DNA from: a virus
Direction: 5' to 3' (one strand)
Length of the DNA stretch: 64,000 nucleotides
IMG/VR virus record: IMGVR_UViG_3300033148_003591
Coordinates: 1-64,000 of that record
The notes under the pieces were generated by a model. That model was given only the letters and a program-made list of their open reading frames with translations, did no database searches and was not told the origin of the DNA. Below, one piece after another: positions 1 to 64,000 of this stretch (the first letter of the stretch is position 1; each line of letters opens with the position of its first letter). The position numbers and the translations under genes are program-made.

Positions 1-64
1 CAACATTAACGGCAATAAATATGTAAACGAGTATTACAATAACTATGATAATAGACTTGTACAT
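1..64 (-). CDS. hypothetical protein, 5' part only (runs off window), hydrophobic N-terminus
   Basis: Manual translation MYKSIIIVIVILVYIFIAVNV...; GGAGGG RBS upstream. Confidence 0.55.
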   Translation of the reverse strand, partial: MYKSIIIVIVILVYIFIAVNV

Positions 65-212
65 TTTATACCCTCCCATATTTAGTTGATAATTTTTACA
101 CCTCATATATAGGCATATTAGCCAGTTACTAATATGGTATTGTACTTACTGTTAAATGGTATTACTTACTATTAAATAATACTACATGATACTAATTACA
201 ATAGATACTATT

Positions 213-380
213 TTATCCTTCTACCGCATAACCATGCTTTTCCAACACATCAAATACCTGCTTACTAATAGGCATTACTTTTACATGCTCTTGGTTATTT
301 TCGTCTTTGTAAGCCACATTTAATGAATTATTAAAGCATCTTTTATCACCCAACTGAACATAGATTAATTTTTTAATCAT
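213..380 (-). CDS. small hypothetical protein (55 aa)
   Basis: Manual translation MIKKLIYVQLGDKRCF...YAVEG*; GGAGG RBS. Confidence 0.6.
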   Translation of the reverse strand: MIKKLIYVQLGDKRCFNNSLNVAYKDENNQEHVKVMPISKQVFDVLEKHGYAVEG

Positions 381-392
381 AAGAACCTCCTT

Positions 393-518
393 TTATTTAA
401 TACAATACATTAACAAAAACAACTTAATTTTTTCCGCTATTCTATAAGGTAATAGTTTAATCAGTCTGGTTTTCTCTCCGTCAATCCATTCTATCAGTCT
501 ATACAGTTTTATTGCCAT
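393..518 (-). CDS. small hypothetical protein (41 aa)
   Basis: MAIKLYRLIEWIDGEK...YCIK*; AAAGGTG RBS. Confidence 0.5.
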   Translation of the reverse strand: MAIKLYRLIEWIDGEKTRLIKLLPYRIAEKIKLFLLMYCIK

Positions 519-529
519 GATTACACCTT

Positions 530-685
530 TTATTTAATAACAGGTTTTATTAAACAATCAGATACATTATGCTGTACTCTTAAACCTACCAAGTATTTTA
601 AAGCCTCGAAATATGTCCCAATACAATAAACTCTATACCCTGCAATCCTCCAATGCTTACGACTTGTCAATCTTGTATCTTTCAT
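530..685 (-). CDS. small hypothetical protein (51 aa)
   Basis: MKDTRLTSRKHWRIAG...PVIK*; GGGAGG RBS directly downstream of a promoter. Confidence 0.55.
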   Translation of the reverse strand: MKDTRLTSRKHWRIAGYRVYCIGTYFEALKYLVGLRVQHNVSDCLIKPVIK

Positions 686-708
686 GGCTCTGCCCTCCCT
701 CTATTATA

Positions 709-737
709 AGTATACCTGAATTTTTCAAACATTACAA
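709..737 (-). promoter_or_regulatory. sigma70-type promoter, leftward
   Basis: TTGTAA-N17-TATACT. Confidence 0.6.
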
Positions 738-972
738 TACCTCCCACAAAAATAATCCATTATAAAGGAAATCGGTATACCTTAGTAATACAGTATAAAG
801 CATTAACTATGCCAACACGCAAGGCATTAAAAACATATGTCAATAGGTAAGTATGCACTAAATAATCATGCCTTAGAACGCCATTTAAACGCCTTAAACA
901 ACACCGCTATAATAACCTTATTATGCCAGCATTAACCATGCCAAAACAAAAGAATTAATTATTCCATTGCCC

Positions 973-1001
973 TTGACAAATAACAAAACGTATGCTATAC
1001 T
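973..1001 (+). promoter_or_regulatory. sigma70-type promoter
   Basis: GCCC-TTGACA-N17-TATACT with TGn extension. Confidence 0.75.
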
Positions 1002-1165
1002 TGATTATACTTTAAAAAGGATGTTTAACATTCCTAACATAAAGGAGGCTTATATGCGTATGAGGTATTAAAGACACCTACAAAATACATTACAGAACGG
1101 AGGTGATTGTCCCACTCAATTAAACTAAATACATTTAAATAATTTTAAAAATCCTGATGAATAAT

Positions 1166-1201
1166 AAAAGCTCTGGCACTAACAACGCTGGAGCTTTTTT
1201 C
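1166..1201 (+). terminator. intrinsic terminator
   Basis: AGCTCTGGC/GCTGGAGCT stem followed by a T run and preceded by an A run. Confidence 0.7.
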
Positions 1202-1379
1202 TTATAATTCCAACCTATACCCCACACTTTAATAAACACCACAATTAAACCTACAACCAAAAGATTATTACAATACTTTACCTTATTATGTTCATACTCT
1301 CATACCTATTGACTTGTTATACTGTGGTATACTGTCTGGCTTATTGCGTGTATTTTATGCGGTTCTGTGTTGCGTGCCA

Positions 1380-1605
1380 TAAGTTATTGCTATGATTAGA
1401 GTTATAATGGTAGTGCGATTTTGTGCGTCGGCGTGTGTTAACATTGCTCTGCTGATTATTGTATTGCTGTAAAGTGTTATGGTTCAATAGGTTGTGAGTG
1501 CGGAAATTTTTATAATTCATAAGTGTATATGTATCAACAACTTACGAATAACATAATAAAATATACATTTTATGATACCCTCGACTATTTGTTTTCAATA
1601 GGTTA
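1380..1605. repeat. four 24-25 bp quasi-palindromic TAA...TTA elements (IHF-site-like)
   Basis: 1380-1404, 1470-1494, 1520-1544, 1582-1605; 1532-1544 TATCAACAACTTA matches the IHF consensus WATCAANNNNTTR exactly. Confidence 0.5.
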
Positions 1606-2256
1606 CATTGTTTGACTGGACTAGGGTCTTGATTAGCAACGGTTCAGAACGGCAAAAATACAGGCATAACTATTACCCTCACCCAATAGAACGGACATCA
1701 AACACACATATACACGGACAGATTTGACCAATAACGGAGAGCAATAACATATATACACCACAATAGCCCTATTTACAGTCAGGATGGGTCAGGATTAGCA
1801 AAAACTAACAATGCCATATATCTCGCTGCGACCCTGAAAAAATGGCGTAGAAATAAGCATAGCAATTAAATCATATGTAGATAATTATTGTATTCCTTTA
1901 TTAATACGGTGTGCATATTGTAGTGGGTGTTTTCTTTAATATGTGCATGGATTTTAAATCAAATTTCATGCAAAATGGGATATTATCGAAATAATCGCAT
2001 TATGTAGTGGTTTCAAAACATAGTAACCGAATATCTTGTGGAAATATAGTGGTAATACATTAGAATTGATATATTGTAGAAAATCGTACAACTATGTGTA
2101 TGAATATGTACAATTATATAATGTGGTTTTACGAACTATCTGAGTGTGGGTTTGAGCGTAGCGAAAAACAAGCGAGGTAGTGAGTGGGATTGGTTTATTA
2201 TTATACGGATTTGACTATTTGTAATGGACATATTAAACTTATTTTAAACTATGGTA

Positions 2257-2284
2257 TTGACAAATATGTGTTTTGTGGTATACT
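2257..2284 (+). promoter_or_regulatory. sigma70-type promoter (probably leaderless transcript)
   Basis: TTGACA-N16-TATACT with TGTGG extension; ATG begins 7 nt after the -10. Confidence 0.75.
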
Positions 2285-2290
2285 TCTATT

Positions 2291-2704
2291 ATGGAAAATT
2301 TAAAGAAATATATGCATGAATGGTATTTGGAACATAAAGAAAAACTAAAAAAATCTAGACATGAGAATTATTTAAAAAATAAAGTTAAAAGAAGAGAATC
2401 GGAGAAAAAATATTATTATAATCGGAAAAAATTATATCCTTGGATTAATACATATTATGCAGCCAGACAAAGATGCACAGACCCTAATTGTCAATTTTAT
2501 AAAAGATACGGTGGTAGAGGAATAAAATGTTTAATTACTAAAGAAGAATTAAAGAGATTATGGTTTAGGGATAAAGCGTGGTTATTAAAAATTCCATCAA
2601 TTGACCGGAAAGACAACAATGATAATTATACGTTTGAGAATTGCAGGTATATAGAAATGGGTGCAAATACAGCCAAAGCGAATAGAGAACGAAATAATAC
2701 TTGA
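2291..2704 (+). CDS. HNH-like homing endonuclease (family A), paralog of 13487-14152
   Basis: QRC...YGGRGI...SIDRKDNNDNYTFENCR; start moved to ATG 2291 because the longer start overlaps the promoter. Confidence 0.8.
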   Translation: MENLKKYMHEWYLEHKEKLKKSRHENYLKNKVKRRESEKKYYYNRKKLYPWINTYYAARQRCTDPNCQFYKRYGGRGIKCLITKEELKRLWFRDKAWLLKIPSIDRKDNNDNYTFENCRYIEMGANTAKANRERNNT

Positions 2705-2728
2705 CAAATGTTAAATATGTGGTATAAT
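2701..2728 (+). promoter_or_regulatory. sigma70-type promoter
   Basis: TTGACA-N16-TATAAT with TGTGG; -35 overlaps the TGA stop of the HNH gene. Confidence 0.8.
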
Positions 2729-2749
2729 TGTTTATAAGGGAGGAATATA

Positions 2750-3181
2750 ATGAATGAACAAATTGAAATAGGAGATGAGGTTGAGAGAATAATAAGAGTG
2801 AATACAATAGGTGATAATATTATTATGCATATTGGTGATAGAGGAATTGTCATCGGAATAGCTAAAGAAGGTTGTTATAAAGGATGGATAACAATAAAAG
2901 GATATGAGAAATTAACAGAACAAAATCCAAACTATTTCAAACTAATCAGAAAGGCAAATAAGATGAAGTATAAATTAGGGCAGAAGTTGAAAAATGAGTA
3001 TACTGAAATTGAGATAGTATTTGTTGGGAATAAGTTTTATGTGACAATTTCTGGAGGAGGGATAGCTAATGTGCGGTCAGATAAAGAACTTGATGATAAG
3101 AACTATCAACTAATCCCCAAAAACGAACAGGATGCTATAGATTTTTTAACTAAAAAAGGTTATGATGTTTATAAACGATAA
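2750..3181 (+). CDS. hypothetical protein
   Basis: ORF with GGGAGG RBS. Confidence 0.75.
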   Translation: MNEQIEIGDEVERIIRVNTIGDNIIMHIGDRGIVIGIAKEGCYKGWITIKGYEKLTEQNPNYFKLIRKANKMKYKLGQKLKNEYTEIEIVFVGNKFYVTISGGGIANVRSDKELDDKNYQLIPKNEQDAIDFLTKKGYDVYKR

Positions 3182-3195
3182 ATCAAGGAGATAAA

Positions 3196-3474
3196 ATGGA
3201 TATTAAAATTTATTATTATTACTCAGCCTTAGATAAATGTAGTTATTATGAAATAGAAATTTCTGAGTATAGTGTAATGTCTCAATGGTTATGGTTTTAT
3301 ATTGGTAAATATTTAAAAATACAAGAAAGTAGAAAATTCTGTATTCTTCCTTATGAAGTTCCTTGTGCTAAATTAATTAAACATTATAAAGCAGCAGATG
3401 GTACTAAAAAATATGGTAAGTTGGTTGTTAATGCTATAACCAAACATTATAGGAAGGTTAAATTATGGAACTAA
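3196..3474 (+). CDS. hypothetical protein
   Basis: ORF with AAGGAG RBS. Confidence 0.7.
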   Translation: MDIKIYYYYSALDKCSYYEIEISEYSVMSQWLWFYIGKYLKIQESRKFCILPYEVPCAKLIKHYKAADGTKKYGKLVVNAITKHYRKVKLWN

Positions 3475-3629
3475 GATTAAAAAGAGTATATGGATGGAAT
3501 GAAAATTCCTTTAAATTAAATCGTGTAACAAATGGTGAAGAAATAAATGTTGTATTACAGTGTTATGAGTATATCACATTTGAAGGTATGAAATGGATAG
3601 ATGTGCCAATAGATGAACCAATGGAGTAA
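3465..3629 (+). CDS. small hypothetical protein (54 aa)
   Basis: Manual translation MELRLKRVYGW...DEPME*; fills the gap between neighbours. Confidence 0.55.
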   Translation: MELRLKRVYGWNENSFKLNRVTNGEEINVVLQCYEYITFEGMKWIDVPIDEPME

Positions 3630-3632
3630 TTT

Positions 3633-3875
3633 ATGAATGAATTATTTATAGCTAATATTATCGGATATATAAATTTATGTTTTATTGTTCTTGCTGGATT
3701 ATTTATAGTAAGTAAACAGAAAAAATATAAAATTATAGGCGTGTTATTTTATTTTAGTTCTAATTTATGTTTTTTGACAATAGGATTATTAACTGGATTA
3801 CATGCATTTTCGTTCTCATTTTTTATATTTGTTGGACTAAATACTATAAATTTAATTAGAATAACAAAACAATAA
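3633..3875 (+). CDS. small membrane protein (about 3 TM)
   Basis: Hydrophobic segments; GGAG RBS. Confidence 0.65.
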   Translation: MNELFIANIIGYINLCFIVLAGLFIVSKQKKYKIIGVLFYFSSNLCFLTIGLLTGLHAFSFSFFIFVGLNTINLIRITKQ

Positions 3876-3887
3876 GGAGAAAAAATT

Positions 3888-4106
3888 ATGAGTAAACAAA
3901 AGAAAAATCCATTAGCCGATTATGAAGCTGGCAAATTTATTATTCCTAAACATAAAGGGGATTATATTGTTATAGACGATTTGGTTAGTACATGTATGAT
4001 AATACCTATGTCGAATTTACCTTTTAGACTTAAAAATTACAATTGCAATTTTGAAATATCAAAGTCAGGATATATTACAATAAATATTTGGGGTAAAAAA
4101 TTATGA
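3888..4106 (+). CDS. hypothetical protein
   Basis: ORF with AAGGAG RBS. Confidence 0.65.
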   Translation: MSKQKKNPLADYEAGKFIIPKHKGDYIVIDDLVSTCMIIPMSNLPFRLKNYNCNFEISKSGYITINIWGKKL

Positions 4107-4611
4107 GATGTAAAAGATGTGGCGATAGTCCTTGTATATATGAGCACGGTAAAATAAACAGATGTGTTGTTTGTGCATGTACTGTTTTTACTGATGGTGT
4201 TAAATTTTATGGGAATAAAGAAGATGAAATAGTAGAAGAAATTGAACCTAATGGATATGGATGCTGGGAGATGTAAATTATGTTAAAAGAAATTTGGAAT
4301 GAAGAAGGCACTAAATATATTCGTGGAGAACAGGCAATCCCTAAATGTGGAGAAGACTTTTGTGATAACTGCGGAGATTGTTTACATTGCTATGGTAAGG
4401 ATGAATGTCTTGATGGGTCGCATCGTTGGGTGCAATATGGAGAAAATTAAATGGAAAAGAAAACTTTAAGTACAGGAATTATTGGTTATGAAGATATTGA
4501 AGTCTGTAAAACATATGGTATTTGGTTTGTAAAAGAAAAAAAGGGAAAATGGGGTAGAATAGATTGTCCTCTTGAAATTGCAAAACTTGAAAAAATGTTA
4601 AGGAGTTAACT

Positions 4612-4794
4612 ATGTGTAGTGTAAAACAGAGTTTTATATTTTTAATTATAGCATTGATAATATTTGAAAGTAAGTCTATGAATATTCTACCACACGGAAT
4701 ATTATTACTTTTTGGTTATATGCTTATTTTAATTTCAGTTAATGGGTTGGTTTTACACTTACTTGAAAAATTTAAAAAGGTAAATAAATTATGA
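4612..4794 (+). CDS. small membrane protein
   Basis: Two hydrophobic segments; AAGGAG RBS. Confidence 0.6.
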   Translation: MCSVKQSFIFLIIALIIFESKSMNILPHGILLLFGYMLILISVNGLVLHLLEKFKKVNKL

Positions 4795-5558
4795 AAGAAA
4801 TAGACGCAGCTAAAAATAATATGATTTATAAAGTAATCACTGGTTCTGTAGCCTATGGCACAAGAACTCCTGAATCTGATACAGATTATTCTGGAATATT
4901 TATTCCAACAGAAGATTATGTACTTGGATTACATAAATGTGACCAAGTTAATTTAGGTACAAAGAATCATGGTTTAAACCGTAAAAATACAAAAGATGAT
5001 ATAGATTTTACATTGTATAATATAGTTAAATTTATTCATTTAGCGATAGGCAATAATCCAAATATTATTGAGCTATTCTTTATGCCGAAAAATTGTGTTT
5101 TATATAAACATCCTATTACGGAAGAGTTATTAAATAATTATCATTTATTTATAAGTAAAAAGGCGTTTCATACTTTTACCGGATATGCTTATGCTCAAAG
5201 AAAAAAATTAGAAACTAAAAAAGAAAACATGACAGGTCGAACTGAATTAGTAGCTAAGTATGGATACGACACCAAGTTTGCTAGTCATTTAATTCGGTTA
5301 CTTTATGAAGGTTGGCAAATACTTGTAGAAGGGAAAATTACATTACCATTAACAAACAATAAATTAATACTTGATATTAAAAAAGGAAAATATGATTTAC
5401 AATGGGTATTGAATAAAGCTGATTCTTTAGAAGAACAAATAAATACCGCTTATAGTGTAAGTAAATTACAGCATAGTGCTGATATTAAAAAAATTAACGA
5501 ACTACAAAAATACATATTAAAGAAATGGTGGAAATATGAAAATAATAAAAATTATTAA
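4791..5558 (+). CDS. Pol-beta superfamily nucleotidyltransferase (RlaP/YcgL-like, RNA-repair associated)
   Basis: GSVAYGT..PESDTDYSGIF motif, NPNIIELFF, GYAYAQ, YDTKFASHLIRLL. Confidence 0.8.
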   Translation: MKEIDAAKNNMIYKVITGSVAYGTRTPESDTDYSGIFIPTEDYVLGLHKCDQVNLGTKNHGLNRKNTKDDIDFTLYNIVKFIHLAIGNNPNIIELFFMPKNCVLYKHPITEELLNNYHLFISKKAFHTFTGYAYAQRKKLETKKENMTGRTELVAKYGYDTKFASHLIRLLYEGWQILVEGKITLPLTNNKLILDIKKGKYDLQWVLNKADSLEEQINTAYSVSKLQHSADIKKINELQKYILKKWWKYENNKNY

Positions 5559-5757
5559 TAGTTGTTTTGAATGCGAATATAAAGACCACTCTGGAGCATT
5601 TACTCCTGGAGGAGCTAAACATATTTGCGGTCATTCAGATGCATGTATAAAAAGAAAAGTTACTTTTGATAAATATCATTGGCGACAAAGAATAATTTCA
5701 GAATCAGGAAGAATACCTCCATGGTGTCCTTTAAAATCTCCGGCGGTGAAAATATGA
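5536..5757 (+). CDS. small Cys-rich hypothetical protein
   Basis: CxxC...C...IPPWCPL. Confidence 0.65.
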   Translation: MKIIKIINSCFECEYKDHSGAFTPGGAKHICGHSDACIKRKVTFDKYHWRQRIISESGRIPPWCPLKSPAVKI

Positions 5758-6791
5758 ATAACAGATATGATAAAATAATGTTAGAAATTAAACGTATCTT
5801 TGGTGATGATATTATTTATTTAGTTGGCGGAGCTTGCCGTGATTTAATTATGGGTAAAGAACCAAAAGATTTTGATTTTGTTACTCCATTATCTCCAGAC
5901 CAAATAGAATGGTATATAAAACGTGCCGGAAGAAAAGCTTATACAGTAGGTAAACGATTTGGTACTCTTGGATTTACAGTTGATGGAGAAATAGTTGAAG
6001 TAACTACTTATCGAACAGAAAAATATGAGCCGAATAATAGAAAACCAAATGTAGAATTTTGCACATCATTAAAAGAAGATTTACAGCGTAGAGATTTTAC
6101 AATTAATTCTATGGTGTCAGATAATCATGGTGTTATAACTGATTATTTTAATGGAGAAAAAGATATTCATGATAAGATTATTCGTTGTGTTGGAAATACT
6201 GTTAAAAGATTTAAAGAAGACCCATTACGTATGTTGCGAGCAATTAGACTTGCTTGTCAGTTAGATTTTGATATTGAAAATAAAACCTTTAATGGAATTG
6301 AAGAAAAAAATTATAAAATTTTACATATAAGTAAAGAAAGATGGATGGAAGAATTAAATAAAATACTATTATCCGACAATGTTAAATGCGGTTTAAATAC
6401 TTTAATGCAAACTAAGTTATTGAATTATATAATTCCTGAATTAAGTTTACAATATAATTTCAACCAAGAAAATCCACATCATATGTTTACATTATGGACA
6501 CATACAAAAGGAGTAGTTGCAAACACACCTAAAGATTTACATTTACGTTGGGCTGCATTATTACATGATATTGCTAAACCTTTTGTAAAAACTTATAATG
6601 TTAAAAAAGGATATTATAATTATATCAAACATGATTTTTTGGGTGCAGAAATGGTAGAGAAAATTGCGAAGCATTTAAAGTGGTCAAATAATATGAGAAA
6701 TGAAGTTGTGGATTTGGTTAAAAATCATTTACGTGATGATTCACCATTAAGACCATATGATACTTATGGGAAAGTGTTTGATAAAAAATAA
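5754..6791 (+). CDS. cca: CCA tRNA nucleotidyltransferase / poly(A) polymerase family with HD domain
   Basis: VGGACRD, DFDF, EDLQRRDFTINSM, EDPLRMLRAIRL, LLHDIAKP; start at ATG 5754 (ATGA overlap). Confidence 0.9.
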   Translation: MNNRYDKIMLEIKRIFGDDIIYLVGGACRDLIMGKEPKDFDFVTPLSPDQIEWYIKRAGRKAYTVGKRFGTLGFTVDGEIVEVTTYRTEKYEPNNRKPNVEFCTSLKEDLQRRDFTINSMVSDNHGVITDYFNGEKDIHDKIIRCVGNTVKRFKEDPLRMLRAIRLACQLDFDIENKTFNGIEEKNYKILHISKERWMEELNKILLSDNVKCGLNTLMQTKLLNYIIPELSLQYNFNQENPHHMFTLWTHTKGVVANTPKDLHLRWAALLHDIAKPFVKTYNVKKGYYNYIKHDFLGAEMVEKIAKHLKWSNNMRNEVVDLVKNHLRDDSPLRPYDTYGKVFDKK

Positions 6792-6804
6792 GGAGGAATA
6801 GATA

Positions 6805-7005
6805 ATGAAAGAAAATAAAACAATTTGTGATTTATGTGGTAAAAAATTTACAGCACATGATGAATATACAAACGCTCATGGAGTATTAACTTTTGTAAGA
6901 TATATGGGTGATGATGGTTCATTAGATATTAAATTAAAAATAGATATTTGTAGAAAATGTTTGTGTGATAATAAAAATTTAAGTAAAATATTTAAAGAGG
7001 AGTAA
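6805..7005 (+). CDS. small zinc-finger-like protein
   Basis: CDLC...CRKC; AGGAGG RBS. Confidence 0.7.
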   Translation: MKENKTICDLCGKKFTAHDEYTNAHGVLTFVRYMGDDGSLDIKLKIDICRKCLCDNKNLSKIFKEE

Positions 7006-7007
7006 TT

Positions 7008-7247
7008 ATGACTACAAAATTAGAAGATTTATTACTGGAAATCAAAAAGGAATATCAAGATGCGGAACAAAAATTTAATAGTTTTAATTCTTGTCATGAA
7101 GGTTATGCCATTATTAAAGAAGAATTAGATGAACTTTGGGAAGAAATTAAAAAGAAAAGGGAATTACGAAATAAAGACAATCTAAAAAAAGAAGCAATAC
7201 AAGTGGCAGCGATGGCTTTACGTTTTTGTTATGATTGTTGCAAATAA
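7008..7247 (+). CDS. MazG-like NTP pyrophosphohydrolase
   Basis: IKEELDELWEE...KEAIQVAAMA (EExxE...E pattern). Confidence 0.6.
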   Translation: MTTKLEDLLLEIKKEYQDAEQKFNSFNSCHEGYAIIKEELDELWEEIKKKRELRNKDNLKKEAIQVAAMALRFCYDCCK

Positions 7248-7256
7248 AAATAAAAC

Positions 7257-7285
7257 TTGTAATTTAGACAATTGTATGGTATACT
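7257..7285 (+). promoter_or_regulatory. sigma70-type promoter
   Basis: TTGTAA-N17-TATACT with TGG; AAGGAG downstream. Confidence 0.65.
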
Positions 7286-7472
7286 TTAATATAAGGAGAT
7301 AAATTTATGAATAATTTTATGACATCATTATTAGCTGCAATAACTATTGTATTAGGTATTATTGGAAGTGTAATAGCATTTTTGATGCTTCTTTTATTTG
7401 GAACATTAATTGGTAAATTAATTTGTGTTGTTTTAATATTGAAAGGATTTGGGGTTATTTAAAGGAGAAAAT

Positions 7473-7793
7473 ATGAAAACATTAGCAGAGATTAAAGAGT
7501 TCTATGAGAAGAAGTATAATACCACAGTTAAACTTATTGAAGAAAAACAACATTGGAGTGATAAGAAGTTTTTTAAGTTCATTAAATATGATTGTTTCGA
7601 TTATGCTTATGAAGAAATATTCCACATAACAACAGATGAACGCTTCTTTGCTTATATTAAAGAATCCACTCTTGAATTTGAAACAGAAAAAATCCTAATA
7701 AACACAAAGAAACGTCTTGAAGAGTATATTAAAAAATGGAGACTTCAATCTGATAGTGCAAGTATAATCTTCTCCAGAAAGGATATGAAATGA
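7473..7793 (+). CDS. hypothetical protein
   Basis: AAGGAG RBS before ATG 7473. Confidence 0.65.
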   Translation: MKTLAEIKEFYEKKYNTTVKLIEEKQHWSDKKFFKFIKYDCFDYAYEEIFHITTDERFFAYIKESTLEFETEKILINTKKRLEEYIKKWRLQSDSASIIFSRKDMK

Positions 7794-8011
7794 TAAGTAG
7801 ATATAAATATGATAATGAAAATACTCCTGATTTTTCTAAAAGATATTGGTATGCATTTATATGTGGATATTATCCAAGCGGATTTCTAAATGACGTTAAT
7901 GCAACCTGTGATACATTAGAAGAATTAAAAACATTAAAAAATAATATTGATGAAGATGATAAGGAAGTATTTTGGGATAATAGAGAATTTAAAGAGATTG
8001 AGGTTAAGTAA
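7790..8011 (+). CDS. hypothetical protein
   Basis: Coupled ORF. Confidence 0.6.
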   Translation: MISRYKYDNENTPDFSKRYWYAFICGYYPSGFLNDVNATCDTLEELKTLKNNIDEDDKEVFWDNREFKEIEVK

Positions 8012-8202
8012 TGAAATATTCTATACATATAAATTGGAGCGAAGAAGATAAAGGCTTTATTGCAACTGTGCCGGAATTAAAAAATTTATCTGCATTTGGA
8101 GATAGTTATGAAGAAGCATTAAAAGAAATACAGATTGCAATTAAATTATATCTTGATACTTTAAATCTTGATGACAATTTATATTTCTACAAGAAAGGAT
8201 GA
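8011..8202 (+). CDS. hicB: HicB-family antitoxin domain (orphan, no DNA-binding domain)
   Basis: WSEEDKGFIATVPEL..LSAFGDSYEEAL signature. Confidence 0.85.
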   Translation: MKYSIHINWSEEDKGFIATVPELKNLSAFGDSYEEALKEIQIAIKLYLDTLNLDDNLYFYKKG

Positions 8203-8208
8203 GAAGTA

Positions 8209-8403
8209 ATGAATAAAACAATTTATGATTTAAAATTACACGAAGAATTGGTATTAGATGGTATGACAATTATCAGAGTTGCTGGTGGGTGGTTATATAG
8301 ATTTATGAATGGTAATGTTGTCAATTATACTGTGGAAACAACTTTTGTTCCATTTAATAATGAATTTCAAGCCACTGATTATAACGATTATTTACATCAT
8401 TAA
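8209..8403 (+). CDS. hypothetical protein
   Basis: RVAGGWLY motif typical of small phage proteins. Confidence 0.65.
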   Translation: MNKTIYDLKLHEELVLDGMTIIRVAGGWLYRFMNGNVVNYTVETTFVPFNNEFQATDYNDYLHH

Positions 8404-8431
8404 TTTAAAATAAACTAACTGGGAGAAAATA

Positions 8432-8680
8432 ATGAGAAAAAAGGTACGTTGTAGAAGATGTAAAGAAAAAGTAAAAGAACATACTATGTTATTTGGTTAT
8501 TGTAAAAAATGTAGCAAAAAAATAGAAGAAAGAAAAATAATAGAACAGAACGACAAATTATGGCGTGAAATTGGTAAAATATATAAAAAATATTTAAAAC
8601 CAGCAAAAAAAGAATTAGGTCTTCCAACAAAACCAGGATACCCTTTTTTGTTTAAAGGTCGGTTTGCAGATTTAATCTGA
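8432..8680 (+). CDS. basic zinc-finger-like protein
   Basis: CRRC...CKKC; GGGAG RBS. Confidence 0.65.
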   Translation: MRKKVRCRRCKEKVKEHTMLFGYCKKCSKKIEERKIIEQNDKLWREIGKIYKKYLKPAKKELGLPTKPGYPFLFKGRFADLI

Positions 8681-8715
8681 TTAGTCGGTAAACATAAACT
8701 ATTTTAAAATAAAAG

Positions 8716-8743
8716 TTGCAAAATCCAAAACCTGTGGTATAAT
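8716..8743 (+). promoter_or_regulatory. sigma70-type promoter
   Basis: TTGCAA-N16-TATAAT with TGTGG. Confidence 0.7.
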
Positions 8744-9009
8744 TGTTATATAAGCAAATGAAAGTATTTTTAAATGCTTTCTCTTTTTATGAAAACGAAG
8801 TAGCATTGAATAAAAAGTAAAAACATACAACCTAAAATACATGAATTGCACATGAGTGAACAGAGTGAATGAATATTTATGGATTTAGCCCGTAGGGCTT
8901 ATATAAAATAACTGTAATATGCTCGTGCCCTATTTAATACTATATATTATAAATAATGAAAACTAAAATCTACACTAAATATAAAGCGAATAAGGCAAAA
9001 GGAGGAATG

Positions 9010-9510
9010 ATGAAGATAAATAGAATATGGGCTATGCCTAATAAATGGACATTCACTATTAAACCAATAAAAGAATTACTACAAAAATATGTTAATCAAG
9101 GTTATTGGTGTGACCCATTTGCAGGAGAAAATAGCCCTGCACAGATTAAAAATGATTTATCGGGTAAAGTAGAATTTTGCATGGATGCTTTGGATTTTTT
9201 AAAATCAAGAAAAAATTCTGAATTTGACGGAATTTTATTTGACCCACCATATTCAATAACTCAAGCCAAACAATGTTATGAAGGTCGTGGTATGAATTTA
9301 TTAACAATTAAACCAACATCTATGAAATATTGGGCAGAGTGTAAAAATGAAATGAATAGAATATTGAAACAAAATGGAATTGTAATTTGTTTTGGCTGGA
9401 ACTCAATGGGGTTAGGGAAAAATAGAGGATTTAAAATGATAGAAATACTTTTAGTTCCTCATGGTGGTAGTAAAAATGACACTATTATAACTGTTGAAAA
9501 AAAACTATAA
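9010..9510 (+). CDS. short N6-adenine-type DNA methyltransferase
   Basis: DPFAG (motif I) and DPPY (motif IV); GGAGG RBS at 9001. Confidence 0.8.
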   Translation: MKINRIWAMPNKWTFTIKPIKELLQKYVNQGYWCDPFAGENSPAQIKNDLSGKVEFCMDALDFLKSRKNSEFDGILFDPPYSITQAKQCYEGRGMNLLTIKPTSMKYWAECKNEMNRILKQNGIVICFGWNSMGLGKNRGFKMIEILLVPHGGSKNDTIITVEKKL

Positions 9511-9560
9511 GAAACCCCATAACCCCCAAAAGAGAAAGTACCGGAGGGAAGGAGTAAGTA

Positions 9561-10022
9561 ATGTGTAAAACATTAGACACAAAAATTTATTGTTGTGATT
9601 GTAAATATTATAAATATCGACCTTGTATGGATTATAGACCTGTACCACCAAATATTTGTATGAGACTTACTGAGAGGTTTAGAAATGGAGTGGGTGAGGT
9701 AATCTTGAGAAGTTTGGTGGATTGTTTAAAACAGAATAAAAATCATAATTGTGTATATTTTAAACGAATTTGGTGGAAATTTTGGAGGAAATGGATAATG
9801 TCTAATATACTAAAAAAGAAAATAACATCTTCATCAACAATCAGTGAAGTACAATATAATACTACAACTAAAACTTTAACGATTTCATTTTTAAGTGGTA
9901 GTGGTTATGATTATTTTAAAGTTCCACATACTATTTATCTTGGATTAATAAATGCTGGAAGTGTTGGAAAATATTTTTGGCGAAGAGTAAGAAATAAGTA
10001 TGTTACAAAAAAGGTGAGGTGA
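9561..10022 (+). CDS. Cys-rich domain in frame with a KTSC domain (KTSC probably also starts at 9798)
   Basis: C-terminal SSTISEVQYN...L.ISFLSG..YDYFKVP...Y.GL..A.SVGKYF; internal GGAGG RBS. Confidence 0.7.
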   Translation: MCKTLDTKIYCCDCKYYKYRPCMDYRPVPPNICMRLTERFRNGVGEVILRSLVDCLKQNKNHNCVYFKRIWWKFWRKWIMSNILKKKITSSSTISEVQYNTTTKTLTISFLSGSGYDYFKVPHTIYLGLINAGSVGKYFWRRVRNKYVTKKVR

Positions 10023-10363
10023 AAATGGTTGATTTTACAGGTAAGGATGTAAAAGCGTTAAATTTATTTTTAGATAGGCAAATAGATATTGATAAGTTTG
10101 GTGAATTTAGAATTGGTTTATCAGATAAAGAAATTAATACCTATTTGAAACAAAGATATAACTCATATGCTAATTATTTAGGATTGAAATTGATGACTAA
10201 AGGGGAATTAAAATCATTACGGAAAAATTTTGATAAGATAGCTGGTGTAAATACATTGGGTGTGATTTTTATTAATGGTGAGGATAATGGTTTAATGTAT
10301 AGATATGATGTTAAGAGATTCGCTGATTTATTGTTTATGGGAAAATCAACACTTTGGGATTAA
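10019..10363 (+). CDS. hypothetical protein
   Basis: Coupled ORF. Confidence 0.65.
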   Translation: MKMVDFTGKDVKALNLFLDRQIDIDKFGEFRIGLSDKEINTYLKQRYNSYANYLGLKLMTKGELKSLRKNFDKIAGVNTLGVIFINGEDNGLMYRYDVKRFADLLFMGKSTLWD

Positions 10364-10403
10364 TATAATTATAGTTTAAACGTAAAAAGTAAGGAGAAAT
10401 AAT

Positions 10404-10763
10404 ATGAAAGTAAAATTATCAGATTTATTGAAAATGAAACCAGTAATTGAAAAATTAATTGCACAAGATGTGCCAGTTGTAGTAGGATATGATTTAATTA
10501 CTTTAGTTAGAGTATTTGAAATTCAGTTAGAAACATTTAGTAAGGTTAGAAAAAAACTTTTTACAAAATACGGTGAGGAAGATAAAGAGAAAAAAACTAC
10601 AACAATTGCAAAGGATAAAGTTAAAGATTTTGAAAAAGAGATAAATAAACTTCTTGACAAAGAAATTAAAGTTGAATGTAAAAAAATTAAAATTAGTTCT
10701 TTAGGAAATATAAAATTAAGTGTATCAGATTTAATGGTAATTGATGTATTAACAGAAAAGTAA
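10404..10763 (+). CDS. hypothetical phage protein (DUF1617-like)
   Basis: RKKLFTKYG...FEKEINKLL pattern; AAGGAG RBS. Confidence 0.55.
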   Translation: MKVKLSDLLKMKPVIEKLIAQDVPVVVGYDLITLVRVFEIQLETFSKVRKKLFTKYGEEDKEKKTTTIAKDKVKDFEKEINKLLDKEIKVECKKIKISSLGNIKLSVSDLMVIDVLTEK

Positions 10764-10841
10764 GAATAAAAGAAAATCCAGATTGAGCCTATCATATTTA
10801 TATTATCTTGGTGGGTTTAATCTGGATGATGGAGATAAATT

Positions 10842-11102
10842 ATGGATAAAGATTATTTTAGTTTAGACCAAGAAGTTGAATTTAAAAAAATCAAAGAAGC
10901 TTATTCACAAGAAATTATGAAGAATAGAGATTTAATGATTGACACTGACAAGATTAAGAAAAACAATGACGACTTAGCTGAAGCGTTATGTGGAGTGATG
11001 GAAGAGAGAAATGAGTTAAACAAAGCATTAGATATGGTAATTGAAGAAAGAGATGAATTAATAGAAAACATTAAAAAATTAGAGGAAAATAATCATGGAT
11101 AA
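10842..11102 (+). CDS. coiled-coil hypothetical protein
   Basis: Heptad pattern; GGAG RBS. Confidence 0.65.
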   Translation: MDKDYFSLDQEVEFKKIKEAYSQEIMKNRDLMIDTDKIKKNNDDLAEALCGVMEERNELNKALDMVIEERDELIENIKKLEENNHG

Positions 11103-11610
11103 TAAATATCAGTTGATGTGTAAAAAGGCTATTAAAATACAAGAAAATTGGAATCCACGAACAGGCGATATTATTTCTATGTGTCAACCGAATCATTGTA
11201 ATACTACTGTTGTAGATATTATAGCAAGAGAAAATTATGATGATAAAATTTTAGATTTTTCGCTTGATTCTGGAGAATATAATGAGATATTTCTTGAAAA
11301 ATCAGCAAAAATATTTACTGATTATTGGTCGAGGCGTTTTTCTAATCAATGGTTTGATATTAAAGATTTTGAAATTACTTGGCTTCCCCAACAAGAACAG
11401 TTGCAGGATATGTTAAATATAGGCGATTTTACATATTTGGTTAGTGATTTTTCAGAGTGGGTATATCAACAACAAGGATTTAAATTCTATGTTTTTGGTA
11501 AAGAAGAAGTAAAAATATTCAATTCAACGAAACAACTATGGCTGGCATATGTAATGAAACAAAAATATAGCAAAGTTTGGAATGGAAAGGATTGGATAAA
11601 TAATGGATAA
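11095..11610 (+). CDS. hypothetical phage protein
   Basis: ORF; WLPQQEQLQDM and QLWLAYVM...W motifs. Confidence 0.7.
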   Translation: MDNKYQLMCKKAIKIQENWNPRTGDIISMCQPNHCNTTVVDIIARENYDDKILDFSLDSGEYNEIFLEKSAKIFTDYWSRRFSNQWFDIKDFEITWLPQQEQLQDMLNIGDFTYLVSDFSEWVYQQQGFKFYVFGKEEVKIFNSTKQLWLAYVMKQKYSKVWNGKDWINNG

Positions 11611-11872
11611 TATGTATTTAACACTTGCAAAAAATATCATTGGTCAATGTGAGGTAGGTAATGTTGATGTTATTGTTTTTGTTAAAAACGGTGATGAAAA
11701 AGTAAAACTAACAAATACTATTGCTGCATTACAACACACAATGCATTTTGAAGGATTTAAGCGTAAAGGAAAATTGGAACTATTTGGTAAAAAAATAAAT
11801 ATTATTAAGGCACATAAGGGTGCTGTAAATGGATATAAATATGGTAATGCGAGAATTTACTCTCTTAGTTAG
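11603..11872 (+). CDS. hypothetical protein
   Basis: Coupled ORF. Confidence 0.6.
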   Translation: MDNMYLTLAKNIIGQCEVGNVDVIVFVKNGDEKVKLTNTIAALQHTMHFEGFKRKGKLELFGKKINIIKAHKGAVNGYKYGNARIYSLS

Positions 11873-11875
11873 TAA

Positions 11876-12184
11876 ATGGAAAGGGTTGTGATGAATACAT
11901 TTTTATTAATTGTTGGATGTATTATATTTTTATCTATAATGCTATTTGATGAATATTGTTCGTATATAAATTATTCTGAAGAAGAATTAGATAATGAATT
12001 AGAAATACTTAAAAGAATATGTAATTCAAATACAGAATATACAAATGACTATTATGTTATAAAATCAAATGAAAATGATAATTGGAAAGAAGAAATACGG
12101 CAATATTTAGAATGTTATTGTCCGGCAATTTTTTCAAAATTTTTAATTAATCGAATAGAAGAAATAATAGAAAGCACCAACTAA
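11876..12184 (+). CDS. hypothetical protein with N-terminal TM
   Basis: Hydrophobic N-terminus. Confidence 0.55.
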   Translation: MERVVMNTFLLIVGCIIFLSIMLFDEYCSYINYSEEELDNELEILKRICNSNTEYTNDYYVIKSNENDNWKEEIRQYLECYCPAIFSKFLINRIEEIIESTN

Positions 12185-12185
12185 A

Positions 12186-12452
12186 ATGAATCTATATATT
12201 TTTACTTCAGATACATGTCCAAAATGTTCGGCTGTTAAAAAAGAAATTACACAAATTGCTACAAAACTAAGTATCAAAATTGAAAATGTTATAATTGGCG
12301 ATAAAAGTTGGCAACAAAACTATATTGCTGCGTATTTAAATGTACTAACAGTTCCTACAATAATTGCGTTTGATATGTATAAATATGAAATAGCCAGATG
12401 GTGTAATTTTGTACCGACCATAAAAGAAATTGAAAAAATTCGGAATTTGTAA
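12186..12452 (+). CDS. thioredoxin/glutaredoxin-like protein
   Basis: CPKC active site and cis-Pro VPT motif. Confidence 0.75.
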   Translation: MNLYIFTSDTCPKCSAVKKEITQIATKLSIKIENVIIGDKSWQQNYIAAYLNVLTVPTIIAFDMYKYEIARWCNFVPTIKEIEKIRNL

Positions 12453-12604
12453 CTTGTGTATTTGTAAGTGGTTATAGAAATTTTCAAAAACTATTTTAAA
12501 ATAATCACTTGACAAGGGTGTTTTTCTAACTTATTGTAATTAAACGACTTACCAATATCGCCTAAAATATTTTTTCTCCTATCCTCTTTAATTTCAAATA
12601 CTTA
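12450..12604. repeat. three 25-bp TAA...TTA elements (IHF-site-like)
   Basis: 12450-12474, 12527-12551, 12580-12604; same length and ends as the 1380-1605 elements. Confidence 0.5.
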
Positions 12605-12632
12605 TAACATCGTAAAATTTTGGACTTGAATA

Positions 12633-12641
12633 TGGTATACT
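12633..12641 (+). promoter_or_regulatory. extended -10 promoter upstream of the packaging genes
   Basis: TGGTATACT, as in the other phage promoters; no good -35. Confidence 0.45.
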
Positions 12642-12698
12642 TGTTATATAAGGTTAAAAGAACATATTTTAATATACAGGATAAAGTAAGGGATAATA

Positions 12699-13484
12699 AT
12701 GGATAAAGAATTACAGGCAAAAGTTAATCAGTTTCGTGGAATGAAAAATTTTAAAGGTTATACAGAATCTCAATTAATTGATGCTGCAAATAAAAGTTTA
12801 AAAGATAAAAAATTAAAGGCACAATACGATTTCGTGCTCGATGGGCTGCCTATCACAGACCCCAAAGATAAAAAAATAGTTAAACAAATTTTAGTTGATT
12901 ATTTAGATGGTGTTTACATAGAGAATAAAAAACAATTATTTCAACTTAAAGATTTAGTTTTTAATGAGTATAAAAAACGCACAACACGGGAAATAATAGA
13001 ACAACAGGAAAAGGCAAAACCAAACTCAGTTGCTAAATATGCTTATGAAGCTTATCATCAATTAATTGAACAAGGTCAAAAACTTGCTGAGAAAATATTT
13101 GGTTCTAACTTAAAAGATGACATAAGTGTATTAAAACAATTATTTGTTAGAATGAAATTGTGGCTGGAGGAAAATCAGGGGTCACGTACTTTTAAATGCG
13201 CTTGTTGTGGCGAGATGTTGATGACAAAAATCAGGATAGATAAATATGATGTACAAGCGCATCCTTATTTTAAAGACCGCTTGCTGACAAACAAGTTTTT
13301 GATGGAAAAATATATTGAAGGGAAAAAAGTTATTGTAGATGAGCATTTTATTGCTAAAACATTAGATTGTTCATCGCTGTACACGGATTGGTATCTCCAA
13401 AGGCATTTTAATAAAAACCATCCACTTTATAAGAGATATTTGGAACGGAAAGAAGAAAATTTAATTAGAAAAGAGAAAAAGTAA
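12699..13484 (+). CDS. putative terminase small subunit (positional)
   Basis: First gene of the morphogenesis operon; helical, with CACC; no diagnostic motif recognised. Confidence 0.4.
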   Translation: MDKELQAKVNQFRGMKNFKGYTESQLIDAANKSLKDKKLKAQYDFVLDGLPITDPKDKKIVKQILVDYLDGVYIENKKQLFQLKDLVFNEYKKRTTREIIEQQEKAKPNSVAKYAYEAYHQLIEQGQKLAEKIFGSNLKDDISVLKQLFVRMKLWLEENQGSRTFKCACCGEMLMTKIRIDKYDVQAHPYFKDRLLTNKFLMEKYIEGKKVIVDEHFIAKTLDCSSLYTDWYLQRHFNKNHPLYKRYLERKEENLIRKEKK

Positions 13485-13486
13485 GG

Positions 13487-14152
13487 ATGTTTTGGATGAC
13501 AAAAGAAGAAAAGAAAACTTATTATCAAAATTATCGTTTAAATCATAAAGAACAAATTAAAAAAGCGAAACATAAGCATCATTTAAAAAATAAAGAAAAA
13601 ATCAATAATAAAAGTCAGAAATGGCGCAATGAAAATAAATATAAAATTTTGGAATATTATTTAAAAAATAAAGAAAAAATCAATATTCAAAATAATACTT
13701 GGAAAAAAGAACACCCCGATTATAATAAAAACTGGCACAAGAAATATCCTTGGATGGGGTTTTTATATCACGCCAAACAAAGATGTATTAATAAAAATAA
13801 TCAATTTTATAAATATTATGGTGGTCGTGGGATTAAATGTTTAATTACAAAAGAAGAAATTAAGAAACTTTGGTTCAGAGATAAGGCATGGTTATTAGAA
13901 CAACCAAGTATTGACCGTAAAGAAAATGATGGTGATTATACGTTTGAGAATTGTCAGTTTATTGAGTTAATTGATAACGCAATTAAAGATAAGAAAAAAT
14001 CTATTAATCAATTTGATTTACAGGGAAATTTTATAAAAACATGGGAAAGTATGATGGAAATTCAAAGAACATTGAAATTTTCTCAAGGTAATATTTCTAT
14101 GGTATGTTCAGGTAAACGTAAATCATCTAATGGTTTTATTTGGAAATTATAA
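13487..14152 (+). CDS. HNH-like homing endonuclease (family A) with C-terminal NUMOD1-like domain
   Basis: YGGRGIKC...SIDRKENDGDYTFENC; C-terminal QFDLQGNFIKTWES...ISMVCSGKRKSSNGFIW. Confidence 0.8.
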   Translation: MFWMTKEEKKTYYQNYRLNHKEQIKKAKHKHHLKNKEKINNKSQKWRNENKYKILEYYLKNKEKINIQNNTWKKEHPDYNKNWHKKYPWMGFLYHAKQRCINKNNQFYKYYGGRGIKCLITKEEIKKLWFRDKAWLLEQPSIDRKENDGDYTFENCQFIELIDNAIKDKKKSINQFDLQGNFIKTWESMMEIQRTLKFSQGNISMVCSGKRKSSNGFIWKL

Positions 14153-14222
14153 ATAACCAATGTGTACAATAATAACATCCTATTTATTAATAAATTAATA
14201 TTTAGTTAATTGGTTATAAATT

Positions 14223-14550
14223 ATAACTACTTGCTCCAGGTTAAATTTTCCGAAAGGACTTTAATTCTGGTACTGAAATTATAATAAGATATCTAGTGAG
14301 AGGATGGTGTTAAGATTTAGTCTTAACGAATCTCACGCAACATTCATGGATGGAGATTTAGCTTTTCGAGATTTTCTAGCGATAGGGGTGCTAATACTCA
14401 TGGATGTCACTCAAAAATCTTATTTTATTAATGCTTGAGAGCCAGGAAAAATATTCTTGTCTCGATTTCAGTTTAGTTATGGAGTCGCAAAGCGTCATCA
14501 TACTAAGCTTGATTGTATGGGAATCTCTGCTATGGACAGTGGGGATTCCT
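14223..14550 (+). ncRNA. candidate structured non-coding RNA (~330 nt), family not recognised
   Basis: Nested long-range helices and GNRA tetraloops found by hand; see findings. Confidence 0.55.
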
Positions 14551-14574
14551 CTCTATTTATATAAAGGATTATGT

Positions 14575-17427
14575 ATGGCTAACAAAATTCAGGAGAAATT
14601 GACAGAGGAAGAAATAAGTTTAATGGAGACAATGTTTTATCCTCCAGCATTAGCTGAGTGTCTTTTTTCTGATTTTAATAATATGTCTGATTTTGATGAA
14701 AAGAAATTTAGAACAATTAGATGGTATCAGTATCCCATGCTTAGTTGGGAGAGTTTCTACGATTTTGAGAATTCAGGTTTAACTGAACAACAACAATTTG
14801 ATTTACGTAAAGGTGCGAGTGATTGTTATTGTGTTGGCGGGAGGCTTACTGGAAAGACAGCGATTTTTCAAGTAGTTGATTTATTGTTGAGAATGGTTTA
14901 TAGTCTTTTTTATGGTGCAGAAGAAATTGGTTTTTCAGCTTATGTATTTAATAGAATTCAAAAAGTTTTAGATAAAGTAACTATGGCTGCAAAATCGCAT
15001 CCATTTATTAAGGAATTATTCCATTGCTCTACTGCTCGGTCTGCACCTTATACAATTTCGGCAAATACTGGATTTAAGATTTTTGGTATAAATGCTAATG
15101 TTAAAGGTAAAACTCCTGGTGATAGTTTTTATGGATTACATTTAAGAGTTCTTTTTATAGAAGAAACAAGTTTTGAAACTGAAAAGGTATATCGAGCAAG
15201 AAAACACAGTCATGATGAATTAGGTTGTGTTTTTAGACAAAGTGGTATGACAAATTTTAGGAAAACATCCCCAATCGGGCAGATTTTGAAAAATCCTAAA
15301 AATAAAAATAAAATATTAAATTTACCACAAAAAGTTAATCCTACCTATAATAAAGGAATGGATGAAGATTACATAGATGAATTTGGCGGAAAAACTTCGG
15401 AAGGATATCGTATTTTTTGTGATGGAGACATCATTGAAGATAGAGCATCTATTTTTGACATGGAATTCATTAGGGATGAATTAGTTGATACTGATGTTGC
15501 TATTAAAAACTATGATATAGATAATGACACCTTTCCGATGTATGCAACAATTTTAAATACAATAATAAGACCAAATAATGCTAATCGAATTTTTATAGGA
15601 ACTGATATTGGAAGAGGAAAGGGAATAGGCAGCACTGAAATAGCTATTTTTTCTGAAATAAATACTGAAACATTACCTGTTTATAAATATTTATATAATG
15701 TTACATTAAGTGGTTTATTTGATGACGAATTACAAAAAGAAATATTTAAATATTTAATAGATAAATTAAACGCTGAAATGCTTTCTATTGATATTGGTGA
15801 TGGAAGTATTGATAAAGATGAATTAATAATTTTAAAAGTTGATAATAAAATAATTTACTGTAGAGCAAAGGATTTAGATAAAATAAAAAAATCGTCTAAA
15901 ATAGAAGCTCCAACTTGGAATAATGGAAACCTGGAATGGAAAATTGCATCTATTTTTAAACATGAATATACAGGAGATATGTTAGAATTTAAAATTAATC
16001 CTTCTTCTGGAACTGTTAAGGTTACGCCAAACCATTCTATGATGGTTTTTGAAAATGGAAATTTAATAGAGAAAGAAGCATCTAAAATAAAATTAAACGA
16101 TTGGGTTGTAACACCAAAAAAATTATTATCTAAAGTAAGCAAATATAAATTTATCAAAGCTAATTTTTTAGGTAAAGAAAACAATATAAAAGTAGATGAA
16201 GATTTTGGATATTTTATTGGATGGTGTGCAGCAGAAGGTTGTAGTAAAACAACTAATTATCAACTTTCTCTTGGAGATGAAAAAAAAGAAGCCAATAATC
16301 TTTTAAAATTATCAAGAAAAATTTTTAGTATAAAATCTGGGTATATCAATCAGCAGGATAAAAGACATTTACCAAAACGAAAATTTAAAAAAGGTTATAT
16401 ACATCAAAATGTTATTACTCAAACCGTTGTGATTGGTGGAGGTAAAGGAGTTTTAAGATTAATAGAAGAATTAGTGGGCGTTGGAGCTAAAAATAAAAAA
16501 GTTCCTAATGTGATATTAAATTCACCGCTATCAGTTAAAAAAGCATTTTTAAAAGGATTGGTTGAAGGCGATGGACATATTAGACAACGTAAAAGTAAAG
16601 AAACGACTATTAAAGTTATTAGTGAAAAATTAGTTTATGGAGTTGATTTAATATTAAGAAATTTAAATTTATATGGAACATTCGGTAATTCAAATGAGGG
16701 ATATAATACAGCTTATACAATTTCTTGGACAGATAATCAATTAATTGGCAGATGGAAAGGTATTCCAAATAATATTTTAAACATTAAATCAGGAATAGAT
16801 AGATTATATAAAAAAGTTTATAGTATTAATTCGTTAATTAAAAGAAAAGTATCTAAAGAAAAAATTAAAGAATTTAAAAAATTATTAGGTTATGATTTTG
16901 AATTTAGAAAAATTATTAAAATAAATAAATATAAATATAATGATTATGTGTATGATTTAATGGTTAATGATAATAATACTTTTGTGGCTGGAAAAGGTAA
17001 TGTTTTAATTCATAACACAGGTGCAAGTATTTATAATACATTGATAAAAATATATCCTAAAAATATTTATGGATATTATGGTAATGCAAAAATAGTTACT
17101 GGTTATCAGGTTAATGAAAATGGCGATGTAAAATTAGAAAATAATAAACCAATTCCAACAGAAGAATTTGCAGCAGAATTTTCTGTTAAAAGATTACAGC
17201 AATTATTTTATAAATCAAGAATACTTTTACCATTAGACCCAAAGTTTGACAAACAGTTTGACCAAGTAACAGCACTTTATAATGCCAATAGAACAATTTA
17301 CAAATGTATGTCAAAAAATGACCATTTATTTGATGCCTTTAGAGTATTTGCTATAGCACAATGGATATGGGAATTAAAATTTTTAGAACCACCGAAGACA
17401 AAAGAAATGTCAATAAATTTCGTATAA
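14575..17427 (+). CDS. terL: terminase large subunit (intein-containing)
   Basis: Walker A GGRLTGKT, Walker B VLFIEE, nuclease GTDIG and NDHLFDA; start at 14575 after AAAGGA. Confidence 0.85.
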   Translation: MANKIQEKLTEEEISLMETMFYPPALAECLFSDFNNMSDFDEKKFRTIRWYQYPMLSWESFYDFENSGLTEQQQFDLRKGASDCYCVGGRLTGKTAIFQVVDLLLRMVYSLFYGAEEIGFSAYVFNRIQKVLDKVTMAAKSHPFIKELFHCSTARSAPYTISANTGFKIFGINANVKGKTPGDSFYGLHLRVLFIEETSFETEKVYRARKHSHDELGCVFRQSGMTNFRKTSPIGQILKNPKNKNKILNLPQKVNPTYNKGMDEDYIDEFGGKTSEGYRIFCDGDIIEDRASIFDMEFIRDELVDTDVAIKNYDIDNDTFPMYATILNTIIRPNNANRIFIGTDIGRGKGIGSTEIAIFSEINTETLPVYKYLYNVTLSGLFDDELQKEIFKYLIDKLNAEMLSIDIGDGSIDKDELIILKVDNKIIYCRAKDLDKIKKSSKIEAPTWNNGNLEWKIASIFKHEYTGDMLEFKINPSSGTVKVTPNHSMMVFENGNLIEKEASKIKLNDWVVTPKKLLSKVSKYKFIKANFLGKENNIKVDEDFGYFIGWCAAEGCSKTTNYQLSLGDEKKEANNLLKLSRKIFSIKSGYINQQDKRHLPKRKFKKGYIHQNVITQTVVIGGGKGVLRLIEELVGVGAKNKKVPNVILNSPLSVKKAFLKGLVEGDGHIRQRKSKETTIKVISEKLVYGVDLILRNLNLYGTFGNSNEGYNTAYTISWTDNQLIGRWKGIPNNILNIKSGIDRLYKKVYSINSLIKRKVSKEKIKEFKKLLGYDFEFRKIIKINKYKYNDYVYDLMVNDNNTFVAGKGNVLIHNTGASIYNTLIKIYPKNIYGYYGNAKIVTGYQVNENGDVKLENNKPIPTEEFAAEFSVKRLQQLFYKSRILLPLDPKFDKQFDQVTALYNANRTIYKCMSKNDHLFDAFRVFAIAQWIWELKFLEPPKTKEMSINFV
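15805..17016 (+). mobile_element. intein with LAGLIDADG endonuclease (404 aa)
   Basis: N-terminal S (SIDKDE), block B VTPNH, IGWCAAEG and LKGLVEGDG, VYDL...HN followed by T. Confidence 0.9.
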
Positions 17428-17436
17428 GGAGTGTTT

Positions 17437-19116
17437 ATGAGTACACATATCAATCCCGCTTCTGGATTATTAAAGATGTACAATGATTTACTTTCATTGA
17501 TAGAAACAACGGTTGTAAAACCGCCTGAGAAATATCGTGAACAAGTAATTGTTGTAAAACAATCTTTGAAAAATGATGAGACAGGAATAGTAAATACTGT
17601 ATTAGATTTTGCGATTGAATGCGCTGCACGTGTAACTTATAAAGTAGAAACTGGAAATGAAAATTTAGATGAAATTTATAATGCATGGTTAAAAAATATA
17701 AATTCATCTTTACGAAGAAAAAAAGTTGAAGTGGGAGTGAATGGTTTAGCAAAACAATATTATATGGAAATGTTAAAGGGTTCTTCACACGCATTACTTA
17801 GAGCTGTTTATAATAAAGATGAAACTAATATGTTATTACCGGAGTTATTATGGTTTGTTGATGGTAAAGATATATGTATTAAAGATAAGGAAAATAAAGG
17901 TAAAGTTATTGGTTCTGAAGAATATAGATTAAAGATAGGTGATGGAACAACAGACAAAGATTATATTGATTTACCACATAACGAAGATGAAGAAATTTTT
18001 GTTCAAACACCATTTGAAGAGTGGGGAACATTATTTCCAACTCCATTTTTAATTAAACGTGGAATATGGAAAAATATGGAAGTTTTAACAATGATTTCTG
18101 ACCAAGGTGAAAGTATTGTTCGTAAGGCATTAAAATATTTATTGGTTATACTAAAAGGAAACGATAAAACTTTTGAGGCACAAGGGCATTATTCAAGAGA
18201 AAAATTATTAGAAGCCAAAGATGCATTTAAAACTTTTTTGGGAGATTCTGAATTAAATACTGGTGTTCCGACATTAGTAACTGATTATGATACTCAAATT
18301 GACCATTTAATACCAGATTTTAGTAAAGTAGTTAATCAAGAATTAATTGACCCATCACGACAAAAGATTTTACAGGGATTGGGATTAATTGAAATTTTAG
18401 AAGGTACAGGAAGTAATTCAAGAAAGGAATCAATAATAAACCCAAAACCATTTGTTAAATTAGTTTATTCATTAATTAATTCTTATTGTGATTTATTAAC
18501 AGATGTTTTAGAAGTAACCAGAGAAAGAAATACTCATAACACCAAATATAATGCTATAAAAATTAAAGTTAAAGCATCACCAGTTCTTGAATTTGTAACT
18601 TTAGATGAAAAAGAATTATTCCGTTCTATTTTTGATAGAGGAGTAGTTGATTATGAATCATTGTGCGAAATTTTAGGAATTGATTATAAGTTAATAGTTG
18701 CTCGTAGCACTAAACAATTAGAAGATGGAATTGATGCAAAACTTTATCCTCATGTTGTAATGAACCAAGAGCAGTATACAAGTGAATTACAGGATAGTCG
18801 TTCTACTAAAAAACCAAAAGATAAAAACACACCAGAATTTAGAGATGACAGAAATGGGGCTGGAAGACAAAATTTTATACAAGCAGCACGTGATTTAAAT
18901 ATTCAAAGATTATACTCACAAGCGATTTATGGAAAAGATAAACCGTTACCAAAATCTGTAAGAAAACTTCCGGCTGATTTACAGAAGGTCTGGAGAGATA
19001 CATTTAATAAAAAATTTAGAAAAACCGGCTCTGATGCTGAATCATTTAGGCTGGCGTTTGGAGTTATAAACAGAATTAAGAGATTAAGATTGAAAAAATC
19101 TGGAGGACAAAAATAA
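17437..19116 (+). CDS. portal protein with C-terminal ChaB-like domain
   Basis: Position after terL and size; C-terminal LPKSVRKLP...QKVWRDTFN...FRLAFGVI. Confidence 0.7.
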   Translation: MSTHINPASGLLKMYNDLLSLIETTVVKPPEKYREQVIVVKQSLKNDETGIVNTVLDFAIECAARVTYKVETGNENLDEIYNAWLKNINSSLRRKKVEVGVNGLAKQYYMEMLKGSSHALLRAVYNKDETNMLLPELLWFVDGKDICIKDKENKGKVIGSEEYRLKIGDGTTDKDYIDLPHNEDEEIFVQTPFEEWGTLFPTPFLIKRGIWKNMEVLTMISDQGESIVRKALKYLLVILKGNDKTFEAQGHYSREKLLEAKDAFKTFLGDSELNTGVPTLVTDYDTQIDHLIPDFSKVVNQELIDPSRQKILQGLGLIEILEGTGSNSRKESIINPKPFVKLVYSLINSYCDLLTDVLEVTRERNTHNTKYNAIKIKVKASPVLEFVTLDEKELFRSIFDRGVVDYESLCEILGIDYKLIVARSTKQLEDGIDAKLYPHVVMNQEQYTSELQDSRSTKKPKDKNTPEFRDDRNGAGRQNFIQAARDLNIQRLYSQAIYGKDKPLPKSVRKLPADLQKVWRDTFNKKFRKTGSDAESFRLAFGVINRIKRLRLKKSGGQK

Positions 19117-19355
19117 TGAGCCGATATAATATGGATGAATTTAAAGTAGCAAGGGTGGATGAAACAGGTGGAACTTATTACTACTATTTATATACTAAAC
19201 CTAAAGCACATGCTTCGTCTGATAACAACACTTTTTATATTTTACGCACAAATGTAGCCGGAACAGAGTTCAAGTATGCTTTTGGTATTACAGCACCATT
19301 AACGGCATGGACAAATAAAGCAACACAGACGTATAAAGACCTAACTGCGTGGTAA
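19116..19355 (+). CDS. small virion-associated protein (putative)
   Basis: Within the head operon; W.NK...TY C-terminus. Confidence 0.55.
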   Translation: MSRYNMDEFKVARVDETGGTYYYYLYTKPKAHASSDNNTFYILRTNVAGTEFKYAFGITAPLTAWTNKATQTYKDLTAW

Positions 19356-19372
19356 AAACCAAAGGAATTATT

Positions 19373-21082
19373 ATGAATAGAGTAAAAATTATTCTTGAAG
19401 ATATTGAACAATCTATGGAATATAAGTTCTTAGAAACTGCTTCTGATAAAAAGGAAATTGAAAAAATCGCTGCAAAACGTGGATTGATTGTTCCGTCACC
19501 GGATATAGCCTTATTTAAAGGAACGTACACTAGAGCTAATGTATTTAATAATAATGGTTCTAGGATAAAACGTAAAGAATTAGCAAAAGCTTTAGATACA
19601 TTAATATTAAAACCTGTTACTCATAATCATGAAGAAAAAGAGGTAATTGGTGTTTGGTTAGATGCTAAATTAGAAGGTGATGTTGTAACTGCATACGGTG
19701 CAATTTATAAAGATAATTTTAAACGGGAATATGCAAAATTTAAAAATGACTTTGAACGTGGTGATATTGGAATTTCTTATGAAATTTATGGCGATAAAAT
19801 AAAAGTAGCTGATGGAAAATATGATTGGGAAAATATATTTTTCTGTGGGGGAGCATTGCTTGATAGAGGAATAAGACCAGCAGTTCATGGTAGTAAAGTT
19901 TTTGAATTTGCTAAAGAAAAAGAAATAGGTGTAGGAGATGTAAATTTAACATTATGCAATAAATGTAATTTTAAATTTGATGCGTCTACAGTAAAGCCAG
20001 AAGAAAATGGCGCAATTAAATGTCCTGGCTGTAAAGAAGTTCTTGGTATTAATCAACCAACACAAAGTACGAATGAGATACCATGTGACTGTCCTAATTG
20101 TGGAAATCATGCATGGGATAATTTATATGACCATGAAGATAAAACAATAGCAAGCTGCACATCTTGCCAAATGAAATATGAAATTGAAATTGAGGAATAT
20201 AATAAAAATAAAATTAATTATGGGGTAAATATTGCACACGAAGGAACGGTAAATTGTTATCAATGTAAGAGCCTTATAAAATATCCTATTTTTGCGAATA
20301 AAAAAGAAACATCCTTAATCTGTAGAGATTGCGGGTTAAGTTTTATACATAAAAGGAAAATTAAAGAGTTTAAATATATAGTGAAATCTATAAAAGAATT
20401 TAAGGAGGAAAATATGAATGAATTACAAAAAGCTTTCGCTAGTGTAGAGAAAGTTGAAGACGTTACTGATGAATTAATTAAAATATTTGAAACGGCTTCA
20501 GAAGAAGATAAGGCTGCATTGGATAGTAAAGTAAAAGAAATCGCAGAAGAAGTAATAAGAACAAATAAAGAAACTGCTGCAAATGAAAAAGACAAACAGG
20601 AAAAAGAAGTGGCATACAAAGACTTATTGAAACAAGGAATCAAAAAATTAGCAACAGAAATAATGAATTTGCGTGAGGATGTTAAAATTGTAGGTTATTA
20701 TGAGAGAGAATTAGCATCAACAAAAGAAGGACATACGAAAGAAATAGCTAAAGTGGTTGAAGAAAAAGAAAAAGAAATAGCCAAGGTTAAAGAAGATTAT
20801 AAAGAAGAAGCTAGAACAATTTATAATCGTAAACAGGAACTTGGTAGTTATTCTGAAGCTATGTCTGATGAACAAATATTAGATGAAAGGGATTATAAAA
20901 TAGCTAAACTTGAAAAAGAACTAGCTGTAAAGAAAACAAAGGAGGGTGCATCACATAAACCAAGTATAATATTAGGTAGTGAAGATGATAAGGTATTAAC
21001 CGGAAAAGAAAAAGAAACGGCAGAATATAATAAAAGATTAGTAAAGGAACACGAAAAAGTAGTATCATATAAGAAAAAATAA
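19373..21082 (+). CDS. prohead protease / Zn-ribbon / scaffold protein
   Basis: PVTHNH...IG and GISYE protease-like motifs, six CxxC, C-terminal coiled coil; lies before the capsid gene. Confidence 0.7.
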   Translation: MNRVKIILEDIEQSMEYKFLETASDKKEIEKIAAKRGLIVPSPDIALFKGTYTRANVFNNNGSRIKRKELAKALDTLILKPVTHNHEEKEVIGVWLDAKLEGDVVTAYGAIYKDNFKREYAKFKNDFERGDIGISYEIYGDKIKVADGKYDWENIFFCGGALLDRGIRPAVHGSKVFEFAKEKEIGVGDVNLTLCNKCNFKFDASTVKPEENGAIKCPGCKEVLGINQPTQSTNEIPCDCPNCGNHAWDNLYDHEDKTIASCTSCQMKYEIEIEEYNKNKINYGVNIAHEGTVNCYQCKSLIKYPIFANKKETSLICRDCGLSFIHKRKIKEFKYIVKSIKEFKEENMNELQKAFASVEKVEDVTDELIKIFETASEEDKAALDSKVKEIAEEVIRTNKETAANEKDKQEKEVAYKDLLKQGIKKLATEIMNLREDVKIVGYYERELASTKEGHTKEIAKVVEEKEKEIAKVKEDYKEEARTIYNRKQELGSYSEAMSDEQILDERDYKIAKLEKELAVKKTKEGASHKPSIILGSEDDKVLTGKEKETAEYNKRLVKEHEKVVSYKKK

Positions 21083-21133
21083 CATAGAATCTAACAATTT
21101 AATTTTATTAACAATTAAAACAGGAGGAATAAA

Positions 21134-22123
21134 ATGATTACTTTACAACATGTACAATCTAAAGAGTTAGCTTCCGATGCTGCATATCGGTCAAATCTTT
21201 TAGGAGAAAGGGCTAAAGAAATAGCGCAGATAATTGGTGAACCGCTTGATGCTCGTAATGCATTTACTGATGTAGTTAATTTGGTATGTGAAACACGAAC
21301 AGCGAAACCAACTGATTATGTATACTATCATTCAGCACGTATTCCTAGTGATAAGGTCGAAGTTATTACAGCAGATGGTATTGTAACACAAAGAACAAAT
21401 AGTTTAACAGCTCCTACTGCGTTTACATTCATTGATGTATCCAGTAATGAAGAAATGGTTAAATTAACTGATTTAGCAAAAAGAAAAGAAGACATCATGG
21501 CTAGAGTTAATGAGTCAATTAATGATGGCTTGAACACGTATGAAATTCAGTATGTGGTTGCGTTAATGACCGCTGCTGCTTCTTCAAGCGGTAATGAGGT
21601 AACGCTTGGTTCTGGAGTTGCTACATTTCAATTTCAGCATGTAATCCAAATGCTTCAACAGGTTAATAAATATGGCGATACCTATGTACTTTTAATGGGT
21701 ACGACTGTTTATCAGGATTTCTTGCTTTGGGATTGGACAGATAATAAGAACCAGAATATTAGAGCACAGTTTAACAACTTGGGTATTACAGCAAAACAGA
21801 TTCCGGCTTGGGAAGTAGATGTTGATGGTAGCACTAAATATCAGATGGTAGCAACAAAAGCGTATTTAGTAGCAACTAGAGTAGCTGGAAACAAAAAACC
21901 TCTATTATTTGTTCGCAGACAGCTTGGTGAACTTGCTAATATGTTAGGTGTTGTATCTGTAGCTGGTGATGTTCCTGAAAGACTTGTTCTTCAGTCAATG
22001 AATCCTATTTCTGTAGGAACTAATAATGCTCGTACTTTGAGTGTTGCGTTAATTGGTTTTGAGGAAGTAGTTGGAGCATGTACAAATATATATGGAGTTT
22101 CTCAGTTTGAAAGGACAACTTAA
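21134..22123 (+). CDS. major capsid protein
   Basis: 329 aa, after scaffold, strong AGGAGG RBS, followed by a terminator. Confidence 0.75.
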   Translation: MITLQHVQSKELASDAAYRSNLLGERAKEIAQIIGEPLDARNAFTDVVNLVCETRTAKPTDYVYYHSARIPSDKVEVITADGIVTQRTNSLTAPTAFTFIDVSSNEEMVKLTDLAKRKEDIMARVNESINDGLNTYEIQYVVALMTAAASSSGNEVTLGSGVATFQFQHVIQMLQQVNKYGDTYVLLMGTTVYQDFLLWDWTDNKNQNIRAQFNNLGITAKQIPAWEVDVDGSTKYQMVATKAYLVATRVAGNKKPLLFVRRQLGELANMLGVVSVAGDVPERLVLQSMNPISVGTNNARTLSVALIGFEEVVGACTNIYGVSQFERTT

Positions 22124-22142
22124 TTAGTAATTAGAAAGGTCA

Positions 22143-22176
22143 TGGGTTGGGGAGATTTATTTCCCCAACCTATTTT
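22143..22176 (+). terminator. intrinsic terminator after capsid gene
   Basis: GGTTGGGGA/TCCCCAACC stem plus TATTTT. Confidence 0.85.
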
Positions 22177-22201
22177 AAATAGTATTTAATAAGGAGATAA
22201 A

Positions 22202-22768
22202 ATGATTTCAAGATTAATTAGAATTGTTAGAGGACTTTGTGATGACAATCTTGAGAAAAAGACTGAAAGTCATACTTATACTACAAGTAAGATTTTCACA
22301 TTACTTCAGGATAATGCATCTACCTTATTATCTACATTAATTGATGGTTCACCATTAGTATCTGGACAATCAGCAACATTAGATACAGATGAGAATAAAG
22401 TAACAGTAGTTGCAACATTAACATCCGGTCAAGTATTACAGTTTAAATTTAATTATTATTCAAATTTTAGTGACACACAAATTAAAGCAGCAATCGAATC
22501 AGCGTTATCATATATATCTATCAATAATTTAAAGGACTTTTATTATAATACAACGGATGTAGAAATTACACCGTATCCGTCTAAACAAGAAGAATATTTA
22601 ATAGCACTTATAGCATCAATTATTTTAAAACCAAATTACACGCTTTATAAAACATCAACTGTTGAAATAAGATATCCAGGTAATAAATCAAAAGAAGATA
22701 AAATAAAAGATACAATAAAGAATTTTAAATTTAATCCAAATATGATTTTCACAATAGGTAAATTTTAA
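22202..22768 (+). CDS. putative head-tail adaptor
   Basis: Position after capsid; FSD.QI...I helical motif. Confidence 0.5.
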   Translation: MISRLIRIVRGLCDDNLEKKTESHTYTTSKIFTLLQDNASTLLSTLIDGSPLVSGQSATLDTDENKVTVVATLTSGQVLQFKFNYYSNFSDTQIKAAIESALSYISINNLKDFYYNTTDVEITPYPSKQEEYLIALIASIILKPNYTLYKTSTVEIRYPGNKSKEDKIKDTIKNFKFNPNMIFTIGKF

Positions 22769-22770
22769 TT

Positions 22771-23139
22771 ATGAATTATTCAGCTATTCTACTATTTAAA
22801 AGGGAACAATACGCAGAAAATGATGCATTTGAATTAGAATTTCAGGTGTACAGCGACCAGAATGATTTACAAACAGATTTAAGTGCTTTTAAATTTTATT
22901 GTAGAATCACAAACGATGCGGATGTTTTAAACAAAAAAGACGCTAATTATTCTGGCGGTTCGGATGCACAAATTTCAGTATCAAGTGATAAGATTACTGT
23001 ACATGTAGATTCTGATGATACAAATGCATATGAAGGATTGTATGTTTTAGAATTACAAATGACTAATAAAACTACGGGTTTTAGGCAAACAATTTATCGT
23101 GAAAATTTTGAATTTTTTGAAGAAGTATTAAATGCTTAA
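22771..23139 (+). CDS. virion structural protein (BppU-like Ig fold)
   Basis: DLSA.....I...DT...G.YVLELQ pattern. Confidence 0.45.
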   Translation: MNYSAILLFKREQYAENDAFELEFQVYSDQNDLQTDLSAFKFYCRITNDADVLNKKDANYSGGSDAQISVSSDKITVHVDSDDTNAYEGLYVLELQMTNKTTGFRQTIYRENFEFFEEVLNA

Positions 23140-23151
23140 AGGAGTAAAATA

Positions 23152-26100
23152 ATGGCTAATAAAAAAATATTTAATCCATTTACAGGCAAATTTGATTATA
23201 CATTAGATGGCAATATACTAACATTTAAAGAAGGTGTTGCAAGCCAAGCCAATTTACCAATAACCGGAAATGCAAAAGATGACGCAAGAATTGCCAATGA
23301 TACTGGACATCTTTATGTGTGGTCAATAGTAGCATCTTCTGGAAGTTTATCTGATTGGACTGACCAAGGCGACATAATTGACCTTAATTGGGCTGCAATT
23401 ACTAATAAGCCTACTTCTGCTGTAGCTGACATTGATGATGCTGTTACTAAAAAACATGCTAACACATTAGACCACACACAAGGAACTGACCAAAAATTAG
23501 ACGATGGTGGAATTAATGAAGTTACTGTAGCTAATGTTAAAGATGCAGTAGATAAAAAACACACCCAAAATTCAGATACAGATTTAGACGCTACTTTTGA
23601 GCTTACGTTTGTTAAAAAAGCCGATACAATAAATGTATTATCTGACATTACTTCTCCTGGAGCTGATATTGAATCTGCTGTTACATTAAAACATGATGGT
23701 GGAACACAGGATACAGCTATAGGTTTGAATACATCTCATAGGGGAGATAATTCTCAAGCGCATACTGATTATTTAATAAACAATGGTGATGATGAAACCA
23801 GTGGCAAATTAACAGTTGGAGGTTTAACTGTATCCGCAGAAAAACATTTATTATTGCCTTTACATAATGATGCTGCTACACCTACATTAGCTTTTGGTGA
23901 TGGAGACTCCGGTTTTTATGAACAATCGGATGACAAAATTTATATGGCTATTGCAGGGGCTTTAAAATATAAATTTTCTGCTGGTTATATTGCATCTCAA
24001 ACAGAAGACGGTTTTTATATTAAATCCTCTGATGGCAGTGCTACTATTCCAATTTTTTCATTTTGGAATGATTTAGATACAGGGGTAGGAAAAGCAGCAG
24101 CAGATTCTTTTACTTTAATTGCTGGTGCTGTTGAAGCTGCTAGAATAACTGAAACTGACTCTAATATAACAATAGATTTAAAAGGTACTGTTGCTATTGG
24201 TGCATTCCCATTAACAGTTAATTCTATAGAAATTGTTGGTTCTGATGGGGAAGTAAATAAAGCAGCCATTGAAGATTCTGGTGAATGGGATTCTGCTTAT
24301 GCAGCTATGCATACTCAGGGAACAGATACTACATTAGGGAGTATGTCAGCTAATATAGATATGAATACTCATAAATTAACTGGATTATCAGTACCAAGTT
24401 CTAATGGAGACAGTATAAGAGCCACAACTAAAATTACTGAATCTAATTTAGAAACTGTAGTAGATAATGACCATGTTGCAGTAACAGTATCGGCAGCTCC
24501 TTTAACTTTATCTACTCAACAAATATCATTTAATTATGACACTAATCATTTTCAATTAAATGTAAATGATTTTCAAATAAAAACTGACGGAATAGATACC
24601 ACTTTAATTGATTGGGGTATAGGAGCAAATCAAGTTGTAACTAAAAATTTTATTGATTATGCTGATAGTCCACAGATTATTACTGGTGGAGAATTATCTG
24701 AGGGAACATCTGGAACATTTACAGTTGCTGCACTTACAGCTATGCTACGAGCAACAGATGGTGTAACAGGGGCATTAACTTATGTTAGTTTAGCAGAACA
24801 AGCTAATCAATCTATTACAGCACCTAATACAGTTTATATTGTAACACTTAATTATAGTGGTGGAAGTCCTACAATTACTCTTTCTACTTCTTCACCTTAC
24901 ACTGCTGATAAACGCACTATTGCACTAGGGAAGGTATATAAAGATGGCAGTGATAATGTTCATTTTATAAGTTCAGGTTATAGATTACAGGATGGCGTTA
25001 GAAAATTACACAAAAGAAATCAGACTCTTAGAAACATAGAACTTTGTTGTGGTTCTACTATTGCTTATTCTGGTACAAATAATTTTACCATGACTGAAGG
25101 AATTTTTTATGCTGGCTTAAACGAATTTGCTACAGGTGCTTATAATAGTGCATCAACTCAATTTACACCTGTTTATCGTGATGGCGGAGGATGGAAAGAA
25201 GGTTCGTTAAGTAATACATTAGACTATACACATTATGATGATGGTGATGGTACTCTTGGAAATGTTGGTGTATCTAAATTTGCAGTATTTTTTGTTTATA
25301 AACATGCTAGTGATGGTCATGTATACGTTCAATATGGTCAAAGTGGAAGTTATTCATTAGCACAGGCTGAAGCAGCAGAAGTACCAGTAGTAGTAGATTA
25401 TGTAAGTTCATTTGGCACATTAATTGGCAAAATAGTAATGCCTCAAGCTGGTGGGTCAATTTCGTTAGTACAGATGATTTCTGATACTGTATTTACTGCG
25501 GTTAGTGCATCAGACCATAATTTATTAGGTAATTTACAGGGCGGAACAGCAACAGAATATTATCATTTAACTTCAGCAGAGTATACAGAATTATCTGCGT
25601 GGTTAGATGATGTTACTTTAGGTGCAAGTGGAGCATTAACATTACCTACAGGTCAAAATTTCACTATTGGTTCAACACAGTGGAATAGTGGTGATGATAT
25701 TGATGCAGATGTAATTGTAAATGGTTCTACAAATGCAGCTATAACTTTAACACAAGAAACTAATTTTGAAGCAGCTTATAGTCATGTATCAAATGATGGT
25801 TCTGACCATTCATTTATAAACCAAAGTGTTGTTTCTGGTGCTACCCCTACTCTTACAGCTACTAATATCACTGGCGTACCAGCAGCATCAATTCTTGCTG
25901 GAACATTAGGCACAGGGGCATATGTATTTGATAATTCTATTAGTGGTATGACTTCCATAGAGCTTGCTCTTGATAGGAAAATAGAGTTTGGAGATAATGC
26001 AGTTCATATTCAGTCTGATGATGATGGACATTTAGATTTAACTGCGGATGTAAGTATTGATTTAAATGGAATAACTTTAGCAACTGATAAAATAGCATTT

Positions 26101-26928
26101 ACTCAAGTAGATAATTTAGAATATATTGATTCATTAGCAGATGGTTATTTAGATTTTGAAGCAACCACAGGTTTGAGATTTAGAATAAATACTACTGAAC
26201 AAGTTAATATTGTAGATGGTGTTTTTCAGCCAACAACTACTAATGATATAGATTTAGGAACAGACACTTATGAATTTAAAGATTTATGGTTAGATGGTAA
26301 ATTATACACTGATGGATTTGGAAGAGACTGTTTAGTAGATTTAGGGATAGAATTAAGATTTGGTGATGCTGCTGTTAAAATAAGTTCAGAAACAGACGGG
26401 CATCTTGATTTAGAAGCAGATGTATCTGTAGATGTTAATGGGTTATTAGATGTTACAAATACAGGTCAAATTAAATTCCCTGCATCTGCAAATCCAAGTT
26501 CAGACCCAAATACTCTTGATGATTATGAAGAAGGAACTTATACTATAACCGTAACTTGTGCTACGAGTGGAACGGTTACATTAAAAAGCACTGGAGATTT
26601 AGCTTCATATATAAAGATTGGTGCAAAGGTGTTTATTTCTGGAAGAGTAATTGTTGATGGCGTGTCCTCACCTGTAGGAACAGCGAGATTCAATGCTCCT
26701 TTTACATCAGCTAATGTAGGCGAAGAGGCATCAAAGTTTTATGGTTCAGCCCAAATGCAAAATGTTGATTTTGGTGCTAGTGGTAATATAGTTCCAAACA
26801 TCAATTCAAACCTAGCATATTTTGAGTTAATAGGAACTAATGATGCAGGGGCAGTCGGTCCAGAACCTGCTAGTGTTTTTAGTGCAAATGACGAGGTGGG
26901 TTTTTCGTTAACTTATATTGCTGCATAA
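23152..26928 (+). CDS. large fibre protein (1258 aa)
   Basis: Gly/Thr/Asp-rich mosaic, HTQGTD-type repeats, DGHLDL repeats, C-terminal NTLDDYEEGT domain. Confidence 0.7.
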   Translation: MANKKIFNPFTGKFDYTLDGNILTFKEGVASQANLPITGNAKDDARIANDTGHLYVWSIVASSGSLSDWTDQGDIIDLNWAAITNKPTSAVADIDDAVTKKHANTLDHTQGTDQKLDDGGINEVTVANVKDAVDKKHTQNSDTDLDATFELTFVKKADTINVLSDITSPGADIESAVTLKHDGGTQDTAIGLNTSHRGDNSQAHTDYLINNGDDETSGKLTVGGLTVSAEKHLLLPLHNDAATPTLAFGDGDSGFYEQSDDKIYMAIAGALKYKFSAGYIASQTEDGFYIKSSDGSATIPIFSFWNDLDTGVGKAAADSFTLIAGAVEAARITETDSNITIDLKGTVAIGAFPLTVNSIEIVGSDGEVNKAAIEDSGEWDSAYAAMHTQGTDTTLGSMSANIDMNTHKLTGLSVPSSNGDSIRATTKITESNLETVVDNDHVAVTVSAAPLTLSTQQISFNYDTNHFQLNVNDFQIKTDGIDTTLIDWGIGANQVVTKNFIDYADSPQIITGGELSEGTSGTFTVAALTAMLRATDGVTGALTYVSLAEQANQSITAPNTVYIVTLNYSGGSPTITLSTSSPYTADKRTIALGKVYKDGSDNVHFISSGYRLQDGVRKLHKRNQTLRNIELCCGSTIAYSGTNNFTMTEGIFYAGLNEFATGAYNSASTQFTPVYRDGGGWKEGSLSNTLDYTHYDDGDGTLGNVGVSKFAVFFVYKHASDGHVYVQYGQSGSYSLAQAEAAEVPVVVDYVSSFGTLIGKIVMPQAGGSISLVQMISDTVFTAVSASDHNLLGNLQGGTATEYYHLTSAEYTELSAWLDDVTLGASGALTLPTGQNFTIGSTQWNSGDDIDADVIVNGSTNAAITLTQETNFEAAYSHVSNDGSDHSFINQSVVSGATPTLTATNITGVPAASILAGTLGTGAYVFDNSISGMTSIELALDRKIEFGDNAVHIQSDDDGHLDLTADVSIDLNGITLATDKIAFTQVDNLEYIDSLADGYLDFEATTGLRFRINTTEQVNIVDGVFQPTTTNDIDLGTDTYEFKDLWLDGKLYTDGFGRDCLVDLGIELRFGDAAVKISSETDGHLDLEADVSVDVNGLLDVTNTGQIKFPASANPSSDPNTLDDYEEGTYTITVTCATSGTVTLKSTGDLASYIKIGAKVFISGRVIVDGVSSPVGTARFNAPFTSANVGEEASKFYGSAQMQNVDFGASGNIVPNINSNLAYFELIGTNDAGAVGPEPASVFSANDEVGFSLTYIAA

Positions 26929-26943
26929 AGGGAGATAATTAAA

Positions 26944-27426
26944 ATGGAAAAACGACAATATTATCATCATAGTGTAACAGAGTTAGGTAATTTACAATTA
27001 AGAATTGTTACTGAATATGTAAAAGATGGTAAAGTTACAAATGAAAAACGTAGTAACCCTGTAACACCAGCAGATGTAAACAACATGGGTGATTGGGATG
27101 ATAAATCAAAGGACATTGTTAATGCTATAATAGATAGTAAAGTATTGGCTGATTTTGAAGAAGAAAAACAGGAAAAAACAGGAGAAGGTATTGAAGAAAT
27201 AGTTACTTATGATAGGGTAATTGATTTAGATGGAAAAATAGCAGTAAGAAGGATTACAAGAGTTTTTGATGAGGGTAAAGAAGTAGATAAAAAATTCCAC
27301 AGAACTTGGATAAATCCAGGTGATAACTCAGATAATGCTGATGTTATGTCAAAAGCAGTAGCTAAAAAATTACATACTCAAGATGCAATAACCAAATATA
27401 AAAACAAACAGAAACATAATGGATAA
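26944..27426 (+). CDS. fibre-associated small protein (tandemly duplicated domain)
   Basis: Follows the DDYEEG domain; two similar halves, KKFHR motif. Confidence 0.55.
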   Translation: MEKRQYYHHSVTELGNLQLRIVTEYVKDGKVTNEKRSNPVTPADVNNMGDWDDKSKDIVNAIIDSKVLADFEEEKQEKTGEGIEEIVTYDRVIDLDGKIAVRRITRVFDEGKEVDKKFHRTWINPGDNSDNADVMSKAVAKKLHTQDAITKYKNKQKHNG

Positions 27427-27443
27427 ATGGAAAAGGTTTAAAA

Positions 27444-27815
27444 ATGAGTGACCCTCTTAAAGAAATAATTAGACAGCACGGCAAATATATTAATGTGTTC
27501 ATTGGGAAAGAAAGTACCAAAAATACGCTGACAGGCGATGTTACGATTACATATGGTTCGCCAAATCCAATAAAAGGCTTATTAGAGGACATGAGCGATG
27601 CTTCAGCCGTATATAAAATACCAGGTGTAAATACAACTAAGAGTAAAATATTTGTATGCCATAACAGCTATAGAACATTAATTGAAAACTCGCACAAAAT
27701 AGAAATAGATAATGAAGTTTATTACGGCTATAAAGATGATGCCGGAAGTAAAATTCGTATTAAAGAAGAAGGAAACTATATACGTGTTTATTTAGTGAGA
27801 AGGATTTATACATGA
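27444..27815 (+). CDS. putative head closure protein
   Basis: Size and synteny. Confidence 0.5.
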   Translation: MSDPLKEIIRQHGKYINVFIGKESTKNTLTGDVTITYGSPNPIKGLLEDMSDASAVYKIPGVNTTKSKIFVCHNSYRTLIENSHKIEIDNEVYYGYKDDAGSKIRIKEEGNYIRVYLVRRIYT

Positions 27816-28312
27816 AAATAACAATTAAACAGCGTGGTGTTCCAATACGAAAAATGATTGATGATGAGATAAAAAATTCAAAGAAATTTCAGCGTAGAAT
27901 AATGACACTAGGTAAAAAAGCTCATCGTTTTATGTTAGAATTTATTGCTAGTCATACACAGACTTTTAAAGATGTTCCACAATCAGATGCACAACCATTG
28001 ATAGAAACAATTGATTTTGAAGAAATGTATTCAGTAAGTGGGTTTGGTTGGGGAATAGGTGACATTGAAACACTAAAAAAAGTAAGCAGACATTATGAAC
28101 TTATAAATTATGGCGGAAAACATCCACAAGCTGGTAAAAAAGTTCCAGGTTATTTTCAATCAGCGGGAATTTTTACATACGCTCCGTATAGTGGACATTT
28201 TATTACAATAGGAGTAGATACAGTAATTGAACCAATGGATTATATACAGGCTACATTAAATTATTTAGATATTCAATTGAAAAAAACATTAGCCAAATAT
28301 GGTAGAGGATAA
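27812..28312 (+). CDS. putative neck / tail completion protein
   Basis: Synteny; Y.LINYG...P..Y pattern. Confidence 0.5.
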   Translation: MKITIKQRGVPIRKMIDDEIKNSKKFQRRIMTLGKKAHRFMLEFIASHTQTFKDVPQSDAQPLIETIDFEEMYSVSGFGWGIGDIETLKKVSRHYELINYGGKHPQAGKKVPGYFQSAGIFTYAPYSGHFITIGVDTVIEPMDYIQATLNYLDIQLKKTLAKYGRG

Positions 28313-28314
28313 AT

Positions 28315-28797
28315 ATGTCAATAACGTATAGAAAAACAAATAACATTCTAGCATCCTTATACTATTTTATACAGGCTCAATTAACGGCTGATGGATTGGA
28401 TTGGGGTTTAATTTACGGATTTAAAAAAGTATATGGTACGACATTACCTGTAATAGCTATACGTGCTGTTATTAAAGAATTAATATTTGCAGAAATAGGT
28501 TCTACTTCAACAACAAAAGATTATTCTATTTATATAGATATTTTCGCAAGTGATGATGATGAAAAAAATGATATTAAAGATTGGCTTACTGATACAATTA
28601 TAGATGGGTGTGATTTTAACACTTATGTAATAGGTGATGATGGAGTTCCTGTATCTACACCGACATCTAAAAATATAATCATAACAAGTTTAGCCGAGGA
28701 AGCTATAAATTTAAATACTGATAAAAGTCAATTAGACATTCATGACAGATATAGAATTAGATTAAATTTAACTGTAACAACAGGAGAGGTATCATAA
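28315..28797 (+). CDS. putative tail terminator
   Basis: LP.I.I and IDIFA patterns; synteny before the tube gene. Confidence 0.55.
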   Translation: MSITYRKTNNILASLYYFIQAQLTADGLDWGLIYGFKKVYGTTLPVIAIRAVIKELIFAEIGSTSTTKDYSIYIDIFASDDDEKNDIKDWLTDTIIDGCDFNTYVIGDDGVPVSTPTSKNIIITSLAEEAINLNTDKSQLDIHDRYRIRLNLTVTTGEVS

Positions 28798-28798
28798 T

Positions 28799-29032
28799 AT
28801 GGATATTAAAACAATTTGTGTAATAGTGAGTACGATTTTATCATTCTGTACATTTATTGGTGCAGCTATTGGATTCTGTGTTATAAAATTTAATGATTTT
28901 AAACATATCGAAAAAAATCAAACAGAAATAAATGATAAACTCGACAAGTTATTAACAATTAGTAACGATAACACTAAAGATATCGCTGTTATTAACGAAA
29001 GATGCAAGACGCACAAAACTATTAAAGATTAA
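28799..29032 (+). CDS. small membrane protein, holin/XhlA-like
   Basis: N-terminal TM plus coiled coil. Confidence 0.4.
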   Translation: MDIKTICVIVSTILSFCTFIGAAIGFCVIKFNDFKHIEKNQTEINDKLDKLLTISNDNTKDIAVINERCKTHKTIKD

Positions 29033-29047
29033 ATCAAGGAGGAAATT

Positions 29048-30274
29048 ATGATTCGTTTTAGCGGAGTAGCACCACATATGTTACAATATGAAAGTAGTGC
29101 AAGTGGAATTCAAATTGATAGAGCACAAACTATGACTGCATCAAAGGCTATGAATAATGAGGCTAATTGGGAAATTGGTACTGATGGAGTTGTAGATTAT
29201 ACTAAAGGAATTCCAGAAGTATCATACACATTAACACAAAAAGAACCATTGACCATAACACATTTTCAGCATTTTGCTGGAAAGACATCTGGTTCTGTGA
29301 GTTTAAGTGATTTTAGAACCACAGCCACAGACATTTTTTGGTTCTTAACTGATGATGATGCTACTGTAACCGGAACACTTTGGTATCCTAAACTTCGTAT
29401 GAATGGATTTAGTATATCTATTTCTGACCCACAATCACAAATTGAACGAAGTTTTGATTTGGTTGGTGAATTAGCGAAGGATTTTCAGGGCACACAGAAA
29501 TATCTTAACTATAAAATTAAAACAGTTGCGAGTGGAGAATTAGCCGGTGATGATTATTCTACTACATTAACTGACCCGACACCAGTAGAAGATGAAAGAA
29601 ATGCGGGAAAGTATTTAATAAGAGTAACCAGAATTCGTAGTGGTGTAACAACTATTGATATGGATTATGGTACAAGCACAGGCGAATATGACTATGTAAA
29701 TGGCACAAATACAATTACAGCCTACGGTGCTGCTGTTGGTGATGTTTATAAGGTTTTCTATACGGCTGCTGCTTTACCTGCTGCTGATAGTACATGGACT
29801 GAAAATACAACTGACCCAGGTGGAACACCAGCTTATTTTATTAGTGCTTGGATTGGTAGTGCAGCTAGTCAATTAACCAGAGTTCAAGGATTAACAATTG
29901 ATGTTGCTTTAGATAGGTCAGATGAAGGTGAAGTAGGTAATAAAGAAAAGGTTGTTCGTGGAAGTAATGATGAAACTGTTACTATTACAATTCCAAGGAA
30001 ATTAGAAGATTTTGTTATTGATGAAGTATTAGTCGGACAGGCTTCTGGTTTTGGGCACATAGACATTGATGATTATCTTGATAGTGTAGATTTAGTTATT
30101 AAGATTTATGAGGAAACAGCAAAATCTACATTTAAATGGGGAATAAAGATATCTAATTGTTCAGTGCCAAGTGTTGATGATTCAATTAATGTTCAGGAAT
30201 ATACAGATAGGAACACTGTGCTTGAATCAAGAACAATGGTTATGTCTGGCACTGAGAGTGATATTAATTTCTAA
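29048..30274 (+). CDS. major tail (tube) protein
   Basis: Acidic and Thr-rich, strong AGGAGG RBS, followed by a hairpin; synteny. Confidence 0.65.
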   Translation: MIRFSGVAPHMLQYESSASGIQIDRAQTMTASKAMNNEANWEIGTDGVVDYTKGIPEVSYTLTQKEPLTITHFQHFAGKTSGSVSLSDFRTTATDIFWFLTDDDATVTGTLWYPKLRMNGFSISISDPQSQIERSFDLVGELAKDFQGTQKYLNYKIKTVASGELAGDDYSTTLTDPTPVEDERNAGKYLIRVTRIRSGVTTIDMDYGTSTGEYDYVNGTNTITAYGAAVGDVYKVFYTAAALPAADSTWTENTTDPGGTPAYFISAWIGSAASQLTRVQGLTIDVALDRSDEGEVGNKEKVVRGSNDETVTITIPRKLEDFVIDEVLVGQASGFGHIDIDDYLDSVDLVIKIYEETAKSTFKWGIKISNCSVPSVDDSINVQEYTDRNTVLESRTMVMSGTESDINF

Positions 30275-30288
30275 ATAAAATGTTATTT

Positions 30289-30326
30289 GAGGAAGGGCTT
30301 ATTCAGTCCTTCCTCTGAACACTTTT
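30289..30326 (+). terminator. terminator-like hairpin after tube gene
   Basis: GAGGAAGGGCT/AGTCCTTCCTC stem; T run displaced. Confidence 0.6.
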
Positions 30327-30347
30327 CAAAATAGTAAGGAGTATATT

Positions 30348-30593
30348 ATGGATAATAAACAAGAAATAAAACAGTTGCTTGATACTCATGCGATAGCATT
30401 AGTTGGAATTTTATGTAAGCGTGTTGAGTTGATTGAAAAAATTAGTAAGGATAAACCAGCCCCAGAATTAATCAAGCATTATCCTTCACTTTTTAAATCA
30501 TTAGCAAAAGAACTTGTATATGAAGCTTTTCGTAATCTCAGAGATGATTTATACGTATCTTTTATCCCGACAATTGTATATAAAGGAAAATAA
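30348..30593 (+). CDS. hypothetical protein
   Basis: AAGGAG RBS. Confidence 0.65.
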   Translation: MDNKQEIKQLLDTHAIALVGILCKRVELIEKISKDKPAPELIKHYPSLFKSLAKELVYEAFRNLRDDLYVSFIPTIVYKGK

Positions 30594-30594
30594 T

Positions 30595-30828
30595 ATGCCT
30601 AATAAATTAGAAAAATTGGTGACTGAGATTTCTGCATTAGTTGAAAAATATTCAGATGATGAAAGTTTTATTTATGAATTACGACTTAGTACATCGAATA
30701 AATTAACAAATGAAATATACACAATAAATATGGGTAGAGATAAACACACATCAATTATTAATGTGTTAAAATTTAAACCGTGTGGGAACTATGTACTTAC
30801 TTTGAAAAGAGATGAAAATGGAAAATAA
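30595..30828 (+). CDS. hypothetical protein
   Basis: AAAGGA RBS before ATG 30595. Confidence 0.55.
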   Translation: MPNKLEKLVTEISALVEKYSDDESFIYELRLSTSNKLTNEIYTINMGRDKHTSIINVLKFKPCGNYVLTLKRDENGK

Positions 30829-31432
30829 AGAAAATTCTAAAATTTATCGGAAAAAATGGCGGGATAAACACAAAGATGAAATAAAAAATTATAATAAATT
30901 TTACGCATCTGAACATAAAGAACAAAGAAAAGAATATATTGAAAAAAATTATTATAGAGATAAAGAAAAGAATAAAATTTATCATAAAGCATACTATAAT
31001 AAAAATAAAGATAAATTAATAGCTCAGAATAAAGTGAGTAGTAAAATATGGCGAAAAAATAATAAAGATAAAGTAAATAGTATTCAAAATAAATGTATCA
31101 TTAAAAGACGAAAATCTGACATAAATTTTAGAATTTTATGCAATTTACGAACTCGTATTTGGAAGGCAATTAAGGGTTATACTAAATCTTTACCGACCAT
31201 GATGTTAATAGGATGTGAAATAGATTATTTACTATTTCACTTACAAAGTCAATTTACAGAGGAAATGAATTGGGATAATTACGGCAAATGGGAAGTAGAC
31301 CATATTCGCCCTTGTAGTAGTTTTGATTTAAGTAAACCAGAAGAACAACTAAAATGCTTTAACTACACAAATTTACAGCCTCTTTGGAAAAAAGATAATT
31401 TAATCAAAGGTGCTAAATGGAAAAATGATTAG
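30812..31432 (+). CDS. HNH / endonuclease VII-like nuclease (family B)
   Basis: LIGC...WEVDHIRPC.SFDL...CFNYTNLQPLW..DN. Confidence 0.8.
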   Translation: MKMENKENSKIYRKKWRDKHKDEIKNYNKFYASEHKEQRKEYIEKNYYRDKEKNKIYHKAYYNKNKDKLIAQNKVSSKIWRKNNKDKVNSIQNKCIIKRRKSDINFRILCNLRTRIWKAIKGYTKSLPTMMLIGCEIDYLLFHLQSQFTEEMNWDNYGKWEVDHIRPCSSFDLSKPEEQLKCFNYTNLQPLWKKDNLIKGAKWKND

Positions 31433-31449
31433 ACAAGTAAGGAGAGATA

Positions 31450-32085
31450 ATGTCAAATAAAAGTATGATAGATGGTTATATTAAACGATTAGATGATTCG
31501 CTAGGAATAAATAACATTAAAAGAAATATTGAAGATAATAAGATTTATTTTGAATATAAAGATGCTGAATATAGAATTAGAATGCCGAATTATAAAGAGA
31601 AAAAAATTATTAATACAACTAAACGGAATACATATTTAGAATTAGCCGGAAAAGTTCCTTGTGAAAAATTACTAATTGAACAATTAAAACAAAGTGGAAA
31701 ATCAATTGAGAAAATTCAAAAGGAAATAGATAATTTAGAAATTGATAAAGAAAAATATCAGGAATTATTAGCTAAAGAAGCTAAACCAGACCCAAAACGT
31801 GAAAATAAAAAAGCTATTGATGAATTGATTAAAGAAATACAAACAATAGTTTACAAACAGGTAACTTTAATTTCTAACAAAATGGATTTATTAAGCCCAT
31901 GTTTAGAAAACCAAGTAAAAGAATCAGAATTAGAATCAATAATTCTTTGCCTGTTTGAAAAAAAAGAAAAAGATAATTGGGTAAAGGTTTATAACACTAA
32001 AGACGAATTAGACAATGAAACTGACCAAATTTTATTAGACAACACTGTGGAGATGGCAAGGAATTTAGGAGTTTACCATGTCTGA
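31450..32085 (+). CDS. tail assembly chaperone (putative)
   Basis: Between tube and tape measure; YRIRMPN motif. Confidence 0.55.
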   Translation: MSNKSMIDGYIKRLDDSLGINNIKRNIEDNKIYFEYKDAEYRIRMPNYKEKKIINTTKRNTYLELAGKVPCEKLLIEQLKQSGKSIEKIQKEIDNLEIDKEKYQELLAKEAKPDPKRENKKAIDELIKEIQTIVYKQVTLISNKMDLLSPCLENQVKESELESIILCLFEKKEKDNWVKVYNTKDELDNETDQILLDNTVEMARNLGVYHV

Positions 32086-32440
32086 TTTAATAAGAAAATT
32101 AACCAGTTCATTTGAACAACAAATACTTTATGCCAGATTAAAGGATGGCGTACCGATTGAATTTTTTGAAAATAAAAAAGATTTTACTGAATTACAAATA
32201 TCTTATTTATACTGGTTAGAAATTTACAGTGGATTGTATTCATCGTTATCTACTGATACACCTTATTTGAATGAGGGTGTAATAACTGATGAAATTAGAT
32301 GTGATGCGTATTTAAAACATCGGAAAAAATTAATTCAAGAATATGAAGAAATACGTAGACCAAGAACAAATAATTTAAGAAAAAAGAGAAAAGGCATGCC
32401 TGTACCTGGCGTTCCAACAGTTGTGTATCGACCAAAATAA
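32078..32440 (+). CDS. second tail assembly chaperone (putative)
   Basis: Synteny; own AGGAG RBS. Confidence 0.5.
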   Translation: MSDLIRKLTSSFEQQILYARLKDGVPIEFFENKKDFTELQISYLYWLEIYSGLYSSLSTDTPYLNEGVITDEIRCDAYLKHRKKLIQEYEEIRRPRTNNLRKKRKGMPVPGVPTVVYRPK

Positions 32441-32449
32441 AAAGAGTAT

Positions 32450-33166
32450 ATGATGAAAACTAAAATTTGTACTAAATGTAAAAAAGAAAAATCTTTCGAT
32501 AAATTTCCTAAATGCAATCAGCATTCTGATGGAAAATCATCTTGGTGTAAAATTTGTAAATGTAAAGCATATAAAAAATATAGTTTAAAAAATAAAGATA
32601 AAATAGCATTAACAAAGAAAATATATAATTTAAAAAATAGATTAAAAATTAAATTATACCAAATGAAATACAAAAAAATTAATAAAGATAAAATAAAAAT
32701 GTCTAATCAAAAATACAATAAAATTCATAAAGAAAAACGTAAAAAATATAATAGGAATTATTTATTTGAGCACAAGGAAGAACGTAAAAGATATGTAAAT
32801 AACTATCAAAAAAACAAAAGAAAAACAAATCTAAATTTTAGAATGAAAAAAAATTTACAAAGTAGGATATCAATTGGGATTAAACATAACACCAAATCAT
32901 TATCAACCATGTTCTTAATAGGTTGTGAAATAGACTATTTACTATTTCACTTACAAAGTCAATTTACAGAAGGAATGAATTGGAACAATTACGGAACTGG
33001 ACGAAATGGTAAAGGTATGAAGGAATGGCACATTGACCACATTCGCCCATGTGCCAGCTTTGATTTATCAAAACCAAAAAAACAATGTAAATGCTTTAAC
33101 TACACAAATTTACAACCCTTATGGGCAAAGGATAATTTAACAAAAAGTATGAAGACCGAGAGGTAA
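32450..33166 (+). CDS. HNH / endonuclease VII-like nuclease (family B) with N-terminal Zn finger
   Basis: KICTKC...SWCKIC; WHIDHIRPC; NLQPLW. Confidence 0.8.
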   Translation: MMKTKICTKCKKEKSFDKFPKCNQHSDGKSSWCKICKCKAYKKYSLKNKDKIALTKKIYNLKNRLKIKLYQMKYKKINKDKIKMSNQKYNKIHKEKRKKYNRNYLFEHKEERKRYVNNYQKNKRKTNLNFRMKKNLQSRISIGIKHNTKSLSTMFLIGCEIDYLLFHLQSQFTEGMNWNNYGTGRNGKGMKEWHIDHIRPCASFDLSKPKKQCKCFNYTNLQPLWAKDNLTKSMKTER

Positions 33167-33171
33167 GTAAA

Positions 33172-36100
33172 ATGGCGTTAAATGACTCAAGAAAATTAGT
33201 ATCATTAGATTTTGAAGTACATGGACAGAAATTATATAACACTTCATTGAAATCAGCAGAACAAGCCACAGATAGATTTGGTAATAAATTAGGTGCTATT
33301 ATTGCTGTACAAAATACCAAATTAGTTAAATCAACTGATGCTGCTGGTAATAGTATTAATAAATTCAGTGGTACTTTTACTCATGCTGGTGGAGCTGTTA
33401 CAACATCAACTGCTACTATGAAAAAAGGAATAGTATCTGTTACTGCTTCTACTAAAAATATGGGTGATTCAACAAAACAAGCCACTGGAATGATTGGTGA
33501 TTTTACTAGAGCTTTAAAACGCGTAATTATAGTAGTTCCGCTATGGGCTACTTTGAGAGCAGTAATGCAAGCTGTTTCTTCAACTATTCGAGACGGGTTT
33601 GAACAAGTTAAAAAATTTAGCAAAGAATTATTGCGAGCCTCTTCAGTAATTTCTGGAACAGTATTAACAACAGGGCAAGCCTTGGATGTTTTAAAAAATA
33701 GTGTAAAAAACTTATCTAAAGAAACTGGTGTTTCTGTGGATAATTTAACAAATGCTTTTTATAGATTTGGAACAGTTGGCAATGATTTTGAATCATCAAT
33801 GGATGGAATGACAGCATCATTGCGTACAAGTATGGCTATGCAAGGAGATATAACATCTACAGCAAAAACAATGGCATTAACATATAAATTACTTGGTGAT
33901 ACTATAGATAAAAGTCTTTCTCCTCAAAAACAACAATTATTAATGGGGGCACAACTTTTTAAATTATATAGAACTAATGCATTTGAAATGAACGAAATGG
34001 ATGCAGCATTGCGTCAATTTTTACCTACAGCTAATTCGGCTAATTTTACATATGCAGAATCCATTTCTTTATTGGGAGCACTTCAATCTGCCGGTTTAAA
34101 AAGCAGTAGAGCTGGAAGATTATTAAGAACATCTGTTTCCAAATTGGTTCAAAATTTAGGTAAATTGGCGGGGGAGTTGGGTCTGTCGGTTAATCCTGAA
34201 GTAGAATCTACATTTGATGTATTGATGAAGGTTTTAGGTGCGATTAAGAAATTAGATAAAGAAGGGAAAGAATTACCAATACAAAGATTAAGTGTTTTAA
34301 AAGAAATATTTGGTGGAGTTAGAACACAAGAAGCTGGTAAAGCAATGGTTTCTGTATTGAAACTTATAAAGAAAAATTTAACCGATACAGGATTAGATAA
34401 AAACAATATTCTTTTAAGAGAATTTGCTGAACGAATTAAGACAGTAACCGATGATACATCAACTTTAATAGAACGTAATAAAAATTTAAAAAAACATATC
34501 GGAGAAGCATTTTTAATTGGAATAACTGGTTCTGATGATTTAAATGATGCATTAATGCAATTTAATAGAACATTAGAAGGTACTATAACTAACACCAAAA
34601 GCTTTTCAGAATTTTTACGCATTGCATTTTTCGCACTCGGAACTGGATTAGGAGTAATTGATTTAGCAAGATATGATGCACAAATAATAAATGCTAGTAA
34701 GAGTATAAATATTATGGATAAAGCATTAAGAGGAATTAAAGGAGAGGATACAAGGAAAGGAATTTCTGAAACATTACGAGAACTTGTAGACCCAGAAAAT
34801 CAAAAGGCTTTGTTAGCCAGTGGTCAAACATTAGAAAATATAGAACAAACTATAAAATCATTGATTCAAGCTAGTCATAGATTAGAAGGTAAAGAAGCAA
34901 TGGAATTAGAAGTTAGAATGAAAATAAATAAGACGCAAATTGAAAAACAAATAAAAGAAGAATTATTTCCAATAGAAATCACAGAAGATATTAAAATTCC
35001 CGTTTCTGTTGAAACAGATATCACTAAATATAAAGAACAATTAAAATTAGTTCAACAGGAATTAGTTGACTCCACAAAAATGCAATTATCAGAACAGAAA
35101 TTGACAAATTTTGTTAAAGATAGAGTTAAACAACATAATAAATTAGTTGGATTGGAAGAACAAGGATTACAAAAAATATCTGAAAATTTTGTATTAGCCA
35201 ATGCTTTAAGTGGTAATTATAAAAAAATAATTGCAGCTATGGGAGAAGTCAATGCAAATGAAGAGTTTTTGAAAAAATTAGTTAAGGAAGTTTTTGAATA
35301 TAAAAAATCTACATTGCAAACAGAAAAAGATTTGGCTGCTATTGAAAATAAAAGATTATTAGAAAAATTGGCAGCATCTGGAGCAACGGAATTACAAATC
35401 GCCAATAAACGTGTTGAATTAGCTACAACTGATAAAGAATTACAGGAGGCAATTCATAGATTAGAATTATCACGTTTAAAAATAATATCTAAAAGAGTTC
35501 AACAAATAAAATCAGTTACACAATCTGCTATCAAAATAGGCATAGAAGAAGGAGATATTGATTCATTCTTACAAAAATTTAGAGAAGGTATTAGAGAAAC
35601 AATGATAGATAGTTTATCAACTGGTCTTACGGAATCATTAATGAGTTTTACTGGAATAGGTCAAACTCTTGGTGGTGTTTTCGCAACTGCTGAACAAAAA
35701 TTACCTATGGCTCTTAATACAGCATTTGAAAACGGTGGTAATTCTGTAGCTTTAAAAATTTCTAACGCATTATCAACAGCTCAATTTGGTGGAATTGGTG
35801 GGGGAGCAGGTGCTGGTGTTGGTGGATTTGGTGTTGGAACTAAAGGAATAAAAGATGCGGTAGAAAAAGGAACAGTTGAGGCTCAAAAGAAATCAGCATT
35901 TAATATGCAAAATTTTCAAAAATTAATGGGTGTTGGGCTATTGGCTTTTGGATTATTTGGTGGTAAGAGTAAAGGAACTATAAGCCAACGATATCAAACT
36001 GCTGATGCGTTTAATGGAGTATCAGGAACATCAGACCCAACAACTAGAAGTTCTACTAGAGCTAAAATAACCAGTATAGTAGTAACTAATACATTTCAGT

Positions 36101-36222
36101 TAGATGGTGCTTCACTAAATGAAAGACGAACAGTTGAATCATATGCTGAAAAGATTAAATTAGTTACTAAACAAGTATTCGATAAATTATCACGTGAAGG
36201 AATAGCTTCAGGAGAATATTAA
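33172..36222 (+). CDS. tail tape measure protein (TP901-type core)
   Basis: Long helical protein; LQSAGLKSSRAGRLLR...IFGG core. Confidence 0.85.
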   Translation: MALNDSRKLVSLDFEVHGQKLYNTSLKSAEQATDRFGNKLGAIIAVQNTKLVKSTDAAGNSINKFSGTFTHAGGAVTTSTATMKKGIVSVTASTKNMGDSTKQATGMIGDFTRALKRVIIVVPLWATLRAVMQAVSSTIRDGFEQVKKFSKELLRASSVISGTVLTTGQALDVLKNSVKNLSKETGVSVDNLTNAFYRFGTVGNDFESSMDGMTASLRTSMAMQGDITSTAKTMALTYKLLGDTIDKSLSPQKQQLLMGAQLFKLYRTNAFEMNEMDAALRQFLPTANSANFTYAESISLLGALQSAGLKSSRAGRLLRTSVSKLVQNLGKLAGELGLSVNPEVESTFDVLMKVLGAIKKLDKEGKELPIQRLSVLKEIFGGVRTQEAGKAMVSVLKLIKKNLTDTGLDKNNILLREFAERIKTVTDDTSTLIERNKNLKKHIGEAFLIGITGSDDLNDALMQFNRTLEGTITNTKSFSEFLRIAFFALGTGLGVIDLARYDAQIINASKSINIMDKALRGIKGEDTRKGISETLRELVDPENQKALLASGQTLENIEQTIKSLIQASHRLEGKEAMELEVRMKINKTQIEKQIKEELFPIEITEDIKIPVSVETDITKYKEQLKLVQQELVDSTKMQLSEQKLTNFVKDRVKQHNKLVGLEEQGLQKISENFVLANALSGNYKKIIAAMGEVNANEEFLKKLVKEVFEYKKSTLQTEKDLAAIENKRLLEKLAASGATELQIANKRVELATTDKELQEAIHRLELSRLKIISKRVQQIKSVTQSAIKIGIEEGDIDSFLQKFREGIRETMIDSLSTGLTESLMSFTGIGQTLGGVFATAEQKLPMALNTAFENGGNSVALKISNALSTAQFGGIGGGAGAGVGGFGVGTKGIKDAVEKGTVEAQKKSAFNMQNFQKLMGVGLLAFGLFGGKSKGTISQRYQTADAFNGVSGTSDPTTRSSTRAKITSIVVTNTFQLDGASLNERRTVESYAEKIKLVTKQVFDKLSREGIASGEY

Positions 36223-36237
36223 GAATAGGAGAAACCA

Positions 36238-36603
36238 ATGGCACTTGAAAGTGGATATTATTATATAAAATTGGATGACATTACATTCACAACAAATCCG
36301 TCTATTTATAAAGGCTTCCGTGCTAATAAACCCATTGCTCGCAGTTTAAATTTAACTGGTACAATTACACAACAATGGGCAATTCAAAGTTCTGACAAGG
36401 ATGCTCACATTGAGTGGAATAATTTGGATAAGACACAGCTCGACTTATTAATAACAAAGTATGATGCAGCTACTACTTATACATTTATTGATATATATAA
36501 TAATAGTTATACAGTGGGTATTTCAAATCTTGATTGGACAAGACGAAGATTTTTAGATTCTCAGGGCTTTAGAGTAATTCTTGACCTTGTGCGGACTACA
36601 TAA
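36238..36603 (+). CDS. distal tail (Dit-like) protein
   Basis: Directly after tape measure; size; W.NL motif. Confidence 0.55.
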   Translation: MALESGYYYIKLDDITFTTNPSIYKGFRANKPIARSLNLTGTITQQWAIQSSDKDAHIEWNNLDKTQLDLLITKYDAATTYTFIDIYNNSYTVGISNLDWTRRRFLDSQGFRVILDLVRTT

Positions 36604-36620
36604 GTAAGGGAGATTTTATA

Positions 36621-39600
36621 ATGCAAGCTATTTCCGCAGGTGAATACAATTCGTATAATTCGGATGTTGATAAAAATCGTAATCCTAACACTAGAGTTTT
36701 TGTGCAACGCAACTACAACTCGATTCCTTTTAGTGGAAAGGCATTACAATCAACTACAACGTCAGAACGATATCCCAAGCATGTATTAAATGCTGATGGA
36801 AGATTATGTTTAGTATTTTCTAAATATAATTCAACCAATAATAAATGGGATTTGTATTTTAAAGCTTCAAACATCACAAGAACTGCATGGAATTCAATAG
36901 TTGAGTTACAATCTGATGTAACAAATGATTATAATAATCCGGCTATTGTTGATATGATAGGTAGTGATTATTTAGGAGTAATGGTTAGTAGAGATGGCAC
37001 AGATTTATATTCATGTACTGTAAATACATCTGGTGTTATACAAACAGCGTTATCCGATACAACTATAAATGGAACAAATCCTTCAATAACTAAAATAGGT
37101 TCTACATACTGGCTGGTTTATGAAAGAAGTGATGTTTTATATTATAGAACATGTATTGATTTTATTACATGGAGTGCTGAAACAAATTTAAATACTGAAA
37201 CTGGATTAAGTAATGCTCACAATAATCCTTACATTTATTATGACACATCTGATAAATTGTGGTTAGTGTTTGAAAGAGTATCTGATGCAGCAGCTAATCC
37301 GGTAGTTAAAAATAGTTATTATATGAATTCCGATGATGATGGAAGTTCGTGGAATTCTCCTGTTGCGTTGACTACATTAACTGCTGGTGAGGGAAGTGCA
37401 ATTAAACCATCAATAGTTGATGCTGTATCTAATAGATATATTTCTTATACTTTAGAAAGACAAATACAGAATTTACAATATAATAGTGGAGTAGACGAGC
37501 ATATATTCATGGTGTCTGATAATGTTAATAATCGAATAGGCATGCTTGTTGGATATCTTTATAATAATTGTTTATTAACTATTTATGATAAAACCGCTAG
37601 TACATATGTTACACACGATATAACATCTTATATGACTGGTGGATTTGCAACTGGTTTGGCATATGATGAAACTAATAAAATATGGGTTATAGGAACTGAA
37701 CAGGATGGACTAATAGTATATGACGAAGTATCAACATCTTGGAGTCAATATACTAGCACATCAACGCCAGCATTACAATCAGATGAAGTAATTTTTCAAA
37801 AATTTGTAATAGAAGATAAAATAATTTATTGCGTTACTAAGGATGCATCCACATTTTCAACGGAAAAAATTGATTTAAATACAGCCACAATTACGGCATT
37901 AGGAACTTCTGCATTTCAAACTGTTTATCATTCTGAAACATTTATTAGTAATAATTATATAATTTCAGTTTTTAGAACCAATGCTGTTGGTGATGGAATG
38001 GTGGATTATCCATTAATTCATGTATTTAATAAATCTTCAGGAGCTTCTTTATACACAGCTAATATTGGTAATGGTTCTCAATATAAATTATCATCAGATA
38101 CTACCCATGCTTCAAGTATAGAGCATAGGCGTGCACAATTTGGGTGGGATAGTGCCAATAATATAATATATTCTTTGGCTCATGATACAAATGAAACAAG
38201 CGATAACGGAATAATTGCTTATTCTGTTGGAAATTCTGCTTTAACTTTTAACAAGTATTATTCACAATTAGATGGAAATCCCACAGGATTATTGCCAAGT
38301 CCAGATGTTTTAACGGATAAAATATCTTTTATTAGAGGTGTACAATTTAATACTTTAAATAAAAGGTTATACATTCAATCTTATACAACGTTAAATAGTG
38401 GTGGTGGTCAAGATGAATATTATTATAGTGTATTGAATACTAATATGCATCAAGTATTAGAATATTATTCTAATATAGATTCTGTTACATATCTGACCAA
38501 TTTTCCAGCAATAGATTCAGTTATCAACAAATTACTCTTTAGTACATCGGCTACATTTTTTGGTAATTATTGGCTTATTGAATCTACTGATGATAAAGAA
38601 TTAATTTTTCAAACAACATCCGGTAATTATTATTGGCATATTTTAACCACTGAATCATCAGACCAAAGAGTGTATTATAGAAAATCATCCAATGATTCTG
38701 ATTGGACAGCTCAAGCTTATTTAACGAATAATTCAAAAGATACATATGTAAATTTAGGTTATTCCGATTCACGTTTAAAAGCATTTTGGGATAGATTAGG
38801 AGATTCTATATATGAATTAAGGTGGGATGAAGATTTAAGTGGTGAATTAAATATTACAGAATATGTTCAATCGGTTGAACGATTAATGACAATTGAAAAT
38901 GAAGCCAATAGTTGTGATATTGTATTAACAGATGGTAGTGGGTTATTTAATCCCACAAATTATAATTCATTGTATTATGATTATTTACAGGAAAATAATA
39001 TTATTAGAATTGAAAAAGGAAATAATGGTGAATATACTCCATATTTTTATGGATTTATTGGAGCTGGAGATTCTGATTATATTCGTGGTGATGGTATATT
39101 TTATAGATTAACTGTATGGGATAAAAGTAAAAATTACTATAAAAATAAAGTTACTACAGGACTTTATCTCAATCAAACTGTTACCGCTATCGCTGAAGAT
39201 ATTGCCAGTACACATATGAATTTATCTGGTGGTGAATATGATTTTCCTACAGTTTCTACAATAATACCACAAGTCCAATTTATTGATGAAACGCCAATGG
39301 ATATATTACGAAAAATATTTCAGATAGATAATTATTATCCTGATTTTGATGAAGAAGGATTATTAATAGCAACATTAATAAATTATGATGCGTCTGTTGA
39401 TTTTACTTATTATAAAAATGGAACAGATACTGTTGCAGCCAATAAAGCTCCCGAAATGAATATTAATTCTGTGAATTTTTCTTGGGATGATAATGAATTA
39501 ATAAATAAAGTAACTGTTATAGGTCAGGAAGAGGCAACCGGAGAAGAAGAATTTGCTGAAGAATTTATGGGATTTTTAAATGGTGTTGCGGGATGGTTTT

Positions 39601-40298
39601 CAAAACGAAATCAATTTGAATTTTATTATTCTACTGATAAACAATTAAAAGCCAATAAACCACGATTGGTTGTTCAGGACAGTTGTGGAAATCAATTTTT
39701 TGGTGGTGGAGAATCATTAACAGTTGACGGTGGAGATTTATCGGTTGAACAAGACCATTGTATAGTAAATCAAAATGTGTCAAATTTACTAGCTGCTATT
39801 TTTACATTAATTTTTGTTGCAATGATTTGGTTAGCACTTTTTGGAGTTGGTATTGGAGCAGTTTGGGTTTATAATGGATTAGCATTAGTAGTTAGTTTGG
39901 GCTATACATTTTTAGGTCAAATAGGAAGTTATTATTATGAAATTTATGCACGACCTATTGGTGAACCAATTCCTGATTTAATTTATGCATCAACACAGGA
40001 TGATGATTTGATAGATAAATATAATGGTGAAAATGAACTTGAAATAGATAATCCGTTATTATCATCTTATGCTAAATGTAAAACTTTATCTGAAAATGAG
40101 TTACAAAAAGCAAAATGGTTTCGGTATAATATTCGCTTAAATATTATGGCTAATTTGGCGATACAACCAGGTGATGTAATTGAATTATATAATTCTACAT
40201 TTGGTTTGACACAAAAAATATATGTTAGAGAAATTAGTTCAACATATGCTCGTGGTAATTCAGATGTTGATGAAATAACTGGAGCACTTATAATTTAA
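36621..40298 (+). CDS. baseplate hub / central tail protein with N-terminal beta-propeller(s)
   Basis: Asp-box SDDDGSSW; hub-like C-terminus (FDEEG.L, INKVTVIG, IQPGDVI). Confidence 0.7.
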   Translation: MQAISAGEYNSYNSDVDKNRNPNTRVFVQRNYNSIPFSGKALQSTTTSERYPKHVLNADGRLCLVFSKYNSTNNKWDLYFKASNITRTAWNSIVELQSDVTNDYNNPAIVDMIGSDYLGVMVSRDGTDLYSCTVNTSGVIQTALSDTTINGTNPSITKIGSTYWLVYERSDVLYYRTCIDFITWSAETNLNTETGLSNAHNNPYIYYDTSDKLWLVFERVSDAAANPVVKNSYYMNSDDDGSSWNSPVALTTLTAGEGSAIKPSIVDAVSNRYISYTLERQIQNLQYNSGVDEHIFMVSDNVNNRIGMLVGYLYNNCLLTIYDKTASTYVTHDITSYMTGGFATGLAYDETNKIWVIGTEQDGLIVYDEVSTSWSQYTSTSTPALQSDEVIFQKFVIEDKIIYCVTKDASTFSTEKIDLNTATITALGTSAFQTVYHSETFISNNYIISVFRTNAVGDGMVDYPLIHVFNKSSGASLYTANIGNGSQYKLSSDTTHASSIEHRRAQFGWDSANNIIYSLAHDTNETSDNGIIAYSVGNSALTFNKYYSQLDGNPTGLLPSPDVLTDKISFIRGVQFNTLNKRLYIQSYTTLNSGGGQDEYYYSVLNTNMHQVLEYYSNIDSVTYLTNFPAIDSVINKLLFSTSATFFGNYWLIESTDDKELIFQTTSGNYYWHILTTESSDQRVYYRKSSNDSDWTAQAYLTNNSKDTYVNLGYSDSRLKAFWDRLGDSIYELRWDEDLSGELNITEYVQSVERLMTIENEANSCDIVLTDGSGLFNPTNYNSLYYDYLQENNIIRIEKGNNGEYTPYFYGFIGAGDSDYIRGDGIFYRLTVWDKSKNYYKNKVTTGLYLNQTVTAIAEDIASTHMNLSGGEYDFPTVSTIIPQVQFIDETPMDILRKIFQIDNYYPDFDEEGLLIATLINYDASVDFTYYKNGTDTVAANKAPEMNINSVNFSWDDNELINKVTVIGQEEATGEEEFAEEFMGFLNGVAGWFSKRNQFEFYYSTDKQLKANKPRLVVQDSCGNQFFGGGESLTVDGGDLSVEQDHCIVNQNVSNLLAAIFTLIFVAMIWLALFGVGIGAVWVYNGLALVVSLGYTFLGQIGSYYYEIYARPIGEPIPDLIYASTQDDDLIDKYNGENELEIDNPLLSSYAKCKTLSENELQKAKWFRYNIRLNIMANLAIQPGDVIELYNSTFGLTQKIYVREISSTYARGNSDVDEITGALII

Positions 40299-40310
40299 GG
40301 AGAAAATAAG

Positions 40311-40655
40311 ATGGCAAGAATACGTAGACCATTGGGGTATAGAACTAGACAATTGTTAAAGTACCAAAAACAGACACTCACTGGAATTATTATATATGTC
40401 AATACAGATGATAATTGGTGTAATGTTGAACTTCCTTCTGGTGCAATAATTTATCGTGTTCCATTTAGAGCTTCAAACATACGCTACCGTAGATTGAAAC
40501 AACCGGTCATTCTTTCGCAAACTGTCGGAAGTCGTTATAAATATGTTATAACCGATGCTGCTGAAAGAAAAGTTGTAAGTACAGTGTTTGCAGATAAAGG
40601 TTTCTTTAAATGGAATGATGGCACAAAATGGAATGATTTTCATCAATGGAAATAA
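40311..40655 (+). CDS. putative baseplate spike / OB-fold protein
   Basis: G.I..V...C.V.L...VP pattern after hub. Confidence 0.4.
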   Translation: MARIRRPLGYRTRQLLKYQKQTLTGIIIYVNTDDNWCNVELPSGAIIYRVPFRASNIRYRRLKQPVILSQTVGSRYKYVITDAAERKVVSTVFADKGFFKWNDGTKWNDFHQWK

Positions 40656-40664
40656 GGAGAAATT

Positions 40665-40934
40665 ATGCCAATTTTAGTTTATAATAAAGATAAAATATAT
40701 AATCCACAAGCACAATGTAATGTTTTAAGACGAGCTATGAAAAAACAAATTCGTCTTAAATATGTAAAACGACCAATATGTATTCCAGCTTTAAATATGT
40801 TACTGAGAATCCCAGGTATGAAATTTTTATATAAACTTACAATGATGAGTGGAATAACAGTTTTGAAATTATTGGCAAATAAAGAACAAAGAGAATTTTT
40901 AAATATTAAAGAAGAAACATTATTACTAAAGTAA
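40665..40934 (+). CDS. hypothetical protein
   Basis: AAGGAG RBS. Confidence 0.6.
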   Translation: MPILVYNKDKIYNPQAQCNVLRRAMKKQIRLKYVKRPICIPALNMLLRIPGMKFLYKLTMMSGITVLKLLANKEQREFLNIKEETLLLK

Positions 40935-40946
40935 GGAGAAAATAAA

Positions 40947-41777
40947 ATGGCAGCTTTACCTTATACTATAAGTTCAGGACAAGACGCTGACGCAGAACCA
41001 GTTCAAGCGAATTTTGATGCAATAAATGGTCGTGTAAATTCAATTGAGGCTGTGATAGATAATATAGTTGTTGATGCTGATACCTATGGGAACGGAGTTT
41101 TTCCCGATGGATTAGCTGCATCCGAAGTAGGAACTGATTTAGTTTATAGTTCTGGAACAGCTATTGTTAGTCATATTACATATTATAAATCTACTATTAC
41201 AGTTGCATTTAGTGGTCAAGCAGCAGATACTTATTATGTTGAAATGGATTCAGCCGGAGATACAGCGTTATATACCTCTCATGATGCATCAAGAACTAAT
41301 CTGAACACAGTTGTTTGGAATGGTTCGAGTTTTGATAGTGTTACAACAGCAGACAGAAATGTATTGGCTACATATCAGGAAATAATAGATGCTAGAGATT
41401 CCGAAACAGATTTAGATGCAAGGCTTGACAAAATAGAAGATGGCACACGTAGAGAAGATAAAATAACTATACAAACATCATCTACATTAACATTGGATGA
41501 TACACATAAAATAGTAAATTGTAATACTACATCAAATGCTATTGCGATTACTGTGCCATTAGCTAATTCTCACTTGGGGCGAAGTTATTTGGTGTATGTA
41601 GGAACGGTCACATCTGCTTATGCCGTCACTTTGGCTAGAAGTAGTTCAGATGTGTTTATCTATCAAGGAGTGGAATATACTGGTATGACTATGGCTCACC
41701 ACGATTTTGTGAACATTACTGCTGTTAATACTGGAATATGGTTGGTAGAAAATCAATACGGAGTTGCCTTTTCATAG
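40947..41777 (+). CDS. tail fibre / receptor-binding protein (putative)
   Basis: A..VQANF N-terminus, E..DAR...L..RL, C-terminal beta domain. Confidence 0.6.
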   Translation: MAALPYTISSGQDADAEPVQANFDAINGRVNSIEAVIDNIVVDADTYGNGVFPDGLAASEVGTDLVYSSGTAIVSHITYYKSTITVAFSGQAADTYYVEMDSAGDTALYTSHDASRTNLNTVVWNGSSFDSVTTADRNVLATYQEIIDARDSETDLDARLDKIEDGTRREDKITIQTSSTLTLDDTHKIVNCNTTSNAIAITVPLANSHLGRSYLVYVGTVTSAYAVTLARSSSDVFIYQGVEYTGMTMAHHDFVNITAVNTGIWLVENQYGVAFS

Positions 41778-41831
41778 TAATATAAATTGTGTTATTAGAA
41801 ATATAGTGTAGTAGTTTATGAAAATAAACCC

Positions 41832-41859
41832 TTGACAAATCTAAATTATGTGGTATACT
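41832..41859 (+). promoter_or_regulatory. sigma70-type promoter for the HNH gene
   Basis: CCC-TTGACA-N16-TATACT with TGTGG. Confidence 0.8.
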
Positions 41860-41879
41860 TATAGTGGAGGGTTATAATC

Positions 41880-42647
41880 ATGAAAAGTAAGATATGTACA
41901 AAATGTGGTAATGAAAAATTGTTGGATGAGTTTTCTCTCGATAAACGACGCCCAAATGGAAAAGGTTCTTGGTGTAAAGAATGCTGTAATATTCCGTCTA
42001 AAAAATATCGCCAAAAACATAAAAAAGAACGTAAAGAATATTATTTAGTACATAAAGAAGAAAATAAAGAAAAAGAAGCAACACGTCAGAAAAAATGGTA
42101 TAATGAACACAAAGAAGAAATAAAAATTAAAGGCAAAAAATATAGAAATAAGCATAAAGATGAAATGAAAAAACAAAAGAAAAAATATCGTGAAGACCAT
42201 AAAGAACAAATCGCTATTAAAGTTAAAAAATATCAACAGGAACATAAAGAAGAATTACGCAAACTGCGAAATAAACATTTAAAGAAAAGACGCAAAACAG
42301 ACCTGCGGTTTAAAATAATAAGTAATTTAAGAGGATGTGTTAGACAAACAATCAAAGACAGCACAAAAACTCTGTCCACAATGTTTCTAATAGGTTGTGA
42401 AATTGACTACTTATTGTTTCATTTACAAAGTCAGTTTAAAGAAGGAATGTCGTGGGATAATTATGGGCGTGGTGATAATGGTCTAAAAGAATGGCACATA
42501 GACCATCGTAGACCATGCGCCAGTTTTGATTTAAGCAAACCAGCAGAACAACAGAAATGCTTTAACTACAAAAATTTACAACCTCTTTGGGCAAAAGATA
42601 ATTTATCCAAAGGTGCTAAGTGGAATATTAAGGATTCTGAGAATTAA
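41880..42647 (+). CDS. HNH / endonuclease VII-like nuclease (family B) with N-terminal Zn finger
   Basis: KICTKC...SWCKEC; WHIDHRRPC; NLQPLW. Confidence 0.8.
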   Translation: MKSKICTKCGNEKLLDEFSLDKRRPNGKGSWCKECCNIPSKKYRQKHKKERKEYYLVHKEENKEKEATRQKKWYNEHKEEIKIKGKKYRNKHKDEMKKQKKKYREDHKEQIAIKVKKYQQEHKEELRKLRNKHLKKRRKTDLRFKIISNLRGCVRQTIKDSTKTLSTMFLIGCEIDYLLFHLQSQFKEGMSWDNYGRGDNGLKEWHIDHRRPCASFDLSKPAEQQKCFNYKNLQPLWAKDNLSKGAKWNIKDSEN

Positions 42648-43350
42648 GTTTTGTTCTTATGTAACTTCTCAATTTTTCTTGATTATAATTATATCCCTCA
42701 ATTTTTCTAAGAAAAGATATAACACTTATTTTTTCAAATACATTAATTTGGCTGCTAGCAGATACATTATAGATTTTCAATGACTTTTCTGTAGTATACG
42801 GCAAAAAAAGTTTATTCAAATCTGTATTTACATAGTAATCACGGTATCCACTTCCACGATGCATTGTGCTATAATAATGTGTATTACCTGTTTTATTTGC
42901 ATCAAACCCCAATAAATAAATACTTCCACTAAAATCTAACAAATAGCACGCCAAACTTAATGCTAAATGACCAGTGAGTGCATGGCAGTAGAAGCCTTTT
43001 ACGAGACTTTTATCACGAAACCATGTGTGACTGTGTGCCTTTATAAAAACCGTGTTTAAAAGTTGGTTTTCTAGCGATTGTGTGGTATTTAAAGCGATAA
43101 TAAGGGGTAATTTTGATAGATTTTCACGGTGAACCGGATTAAACTTGTTCCAGAGCTGAACCGTTGGGTCAAAATCAACCTTACCTTGATAAAATTCACC
43201 ATCTGCACACACTAATGCTGTTGGTGTAATATCTTTATATGAGTGATTACAAGCTAATGTGAATTTAGTAGATAGTGTTTGCCAGATATTTTGTGGGAAC
43301 TTAGATAGACTATTTCCGCCACCGATGATTATAAGCTGTTTGGGGTTCAT
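42628..43350 (-). CDS. Maf/DUF115 or GT42 (Cst-II)-like transferase
   Basis: IIGGGNSL...ACNH...TG..AL.LA...IYLLGFD...HYY. Confidence 0.6.
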   Translation of the reverse strand: MNPKQLIIIGGGNSLSKFPQNIWQTLSTKFTLACNHSYKDITPTALVCADGEFYQGKVDFDPTVQLWNKFNPVHRENLSKLPLIIALNTTQSLENQLLNTVFIKAHSHTWFRDKSLVKGFYCHALTGHLALSLACYLLDFSGSIYLLGFDANKTGNTHYYSTMHRGSGYRDYYVNTDLNKLFLPYTTEKSLKIYNVSASSQINVFEKISVISFLRKIEGYNYNQEKLRSYIRTKLNSQNP

Positions 43351-43943
43351 AATAATTTACCCCATTGAGTAGCCATAGCTTTAGCTATTCCAGGAAAAGT
43401 TTTACTTCTATTTATCTGTCTGTTTTTTCCACCTTTATTAAACCAATTTCCAGCAAGTTTGGTTGATTCAATTTTTTCAACTATATTGGTGGGTTTTAAT
43501 AGCGGAAGATTTTTTAACCATAAACAAGTTCTTTTTGAATATGGATGACCATGTTCAAAGGGTTGTATTATTTGAGTATATTTTGGTAAACCGAATATTC
43601 TACTTGGTATTGGATTTTCGATACAAATTTTTTTGATATTTGCATTTAATAATTTTATAAAAAATTTAACAGATTTATCACCAAATCGTTTTCTTTTTAA
43701 ATTTAATTTTCCTTTTGGATAAAGATGTCTTGCACCTGCGTTACTAATGTATGTACACGGAGGATGTGCTATCATCATATCCCACCCTTTATCTAGTTGT
43801 TCTAAAACATTTCCTAAAATATGCCATTCAGGATGTCCTCCTGAACAAGGAAGTATATCACAAGAGTATGCTTCTATTCCTAATTTCCGCATTTCTATTG
43901 TTACTACTTGGGATTCTTCACATGCTATTAAAATTCTGCTCAT
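43347..43943 (-). CDS. short C5-cytosine-type DNA methyltransferase
   Basis: LIACEES, HPPCT, IENP, K.TCLWL, RSKTFPGIA.AMA.QW. Confidence 0.75.
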   Translation of the reverse strand: MSRILIACEESQVVTIEMRKLGIEAYSCDILPCSGGHPEWHILGNVLEQLDKGWDMMIAHPPCTYISNAGARHLYPKGKLNLKRKRFGDKSVKFFIKLLNANIKKICIENPIPSRIFGLPKYTQIIQPFEHGHPYSKRTCLWLKNLPLLKPTNIVEKIESTKLAGNWFNKGGKNRQINRSKTFPGIAKAMATQWGKLL

Positions 43944-44135
43944 GATTCACCTACATTTATAGCTAAATATTTAATATTATCAGAATGTTTGAAAATTATT
44001 TTCTTCTTTAAATCTATAGCCATTTGTCTTGCTTCTTCTTCATTTTTTGCATCTATTGTAATATCACCTTCGGCTATTACCTTAAAAACGTGAACATGAA
44101 ATTTTTTACTCATCTTTTCTCCTTGTATGTTTATA

Positions 44136-44519
44136 TTAAATGTCCTCCTCTTTATAAGAAGTTATTTTAGTACCCCATTTATATTCTAAAATTTTAAATT
44201 GTTTTTTAATGGCAAATTCCTCGGCTCTTTGTTTTAAAAGTTTTAACTGGTCGGTTGAAGGTTTTTCATAGAAAAAAATATCAAGACTATTACTATCATT
44301 AGTATTAAGAGAAACAGGTCTATTACATCCATGTTCATCGGGTACATAAGGATTGACTATTTCTTCAAAGATATCCTCGAATTTATTAATGAAATCTTCA
44401 GCTTGGTTTTTACCTACTTCACAATCTCCGTATTTACCAGTACAATAAGCACATAGTTCTCTTTCAAAATTACCAGCATAGGAATCCGTTTTAATTGTTA
44501 AATAATATTCTTTATCCAT
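44136..44519 (-). CDS. hypothetical protein
   Basis: ORF; YAGNFERELCAYCTG motif. Confidence 0.7.
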   Translation of the reverse strand: MDKEYYLTIKTDSYAGNFERELCAYCTGKYGDCEVGKNQAEDFINKFEDIFEEIVNPYVPDEHGCNRPVSLNTNDSNSLDIFFYEKPSTDQLKLLKQRAEEFAIKKQFKILEYKWGTKITSYKEEDI

Positions 44520-44532
44520 TTTGTTATCTCCT

Positions 44533-44817
44533 CTATTTTTTACTTATAAATATGTTTACATCTTTAGGGCGGAAATCAGTTATCAATTCTCCTTGTGGAG
44601 TTTCAAGTCTACTATGAATTACACCGTTGACAGCAGCCCGTAATGTGATATTTAAATCACCAAAGACTTTTCCTTCTACTGCATCATATCTAATATTTGT
44701 AATTTTACTTATTGATGATTTTAAGGTTTTATTCTTTTTTGCAAATTCTTTTAAACAATCATCTGTGAACTGTGTTTGACCATTATTTTTTGATAATAAC
44801 ACCACTGTAGCTATCAT
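44533..44817 (-). CDS. hypothetical protein
   Basis: AAGGAG RBS. Confidence 0.65.
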   Translation of the reverse strand: MIATVVLLSKNNGQTQFTDDCLKEFAKKNKTLKSSISKITNIRYDAVEGKVFGDLNITLRAAVNGVIHSRLETPQGELITDFRPKDVNIFISKK

Positions 44818-44831
44818 ATTATTCTCCTTTA

Positions 44832-45167
44832 TTAAAATTTTTCATATTTATTTCCACAGTATTCCCAATCAGACCAATTTATATCAATCAAATGTTCATC
44901 ACCCAAAAAGAAACTTCCTTGTTCCCATTCTATAGTTTTAATAACGTCATAATCACTAAGCCATCTAAATTGGTCTCCATTATAAATCTCTCTATTATCT
45001 TTATCATTAACAGTAGTATATTGTAGTAAAGTAGTAATACCATTTGGTCTATAACTCCATCTTTCTCCAACAACTTCCCATTTAATATCGCCAGATTCAG
45101 GCAGAATACCAACATTATATTGCATTCCTACTGTGTTGTTTGTATAGGCATTAAATTTTAGTTTCAT
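44832..45167 (-). CDS. YopX-family protein
   Basis: LKF.A...QYT..DK...EIY.GD...GNKYE. Confidence 0.75.
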   Translation of the reverse strand: MKLKFNAYTNNTVGMQYNVGILPESGDIKWEVVGERWSYRPNGITTLLQYTTVNDKDNREIYNGDQFRWLSDYDVIKTIEWEQGSFFLGDEHLIDINWSDWEYCGNKYEKF

Positions 45168-45946
45168 TAAAAGCTCCTATAGTTATATTGAATCCATCCT
45201 TCACGATTATCAACCATACCATTTATCTTACGCATCTTTTGGACAAATTCACTATACAATCTATTACGCATTTGTTTATATTCATCTGGCTTATCATCTA
45301 TGTAGTCTGCACTAATTTTATCTGTATAGTAAACTTCTACATTGTTTTCTTTTAATTGGTTGAAAAACGTCTCATGTTCACATAATTTTAATTCATTATT
45401 CCAGGGATATTTTATTAATAATGCTGTAGGAGCTATAAAGAAATTTTTTACTATATCACACCGCTTATATTGTATTCCAGAAACTATTTCAAGGTCTCTG
45501 CATGGTCTATCTAAAATAAACTTACCCAATTCACGGTCTAACGTCATATCGTACTCAAATGGCTGTCTGTTGGCTAATTTCAGCCCAACAATAGCGTTAT
45601 TATTTCTGGTTTTTATAAAATCAATAATAGGCTCAAAATTATACTTATCAGTAAATGCTATACTGTCTGCTGAAATAAGGCAGTATTTAATGCCCATTTC
45701 GTGAGCTTTTTGAACTAAAAAGTTACGGGAGAAACTTAAACCACAGTCGTGAGGTAATCTATAAGCCAATGTTCGTTCATGTTGTAAACATTCTTTATAA
45801 TATCCACAAGAGCATTTCATTAATGTATTTTGGTCGCCAATTAAAAGATAATAGTTATCTTTCATATTTTTAATAATAGAGGTTGTTGTTTTATACACTA
45901 ATTCATTTCTTAAAAATGTAGTATAAATTATAGCGATTTTTTCCAT
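45167..45946 (-). CDS. GT-A fold glycosyltransferase (GT2-like)
   Basis: TTFLR, D.GLS.SRN.LV, DIVKNFF, W..ELKLCEH. Confidence 0.7.
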   Translation of the reverse strand: MEKIAIIYTTFLRNELVYKTTTSIIKNMKDNYYLLIGDQNTLMKCSCGYYKECLQHERTLAYRLPHDCGLSFSRNFLVQKAHEMGIKYCLISADSIAFTDKYNFEPIIDFIKTRNNNAIVGLKLANRQPFEYDMTLDRELGKFILDRPCRDLEIVSGIQYKRCDIVKNFFIAPTALLIKYPWNNELKLCEHETFFNQLKENNVEVYYTDKISADYIDDKPDEYKQMRNRLYSEFVQKMRKINGMVDNREGWIQYNYRSF

Positions 45947-46347
45947 ATCTTAAACTCCTCTAATGCTCGTTTGAAAGCTTCTCCATACCATCTTTTATTA
46001 GATTTAATTACTTTTTTTGTCCATTTTAAACTAAAGTCTGTTCTGAAATATTTGTATATAGTTTTTAAAGCAAACAATTGTGCTTTATATTCACTTATTA
46101 ACCTCTTGCTATGCATATATTTAACATGACCCAATTCATGAGCAGCGATTTCAACTATTTCCTTCGTATTACAATCGGCTAAATAATCAGGATGATAACT
46201 GATAGTATAATTATTTAATTTTTTCTTCCAAGAACACCAAGCAGTGTATTTTCTTAATTTATAAGGTTTAACTATTGGTCTTTTTATCTTTTCATATTTG
46301 CAAATTAATATAATTATAGATATAAAAAGATATATTTTATCTTTCAT
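45928..46347 (-). CDS. zincin metallopeptidase-like protein
   Basis: AHELGH...E..A..FA. Confidence 0.6.
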   Translation of the reverse strand: MKDKIYLFISIIILICKYEKIKRPIVKPYKLRKYTAWCSWKKKLNNYTISYHPDYLADCNTKEIVEIAAHELGHVKYMHSKRLISEYKAQLFALKTIYKYFRTDFSLKWTKKVIKSNKRWYGEAFKRALEEFKIWKKSL

Positions 46348-46526
46348 GAAAATATCCTCAATAAAAGTATGCACAAATAAAATCCACATGGAATACTTAT
46401 TATTAAAATAGCCGTTATTTTACATGCTTCATTTATAGTTTTACTTATATAGTTATCTGGAAATTTAGTTTTTAAATTAGCCACATCTTCTATAAATCCT
46501 TTATAGCTAGTCATTATTTTCTCCTT

Positions 46527-46706
46527 TTATTTTTCCACCAATCTATTTACAATCGTTACAGGTAAACTAAATTGTTCTAATGCATTATTATTTTTAAAAA
46601 TTTGAATGTTATAACCTCGTTCTGATACTATTGGATATACTTTTAATCTTATTTTACTTGGTTCAGGAAAAGCTCTATTCAAAATTTCTTCTAATTTTGT
46701 GTGCAT
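46527..46706 (-). CDS. small protein (59 aa), paralog of 47092-47307
   Basis: Manual translation MHTKLEEILNRAFP...; not in ORF track. Confidence 0.65.
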   Translation of the reverse strand: MHTKLEEILNRAFPEPSKIRLKVYPIVSERGYNIQIFKNNNALEQFSLPVTIVNRLVEK

Positions 46707-46709
46707 AGT

Positions 46710-47042
46710 TTATTTCCCCACTCCTATTTTAATTATAACAAACCCAATTAGACACATCGTTAATCCTACCCACTGTAAACAATTAAAACTTTTACATGCA
46801 CCCATTTTAATTAACGCCCCTGTAAAAGCTGTAAACATTATTAAATCATACAATAACGCATCAAACATCATATTCTTAGTTACTTTGGCTACAATTGTCC
46901 ATAATGGAATACAACCAGCAATCCACAACATAGTAAAATATCTCCAGTGAGATGCCGGAGCATTAACTTTTTGTGACAACCATGCTTGCCATATATACAT
47001 TACTATAACTGCTGGTATCCACCATAGATAGTGATAATTCAT
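46710..47042 (-). CDS. four-TM membrane protein, DMT/SMR-like
   Basis: 110 aa, four hydrophobic helices, W.GL..CLIG C-terminal helix; own promoter and RBS. Confidence 0.55.
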   Translation of the reverse strand: MNYHYLWWIPAVIVMYIWQAWLSQKVNAPASHWRYFTMLWIAGCIPLWTIVAKVTKNMMFDALLYDLIMFTAFTGALIKMGACKSFNCLQWVGLTMCLIGFVIIKIGVGK

Positions 47043-47060
47043 ATGTTTCTCCTTACTATA

Positions 47061-47088
47061 AGTATACCATACATTTGTATTTTGTCAA
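47061..47088 (-). promoter_or_regulatory. sigma70-type promoter
   Basis: GCCC-TTGACA-N16-TATACT followed by TATAGTAAGGAG. Confidence 0.85.
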
Positions 47089-47091
47089 GGG

Positions 47092-47307
47092 CTAGATATC
47101 ATTTTCTTCGTCTAGTTCAATCATTTTAGTTGCGCATGTTTCATTAATACTGAAATCGTCTTGAAATTCGTCACCTTTGAATATCTCCACAATATAGGCT
47201 TCATCTGATACATCATATCGAACATTCATTACAATTCCGCTTTCAATAGGAAATGCTCTATTTAAAATAATTTCTAATTTTCTACCTGTGGTCATTTTAT
47301 TCTCCAA
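47092..47307 (-). CDS. small acidic protein
   Basis: KLEIILNRAFP motif shared with 46527-46706. Confidence 0.65.
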   Translation of the reverse strand: MENKMTTGRKLEIILNRAFPIESGIVMNVRYDVSDEAYIVEIFKGDEFQDDFSINETCATKMIELDEENDI

Positions 47308-48133
47308 TCCTTTCTAAAAAATGGCAAGTGTTACATGGATATGATTTTTTACCATTTTTACTAACCGATTTTCTAAATTTATTAGCCTTTTTATTATTAA
47401 AAATACTGAATATAGTTTCATTTTTATCTGTTAATTCACCCAAAATAAATTGTTCATGTTCTTTCCAATCACTTCTTAAATTACAGCACGGCATAACAGA
47501 GCCATTATAGTCAATGTAAATACCATTAGTGGGTATAAAACATGGTGCAATTCTGTGTGGGGGTTTATTTAATGCTTTTAATATTCCTCCTCTATTTGAA
47601 CCAACATTTTTAAAATTTCTATAATATATTAATATTTCCATATCATTAAAATTAGTATCTTTTTGAATAAGTTCACTATTTATTTTATGACTATTAGGCT
47701 TCAATTTTAGTTCGGCAAGCTTATCACCAATCATGTCTAATACTTTTTCTTGTTTATCAGTATATATTTGAATATTTAAACTCCTTAATCCGTTGTCGTA
47801 TAATTTAGAAATTTTATTTGCTGTTAAAAAATCGCCATTAGTATTAAAGTGTAATGTTGCATTTGGAAGATTTATTTTTGCATAATTTAATCTATTATAA
47901 ATTATATCATCTGCTAAAGGTTCATTATACCTAGAATATGTTATTATTTTATTATAGTTTATTTCTTTTAAATTAGCGATTATTTTATTATATGTACAAG
48001 TATTCATAAATATATTTTTAGAATTTCTATCAATTATTGAATTAGGACAATGCCAGCACTGTCTATTACAATAAGAAAATGTTTCTATTTCTATTAAGTT
48101 TACAAGTTTTTTAAATCGTTTCATATTATTCAT
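47297..48133 (-). CDS. radical SAM protein with SPASM/twitch domain
   Basis: CNRQCWHC; EPL; TNG; C...I...G.VMPCC...C..C. Confidence 0.85.
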   Translation of the reverse strand: MNNMKRFKKLVNLIEIETFSYCNRQCWHCPNSIIDRNSKNIFMNTCTYNKIIANLKEINYNKIITYSRYNEPLADDIIYNRLNYAKINLPNATLHFNTNGDFLTANKISKLYDNGLRSLNIQIYTDKQEKVLDMIGDKLAELKLKPNSHKINSELIQKDTNFNDMEILIYYRNFKNVGSNRGGILKALNKPPHRIAPCFIPTNGIYIDYNGSVMPCCNLRSDWKEHEQFILGELTDKNETIFSIFNNKKANKFRKSVSKNGKKSYPCNTCHFLERIGE

Positions 48134-51100
48134 GATTTCTCCAGTTTTTCCCGTATAACTGTTCAAGATACCCTATAACTGGCATTGGTACTGATAGATT
48201 GCATCCATATAAACTTCTTGGTTTAGTATTTTTTGTCCATTTTAAAATATGAACTTTTATGCCATTTTTTGCATATGTATTTTTTTCTTCATCATGTATA
48301 AACATTTTTTGCCTTAATAGGTTACTATTAATCTCTGGTGCTGATATAAAAATATCTGTTGTTGTACTTGATAATTTTGATTTTTTAATAGCTTCAAGGC
48401 ATGTTCTTTGAAGTAAACAACAATCAGGAACTATATTTATAAAATCTAAAAATACACTTTGTATATTATCACTTACTTTAGGTACAATATTTGTTGTCTT
48501 TTTTTCTACTTCAATTATATCGGCAACTGGATAATTAACCAATTCGTATGGAGTTTGGTATCTAATATGTTTAACACGTTCTAATGTGCTACTACCTCTT
48601 GAAGTCATTTTCATTTCGCACTCCATATAAAATTTATTTTTTAAATAATGCAAGAATTTTTCAACCAAATGCATATCGGGTTTTCTTGGATGATGAATAT
48701 ATTTTTTAAGTTTTCTTATACTATTCGCTTTTTTATTTATACCTTTAAAATTATAGAAACACTTACCTACAGTTATTACAGGTTTTCCCCACATCATTGC
48801 TTGCAACCCAATACCAGAATTTATTGTTAAAACTATATCCGAATATTTAATGCAGTCTTTATAATGATATTTATCTACGATTTTAACATTTTTACTTTCA
48901 GTCATTAATGTTGTTTCCACCGGATGATTCTTAACTAGAAATTCTACATTTCTCATACTGCATCCTAATTCCTTTATAATGTTTTGAAAATTAGGCATAG
49001 ATTTTACCCAATCACTCCATAATAATATAGTTGTATCATTATATACCTGTGACGCAACGAAAACTTTAATTGTATCTTTAGATAAATCTAATTCTTCATA
49101 GAAGGTTTTTTTAGTAACAAATTCAGCATGCTGTTTTTCTAAGCTACATTCATCCTCAGTGAAAGATTTAATATATTCTTTAATTTGTTTCTTTTCATAG
49201 GCTGTTATTTTAACATCCCAATTTTTCTTTTTATATGAATCACTAAAGTATAAAAAGTTGTGCATATCTAAATAAATGCTTCCAGGTAATGCTCCACGTT
49301 CAAGTACATAAGCTAATTTTCCAGCTTCTTTAAATTCATGCAACAAATCGTATTTCCATTGAAACTTCTTTGCTATTGTATAACTATATGTATTCCAAAG
49401 AATTAATGCTTTATTAGATTTTTTAACTCTTTCTATATTTCTGTCTAATTCAATGTCTAAATATTTGCTTAATTCTACAACATAAGGGTGTCTAACTTCA
49501 GGACTGATAAATTGTATTTTTTTGATTTGACTAATTTTATCTTGTACTATTTTAAATTTAGGATTATTTTGGTCTGTAAAGAAATTTTTTTCTTTATTAG
49601 AACATTCTTCAGTAAATAAAGACCCAAATGCTCCTAATAAGGCATACAGGTTTAATTCCGTTGGGTTTTTTTGTAGAATCTTCCATAATTTTACAGGAAC
49701 TTTGGTATATTTATCTTTATTATTTTTAGTTCTATCCATCATATTATAATATCTTTGAAATATTGTGTAGTTTGACCAATAAGGACAATGGTCTCCCATA
49801 ACCCTTCTGTCGTTTATTGTAGTAAAACCGTCATTTAGCAGTGCGATTTTTTGAGTATTTTCGCAGCATAAAGTATCTTCAAAAGGATACTTTTTTAATA
49901 TTTCCGTTCTATTAATTCTAACGCCTTTAATTTTTCTATTCATATGTACATCATACAGGGAAAATAATAATGTAGAAACAGTTGGTTCATTTTTTAACAT
50001 ACTTGTGTGCATATTATTAACAGCTTCAGGTTTTAAAATGATATCTTCATCACATTGGATAAAGTATGGTGTTTTACACCTAATCATCATTTGATTAAAT
50101 GCGTCTGACATGGGTGCAATATCTTCTATTATGTCTAGTTTAAAATCAACGGTTTGGTTTTTTAAAGCCAATAGACATGCTTGATAATTTTTTTTCTTTT
50201 CAACAGCAATTACAAATACAGTTACATCTGAAGAAATATCTTGTTTTCCCTTATCCCATGCCCGCACTACATTTTTTGTTCTATAATGAATATCTCTATT
50301 CGTCATTCCTTTTTTTGATAAATCTATATCAGTATAAAATTTCGTGCCAGGAAAAGGTTCAAATTTATACCACCCTTGTACAGATAATTTATTTTTTTTA
50401 ATAAAATCCAAAGTCATTTGTCTTTCTTCTTCTGTTTCTCCTGGTATATGATGCATAAAAGATGCTCGAACTGGTAACTTAATTGAACGTGCTATGTCTA
50501 TAGTATTTTGATTGTCGGCTACTGTGTTACCTTTGTTTAATATTTTTAGCACCCTATCACTTCCACTTTCAGCACCAAATCTAACTTCGTAATAACCCAT
50601 CTCTTTCATTTTTATAGCCGTTTCTAATGTAAACACACCGGCTCTAACAAAACTTCTTATCTTTAACCTTTTATGCCATCCTCTTGCCATCCACATTTCA
50701 TGAATTTTATTAAAGCGTGGTTTGTTTACGATAAATAAATCATCATAAATGTACAATGTTTTAATTTGAGGATATTTTTTAATTAAGAAATCAACTTCTT
50801 TTATAAAATATTCAGCACTATGGAATCTTGTATTACCCCAAAAAACTTGTGAGCTACAAAAATTACAAGAAAATGGACACCCTCTTGAAGTGAAAATAGG
50901 AATAACATCTGTACACCGACCTCGTTCTGGATAATTTAATGTATCAATATTTTCAATGTTTGGTAATTGAATAATTTTTTCGCTTGGGTTATTTTTTATA
51001 ATATGATTTAAAGCTTGTTCACCCTCACCTTTTATTATATGTTTAAATGGGTATTTTTCTAAATCTTCCCAAAGCGTACATTGTCCACCAATAATGATAG

Positions 51101-51314
51101 GAATGTTTTTAATTGATTTTAGAATTTGAATAGCTTCTTGAATACCCCAAGCATTAGAAGATAATCCTATATAGTCACAGTTTTTTAATTCCTTTGGGTT
51201 TCTAATTAATTCAATATCAGCATTACAATTGGTTTTTAGATAACCTATGCTCAATGGATATTCATTGTCAACAGGGTCTTCCCACCCACACTGATACATT
51301 TTAATTTTTTTCAT
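48126..51314 (-). CDS. multidomain protein: B12-binding radical SAM + GT2-like + KpsS/KpsC-like + LicD-like
   Basis: SRGCPFSCNFC, GAESGS; QCDED; ERG, QVYND, KNHP, TINSGIGLQAMMWGKPV; C-terminal P.P..YLEQLYG.NW. Confidence 0.75.
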   Translation of the reverse strand: MKKIKMYQCGWEDPVDNEYPLSIGYLKTNCNADIELIRNPKELKNCDYIGLSSNAWGIQEAIQILKSIKNIPIIIGGQCTLWEDLEKYPFKHIIKGEGEQALNHIIKNNPSEKIIQLPNIENIDTLNYPERGRCTDVIPIFTSRGCPFSCNFCSSQVFWGNTRFHSAEYFIKEVDFLIKKYPQIKTLYIYDDLFIVNKPRFNKIHEMWMARGWHKRLKIRSFVRAGVFTLETAIKMKEMGYYEVRFGAESGSDRVLKILNKGNTVADNQNTIDIARSIKLPVRASFMHHIPGETEEERQMTLDFIKKNKLSVQGWYKFEPFPGTKFYTDIDLSKKGMTNRDIHYRTKNVVRAWDKGKQDISSDVTVFVIAVEKKKNYQACLLALKNQTVDFKLDIIEDIAPMSDAFNQMMIRCKTPYFIQCDEDIILKPEAVNNMHTSMLKNEPTVSTLLFSLYDVHMNRKIKGVRINRTEILKKYPFEDTLCCENTQKIALLNDGFTTINDRRVMGDHCPYWSNYTIFQRYYNMMDRTKNNKDKYTKVPVKLWKILQKNPTELNLYALLGAFGSLFTEECSNKEKNFFTDQNNPKFKIVQDKISQIKKIQFISPEVRHPYVVELSKYLDIELDRNIERVKKSNKALILWNTYSYTIAKKFQWKYDLLHEFKEAGKLAYVLERGALPGSIYLDMHNFLYFSDSYKKKNWDVKITAYEKKQIKEYIKSFTEDECSLEKQHAEFVTKKTFYEELDLSKDTIKVFVASQVYNDTTILLWSDWVKSMPNFQNIIKELGCSMRNVEFLVKNHPVETTLMTESKNVKIVDKYHYKDCIKYSDIVLTINSGIGLQAMMWGKPVITVGKCFYNFKGINKKANSIRKLKKYIHHPRKPDMHLVEKFLHYLKNKFYMECEMKMTSRGSSTLERVKHIRYQTPYELVNYPVADIIEVEKKTTNIVPKVSDNIQSVFLDFINIVPDCCLLQRTCLEAIKKSKLSSTTTDIFISAPEINSNLLRQKMFIHDEEKNTYAKNGIKVHILKWTKNTKPRSLYGCNLSVPMPVIGYLEQLYGKNWRNHE

Positions 51315-52117
51315 TACATCCCTTCCATTATTTTTAAAGTTTGTTTAACTACGTTTTCCGCTTCTGAGAAATTAAGAGAATTACTACCGTCACATAAAGC
51401 TTTTTTTGGTGTTGGGTGAATTTCCATAAATATACCATTAACTCCATATGCTACTGAAGCTCTTGCTAAAGGTAAAATAAATTCTTTATTACCTAATGAT
51501 TTATTTCCACCAGCACTCGGTAACTGAACAGAATGAGTGCAATCAAATACTACAGGGTAATATTGTTTCATTATTGTAAACCCTGTAAAATCTACTACTA
51601 ATCTATGATACCCAAAAGAAGTTCCACGTTCTGTAAGTATAATATTAGTATTATTTTGGCTTTCAATTTTTTTAATTACATGTACTATATCATCTGGAGC
51701 TATAAATTGCCCCTTTTTAATATTAATTATTCTGCCTGTCTTTGCTAACCCTCCAACTAAATCTGTTTGTCTGCATAAGAATGCGGGTATTTGCAGAATA
51801 TCTAAAGGTGATTTTTCTACCTCTTTTATTTCTGCTACAGAATGAACATCTGTTAATATTGGCAAATCGTATAAAATTTTTACTTGAGTTAAAAGTTCTA
51901 TACCTCTTTTAATGCCCAAACCTCTATAAGCATCGTAAGAGGTTCTATTAGCTTTATCATAACTAGCTTTAAAAATAAACTGACACCCATATTTCATTTT
52001 TAATTTTTTGACAAATCTTGCAGTTTCAAATAAAATCTTGTAATTTTCTATAGCACAATTTCCTACAATAAAAAATAATTTTGATTTTTTTATTTTGTCA
52101 TACAATTTATTTTTCAT
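51314..52117 (-). CDS. kdsA: 3-deoxy-D-manno-octulosonate 8-phosphate synthase
   Basis: KASYDKANRTS, QIPAFLCRQTDL, KKGQF, ERG, DCTHSVQ, MEIHP; N-terminal Cys suggests the metal-dependent class. Confidence 0.93.
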   Translation of the reverse strand: MKNKLYDKIKKSKLFFIVGNCAIENYKILFETARFVKKLKMKYGCQFIFKASYDKANRTSYDAYRGLGIKRGIELLTQVKILYDLPILTDVHSVAEIKEVEKSPLDILQIPAFLCRQTDLVGGLAKTGRIINIKKGQFIAPDDIVHVIKKIESQNNTNIILTERGTSFGYHRLVVDFTGFTIMKQYYPVVFDCTHSVQLPSAGGNKSLGNKEFILPLARASVAYGVNGIFMEIHPTPKKALCDGSNSLNFSEAENVVKQTLKIMEGM

Positions 52118-52512
52118 AGGTTTAATAATCCTTTATCTTTTAACTCTGGTATAGGTATTTCTGCACCATCAATAATTAACCCACCCTGAATCTGTCTAAT
52201 TATATCATCTGGATTTATATCAGTGTCAATTGTATAAGCTATTTCAATTAGCACAGAATTTTCTAAAGCTTTAAATTTATGCACTAATGGTGGATGAACT
52301 TCAAAAGTTTCATTTATGCCTAATACTTTAGTACCAAGTTCACTTATAATTTCCACTTTACCAGAAACCAATATAAACTTGTTTATTTTTTCTTTGTGAT
52401 GATGCACAGAGCAAAAACTATCTCTCTTTAACTGCAATAAATCTATTTCGTTGTGATTATCAAGATGAATTCTTTGTTTAATACCCCAAATTTTAAAACT
52501 ATTATTTGACAT
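52114..52512 (-). CDS. cupin, sugar isomerase-like
   Basis: K.WG, CSVHHH..K...F....G, H.F.A.....LIE, D..R. Confidence 0.7.
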   Translation of the reverse strand: MSNNSFKIWGIKQRIHLDNHNEIDLLQLKRDSFCSVHHHKEKINKFILVSGKVEIISELGTKVLGINETFEVHPPLVHKFKALENSVLIEIAYTIDTDINPDDIIRQIQGGLIIDGAEIPIPELKDKGLLNL

Positions 52513-52877
52513 TATTTTAGCTCCTTTAATTCTTTAGCTACAAGTTTACTTATTTTCTTTTTTCTTACTAATTTTTTAATTAACCGATGCTGTTTCCTTG
52601 CATCTTTTTCAGGATTGATTTTAAGAACCTCATCTAATGCATTACGATTAACTAATAATTTTTTCATCAATGTTGCATGAATAAAACCTCTATCAATAAC
52701 ATCTCTTCTGAATTGCTTTTTGGCAAGTCTATTTTTACAATATCCTTTTTCAACTATTTTAATTAGCTGATATAATTTTTTAATTTGTTCAAGAATCTGA
52801 ATTTTTTTAATATCAGCAGCCTTTTGCATTTGTTTCATTTTATAATTTCTAATTATATTTTTAATCCATTTTAACAT
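52512..52877 (-). CDS. basic hypothetical protein
   Basis: ORF with AAAGGA RBS. Confidence 0.6.
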   Translation of the reverse strand: MLKWIKNIIRNYKMKQMQKAADIKKIQILEQIKKLYQLIKIVEKGYCKNRLAKKQFRRDVIDRGFIHATLMKKLLVNRNALDEVLKINPEKDARKQHRLIKKLVRKKKISKLVAKELKELK

Positions 52878-52890
52878 AATCTATCCTTTC

Positions 52891-53490
52891 TTATTTGAAT
52901 TCTATTACGTTATCACCGAAATCTAAAAAATCTCCTTTGTGATGTGTTATGAGAATTGTTTGCATATCGAATTTTTTAACTATAGATTTTAAGCATTCTC
53001 CTGTTTGTTTAATATCACCTGCACCAATTTGACTGAATGGTTCATCCAATTTTAAAATAATACCTCCTTCCGGTTTGACAAAACCCAACACAACCATTCT
53101 TAATATCAAAGCAATTAAATCCTTTTGTCCACCAGCATTAGAGTCTTCAGGCTCGTGTGGTTCGGACATATCTGGTGTTTTAATGTACACCTTTGCTTCT
53201 GGAATAGCTCCTCTACGGTCAAATTCTAACTCTAAATGATGACCATCGCCAAATACTGACTGCAATGCATTGGTGCTGACTAACTCAAATCCTTCTTTCA
53301 TTTTTTGCTGCAATGCCTTTTGAGCAATATCCAATACTTCAATACATTTTTGAAATAATTCTTTATTGGCTTTATTGGTGTCCACTTTTGTTTCAAGTTC
53401 ATTGATTTTGAGTGTTAATGATTTATGAACACCATCTAAACTATAGACTTCTTTTTCTAAATTTTGATAGGTTTCTAATAAATTATTCAT
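52891..53490 (-). CDS. Rad50/SbcC C-terminal half
   Basis: Signature AGGQK, Walker B LDEPF, H-switch LITH; start after AAGGAG. Confidence 0.8.
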   Translation of the reverse strand: MNNLLETYQNLEKEVYSLDGVHKSLTLKINELETKVDTNKANKELFQKCIEVLDIAQKALQQKMKEGFELVSTNALQSVFGDGHHLELEFDRRGAIPEAKVYIKTPDMSEPHEPEDSNAGGQKDLIALILRMVVLGFVKPEGGIILKLDEPFSQIGAGDIKQTGECLKSIVKKFDMQTILITHHKGDFLDFGDNVIEFK

Positions 53491-53617
53491 TATTTTACTC
53501 CTTGATGATACCATATAGAAAAATCTTTCAAAGGAATTTCTATTATAATCTTTACAACTTTTAAACGGTTAGATTTGTCATAAATATATATGTATTTATT
53601 TTTCCCTTTTTTATTCA

Positions 53618-53836
53618 TTATTCTTCCTCTTCATTTGATGGTAAAACATCAGGCAATATAAATGCTTTAATAATCTCAACTAACCCTAAACATTTTATAG
53701 AGTCACCATTGAATGTATGAACCATTTCAGCTTCTCCATCATTCAATATTTTCTCTCCTATTATAACAATACTATCTGTTCTGTTTACTAATTCTTCTAT
53801 TAAATCATCCATAGGCACTAAACTTAATTCACTCAT
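53618..53836 (-). CDS. small acidic hypothetical protein
   Basis: L.LV..DDLIEEL..R motif. Confidence 0.6.
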   Translation of the reverse strand: MSELSLVPMDDLIEELVNRTDSIVIIGEKILNDGEAEMVHTFNGDSIKCLGLVEIIKAFILPDVLPSNEEEE

Positions 53837-54063
53837 TTTATTCCTAACTTTTTTTTGCCATCAGCAAGTAATTTACTATATTCTTCTTCAGAATTTTCTA
53901 ACACAACTTCTGCTTCATCTATAGCTATTCCCATTTCTGTAATAGTTTTTACCTCTTCATCTCTTTCTTTTTTTTGATTTGCAATTCTTTCTTCTAATTT
54001 AACTATTTCCATTTTGTTATCATTATTAACTTTTTCTAATTGTTCAAGCTCTTTATCTGCCAT
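53833..54063 (-). CDS. small coiled-coil protein
   Basis: Heptads; GGAGG RBS. Confidence 0.65.
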   Translation of the reverse strand: MADKELEQLEKVNNDNKMEIVKLEERIANQKKERDEEVKTITEMGIAIDEAEVVLENSEEEYSKLLADGKKKLGIK

Positions 54064-54064
54064 T

Positions 54065-54370
54065 TTATTTTCCTCCAAATTTAATTTTATCTTCTAAAAT
54101 TATTGTTAATCTGTTTGTTCCTCCTATCCATTCACATGGATTGCCAGAAAAATATTTACCTTTTATTTTAAATTTAAATTCTGATAATTTATTTCCAAAT
54201 AATTTTAGAATGAATTTTAAATCAACATCTACTATAATAATTTTGGTTTTTTTAATTGAAGTTATAAAATGTTCAATTTCTGGATATGGATAAGTAGCAG
54301 CGTCAAAAATATTTGATATTATTAAACTTTCGAGTGTGCCAATTGGTTTGTTTCTATAATATACTTTCAT
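54065..54370 (-). CDS. hypothetical protein
   Basis: AGGAG RBS. Confidence 0.6.
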   Translation of the reverse strand: MKVYYRNKPIGTLESLIISNIFDAATYPYPEIEHFITSIKKTKIIIVDVDLKFILKLFGNKLSEFKFKIKGKYFSGNPCEWIGGTNRLTIILEDKIKFGGK

Positions 54371-55315
54371 TTATTCTCCTTTTTCGCATAACCCAATTCG
54401 TTCTCTCAAATTTTTCACAACAGGTTCTTCAGTTTTTGACGACTCACACACTCCCATAACCACATCTATCACCTTCATTGTTTGAATTTTAATATTTTTT
54501 AATCCGGCTGTAAACATTTCCATTTTCTTTTTATTCTCTTTTTGAATAGATAATGCTTTTAAATCAAATATATCTTCTACCTTTTTAGCTGATTTTAATG
54601 GTATAATATCAATATCATATAATTTATTTTTTTTAATAGTTATTATGGCAATAGAAGGTATTCTATTTATATCATATTCATCAGCTTTACATCTTGCTAT
54701 TGCTCCAGGGGCAATAAAAACAGGGTCTTGTTCTTTTTTAATACCCCAATACTTATGATTGTGTGAAACTAGCACTATATCGTAATTAGTTTTTATATTT
54801 TCATAATAAACGCTAGTAGTAAACCACACTTTTACATCCACTATCATTGCATGGGGAACGTATATAGTTAATTTATCTTTTTTATCATGCTGTGGAAATT
54901 CTTTATTTAAATCATCTTCAATTCCTACATAATACTCTTGTCCTTTAATATAAATATTTTCATCTTCATATTCACCAAGTTGTTTAATATATTTACTTCT
55001 TCTAAACATATGAGCTAATGATGTTGCATTTGATAGTGACCAATTATTAAACGCTTCATCATGATTACCAGGAGCTATAAGAATATTTATTTTATATTTT
55101 TCAATTAAATCAATAAACCAATCACTTAAAACATTACTCACTAAATAACCGTCATATACATCTGCTCCACAAATGATTAATTTTACTTTTTCTTTTTTAG
55201 CAATATCGAGTGATTCTACTATTTTAGCTTTAATGGCTTCACAATAGTTATCTGTGCGATTGCGTGGATTAACACCTTTAAGGTGCATATCTGTGATGTA
55301 GAGTATCTTAGACAT
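54371..55315 (-). CDS. Mre11/SbcD-like metallophosphoesterase nuclease
   Basis: TDMH, GAD, GNHD, H, SHNH, PGAIAR. Confidence 0.85.
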   Translation of the reverse strand: MSKILYITDMHLKGVNPRNRTDNYCEAIKAKIVESLDIAKKEKVKLIICGADVYDGYLVSNVLSDWFIDLIEKYKINILIAPGNHDEAFNNWSLSNATSLAHMFRRSKYIKQLGEYEDENIYIKGQEYYVGIEDDLNKEFPQHDKKDKLTIYVPHAMIVDVKVWFTTSVYYENIKTNYDIVLVSHNHKYWGIKKEQDPVFIAPGAIARCKADEYDINRIPSIAIITIKKNKLYDIDIIPLKSAKKVEDIFDLKALSIQKENKKKMEMFTAGLKNIKIQTMKVIDVVMGVCESSKTEEPVVKNLRERIGLCEKGE

Positions 55316-55460
55316 AAATAATTCCTATTTTATTAATCTTCTACTTCAACAAAAAATACTTCCGGTTCAGGTAAGTTTAATTCTTTAACTTTTAAAACAT
55401 AATATCCAACAAATTGTATTGGTTCGCCTTTATAATCTTCTTTTCTAATCATTTTATATT

Positions 55461-55685
55461 TCATTTGTCATGATACTCCTTTAAATGTTCTGCGAAATAA
55501 AACGTTGATTTTTTTTGAAGGCTTTTTATATATTTAAATAAATCGTCTCTCCAATCATCATATGAATGAATATCTCTATCGTTGGTTTTTATGTAATAAT
55601 CAAATTCGTGGTCGCCACCTATTTTTAATGTTCCTTCTTTTTCTGGTAGATGTCCTCTATCTATTTTAATAATTTCAAATCCCAT
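55461..55685 (-). CDS. hypothetical protein
   Basis: AGGAG RBS. Confidence 0.55.
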   Translation of the reverse strand: MGFEIIKIDRGHLPEKEGTLKIGGDHEFDYYIKTNDRDIHSYDDWRDDLFKYIKSLQKKSTFYFAEHLKEYHDK

Positions 55686-55687
55686 GA

Positions 55688-56008
55688 TTATTCTCCTTTC
55701 AAAGTTAAAACTATAACTGATGATTGTTCAGTAATTCCAAATGTTCTAAATAATTTTCTAGCTTCTTTAAAGTTCATTCCTGTATCAGTACATATTAATC
55801 CTTTGGGAATACTATTAAAATTTAAATATTCAGCGTTTATTAAAGTAGCTTTACAATGTAGTTTACCATTAAGTAACACATTAAATTCAGTATCTTCTTG
55901 ACCCTTATAATAATTCCATTTTTTATAATCATACTTACGAATAGTAGTAAATATTTGTTGATTTAATTTCAAATTCCAATTATGACTGAAACGTATATTA
56001 TTCATCAT
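55688..56008 (-). CDS. ASCH/PUA-like domain protein
   Basis: I.FSH...KL....FTTIR motif. Confidence 0.5.
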   Translation of the reverse strand: MMNNIRFSHNWNLKLNQQIFTTIRKYDYKKWNYYKGQEDTEFNVLLNGKLHCKATLINAEYLNFNSIPKGLICTDTGMNFKEARKLFRTFGITEQSSVIVLTLKGE

Positions 56009-56286
56009 TTACCTCTTTTATCCATTAATTTAGCTATTTTTACAATATCATGGTCAGCATTTTCGATAGCATTAATATCTTTCCACAACATCTCTGATAA
56101 ATCTTCAGCACCATGCTTATCAGCTATTTCTATTATTTCAGCCACAATTTGTCTCATTTGTTGATAAAGCTCATTTAATTTCAACGCATCTGTATGGAAA
56201 TTAGTTTTCTTTAAATATGAAGATTTCCATTTAATTCCCAATTTTTTACATATTGATTCTATTCTATATGCGATACGGTAACACAT
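56005..56286 (-). CDS. hypothetical protein
   Basis: Coupled ORF. Confidence 0.55.
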   Translation of the reverse strand: MCYRIAYRIESICKKLGIKWKSSYLKKTNFHTDALKLNELYQQMRQIVAEIIEIADKHGAEDLSEMLWKDINAIENADHDIVKIAKLMDKRGK

Positions 56287-56552
56287 TATTTATCTCCAGT
56301 TGATATTTCATAAATTTTATTTCCATTTATATCATGTTTAATATTATCAATTTTTAGTATAGGCATTTTGGTATTCCATTTTGATTTATCAATAGATTTA
56401 GTATCCATATTAATTTTATACCACATATTATCTTTTGTGTTTTTTGGTAACACATTTATATGGAATTCACCATTGTGTTCACAAATGGATATTCGATGTC
56501 CATTATCTGTTTTTAAAATCATTGAATTATTAAATTGATTTATGATTTTCAT
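56286..56552 (-). CDS. hypothetical protein
   Basis: AGGAG RBS. Confidence 0.6.
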   Translation of the reverse strand: MKIINQFNNSMILKTDNGHRISICEHNGEFHINVLPKNTKDNMWYKINMDTKSIDKSKWNTKMPILKIDNIKHDINGNKIYEISTGDK

Positions 56553-56677
56553 TATTTATTCTCCTAATAGTAATTCTCTCATTTCCTTTAAGCATTTTAA
56601 TAATTGATTAAATTTTTGAGGTGTAACTTTTTCACCTTTTGCTAATATTATTGGGTCAGGTAACTTTTCTAATTGCA

Positions 56678-57268
56678 TTATTTTTCCTCCTCAAATCTTT
56701 TTTGACACAATTCACATACTGCACTTAATTCAGTGGCACACCTAACAACAGTACATCCACAATTAAATTTTTTCATTTTAGTTGGTGCTGCAATTTTACT
56801 TGATTCTTTTCTCACCATTTTAAACACATTATAATTAACATTCATTTCTTCTACGGCTAATTTAAGTTTATCACTCATACATGTCATTGCCCATCCGAAC
56901 CTACCAGCCTTTTGTACGTTTAAACCGTAATTTTCAGCACGCTCTCTAAATGCTTTATTATGATACTGAGAAGCACTGCAATCTGGAATTTTATCTACAC
57001 AATTATGATAATGTGCCATCTCATGTATTAGTGTTTCAATTGGGTTTCTGTTTAATACTTCTGCACAGATGTTAATCTCACTCAATTTAATATCATCGCC
57101 ATTACTCCATTTTTCTGTCCAATGCCATCCTAATGTTTGACCTCTACCCTTACTTTGAATAGTTATAATAGGTCTACGAGCTGTAAATTTATATCTATCT
57201 GCTATAAGGTCATATATTCTTTCTAATTCTCTTATTGCTGGACATATGCTATTTTGTTTAGTTTTCAT
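56678..57268 (-). CDS. SprT-like metalloprotease with C-terminal Zn ribbon
   Basis: TLIHEMAH, YHNKAF, CGC...CELC. Confidence 0.75.
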   Translation of the reverse strand: MKTKQNSICPAIRELERIYDLIADRYKFTARRPIITIQSKGRGQTLGWHWTEKWSNGDDIKLSEINICAEVLNRNPIETLIHEMAHYHNCVDKIPDCSASQYHNKAFRERAENYGLNVQKAGRFGWAMTCMSDKLKLAVEEMNVNYNVFKMVRKESSKIAAPTKMKKFNCGCTVVRCATELSAVCELCQKRFEEEK

Positions 57269-57270
57269 TT

Positions 57271-57492
57271 TTAACCCTCTAAATTTTTTAACCATATTTC
57301 ATATGCATAATCGAATTTTTCAGACCCTTGACCTGGAGCAGTTTCACATAGGTGTATAATTTTTTCAACTTCTTCAAATGGATTAAGATTATGTTTTTTG
57401 CACTCAGGATAAATAATAGAAACAATACTACTATCTCCTAGTTGTTCTACTATTCCATCTAAAATTGATTGTAATAATATATCATTTGTCAT
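57271..57492 (-). CDS. hypothetical protein
   Basis: GGAG RBS before ATG 57492. Confidence 0.55.
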   Translation of the reverse strand: MTNDILLQSILDGIVEQLGDSSIVSIIYPECKKHNLNPFEEVEKIIHLCETAPGQGSEKFDYAYEIWLKNLEG

Positions 57493-57764
57493 AAAAATTT
57501 CTCCAAGTATTTTAAGGGTTCTGTTTCTAATACCATTTGTTGTAAGTGCCATTTCCAGTTTTCAATAGGAATAAAATTCATTGCATTTGTAATAATTTTA
57601 TCTTTTAACATTTCTTCACCCCAAAAAGCTTTAGCAAAATCGTGTGAAAAAATATAATTAAAAATCAATAATTCTTCATTAGATTTATTACATTCAAAAT
57701 CTAATAATCTTAAATCTCTACCTGTATTTTTAAATATTTTATTTAATATTTCTTTATCTGTCAT
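57489..57764 (-). CDS. hypothetical phage protein
   Basis: IFSHDFAKAFWG...W.WHLQQMV...PLKYL motif. Confidence 0.65.
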   Translation of the reverse strand: MTDKEILNKIFKNTGRDLRLLDFECNKSNEELLIFNYIFSHDFAKAFWGEEMLKDKIITNAMNFIPIENWKWHLQQMVLETEPLKYLEKFL

Positions 57765-57778
57765 TATATTATCCTTTA

Positions 57779-58312
57779 TTAATCCCACAAATTGAAAAAG
57801 TATTTTCTAAATAAATCAAATCCCTTATAAAATTTTTTACTCTCTTGATGTGTAAATACTATTGAATTATCGTATAAATCAGAATTATCTCTCATCATTG
57901 TTCTCAATTTAAGATATTGTTTTCTATTTTTTGTTAAATAAACTTCATGATTAGATACTTTTTGAGCCATTTTAAAAGTCCAAGTGATTCTCTTTAAAAT
58001 ATCATCCCATTTTTGTTTAGTTAAATTTGTTGGATACCCATGACTATTTTTTCTAAGATGTTCTACACTATCAGCTATAACATTAGCAAGGTAGGTATCT
58101 AATCCCCATGTATCATAATTAGCCCACCCTTTGTTAGCTCTTTGAAAATAGCCTGGTAATAACACACGGAAAAAGAAAAGTATGTCTTTCCATTTTACTA
58201 CGATAGATAACCAAATATTATAATACAACCAACCAGCAATAGTTTTTTCTTTGGCTTCTCTTTCTTTTCTAATTTCATCCATCATTTCTTTAACTGATTT
58301 ATATTTCTTCAT
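57779..58312 (-). CDS. hypothetical phage protein
   Basis: TWGLD.YLA...GYP...W...LF..YF..LWD; own promoter. Confidence 0.7.
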   Translation of the reverse strand: MKKYKSVKEMMDEIRKEREAKEKTIAGWLYYNIWLSIVVKWKDILFFFRVLLPGYFQRANKGWANYDTWGLDTYLANVIADSVEHLRKNSHGYPTNLTKQKWDDILKRITWTFKMAQKVSNHEVYLTKNRKQYLKLRTMMRDNSDLYDNSIVFTHQESKKFYKGFDLFRKYFFNLWD

Positions 58313-58330
58313 TTAATTCTCCTTACTATA

Positions 58331-58358
58331 ATTATATCACATAAAATGGATTTGTCAA
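58331..58358 (-). promoter_or_regulatory. sigma70-type promoter
   Basis: GCCC-TTGACA-N16-TATAAT followed by TATAGTAAGGAG. Confidence 0.85.
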
Positions 58359-58362
58359 GGGC

Positions 58363-59079
58363 TTATTTATCTTTATTCTCCATTATATATGTAAAATAAG
58401 CATACCAATAATCTCTATTAAAATTAGCTCTAAGATTACAGCATCTGCAAGTTGTTATTAAATTATTATCATCACAATTTTGTTTGTCATAATCAATATG
58501 ATGAATATGTAATAATTGATGATATTTTTCTTTATGCTTAGTTTCTATTATTCCACAGACCTGACATTTATAATTATCTCGTATTTTAATTTTACGTTTT
58601 AATATTTTTGAAAATGTTAACGGATATGGTTTATTACCTTCTCCATGAATATAGGATGAATTATTTTCGCCCATATTTATTTTACTCCAGCAATCATAAC
58701 ATCTTTGTGCTGTCCAACTAATTTCTTTTTTACATTTTTTACAATAATTGGGAGTAATACTTTTTCCATGTTTATAACTAGGTGCATTCTTACCAATTCT
58801 TAATTTACCACCTCTAGGCTTGTTTTTTCGGCTTTTAGGAAAGCAAATTATACATAGTTTACTATCATAATTCATTAATTGCTTTCCACAATTCAAGCAA
58901 AATGGTTTCCCACCTTTCCAATTAGGATTATCTTTCCCTCCCCGTCGCTTACCATATTGAGGATTTAATTTGCCTAAATTAGCACATCTTCTGCATCTTT
59001 GGTTTCCATAAAGAGCTGTTCTTTTACATATTTTATTTACTTTACAATTTTTGCAATAGTATTTTTTAATCTTTATCAT
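58363..59079 (-). CDS. HNH endonuclease with repeated Zn-finger/GxxNPxW modules
   Basis: RDNYKCQVCG...HIHHIDYDK.N....NLIT.C..C; repeated G..NP.W/Y. Confidence 0.8.
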   Translation of the reverse strand: MIKIKKYYCKNCKVNKICKRTALYGNQRCRRCANLGKLNPQYGKRRGGKDNPNWKGGKPFCLNCGKQLMNYDSKLCIICFPKSRKNKPRGGKLRIGKNAPSYKHGKSITPNYCKKCKKEISWTAQRCYDCWSKINMGENNSSYIHGEGNKPYPLTFSKILKRKIKIRDNYKCQVCGIIETKHKEKYHQLLHIHHIDYDKQNCDDNNLITTCRCCNLRANFNRDYWYAYFTYIMENKDK

Positions 59080-60010
59080 TTCTATATCTCACAAAAACAG
59101 GATGTCTAGGTACATTTAATGCTCCCTCCAGCATTCCTTTATATTCAATTATTTTATTTATATAGTTTTCTTTATTATCCCAAATTTCCTCTTTTTCCTT
59201 ATCAGTTAATGCAATTACTACCTTTAAATCATTACCTTTATATTCAACCAAAAATGCTGCTGCTTTATTAATTAAAATTCTATCATCTTTCTTTTTTGAA
59301 GTTTTTGAATATCCAAGTTCGGTAATTTCTTTTTCAGCAGACGGATTAACAACAGTCGCTTGAATTACATCTTTAATTTTACTATCAAATGTACGAAAAT
59401 TTTTTATTTTATATACTAAACCTTCTTTTAATGTTCCACGTCCACATTTATAGTGTCCGTTTGGGTCTTTTAATATTAATCCTTCATATCCATCTTTTAA
59501 TGCATCTTCAAAAAAATTCTCTATATCGCTTTTTGAATTTAAAGAAGTTTGAATGACTGGAATTATTAAATCATTTCGGCAAATTGAAATCACAGTAACA
59601 TTTTTATTTCTGTTAATGAATTGGTTATTATAATTTTCATTTGCAATACAATCAAACATATAAAATTTTAATACTTCTGGTATTTCTAATATCTCACCGA
59701 ATTTTTTAATGCTCTTTTTATCTTCAAAATCTTGTGTCATTACATATCTTGTGATTTCTTGGAATGTCATTCTATGTGCATAAATTTCTCCATCTAAAAT
59801 TACATTAAATTCTTTTGAATAATCTTTTAATGGTTGAAATTTTTTTTGAAGCTGTTTATTTTGTATTTGTTTTAAAGAACGGCTTAACATTTCTCCGTTT
59901 TTAAATATACATCTTATTCCATCCAATTTATAGCTCGCTAATATAGGATAATTTATTTCATCTAAATTAACAGATTGATTTGGTGCAAGAAACGGTTTAA
60001 ATGATTTCAT
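59066..60010 (-). CDS. lig: ATP-dependent DNA ligase (minimal)
   Basis: KLDGIR, DGE, FD, EGLIL, K.K, PRHPVF. Confidence 0.9.
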   Translation of the reverse strand: MKSFKPFLAPNQSVNLDEINYPILASYKLDGIRCIFKNGEMLSRSLKQIQNKQLQKKFQPLKDYSKEFNVILDGEIYAHRMTFQEITRYVMTQDFEDKKSIKKFGEILEIPEVLKFYMFDCIANENYNNQFINRNKNVTVISICRNDLIIPVIQTSLNSKSDIENFFEDALKDGYEGLILKDPNGHYKCGRGTLKEGLVYKIKNFRTFDSKIKDVIQATVVNPSAEKEITELGYSKTSKKKDDRILINKAAAFLVEYKGNDLKVVIALTDKEKEEIWDNKENYINKIIEYKGMLEGALNVPRHPVFVRYRNDKD

Positions 60011-61290
60011 TATTTATCTCCTAAATTGTATTTACAGTTAGGACACATTCCAGTATCCTTACCAATTTTAATTAATTCCTTTATTTTCACATCATTTTGC
60101 TCTATTTGGCTTGTAAGAGCACTTTTCTGACTTTCGAGTGTCTTTATTGCTTTATTAGCAGAAGTAAGCTGTATCACGCTGTTTTTAATGGTTTTGACCC
60201 TATTATGCAACTCTTTTAAGGCTGATATATCTATCTGCTGAGATTTTTTAGTTAAAAGCTCCTTTTCGTATGTTTTAATGTTTGTAGTAGATATTTTATA
60301 CTCATTTAATAATCTGGACAATTTATCTATTTTTTTGGACAGTTCTTTAATTGGTGATAAATTTATTACATGTAATGTTGATAATTTTTCTTCATCACTT
60401 TTAATATTAACAGTAAGTCTATTATGATTTTTTATTAAAGGGGTTAATAAATTGTTCTTATTGTTTATTTTTTTGAGTGTATCAATTTCATCTTGATTAA
60501 TAATTTTTATTTTACTTTTTGATAAATTTAGTTCCTGTAAATTGCAATTAATTTCTTCTATTTTATCAACAGCTATTCTAAGTTTTTTATTACGTTTTTC
60601 TAATTCTGTTATTTCATCTATTATTGTTTTAACTTCATTTAATAAAACTCTTTTTGTGGTTAATTCATAATCTACTTTATTTGCATGTTCTCTATTACTA
60701 TTTAATTCTGTTTCTAAAATTCCTTTTTCTCTATTAATTCCAGAGATATCTTTGTTATATGAATGAACAGTTCTATCTATTACTTCACAGCCCGTAAGTT
60801 TATTTAATATTTTCATTCTAAACGAACCCTTTTCACCTAAAAAGAAATAAGGCTCTTTTTGTTTAGTAAAATCCAATAGTAATTTTTCACCATCAACTTC
60901 TAATTCTACCTTACCTAATAGTTCTGCAATTTTAGGAGGAATAATTTTACCTACTTTTTTATATTCATCAGGTTTTACTTTGCCAGGATAATAAACTTCA
61001 TAACGATTAATAGTGCTAGATTTAATTTTTCCAGTTTTTTTATCTCTAGTTACGTGCTTAATTCTTTTAATCTTAATTCCACTATCTAATGTAGCAGTAA
61101 ATGAACATTTAGTTTCTCCATCACGTACAATAGAGCGTTGTGGTTCTCCGTATAACCACATTAAACCTCTTAACACACCAGTCTTGCCCATTCCACTATC
61201 ACCATGTAATATGTTAAGACCTTTTGTAAGAGGTAAAGTTAAATCCTTATGTTTTTGTATATTTTTTAATTTAAACTCTGTGAAGTGCAT
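60010..61290 (-). CDS. Rad50/SbcC N-terminal half ending in zinc hook
   Basis: L.NIQ.H, Walker A GDSGMGKT, Q-loop, coiled coil, terminal CPNC. Confidence 0.8.
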   Translation of the reverse strand: MHFTEFKLKNIQKHKDLTLPLTKGLNILHGDSGMGKTGVLRGLMWLYGEPQRSIVRDGETKCSFTATLDSGIKIKRIKHVTRDKKTGKIKSSTINRYEVYYPGKVKPDEYKKVGKIIPPKIAELLGKVELEVDGEKLLLDFTKQKEPYFFLGEKGSFRMKILNKLTGCEVIDRTVHSYNKDISGINREKGILETELNSNREHANKVDYELTTKRVLLNEVKTIIDEITELEKRNKKLRIAVDKIEEINCNLQELNLSKSKIKIINQDEIDTLKKINNKNNLLTPLIKNHNRLTVNIKSDEEKLSTLHVINLSPIKELSKKIDKLSRLLNEYKISTTNIKTYEKELLTKKSQQIDISALKELHNRVKTIKNSVIQLTSANKAIKTLESQKSALTSQIEQNDVKIKELIKIGKDTGMCPNCKYNLGDK

Positions 61291-61302
61291 TATTTATTTT
61301 CC

Positions 61303-61884
61303 TTATTTCGTTTTCCATTTAGAACCTTTAGTTAAATTATCTTTTGCCCACAAAGGCTGTAAGTTTGTGTAATTAAAGCATTTACGTTGTTCAGATTTTT
61401 TACTTAAATCAAAGCTGATACATGGTCTTTTGTGGTCAATGTGCCACTTACCATAGTTATCCCAATTCATTCCTTTAGTAAATTGAGACTGAAGATGATA
61501 TAATAAATAGTCAACTTCGCAACCAATTAAAAACATTGTGGATAGTGATTTATTATTATTTTTTATAGAAGCATTCATACGTCTTCGTAAATTACGCAGA
61601 ATTTTAAAATTTATATCTTTTTTATATTTATCTGTAAACCATTTATTCTTTTCTTTTTTATGTTTTGAATTATATTTTTTAACATCCAGAGATATTTTTT
61701 CTTTATTTTTTAATCTATAAATAACTCGCCATTTTTTATATTCAAACTTATGATTATCTCTGTATTTTTTATTTCTTATATTATCACATATTTTACACCA
61801 ACTACATTTTCCATCAACATGGGATGCATTTGGATAAAATTCATCTAAAGATTTTTCTATTTTACATTTAGTACAAATTTTCAT
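61303..61884 (-). CDS. HNH / endonuclease VII-like nuclease (family B) with N-terminal Zn finger
   Basis: KICTKC...SWCKIC; WHIDHKRPC; NLQPLW; TAATG coupling. Confidence 0.8.
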   Translation of the reverse strand: MKICTKCKIEKSLDEFYPNASHVDGKCSWCKICDNIRNKKYRDNHKFEYKKWRVIYRLKNKEKISLDVKKYNSKHKKEKNKWFTDKYKKDINFKILRNLRRRMNASIKNNNKSLSTMFLIGCEVDYLLYHLQSQFTKGMNWDNYGKWHIDHKRPCISFDLSKKSEQRKCFNYTNLQPLWAKDNLTKGSKWKTK

Positions 61885-63476
61885 TACAGTTTCCATTTCC
61901 CATATACAGAAAATATCATTTGTCTACTTCCATTAGAATAAACTAAGCATCCAGCATTAGCCCATCCACTAGCCCCTCTATTATAACCCACTTTAAGATA
62001 TGTACTTGTTCCTACAACCCACACACCACGAACAATGGCTGGAGAATGAGCATGACCAATTATACAATTACCATAAGCATTTTCTAAGTTTCTAATATTT
62101 CCTCTTGAGCCATTGCTACCTAAATCACCGTGAGCACCACATTCAATCTTGGCAATTACATAATCTTCATCCCTATTTAGCCATTTAATTGATTTTCTTA
62201 ATCTCTTGGGTAATCTGCCTACACTTTCAATGGCATATTTTAATGGGTCACAACCCTTAATTTGTGCTTCGGCTAAATGTAAAGCTGTTCTTAAATTATA
62301 TGGGTCATGAATATAATCTCCACTTTCTAACCATTTATCAAGCCATTCATCATGATTTGATTTAACAATAACAATTTCTTTAACACCGTTTAATCGTATA
62401 CCTTTAATATAATTTGCTATTTTAATAAACTCATTATCCATGTTTAATTGTCCTTTTATAGCCTTTCTTGCTTGTAATGAGCGTCTTTTTTTATCGTGAT
62501 GGCATACTGCTGTACCATTGTATAAATCATGAATAATCCATTTTTTACAATTTGTGAATTTTGAAATTTCATACCAATTTCTTATTACCTCTAAATCTGT
62601 ATCACCAATATGAAAATCTCCAGGTACAAATGCTGTAGGAGCTAATTTAGATACTTTATTGTTATTATATAACTTACCTAAATCCACAAATGAACCATTT
62701 GCATCTGCTTGAATCTGTCTAAAATAAAATACACGGCTATCTTTAATTTCAACAATGATAGCACCTAATGTATGGTCACTTTCAGCAATATAAGCAGTTC
62801 GTTTGCTAAAATAATAACTACTGTCATAATCTGATTCTGTAATTGCGCCTGTGGTCATTAATACGGCAGGTATTTTTACATTTGAAACAGGCACTGCTTC
62901 TAAGAACTGTTTAGGTGATGCATAAATACAGCTTCCATTCCTTTGACCTATACGTTTTAATCCGGTTAATGGATTAATTTGTTTGGCTGAAATTTTGATT
63001 GAAGAAATGAATAAATTATTATTTAACTTCGTATCTCTCATAATAACTTGTTCGCCCTTTAAATCATTACTTAAATAGAATTCTGTTTTACTTCTTCTTT
63101 TTGCAGGGTCTTCAATTGGAAGAATAAGTAATTTGGCTTTATTTACTTTACAATAGTGTTTAATACTATTTAAAAATTTAACATTTACTTTTCCATCAGA
63201 TACGGCTGTTGTTACTATAAATTTATCTCCTGGCTTTACATTTAATTGTTCTTTTTTTACAGTGCCATCGAAAATATTAAATCCAATATTATTTTCAATT
63301 AATTTTTTATTTTCTTTTATAACTATTTTCTTTAAATTTGTAAGACAAGCAAAATGTTTCCTGATAATATTTCGATTTATACCAGCATTAAACATGTCTG
63401 TTCTTGTAGGAAAGGTTTTTTTAGTTTTTAATATTGATAAATAAATATCTATTATTTGTTTATCTCTTTTTGTCAT
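61884..63476 (-). CDS. T5 A1-like metallophosphoesterase nuclease
   Basis: GDFH, HD, SNHD, HGDLGSNGSRG, GHAHSP, YN.G.SGW; family assignment from memory of A1 motifs. Confidence 0.65.
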   Translation of the reverse strand: MTKRDKQIIDIYLSILKTKKTFPTRTDMFNAGINRNIIRKHFACLTNLKKIVIKENKKLIENNIGFNIFDGTVKKEQLNVKPGDKFIVTTAVSDGKVNVKFLNSIKHYCKVNKAKLLILPIEDPAKRRSKTEFYLSNDLKGEQVIMRDTKLNNNLFISSIKISAKQINPLTGLKRIGQRNGSCIYASPKQFLEAVPVSNVKIPAVLMTTGAITESDYDSSYYFSKRTAYIAESDHTLGAIIVEIKDSRVFYFRQIQADANGSFVDLGKLYNNNKVSKLAPTAFVPGDFHIGDTDLEVIRNWYEISKFTNCKKWIIHDLYNGTAVCHHDKKRRSLQARKAIKGQLNMDNEFIKIANYIKGIRLNGVKEIVIVKSNHDEWLDKWLESGDYIHDPYNLRTALHLAEAQIKGCDPLKYAIESVGRLPKRLRKSIKWLNRDEDYVIAKIECGAHGDLGSNGSRGNIRNLENAYGNCIIGHAHSPAIVRGVWVVGTSTYLKVGYNRGASGWANAGCLVYSNGSRQMIFSVYGKWKL

Positions 63477-63644
63477 TTTATTTCTCCTTTGGATAAAGTT
63501 TACTAAACACTCTTAGGGCAAAGTCATGTTCCATTTCACCTGAAGTTTCTAGTCCATGTTCTTCCGCCCATTCTTGTGCAACACCTATAAGGTCTATCAT
63601 TATCGCTCTTTTTTTATCGTAATCCATTATTTCTCCTTACTTAA

Positions 63645-63672
63645 AGTATATCACACATTCTGTATTTGTCAA
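63645..63672 (-). promoter_or_regulatory. sigma70-type promoter
   Basis: GCCC-TTGACA-N16-TATACT followed by TTAAGTAAGGAG. Confidence 0.85.
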
Positions 63673-63676
63673 GGGC

Positions 63677-63859
63677 TTATTGTCTTTCTTGAATAAAAGT
63701 ATCAGCTAAATAAACACTTCCATTTAAAGGTACTACAGAATCCACCACACGATTACTATTTAATTTATTTATACTATCTACAAGTTCTTTATGTCCATCT
63801 GCTATCACATAAGTAAAACTATCTCCATCATAATTATTTATTTGTATTAAATATTTCAT
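63677..63859 (-). CDS. small hypothetical protein
   Basis: GGGAG RBS. Confidence 0.6.
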   Translation of the reverse strand: MKYLIQINNYDGDSFTYVIADGHKELVDSINKLNSNRVVDSVVPLNGSVYLADTFIQERQ

Positions 63860-64000
63860 TTTAATCTCCCATCTTTTCTATTGTTCCATTTTGCATATTA
63901 ACAACATGCCAATTATGTATTCCTTTTATTTTTTCAGTATTAGTTAATACATTTATTTCAAATGTGTCGTCACGCATACAAATACAGATTTGATTTCCTT

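Follow-up and report, generated by a model that had tools for sequence, protein, structure and literature searches.

The phage genome described here, complete at 102 kb, carries a cluster of genes that we read as a phage-lineage-specific assembly line for a Kdo oligosaccharide. We give this explanation as a whole a probability of about 0.45, and its parts differ in strength. As the phage has its own KdsA, four sugar-transferase modules (two of the Kdo/sialic-acid type) and two radical-SAM enzymes, a modified, Kdo-containing chain is probably made; that its acceptor is a glycolipid of the host envelope is put forward tentatively. We infer donor, product and acceptor from gene identities, folds, catalytic motifs, linkage and the absence of pathway genes. 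The original prediction, of a Kdo glycosylation and tailoring cluster acting on virion proteins, the host surface or DNA, holds for KdsA, the ulosonate-type folds, the co-occurrence of the genes and the missing kdsB, kdsC and kdsD, but not for the DMT-like label of one membrane protein, and DNA is now disfavoured as acceptor. The features of the window, a stretch of 64,000 nucleotides (positions 1 to 64,000 of IMG/VR record IMGVR_UViG_3300033148_003591), are as follows, with the basis of assignment in brackets.

33172-36222, tape measure gene, upstream of the cluster
36621-40298, baseplate-hub-like gene, upstream of the cluster
42628..43350, minus strand, MptE-fold transferase (Maf/GT42/WaaZ-like), 240 aa (AF2 model, fold matches)
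43347-43943, phrog_757, interspersed, unrelated small gene
44832-45167, YopX, interspersed, unrelated small gene
45167..45946, minus strand, GT-A glycosyltransferase, GT12-like (B4GALNT1-like), 259 aa (family profile)
45928..46389, minus strand, membrane-anchored HExxH metallopeptidase-like protein, 153 aa (DUF2201_N, 1e-5)
46527-46706 and 47092-47307, two paralogous small proteins
46710..47042, minus strand, hydrophobic protein with about four membrane segments, 110 aa (hydropathy scan and sequence)
47297..48166, minus strand, radical SAM/SPASM enzyme, 289 aa (Pfam SPASM 5.3e-11, Radical_SAM 7.3e-8)
48126-51314, minus strand, four-domain fusion, 1062 aa (Pfam Radical_SAM 1.5e-18, Capsule_synth 4.9e-15)
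50250..51314, minus strand, fusion residues 1-355, class-B (B12-type) radical SAM domain (Radical_SAM, 67.9 bits)
49530..50249, minus strand, fusion residues 356-595, GT-A (GT2-like) glycosyltransferase domain (invariant DED motif)
48540..49529, minus strand, fusion residues 596-925, retaining beta-Kdo glycosyltransferase domain, KpsC/KpsS/WbbB-like (Capsule_synth and fold)
48129..48539, minus strand, fusion residues 926-1062, LicD/FKRP-fold domain (fold match to FKRP)
51314..52117, minus strand, KdsA, Kdo-8-phosphate synthase of the metal-dependent type (NCBIfam equivalogs)
52114..52512, minus strand, cupin of the PMI/lyxose-isomerase type, 132 aa (Pfam MannoseP_isomer, 1.2e-5)

The predicted single-strand cluster was recovered in full, with every ORF in place on the minus strand between 42628 and 52512 and with YopX and phrog_757 among the unrelated small genes said to lie between its members. 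It does sit beside the end of the tail operon: the tape measure and baseplate-hub-like genes are upstream, and the last tail-module genes and the cluster converge head-on. A tyrosine recombinase encoded in the genome is compatible with a temperate lifestyle, which counts in favour of a glycolipid acceptor.

The product of 51314..52117 is, by its sequence, a genuine KdsA. The call of an intact kdsA is borne out by two NCBIfam equivalog cut-offs, both exceeded (NF003543, 344.7 bits against 242; TIGR01362, 324.4 bits against 314), and inspection finds the Cys in GNCAIE, the His in CTHSVQ, the Glu in EIHP and the Asp in CDG. In a tree the protein groups with four other phage KdsAs, which suggests a single ancient acquisition. 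The nearest Atlas clusters of the cupin are viral cupins with Cupin_2, Lyx_isomer and MannoseP_isomer, and homologues adjoin kdsA in the distant relative G002 (46% identity) and share a record with kdsA in G003 (56%). The cupin is a candidate sugar-phosphate isomerase, possibly converting Ru5P to A5P; its PMI/lyxose-isomerase-type signature and its linkage to kdsA are the two grounds on which it may be the source of arabinose-5-P. The lack of kdsB, kdsC and kdsD, first remarked on for the window, extends to the complete genome, and a Gram-negative host must therefore finish CMP-Kdo. KdsA would strengthen Kdo synthesis at its committed step, perhaps fed with arabinose-5-P by the cupin, and host KdsC and KdsB would complete the donor.

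The 1062-aa fusion has four domains. The best NCBIfam matches of the first domain are all B12-radical SAM families (PhpK at 9.5e-26, ApyD, HpnJ and BchE), each far under the family cut-off; the alignment contains a CX3CX2C motif, and the domain exists as a stand-alone protein in other phages. In the GT-A domain D422, E423 and D424 are invariant in the alignment; PF00535 matches weakly at 49917-50108 and is carried by the homologue P0005. The third domain had been predicted to be KpsS/KpsC-like, and it combines a KpsC-type fold with the catalytic motifs of retaining Kdo transferases. Capsule_synth scores 56.2 bits (cut-off 20); Foldseek ranks KpsC, WbbB and KrkA at the top (E 4e-13), and the AF2 model (pLDDT 91.5) gives Z scores of 20.4 and 20.0 to KpsC, 15.4 to WbbB and 10.4 to KrkA, other GT-B folds reaching 12.1 at most. 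QXXXD (Q756, D760) is invariant across 28 sequences, D760 corresponds in the alignment to Asp165 of T. dismutans KpsC-C, the residue that forms the adduct, and the CMP-binding HP motif lies at residues 797-798; both elements are named as conserved across GT99, GT107 and GT140 (PMC12887879, PMC10148158). Two close relatives have NP in place of HP, and the general base and general acid could not be located; both points weigh against our explanation. The last domain matches FKRP (6kaj; Z 10.1, rmsd 2.6 over 119 residues) and recurs as the C-terminus of many multi-GT proteins; its alignment has neither a conserved DxD nor any conserved acidic residue, and it is probably degenerate and non-catalytic.

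KpsC/KpsS (GT107), the N-terminal module of WbbB (GT99) and KrkA (GT140) serve as retaining beta-Kdo transferases in the synthesis of capsules and O antigens. The phage domain shares their modified GT-B fold but is only 15-18% identical to them, and it lies mid-protein, fused to B12-radical SAM, GT-A and degenerate LicD-like domains. Unlike KpsC/KpsS systems, the complete phage genome has no KpsMT/ED exporter and no KpsF/KpsU partner.

The 240-aa enzyme had been called Maf/GT42-like, and its AF2 model (pLDDT 92.2) passes the fold test with Z 14.1 to Maf (5mu5) and 9.1-9.5 to Cst-I/CstII. An Atlas model gives TM about 0.7 to the WaaZ_KDO_III and MptE-like clusters, phrog_4603 sialyltransferase matches at 1.3e-4, and there is an N-terminal IIIGGGxS loop. 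No Pfam or PDB sequence profile matched, and hhalign against E. coli WaaZ was not significant. By its fold it is a candidate CMP-ulosonate (Kdo) transferase. It shares the MptE fold with WaaZ (CAZy GT73; waaZ mutants lack the KdoIII residue of LPS), CstII, Cst-I and Maf, but consists of the catalytic domain alone, without the flanking domains of Maf, and its family, unlike WaaZ, GT42 and Maf, is almost wholly viral in the Atlas.

For the 259-aa enzyme, predicted to be GT2-like, support comes at the level of the family: its own sequence falls below the PF00535 threshold, 11 of 16 family members match, and the family profile matches human B4GALNT1 (1.5e-15 over about 190 residues). B4GALNT1, the GM2/GD2 synthase (CAZy GT12), uses a sialylated acceptor; the phage enzyme, which differs in being soluble and only 259 aa long, regularly accompanies an ulosonate-type transferase. 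Its gene lies no more than 10 kb from that of the 240-aa enzyme in 18 of 49 viral loci, and in P0021 and P0022 it is fused to a GT-A plus Kdo-GT backbone.

A second radical SAM enzyme was expected and is present at 47297-48166, with a SPASM domain; homologous domains in P0064, P0075 and P0166 are fused N-terminally to three to four B12-radical SAM domains. It is from such gene fusions that we infer a tailoring role for the radical SAM enzymes. The 'four-TM DMT-like' protein is indeed hydrophobic, with two segments flagged by the scan and about four read from the sequence, but nothing supports the DMT label: no family matched at E<=5, nor was a homologue found in related loci. The metallopeptidase-like protein has an N-terminal hydrophobic segment and a HELGH motif, its gene overlaps the start of the next, and G003 and G014 each encode a homologue some 2 kb upstream of kdsA.

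Co-occurrence in relatives, proposed at the outset as a check, was found. G002 is collinear with the present phage at 22-54% identity; its cupin, kdsA and 240-aa genes are contiguous, the last directly downstream of kdsA, with a KpsC-like gene and three GT12-like paralogues nearby. G003 carries kdsA, the cupin, kdsB and two 240-aa paralogues. Homologues of KdsA (71%), the fusion (61%) and the 240-aa enzyme (71%) probably share one contig of 100,377 nt. Synteny in G002, co-occurrence elsewhere and domain fusions in other proteins suggest a coherent cluster. Of 50 records with the 240-aa family three have kdsA, against a handful of the 50,697 GenBank phage records, which speaks for our explanation; that the majority lack it weighs against.

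Giant viruses carry Kdo pathway genes. Cyanophage S-SCSM2R encodes KdsA and KdsB (PMC12801897), its KdsA being 36% identical to the present one; here, by contrast, kdsB is absent and kdsA is clustered with a second ulosonate-type transferase, radical SAM enzymes and a beta-Kdo transferase whose catalytic Asp is intact, in a phage of about 100 kb and not a jumbo phage.

In the proposed scheme the chain would be built by four modules, the GT-A and beta-Kdo domains of the fusion, the GT12-like enzyme and the Maf/GT42/WaaZ-fold enzyme. For the beta-Kdo domain we propose double displacement via Asp760; Kdo of the opposite anomeric configuration would probably be attached by the Maf/GT42/WaaZ-fold enzyme, and the SPASM enzyme and the B12-radical SAM domain of the fusion could modify the product, e.g. 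by C-methylation or oxidation. The acceptor, to which we commit weakly, would be a lipid-linked glycan on the inner membrane of the host, facing the cytoplasm, either LPS core or a capsule-type glycolipid. CstII and B4GALNT1 act on glycolipids, which favours such an acceptor, and the small membrane proteins inside the cluster are counted on the same side. Frirdich and colleagues reported in 2003 that overexpressing waaZ shortens the outer core of LPS and lowers surface O polysaccharide. The use of lipid-linked or glycan acceptors by KpsC, WbbB and KrkA (PMC12887879, PMC10148158) also favours a glycolipid. The same chemistry directed at a phage protein, most likely of the virion (tail or capsid), would give a particle coated with an acidic, tailored Kdo glycan, and this we consider somewhat less likely. 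Mycobacteriophages and giant viruses do coat their particles with other sugars. The enzyme families of the cluster, 86-100% viral in the Atlas, persist throughout a deep lineage of phages, always in the same genomic position next to the distal tail genes, and families that are almost exclusively viral and so long kept would suit a target of the phage's own, such as the virion, no less well; the tail-side position, common only to related phages, is not independent evidence. Structurally the 240-aa enzyme comes closest to Maf, a flagellin glycosyltransferase; the transferases are soluble, with no membrane segments by hydropathy scan and sequence, the phage has no exporter, and peptidases occur in the cluster here and in G002. 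However, no Ser/Thr-rich acceptor-like protein was found genome-wide (highest S+T per 40-aa window, 37.5%), transcription of the cluster goes with that of the DNA-metabolism genes, the structural module being on the other strand, and we know of no characterised beta-Kdo transferase that acts on protein. We lean slightly towards the lipid-linked host envelope glycan.

That KdsA is an auxiliary metabolic gene sustaining host LPS synthesis, with no phage-specific Kdo glycan and with transferases using other CMP-ulosonates or UDP-sugars, is improbable. In its favour, kdsA is missing from most phages that have the 240-aa and GT12-like cassette, kdsB is absent from the present genome, a fold does not reveal donor specificity, and a published interpretation of the cyanophage kdsA and kdsB is that they modify the host cell wall (PMC12801897). 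Yet only Kdo transferases are so far known to have the QXXXD and HP motifs with a KpsC-type fold, kdsA is the immediate neighbour of the fusion gene here (G000) and of the 240-aa gene in G002, and NeuB-type supply occurs in only one record of the 240-aa family, a distant one. It is very improbable that the radical SAM pair and the transferases turn a cluster-encoded peptide or protein, such as the two paralogous small proteins, into a RiPP-like glycosylated, methylated product. The RiPP enzyme ApyD is the second-best NCBIfam match of the B12-radical SAM domain, RiPP maturases are among the weaker matches of the SPASM enzyme, giant SPASM plus multi-B12-radical SAM fusions exist, and L010 has a small-protein homologue directly upstream of its GT12-like gene; but the radical SAM matches lie well short of the family cut-offs, the small proteins are unlike leader-core precursors and occur in only one other locus, and nothing links Kdo transferases to peptides. 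That the cluster attaches Kdo or a derivative of it to phage DNA, as a hypermodification against restriction, is scarcely credible, even with the cluster among DNA-metabolism genes and with radical SAM enzymes in some hypermodification pathways. Neither a ThyA-family pyrimidine hydroxymethylase, whose absence makes DNA glycosylation unlikely, nor TGT/DpdA is encoded in the complete genome; fold searches found no transferase resembling known DNA glucosyl- or arabinosyl-transferases, and to our knowledge no CMP-sugar DNA modification exists.

Against the envelope glycolipid that we prefer, the scan of the cluster proteins brought no priming phosphoglycosyltransferase to notice and the complete genome has no ABC-type exporter, so downstream steps would all be supplied by the host. 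Temperate phages with Gtr-type seroconversion, and mycobacteriophages that glycosylate their virions, likewise alter a cell-surface or virion glycan with phage-encoded transferases, but with one to three enzymes and common sugars that are UDP- or polyprenol-linked; we know of none that supplies or transfers Kdo or has radical SAM enzymes. Export of the glycan by host machinery would alter the surface of the infected or lysogenic cell, and if this is so, the masking of receptors could exclude other phages.

The virus record is a complete genome of 101,995 bp with direct terminal repeats and a G+C content of ~29%, the window being its first 64 kb. Every gene that the original prediction had listed for its Kdo glycosylation cluster was recovered at the same place, and the region reads as follows.

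Plus strand: packaging and structural module, including tape measure (33172-36222) and baseplate-hub-like (36621-40298) genes
From 42628 onward, minus strand: glycan cluster
42628-43350, minus strand: 240-aa protein of Maf/GT42 fold
45167-45946, minus strand: 259-aa GT12-like protein of the GT-A type
48126-51314, minus strand: 1062-aa fusion protein
Fusion residues 1-355: class-B-type radical SAM domain, CX3CX2C
Fusion residues 356-595: GT-A domain, invariant DED
Fusion residues 596-925: Capsule_synth domain
Fusion residues 926-1062: C-terminal domain, LicD/FKRP-type fold
51314-52117, minus strand: KdsA, matched by NCBIfam equivalogs
52114-52512, minus strand: cupin, PMI C-terminal cupin family match at 1.2e-5
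Past the cluster: DNA-metabolism genes (SbcD-like nuclease, ligase, exonuclease, A1-like DNA transfer protein)

No GenBank phage is near at the DNA level, a megablast search with the region being empty, and relatives of the A1-like protein are only distant (30-41% identity) and occur in phages with Gram-negative hosts. A scan for promoters and terminators gave no more sites than shuffled sequence, with a sole strong promoter-like site at 47088-47061. Tail module and glycan cluster are separated by the gene of an endonuclease VII or HNH-like nuclease (phrog_1035; 41880-42647, plus strand), which shares 20 bases with the end of the 240-aa gene and has a paralogue at 61303-61896 on the minus strand. 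The 198-aa protein encoded at 43347-43943 (minus strand) matches phrog_757 (‘DNA methyltransferase’) at 5.7e-54; it has an HPPC motif and no clear SAM-binding glycine loop, and no Pfam or NCBIfam model matched it. Beyond the window, at 88474-89298 of the genome (locus L065), lies a gene for a short tyrosine recombinase of 274 aa, with a Phage_integrase score (29.7 bits) barely above the cut-off and a homologue in G002, a distant collinear phage. Such an enzyme in a genome with direct terminal repeats makes a temperate as well as a lytic lifestyle possible.

The fusion protein consists of four parts (radical SAM, GT-A, Capsule_synth and C-terminal), and the third is the predicted retaining beta-Kdo transferase. 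Residues 590-1062 were modelled with AF2 from a 28-sequence alignment, at a mean pLDDT of 91.5. In a structural search against representatives, KpsC came out on top (Z 20.4 over 278 aligned residues with rmsd 3.4, and 20.0), followed by WbbB (Z 15.4), with generic or unrelated GT-B proteins at 12.1 or less. The top Foldseek matches were KpsC, WbbB and KrkA, with E values from 4e-13 downward, so that both fold checks bear out the KpsS/KpsC-like domain originally proposed for the fusion, KpsC ranking first. As modelled, the domain has the modified GT-B fold of KpsC and WbbB.

The catalytic motifs of retaining Kdo transferases appear to be kept in this predicted fold. Q756 and D760 are invariant across the 28 sequences, and the family profile places Q756-x-x-x-D760 on the QXXXD motif of T. 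dismutans KpsC-C and of WbbB, with D760 on Asp165 of the former. H797-P798 falls on the HP motif of KpsC and WbbB, which binds CMP; across the family P798 is invariant and 90% or more of the members have the His, with Asn instead in two close relatives. QXXXD and HP are conserved elements of the retaining Kdo transferases of families GT99, GT107 and GT140, and the Asp of QXXXD forms the covalent adduct with Kdo (PMC10148158, PMC12887879). The QXXXD/HP site of the fusion is thus judged intact from its sequence. An invariant glutamate at the end of a beta strand, E672, is a candidate for the general base. The N-terminal half of the domain, queried alone against PDB sequences, aligned to no solved chain on which the general base and acid could be placed.

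The radical SAM domain of the fusion has the cluster motif CPFSCNFC and scores 67.9 bits with Radical_SAM (cut-off 29.5); its best NCBIfam matches are exclusively B12-radical SAM families. The N-terminal cobalamin-binding domain PF02310 is not matched by the fusion at E<=0.01 and is carried by its relatives P0012-P0015. A PDB profile search with the GT-A domain gave no glycosyltransferase match, being dominated by the radical SAM domain of some homologues. Seven homologues of the GT-A domain (P0058, P0071, P0082, P0087, P0093, P0101 and P0112) are ~530-580 aa long; when they are included in the alignment, the resulting profile picks up SkfB- and viperin-like radical SAM enzymes at positions past the GT-A domain. 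A second radical SAM domain is therefore probable in at least some of the seven and, if true, would add a further recurring combination of this GT-A family and radical SAM chemistry. At the C-terminus, the modelled fold of residues 944-1062 is similar to that of FKRP's LicD-type catalytic domain (a middling Z of 10.1, rmsd 2.6 over 119 residues). No invariant acidic residue that could form a catalytic DxD was found in 926-1062 across eight homologues, so this domain is probably non-catalytic.

The supply of Kdo is represented by KdsA. The gene had been described as intact, and its product exceeds the curated cut-offs of two NCBIfam equivalogs (NF003543, 344.7 with a cut-off of 242; TIGR01362, 324.4 with a cut-off of 314). 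It contains GNCAIE, CTHSVQ, EIHP and CDG, which we take to be the Cys, His, Glu and Asp ligands of the metal-dependent, Aquifex-type class, and is accordingly predicted to be a metal-dependent Kdo-8-phosphate synthase making Kdo-8-P from A5P and PEP. In the Atlas, the neighbouring cupin comes nearest to protein clusters of viral cupins with the annotations Cupin_2, Lyx_isomer and MannoseP_isomer. In a quick maximum-likelihood tree, five phage KdsAs and one protein of a 112-kb contig form one group (SH-aLRT 91), and just one in 500 label shuffles clustered the phage proteins as tightly; coming from a quick rather than a careful search, the tree is compatible with a single old acquisition. KdsA carries no host signal, as its nearest cellular matches (50-57% identity) are scattered over several phyla (Elusimicrobia, Desantisbacteria, Acidobacteriota, Desulfobacterota and Nitrospirales). 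There is a precedent for virus-encoded kdsA and kdsB in cyanophage (PMC12801897).

A second transferase of ulosonate type may be the 240-aa protein. Its model (pLDDT 92) matches the glycosyltransferase domain of Maf (Z 14.1, 202 aligned), Cst-I and CstII (Z 9.1-9.5) and archaeal MptE (Z 8.5), and the Atlas's own model has a TM of 0.69-0.70 to WaaZ_KDO_III clusters. Searches by sequence (Pfam, NCBIfam, PDB profile) were empty, PF01973 remaining unmatched at E<=1, and hhalign against E. coli WaaZ gave a non-significant probability of 1%. The Maf/GT42 likeness first proposed for this protein therefore holds for the fold and fails for membership by sequence profile: the protein is, on its model, a fold-level relative of the CMP-ulosonate transferases (GT42, Maf, WaaZ) with no single proven family.

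Among the remaining products, the 259-aa protein is a member of a GT-A family; PF00535 is matched by 11 of 16 proteins of this family, whose profile matches human B4GALNT1 at 1.5e-15. The 289-aa protein is an enzyme of the radical SAM/SPASM type. The 110-aa membrane protein, originally described as four-TM and DMT-like, is hydrophobic but has no family match and is not conserved in relatives; a DMT or flippase label is not supported. Between the SPASM gene and the membrane-protein gene lie two small paralogues on the minus strand (46527-46706 and 47092-47307; 59 and 71 aa) that share an N-terminal L-E-x-I-L-N-R-A-F-P. A homologue stands immediately upstream of a GT12-like gene in an unrelated viral locus (L010 8160-8342), and the pair may serve the cassette as accessory proteins or as substrates. 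The gene at 45928-46389 (minus strand), which overlaps the start of the GT12-like gene, encodes a 153-aa protein with an N-terminal hydrophobic segment, a HELGH zinc-peptidase motif and a DUF2201_N match at 1e-5; two other phage records have homologues upstream of kdsA, at a distance of ~2 kb (L059 3027-3434; L061 8306-8638).

Relatives, co-occurrence and fusions all indicate that the cluster is one system. A scan of viral contigs with the single fusion protein was empty, and an alignment-based scan found relatives. G002 is a complete 95.8-kb phage in which 28 of 171 ORFs are common to our genome, at 22-54% identity and in the same order. At the same position it has contiguous cupin, kdsA and 240-aa genes together with a KpsC-like gene and three GT12-like paralogues, so that kdsA, KpsC-like and 240-aa genes do recur together, as the original prediction proposed to check. 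Its locus (L002 5912-16815) also holds a sulfation set (PHO4/PiT-family transporter, APS kinase and three sulfotransferase-like genes), besides genes for a class I methyltransferase, a phosphatase-like protein and two peptidases, one transglutaminase-like and one trypsin-like. The sulfation set stands in place of the radical SAM enzymes and points to a sulfated form of this glycan. Two further phage records contribute kdsA, cupin, kdsB and two 240-aa paralogues (G003) and kdsA (G014). Homologues of KdsA (71%), of the fusion minus its radical SAM domain (61%) and of the 240-aa protein (71%) are each listed on a contig of 100,377 nt, and it is solely from these matching nucleotide totals that we infer co-occurrence in the closest relatives (P0002, P0003, P0185, P0288).

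On a wider scale, 18 of 49 viral loci with the 240-aa family have a GT12-like gene within 10 kb; the C-terminal domain accompanies the family in eight, a B12-radical SAM homologue in seven, the GT-A domain in five and the Kdo domain in three. kdsA is present in 3 of 50 records with the family, and NeuB once, in a distant one. GenBank phages (50,697 records) gave 14 kdsA matches, of which ~4 look like real phage kdsA. Fusions join the same parts: P0021 and P0022 have GT-A, Kdo transferase and GT12-like domains on one chain, and the giant proteins P0064, P0075 and P0166 (1820-2331 aa) have one SPASM radical SAM domain and, after it, three or four B12-radical SAM domains in tandem.

KdsA would raise the supply of Kdo, perhaps fed by the cupin; the host would finish CMP-Kdo; the two ulosonate-type transferases (Kdo domain and 240-aa protein) would add Kdo and the two GT-A enzymes other sugars; and the radical SAM enzymes would tailor the product. 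The lack of kdsB, kdsC and kdsD, first noticed in the window, extends to the complete genome, which has no KdsB-type cytidylyltransferase (CTP_transf_3), KdsC or SIS-type isomerase. Completion of CMP-Kdo thus falls to the host, which points to a Kdo-making host of Gram-negative type. The complete genome also has no NeuB and no ABC exporter (ABC_tran nowhere above cut-off). A self-contained group 2 capsule (kps) system was rejected, as KpsMT-type exporter, KpsF and KpsU are all absent.

As to the acceptor, we lean towards a lipid-linked glycan of the host envelope. CstII and B4GALNT1 act on glycolipids. The KdoIII residue of LPS is missing in waaZ mutants, and overexpression of waaZ reportedly leads to truncation of the LPS outer core and to less O polysaccharide at the surface (so the title of Frirdich et al. 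2003). The acceptors of KpsC, WbbB and KrkA are lipid-linked or glycan (PMC10148158, PMC12887879). It is these acceptors, the waaZ phenotype and the glycolipid activity that favour the envelope. A phage protein is nearly as likely an acceptor: the transferase families are almost wholly viral and have been retained in phages since ancient times, the transferases are soluble and the phage has no exporter. No mucin-like acceptor protein was found. To the fuller proposal, that a radical-SAM-tailored (e.g. C-methylated) Kdo glycan is put on the virion itself or on another phage protein, we would give about one chance in four. DNA, also raised originally as an acceptor, is unlikely, as the complete genome has neither a ThyA-family hydroxymethylase nor TGT/DpdA. 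The envelope glycan remains, by a small margin, our preferred acceptor.

Kdo counts as a hallmark sugar of the Gram-negative envelope, and its retaining transferases are, to our knowledge, known solely from bacterial capsule and O-antigen pathways. No paper on beta-Kdo transferases encoded by phages came up in a literature search, and the 50,697 GenBank phage records gave no match to the Kdo-transferase domain or to the 240-aa family. Here a deep lineage of ~100-kb phages keeps its own Kdo synthase together with a Kdo transferase predicted to be catalytically intact, joined by a further transferase of ulosonate type and by radical SAM enzymes. For enzymology, the fusion offers a natural pairing of B12-radical SAM enzyme and glycosyltransferase, and a divergent sequence family with which to probe the double-displacement mechanism. 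A Kdo glycan on a phage protein, if true, would be the first Kdo-based protein glycosylation, made by a new phage-specific branch of retaining Kdo transferases, catalytically intact and fused to a B12-radical SAM enzyme. If placed on the host surface, the product would amount to phage-driven surface conversion of a new kind; if placed on the virion, to a new class of viral glycan.
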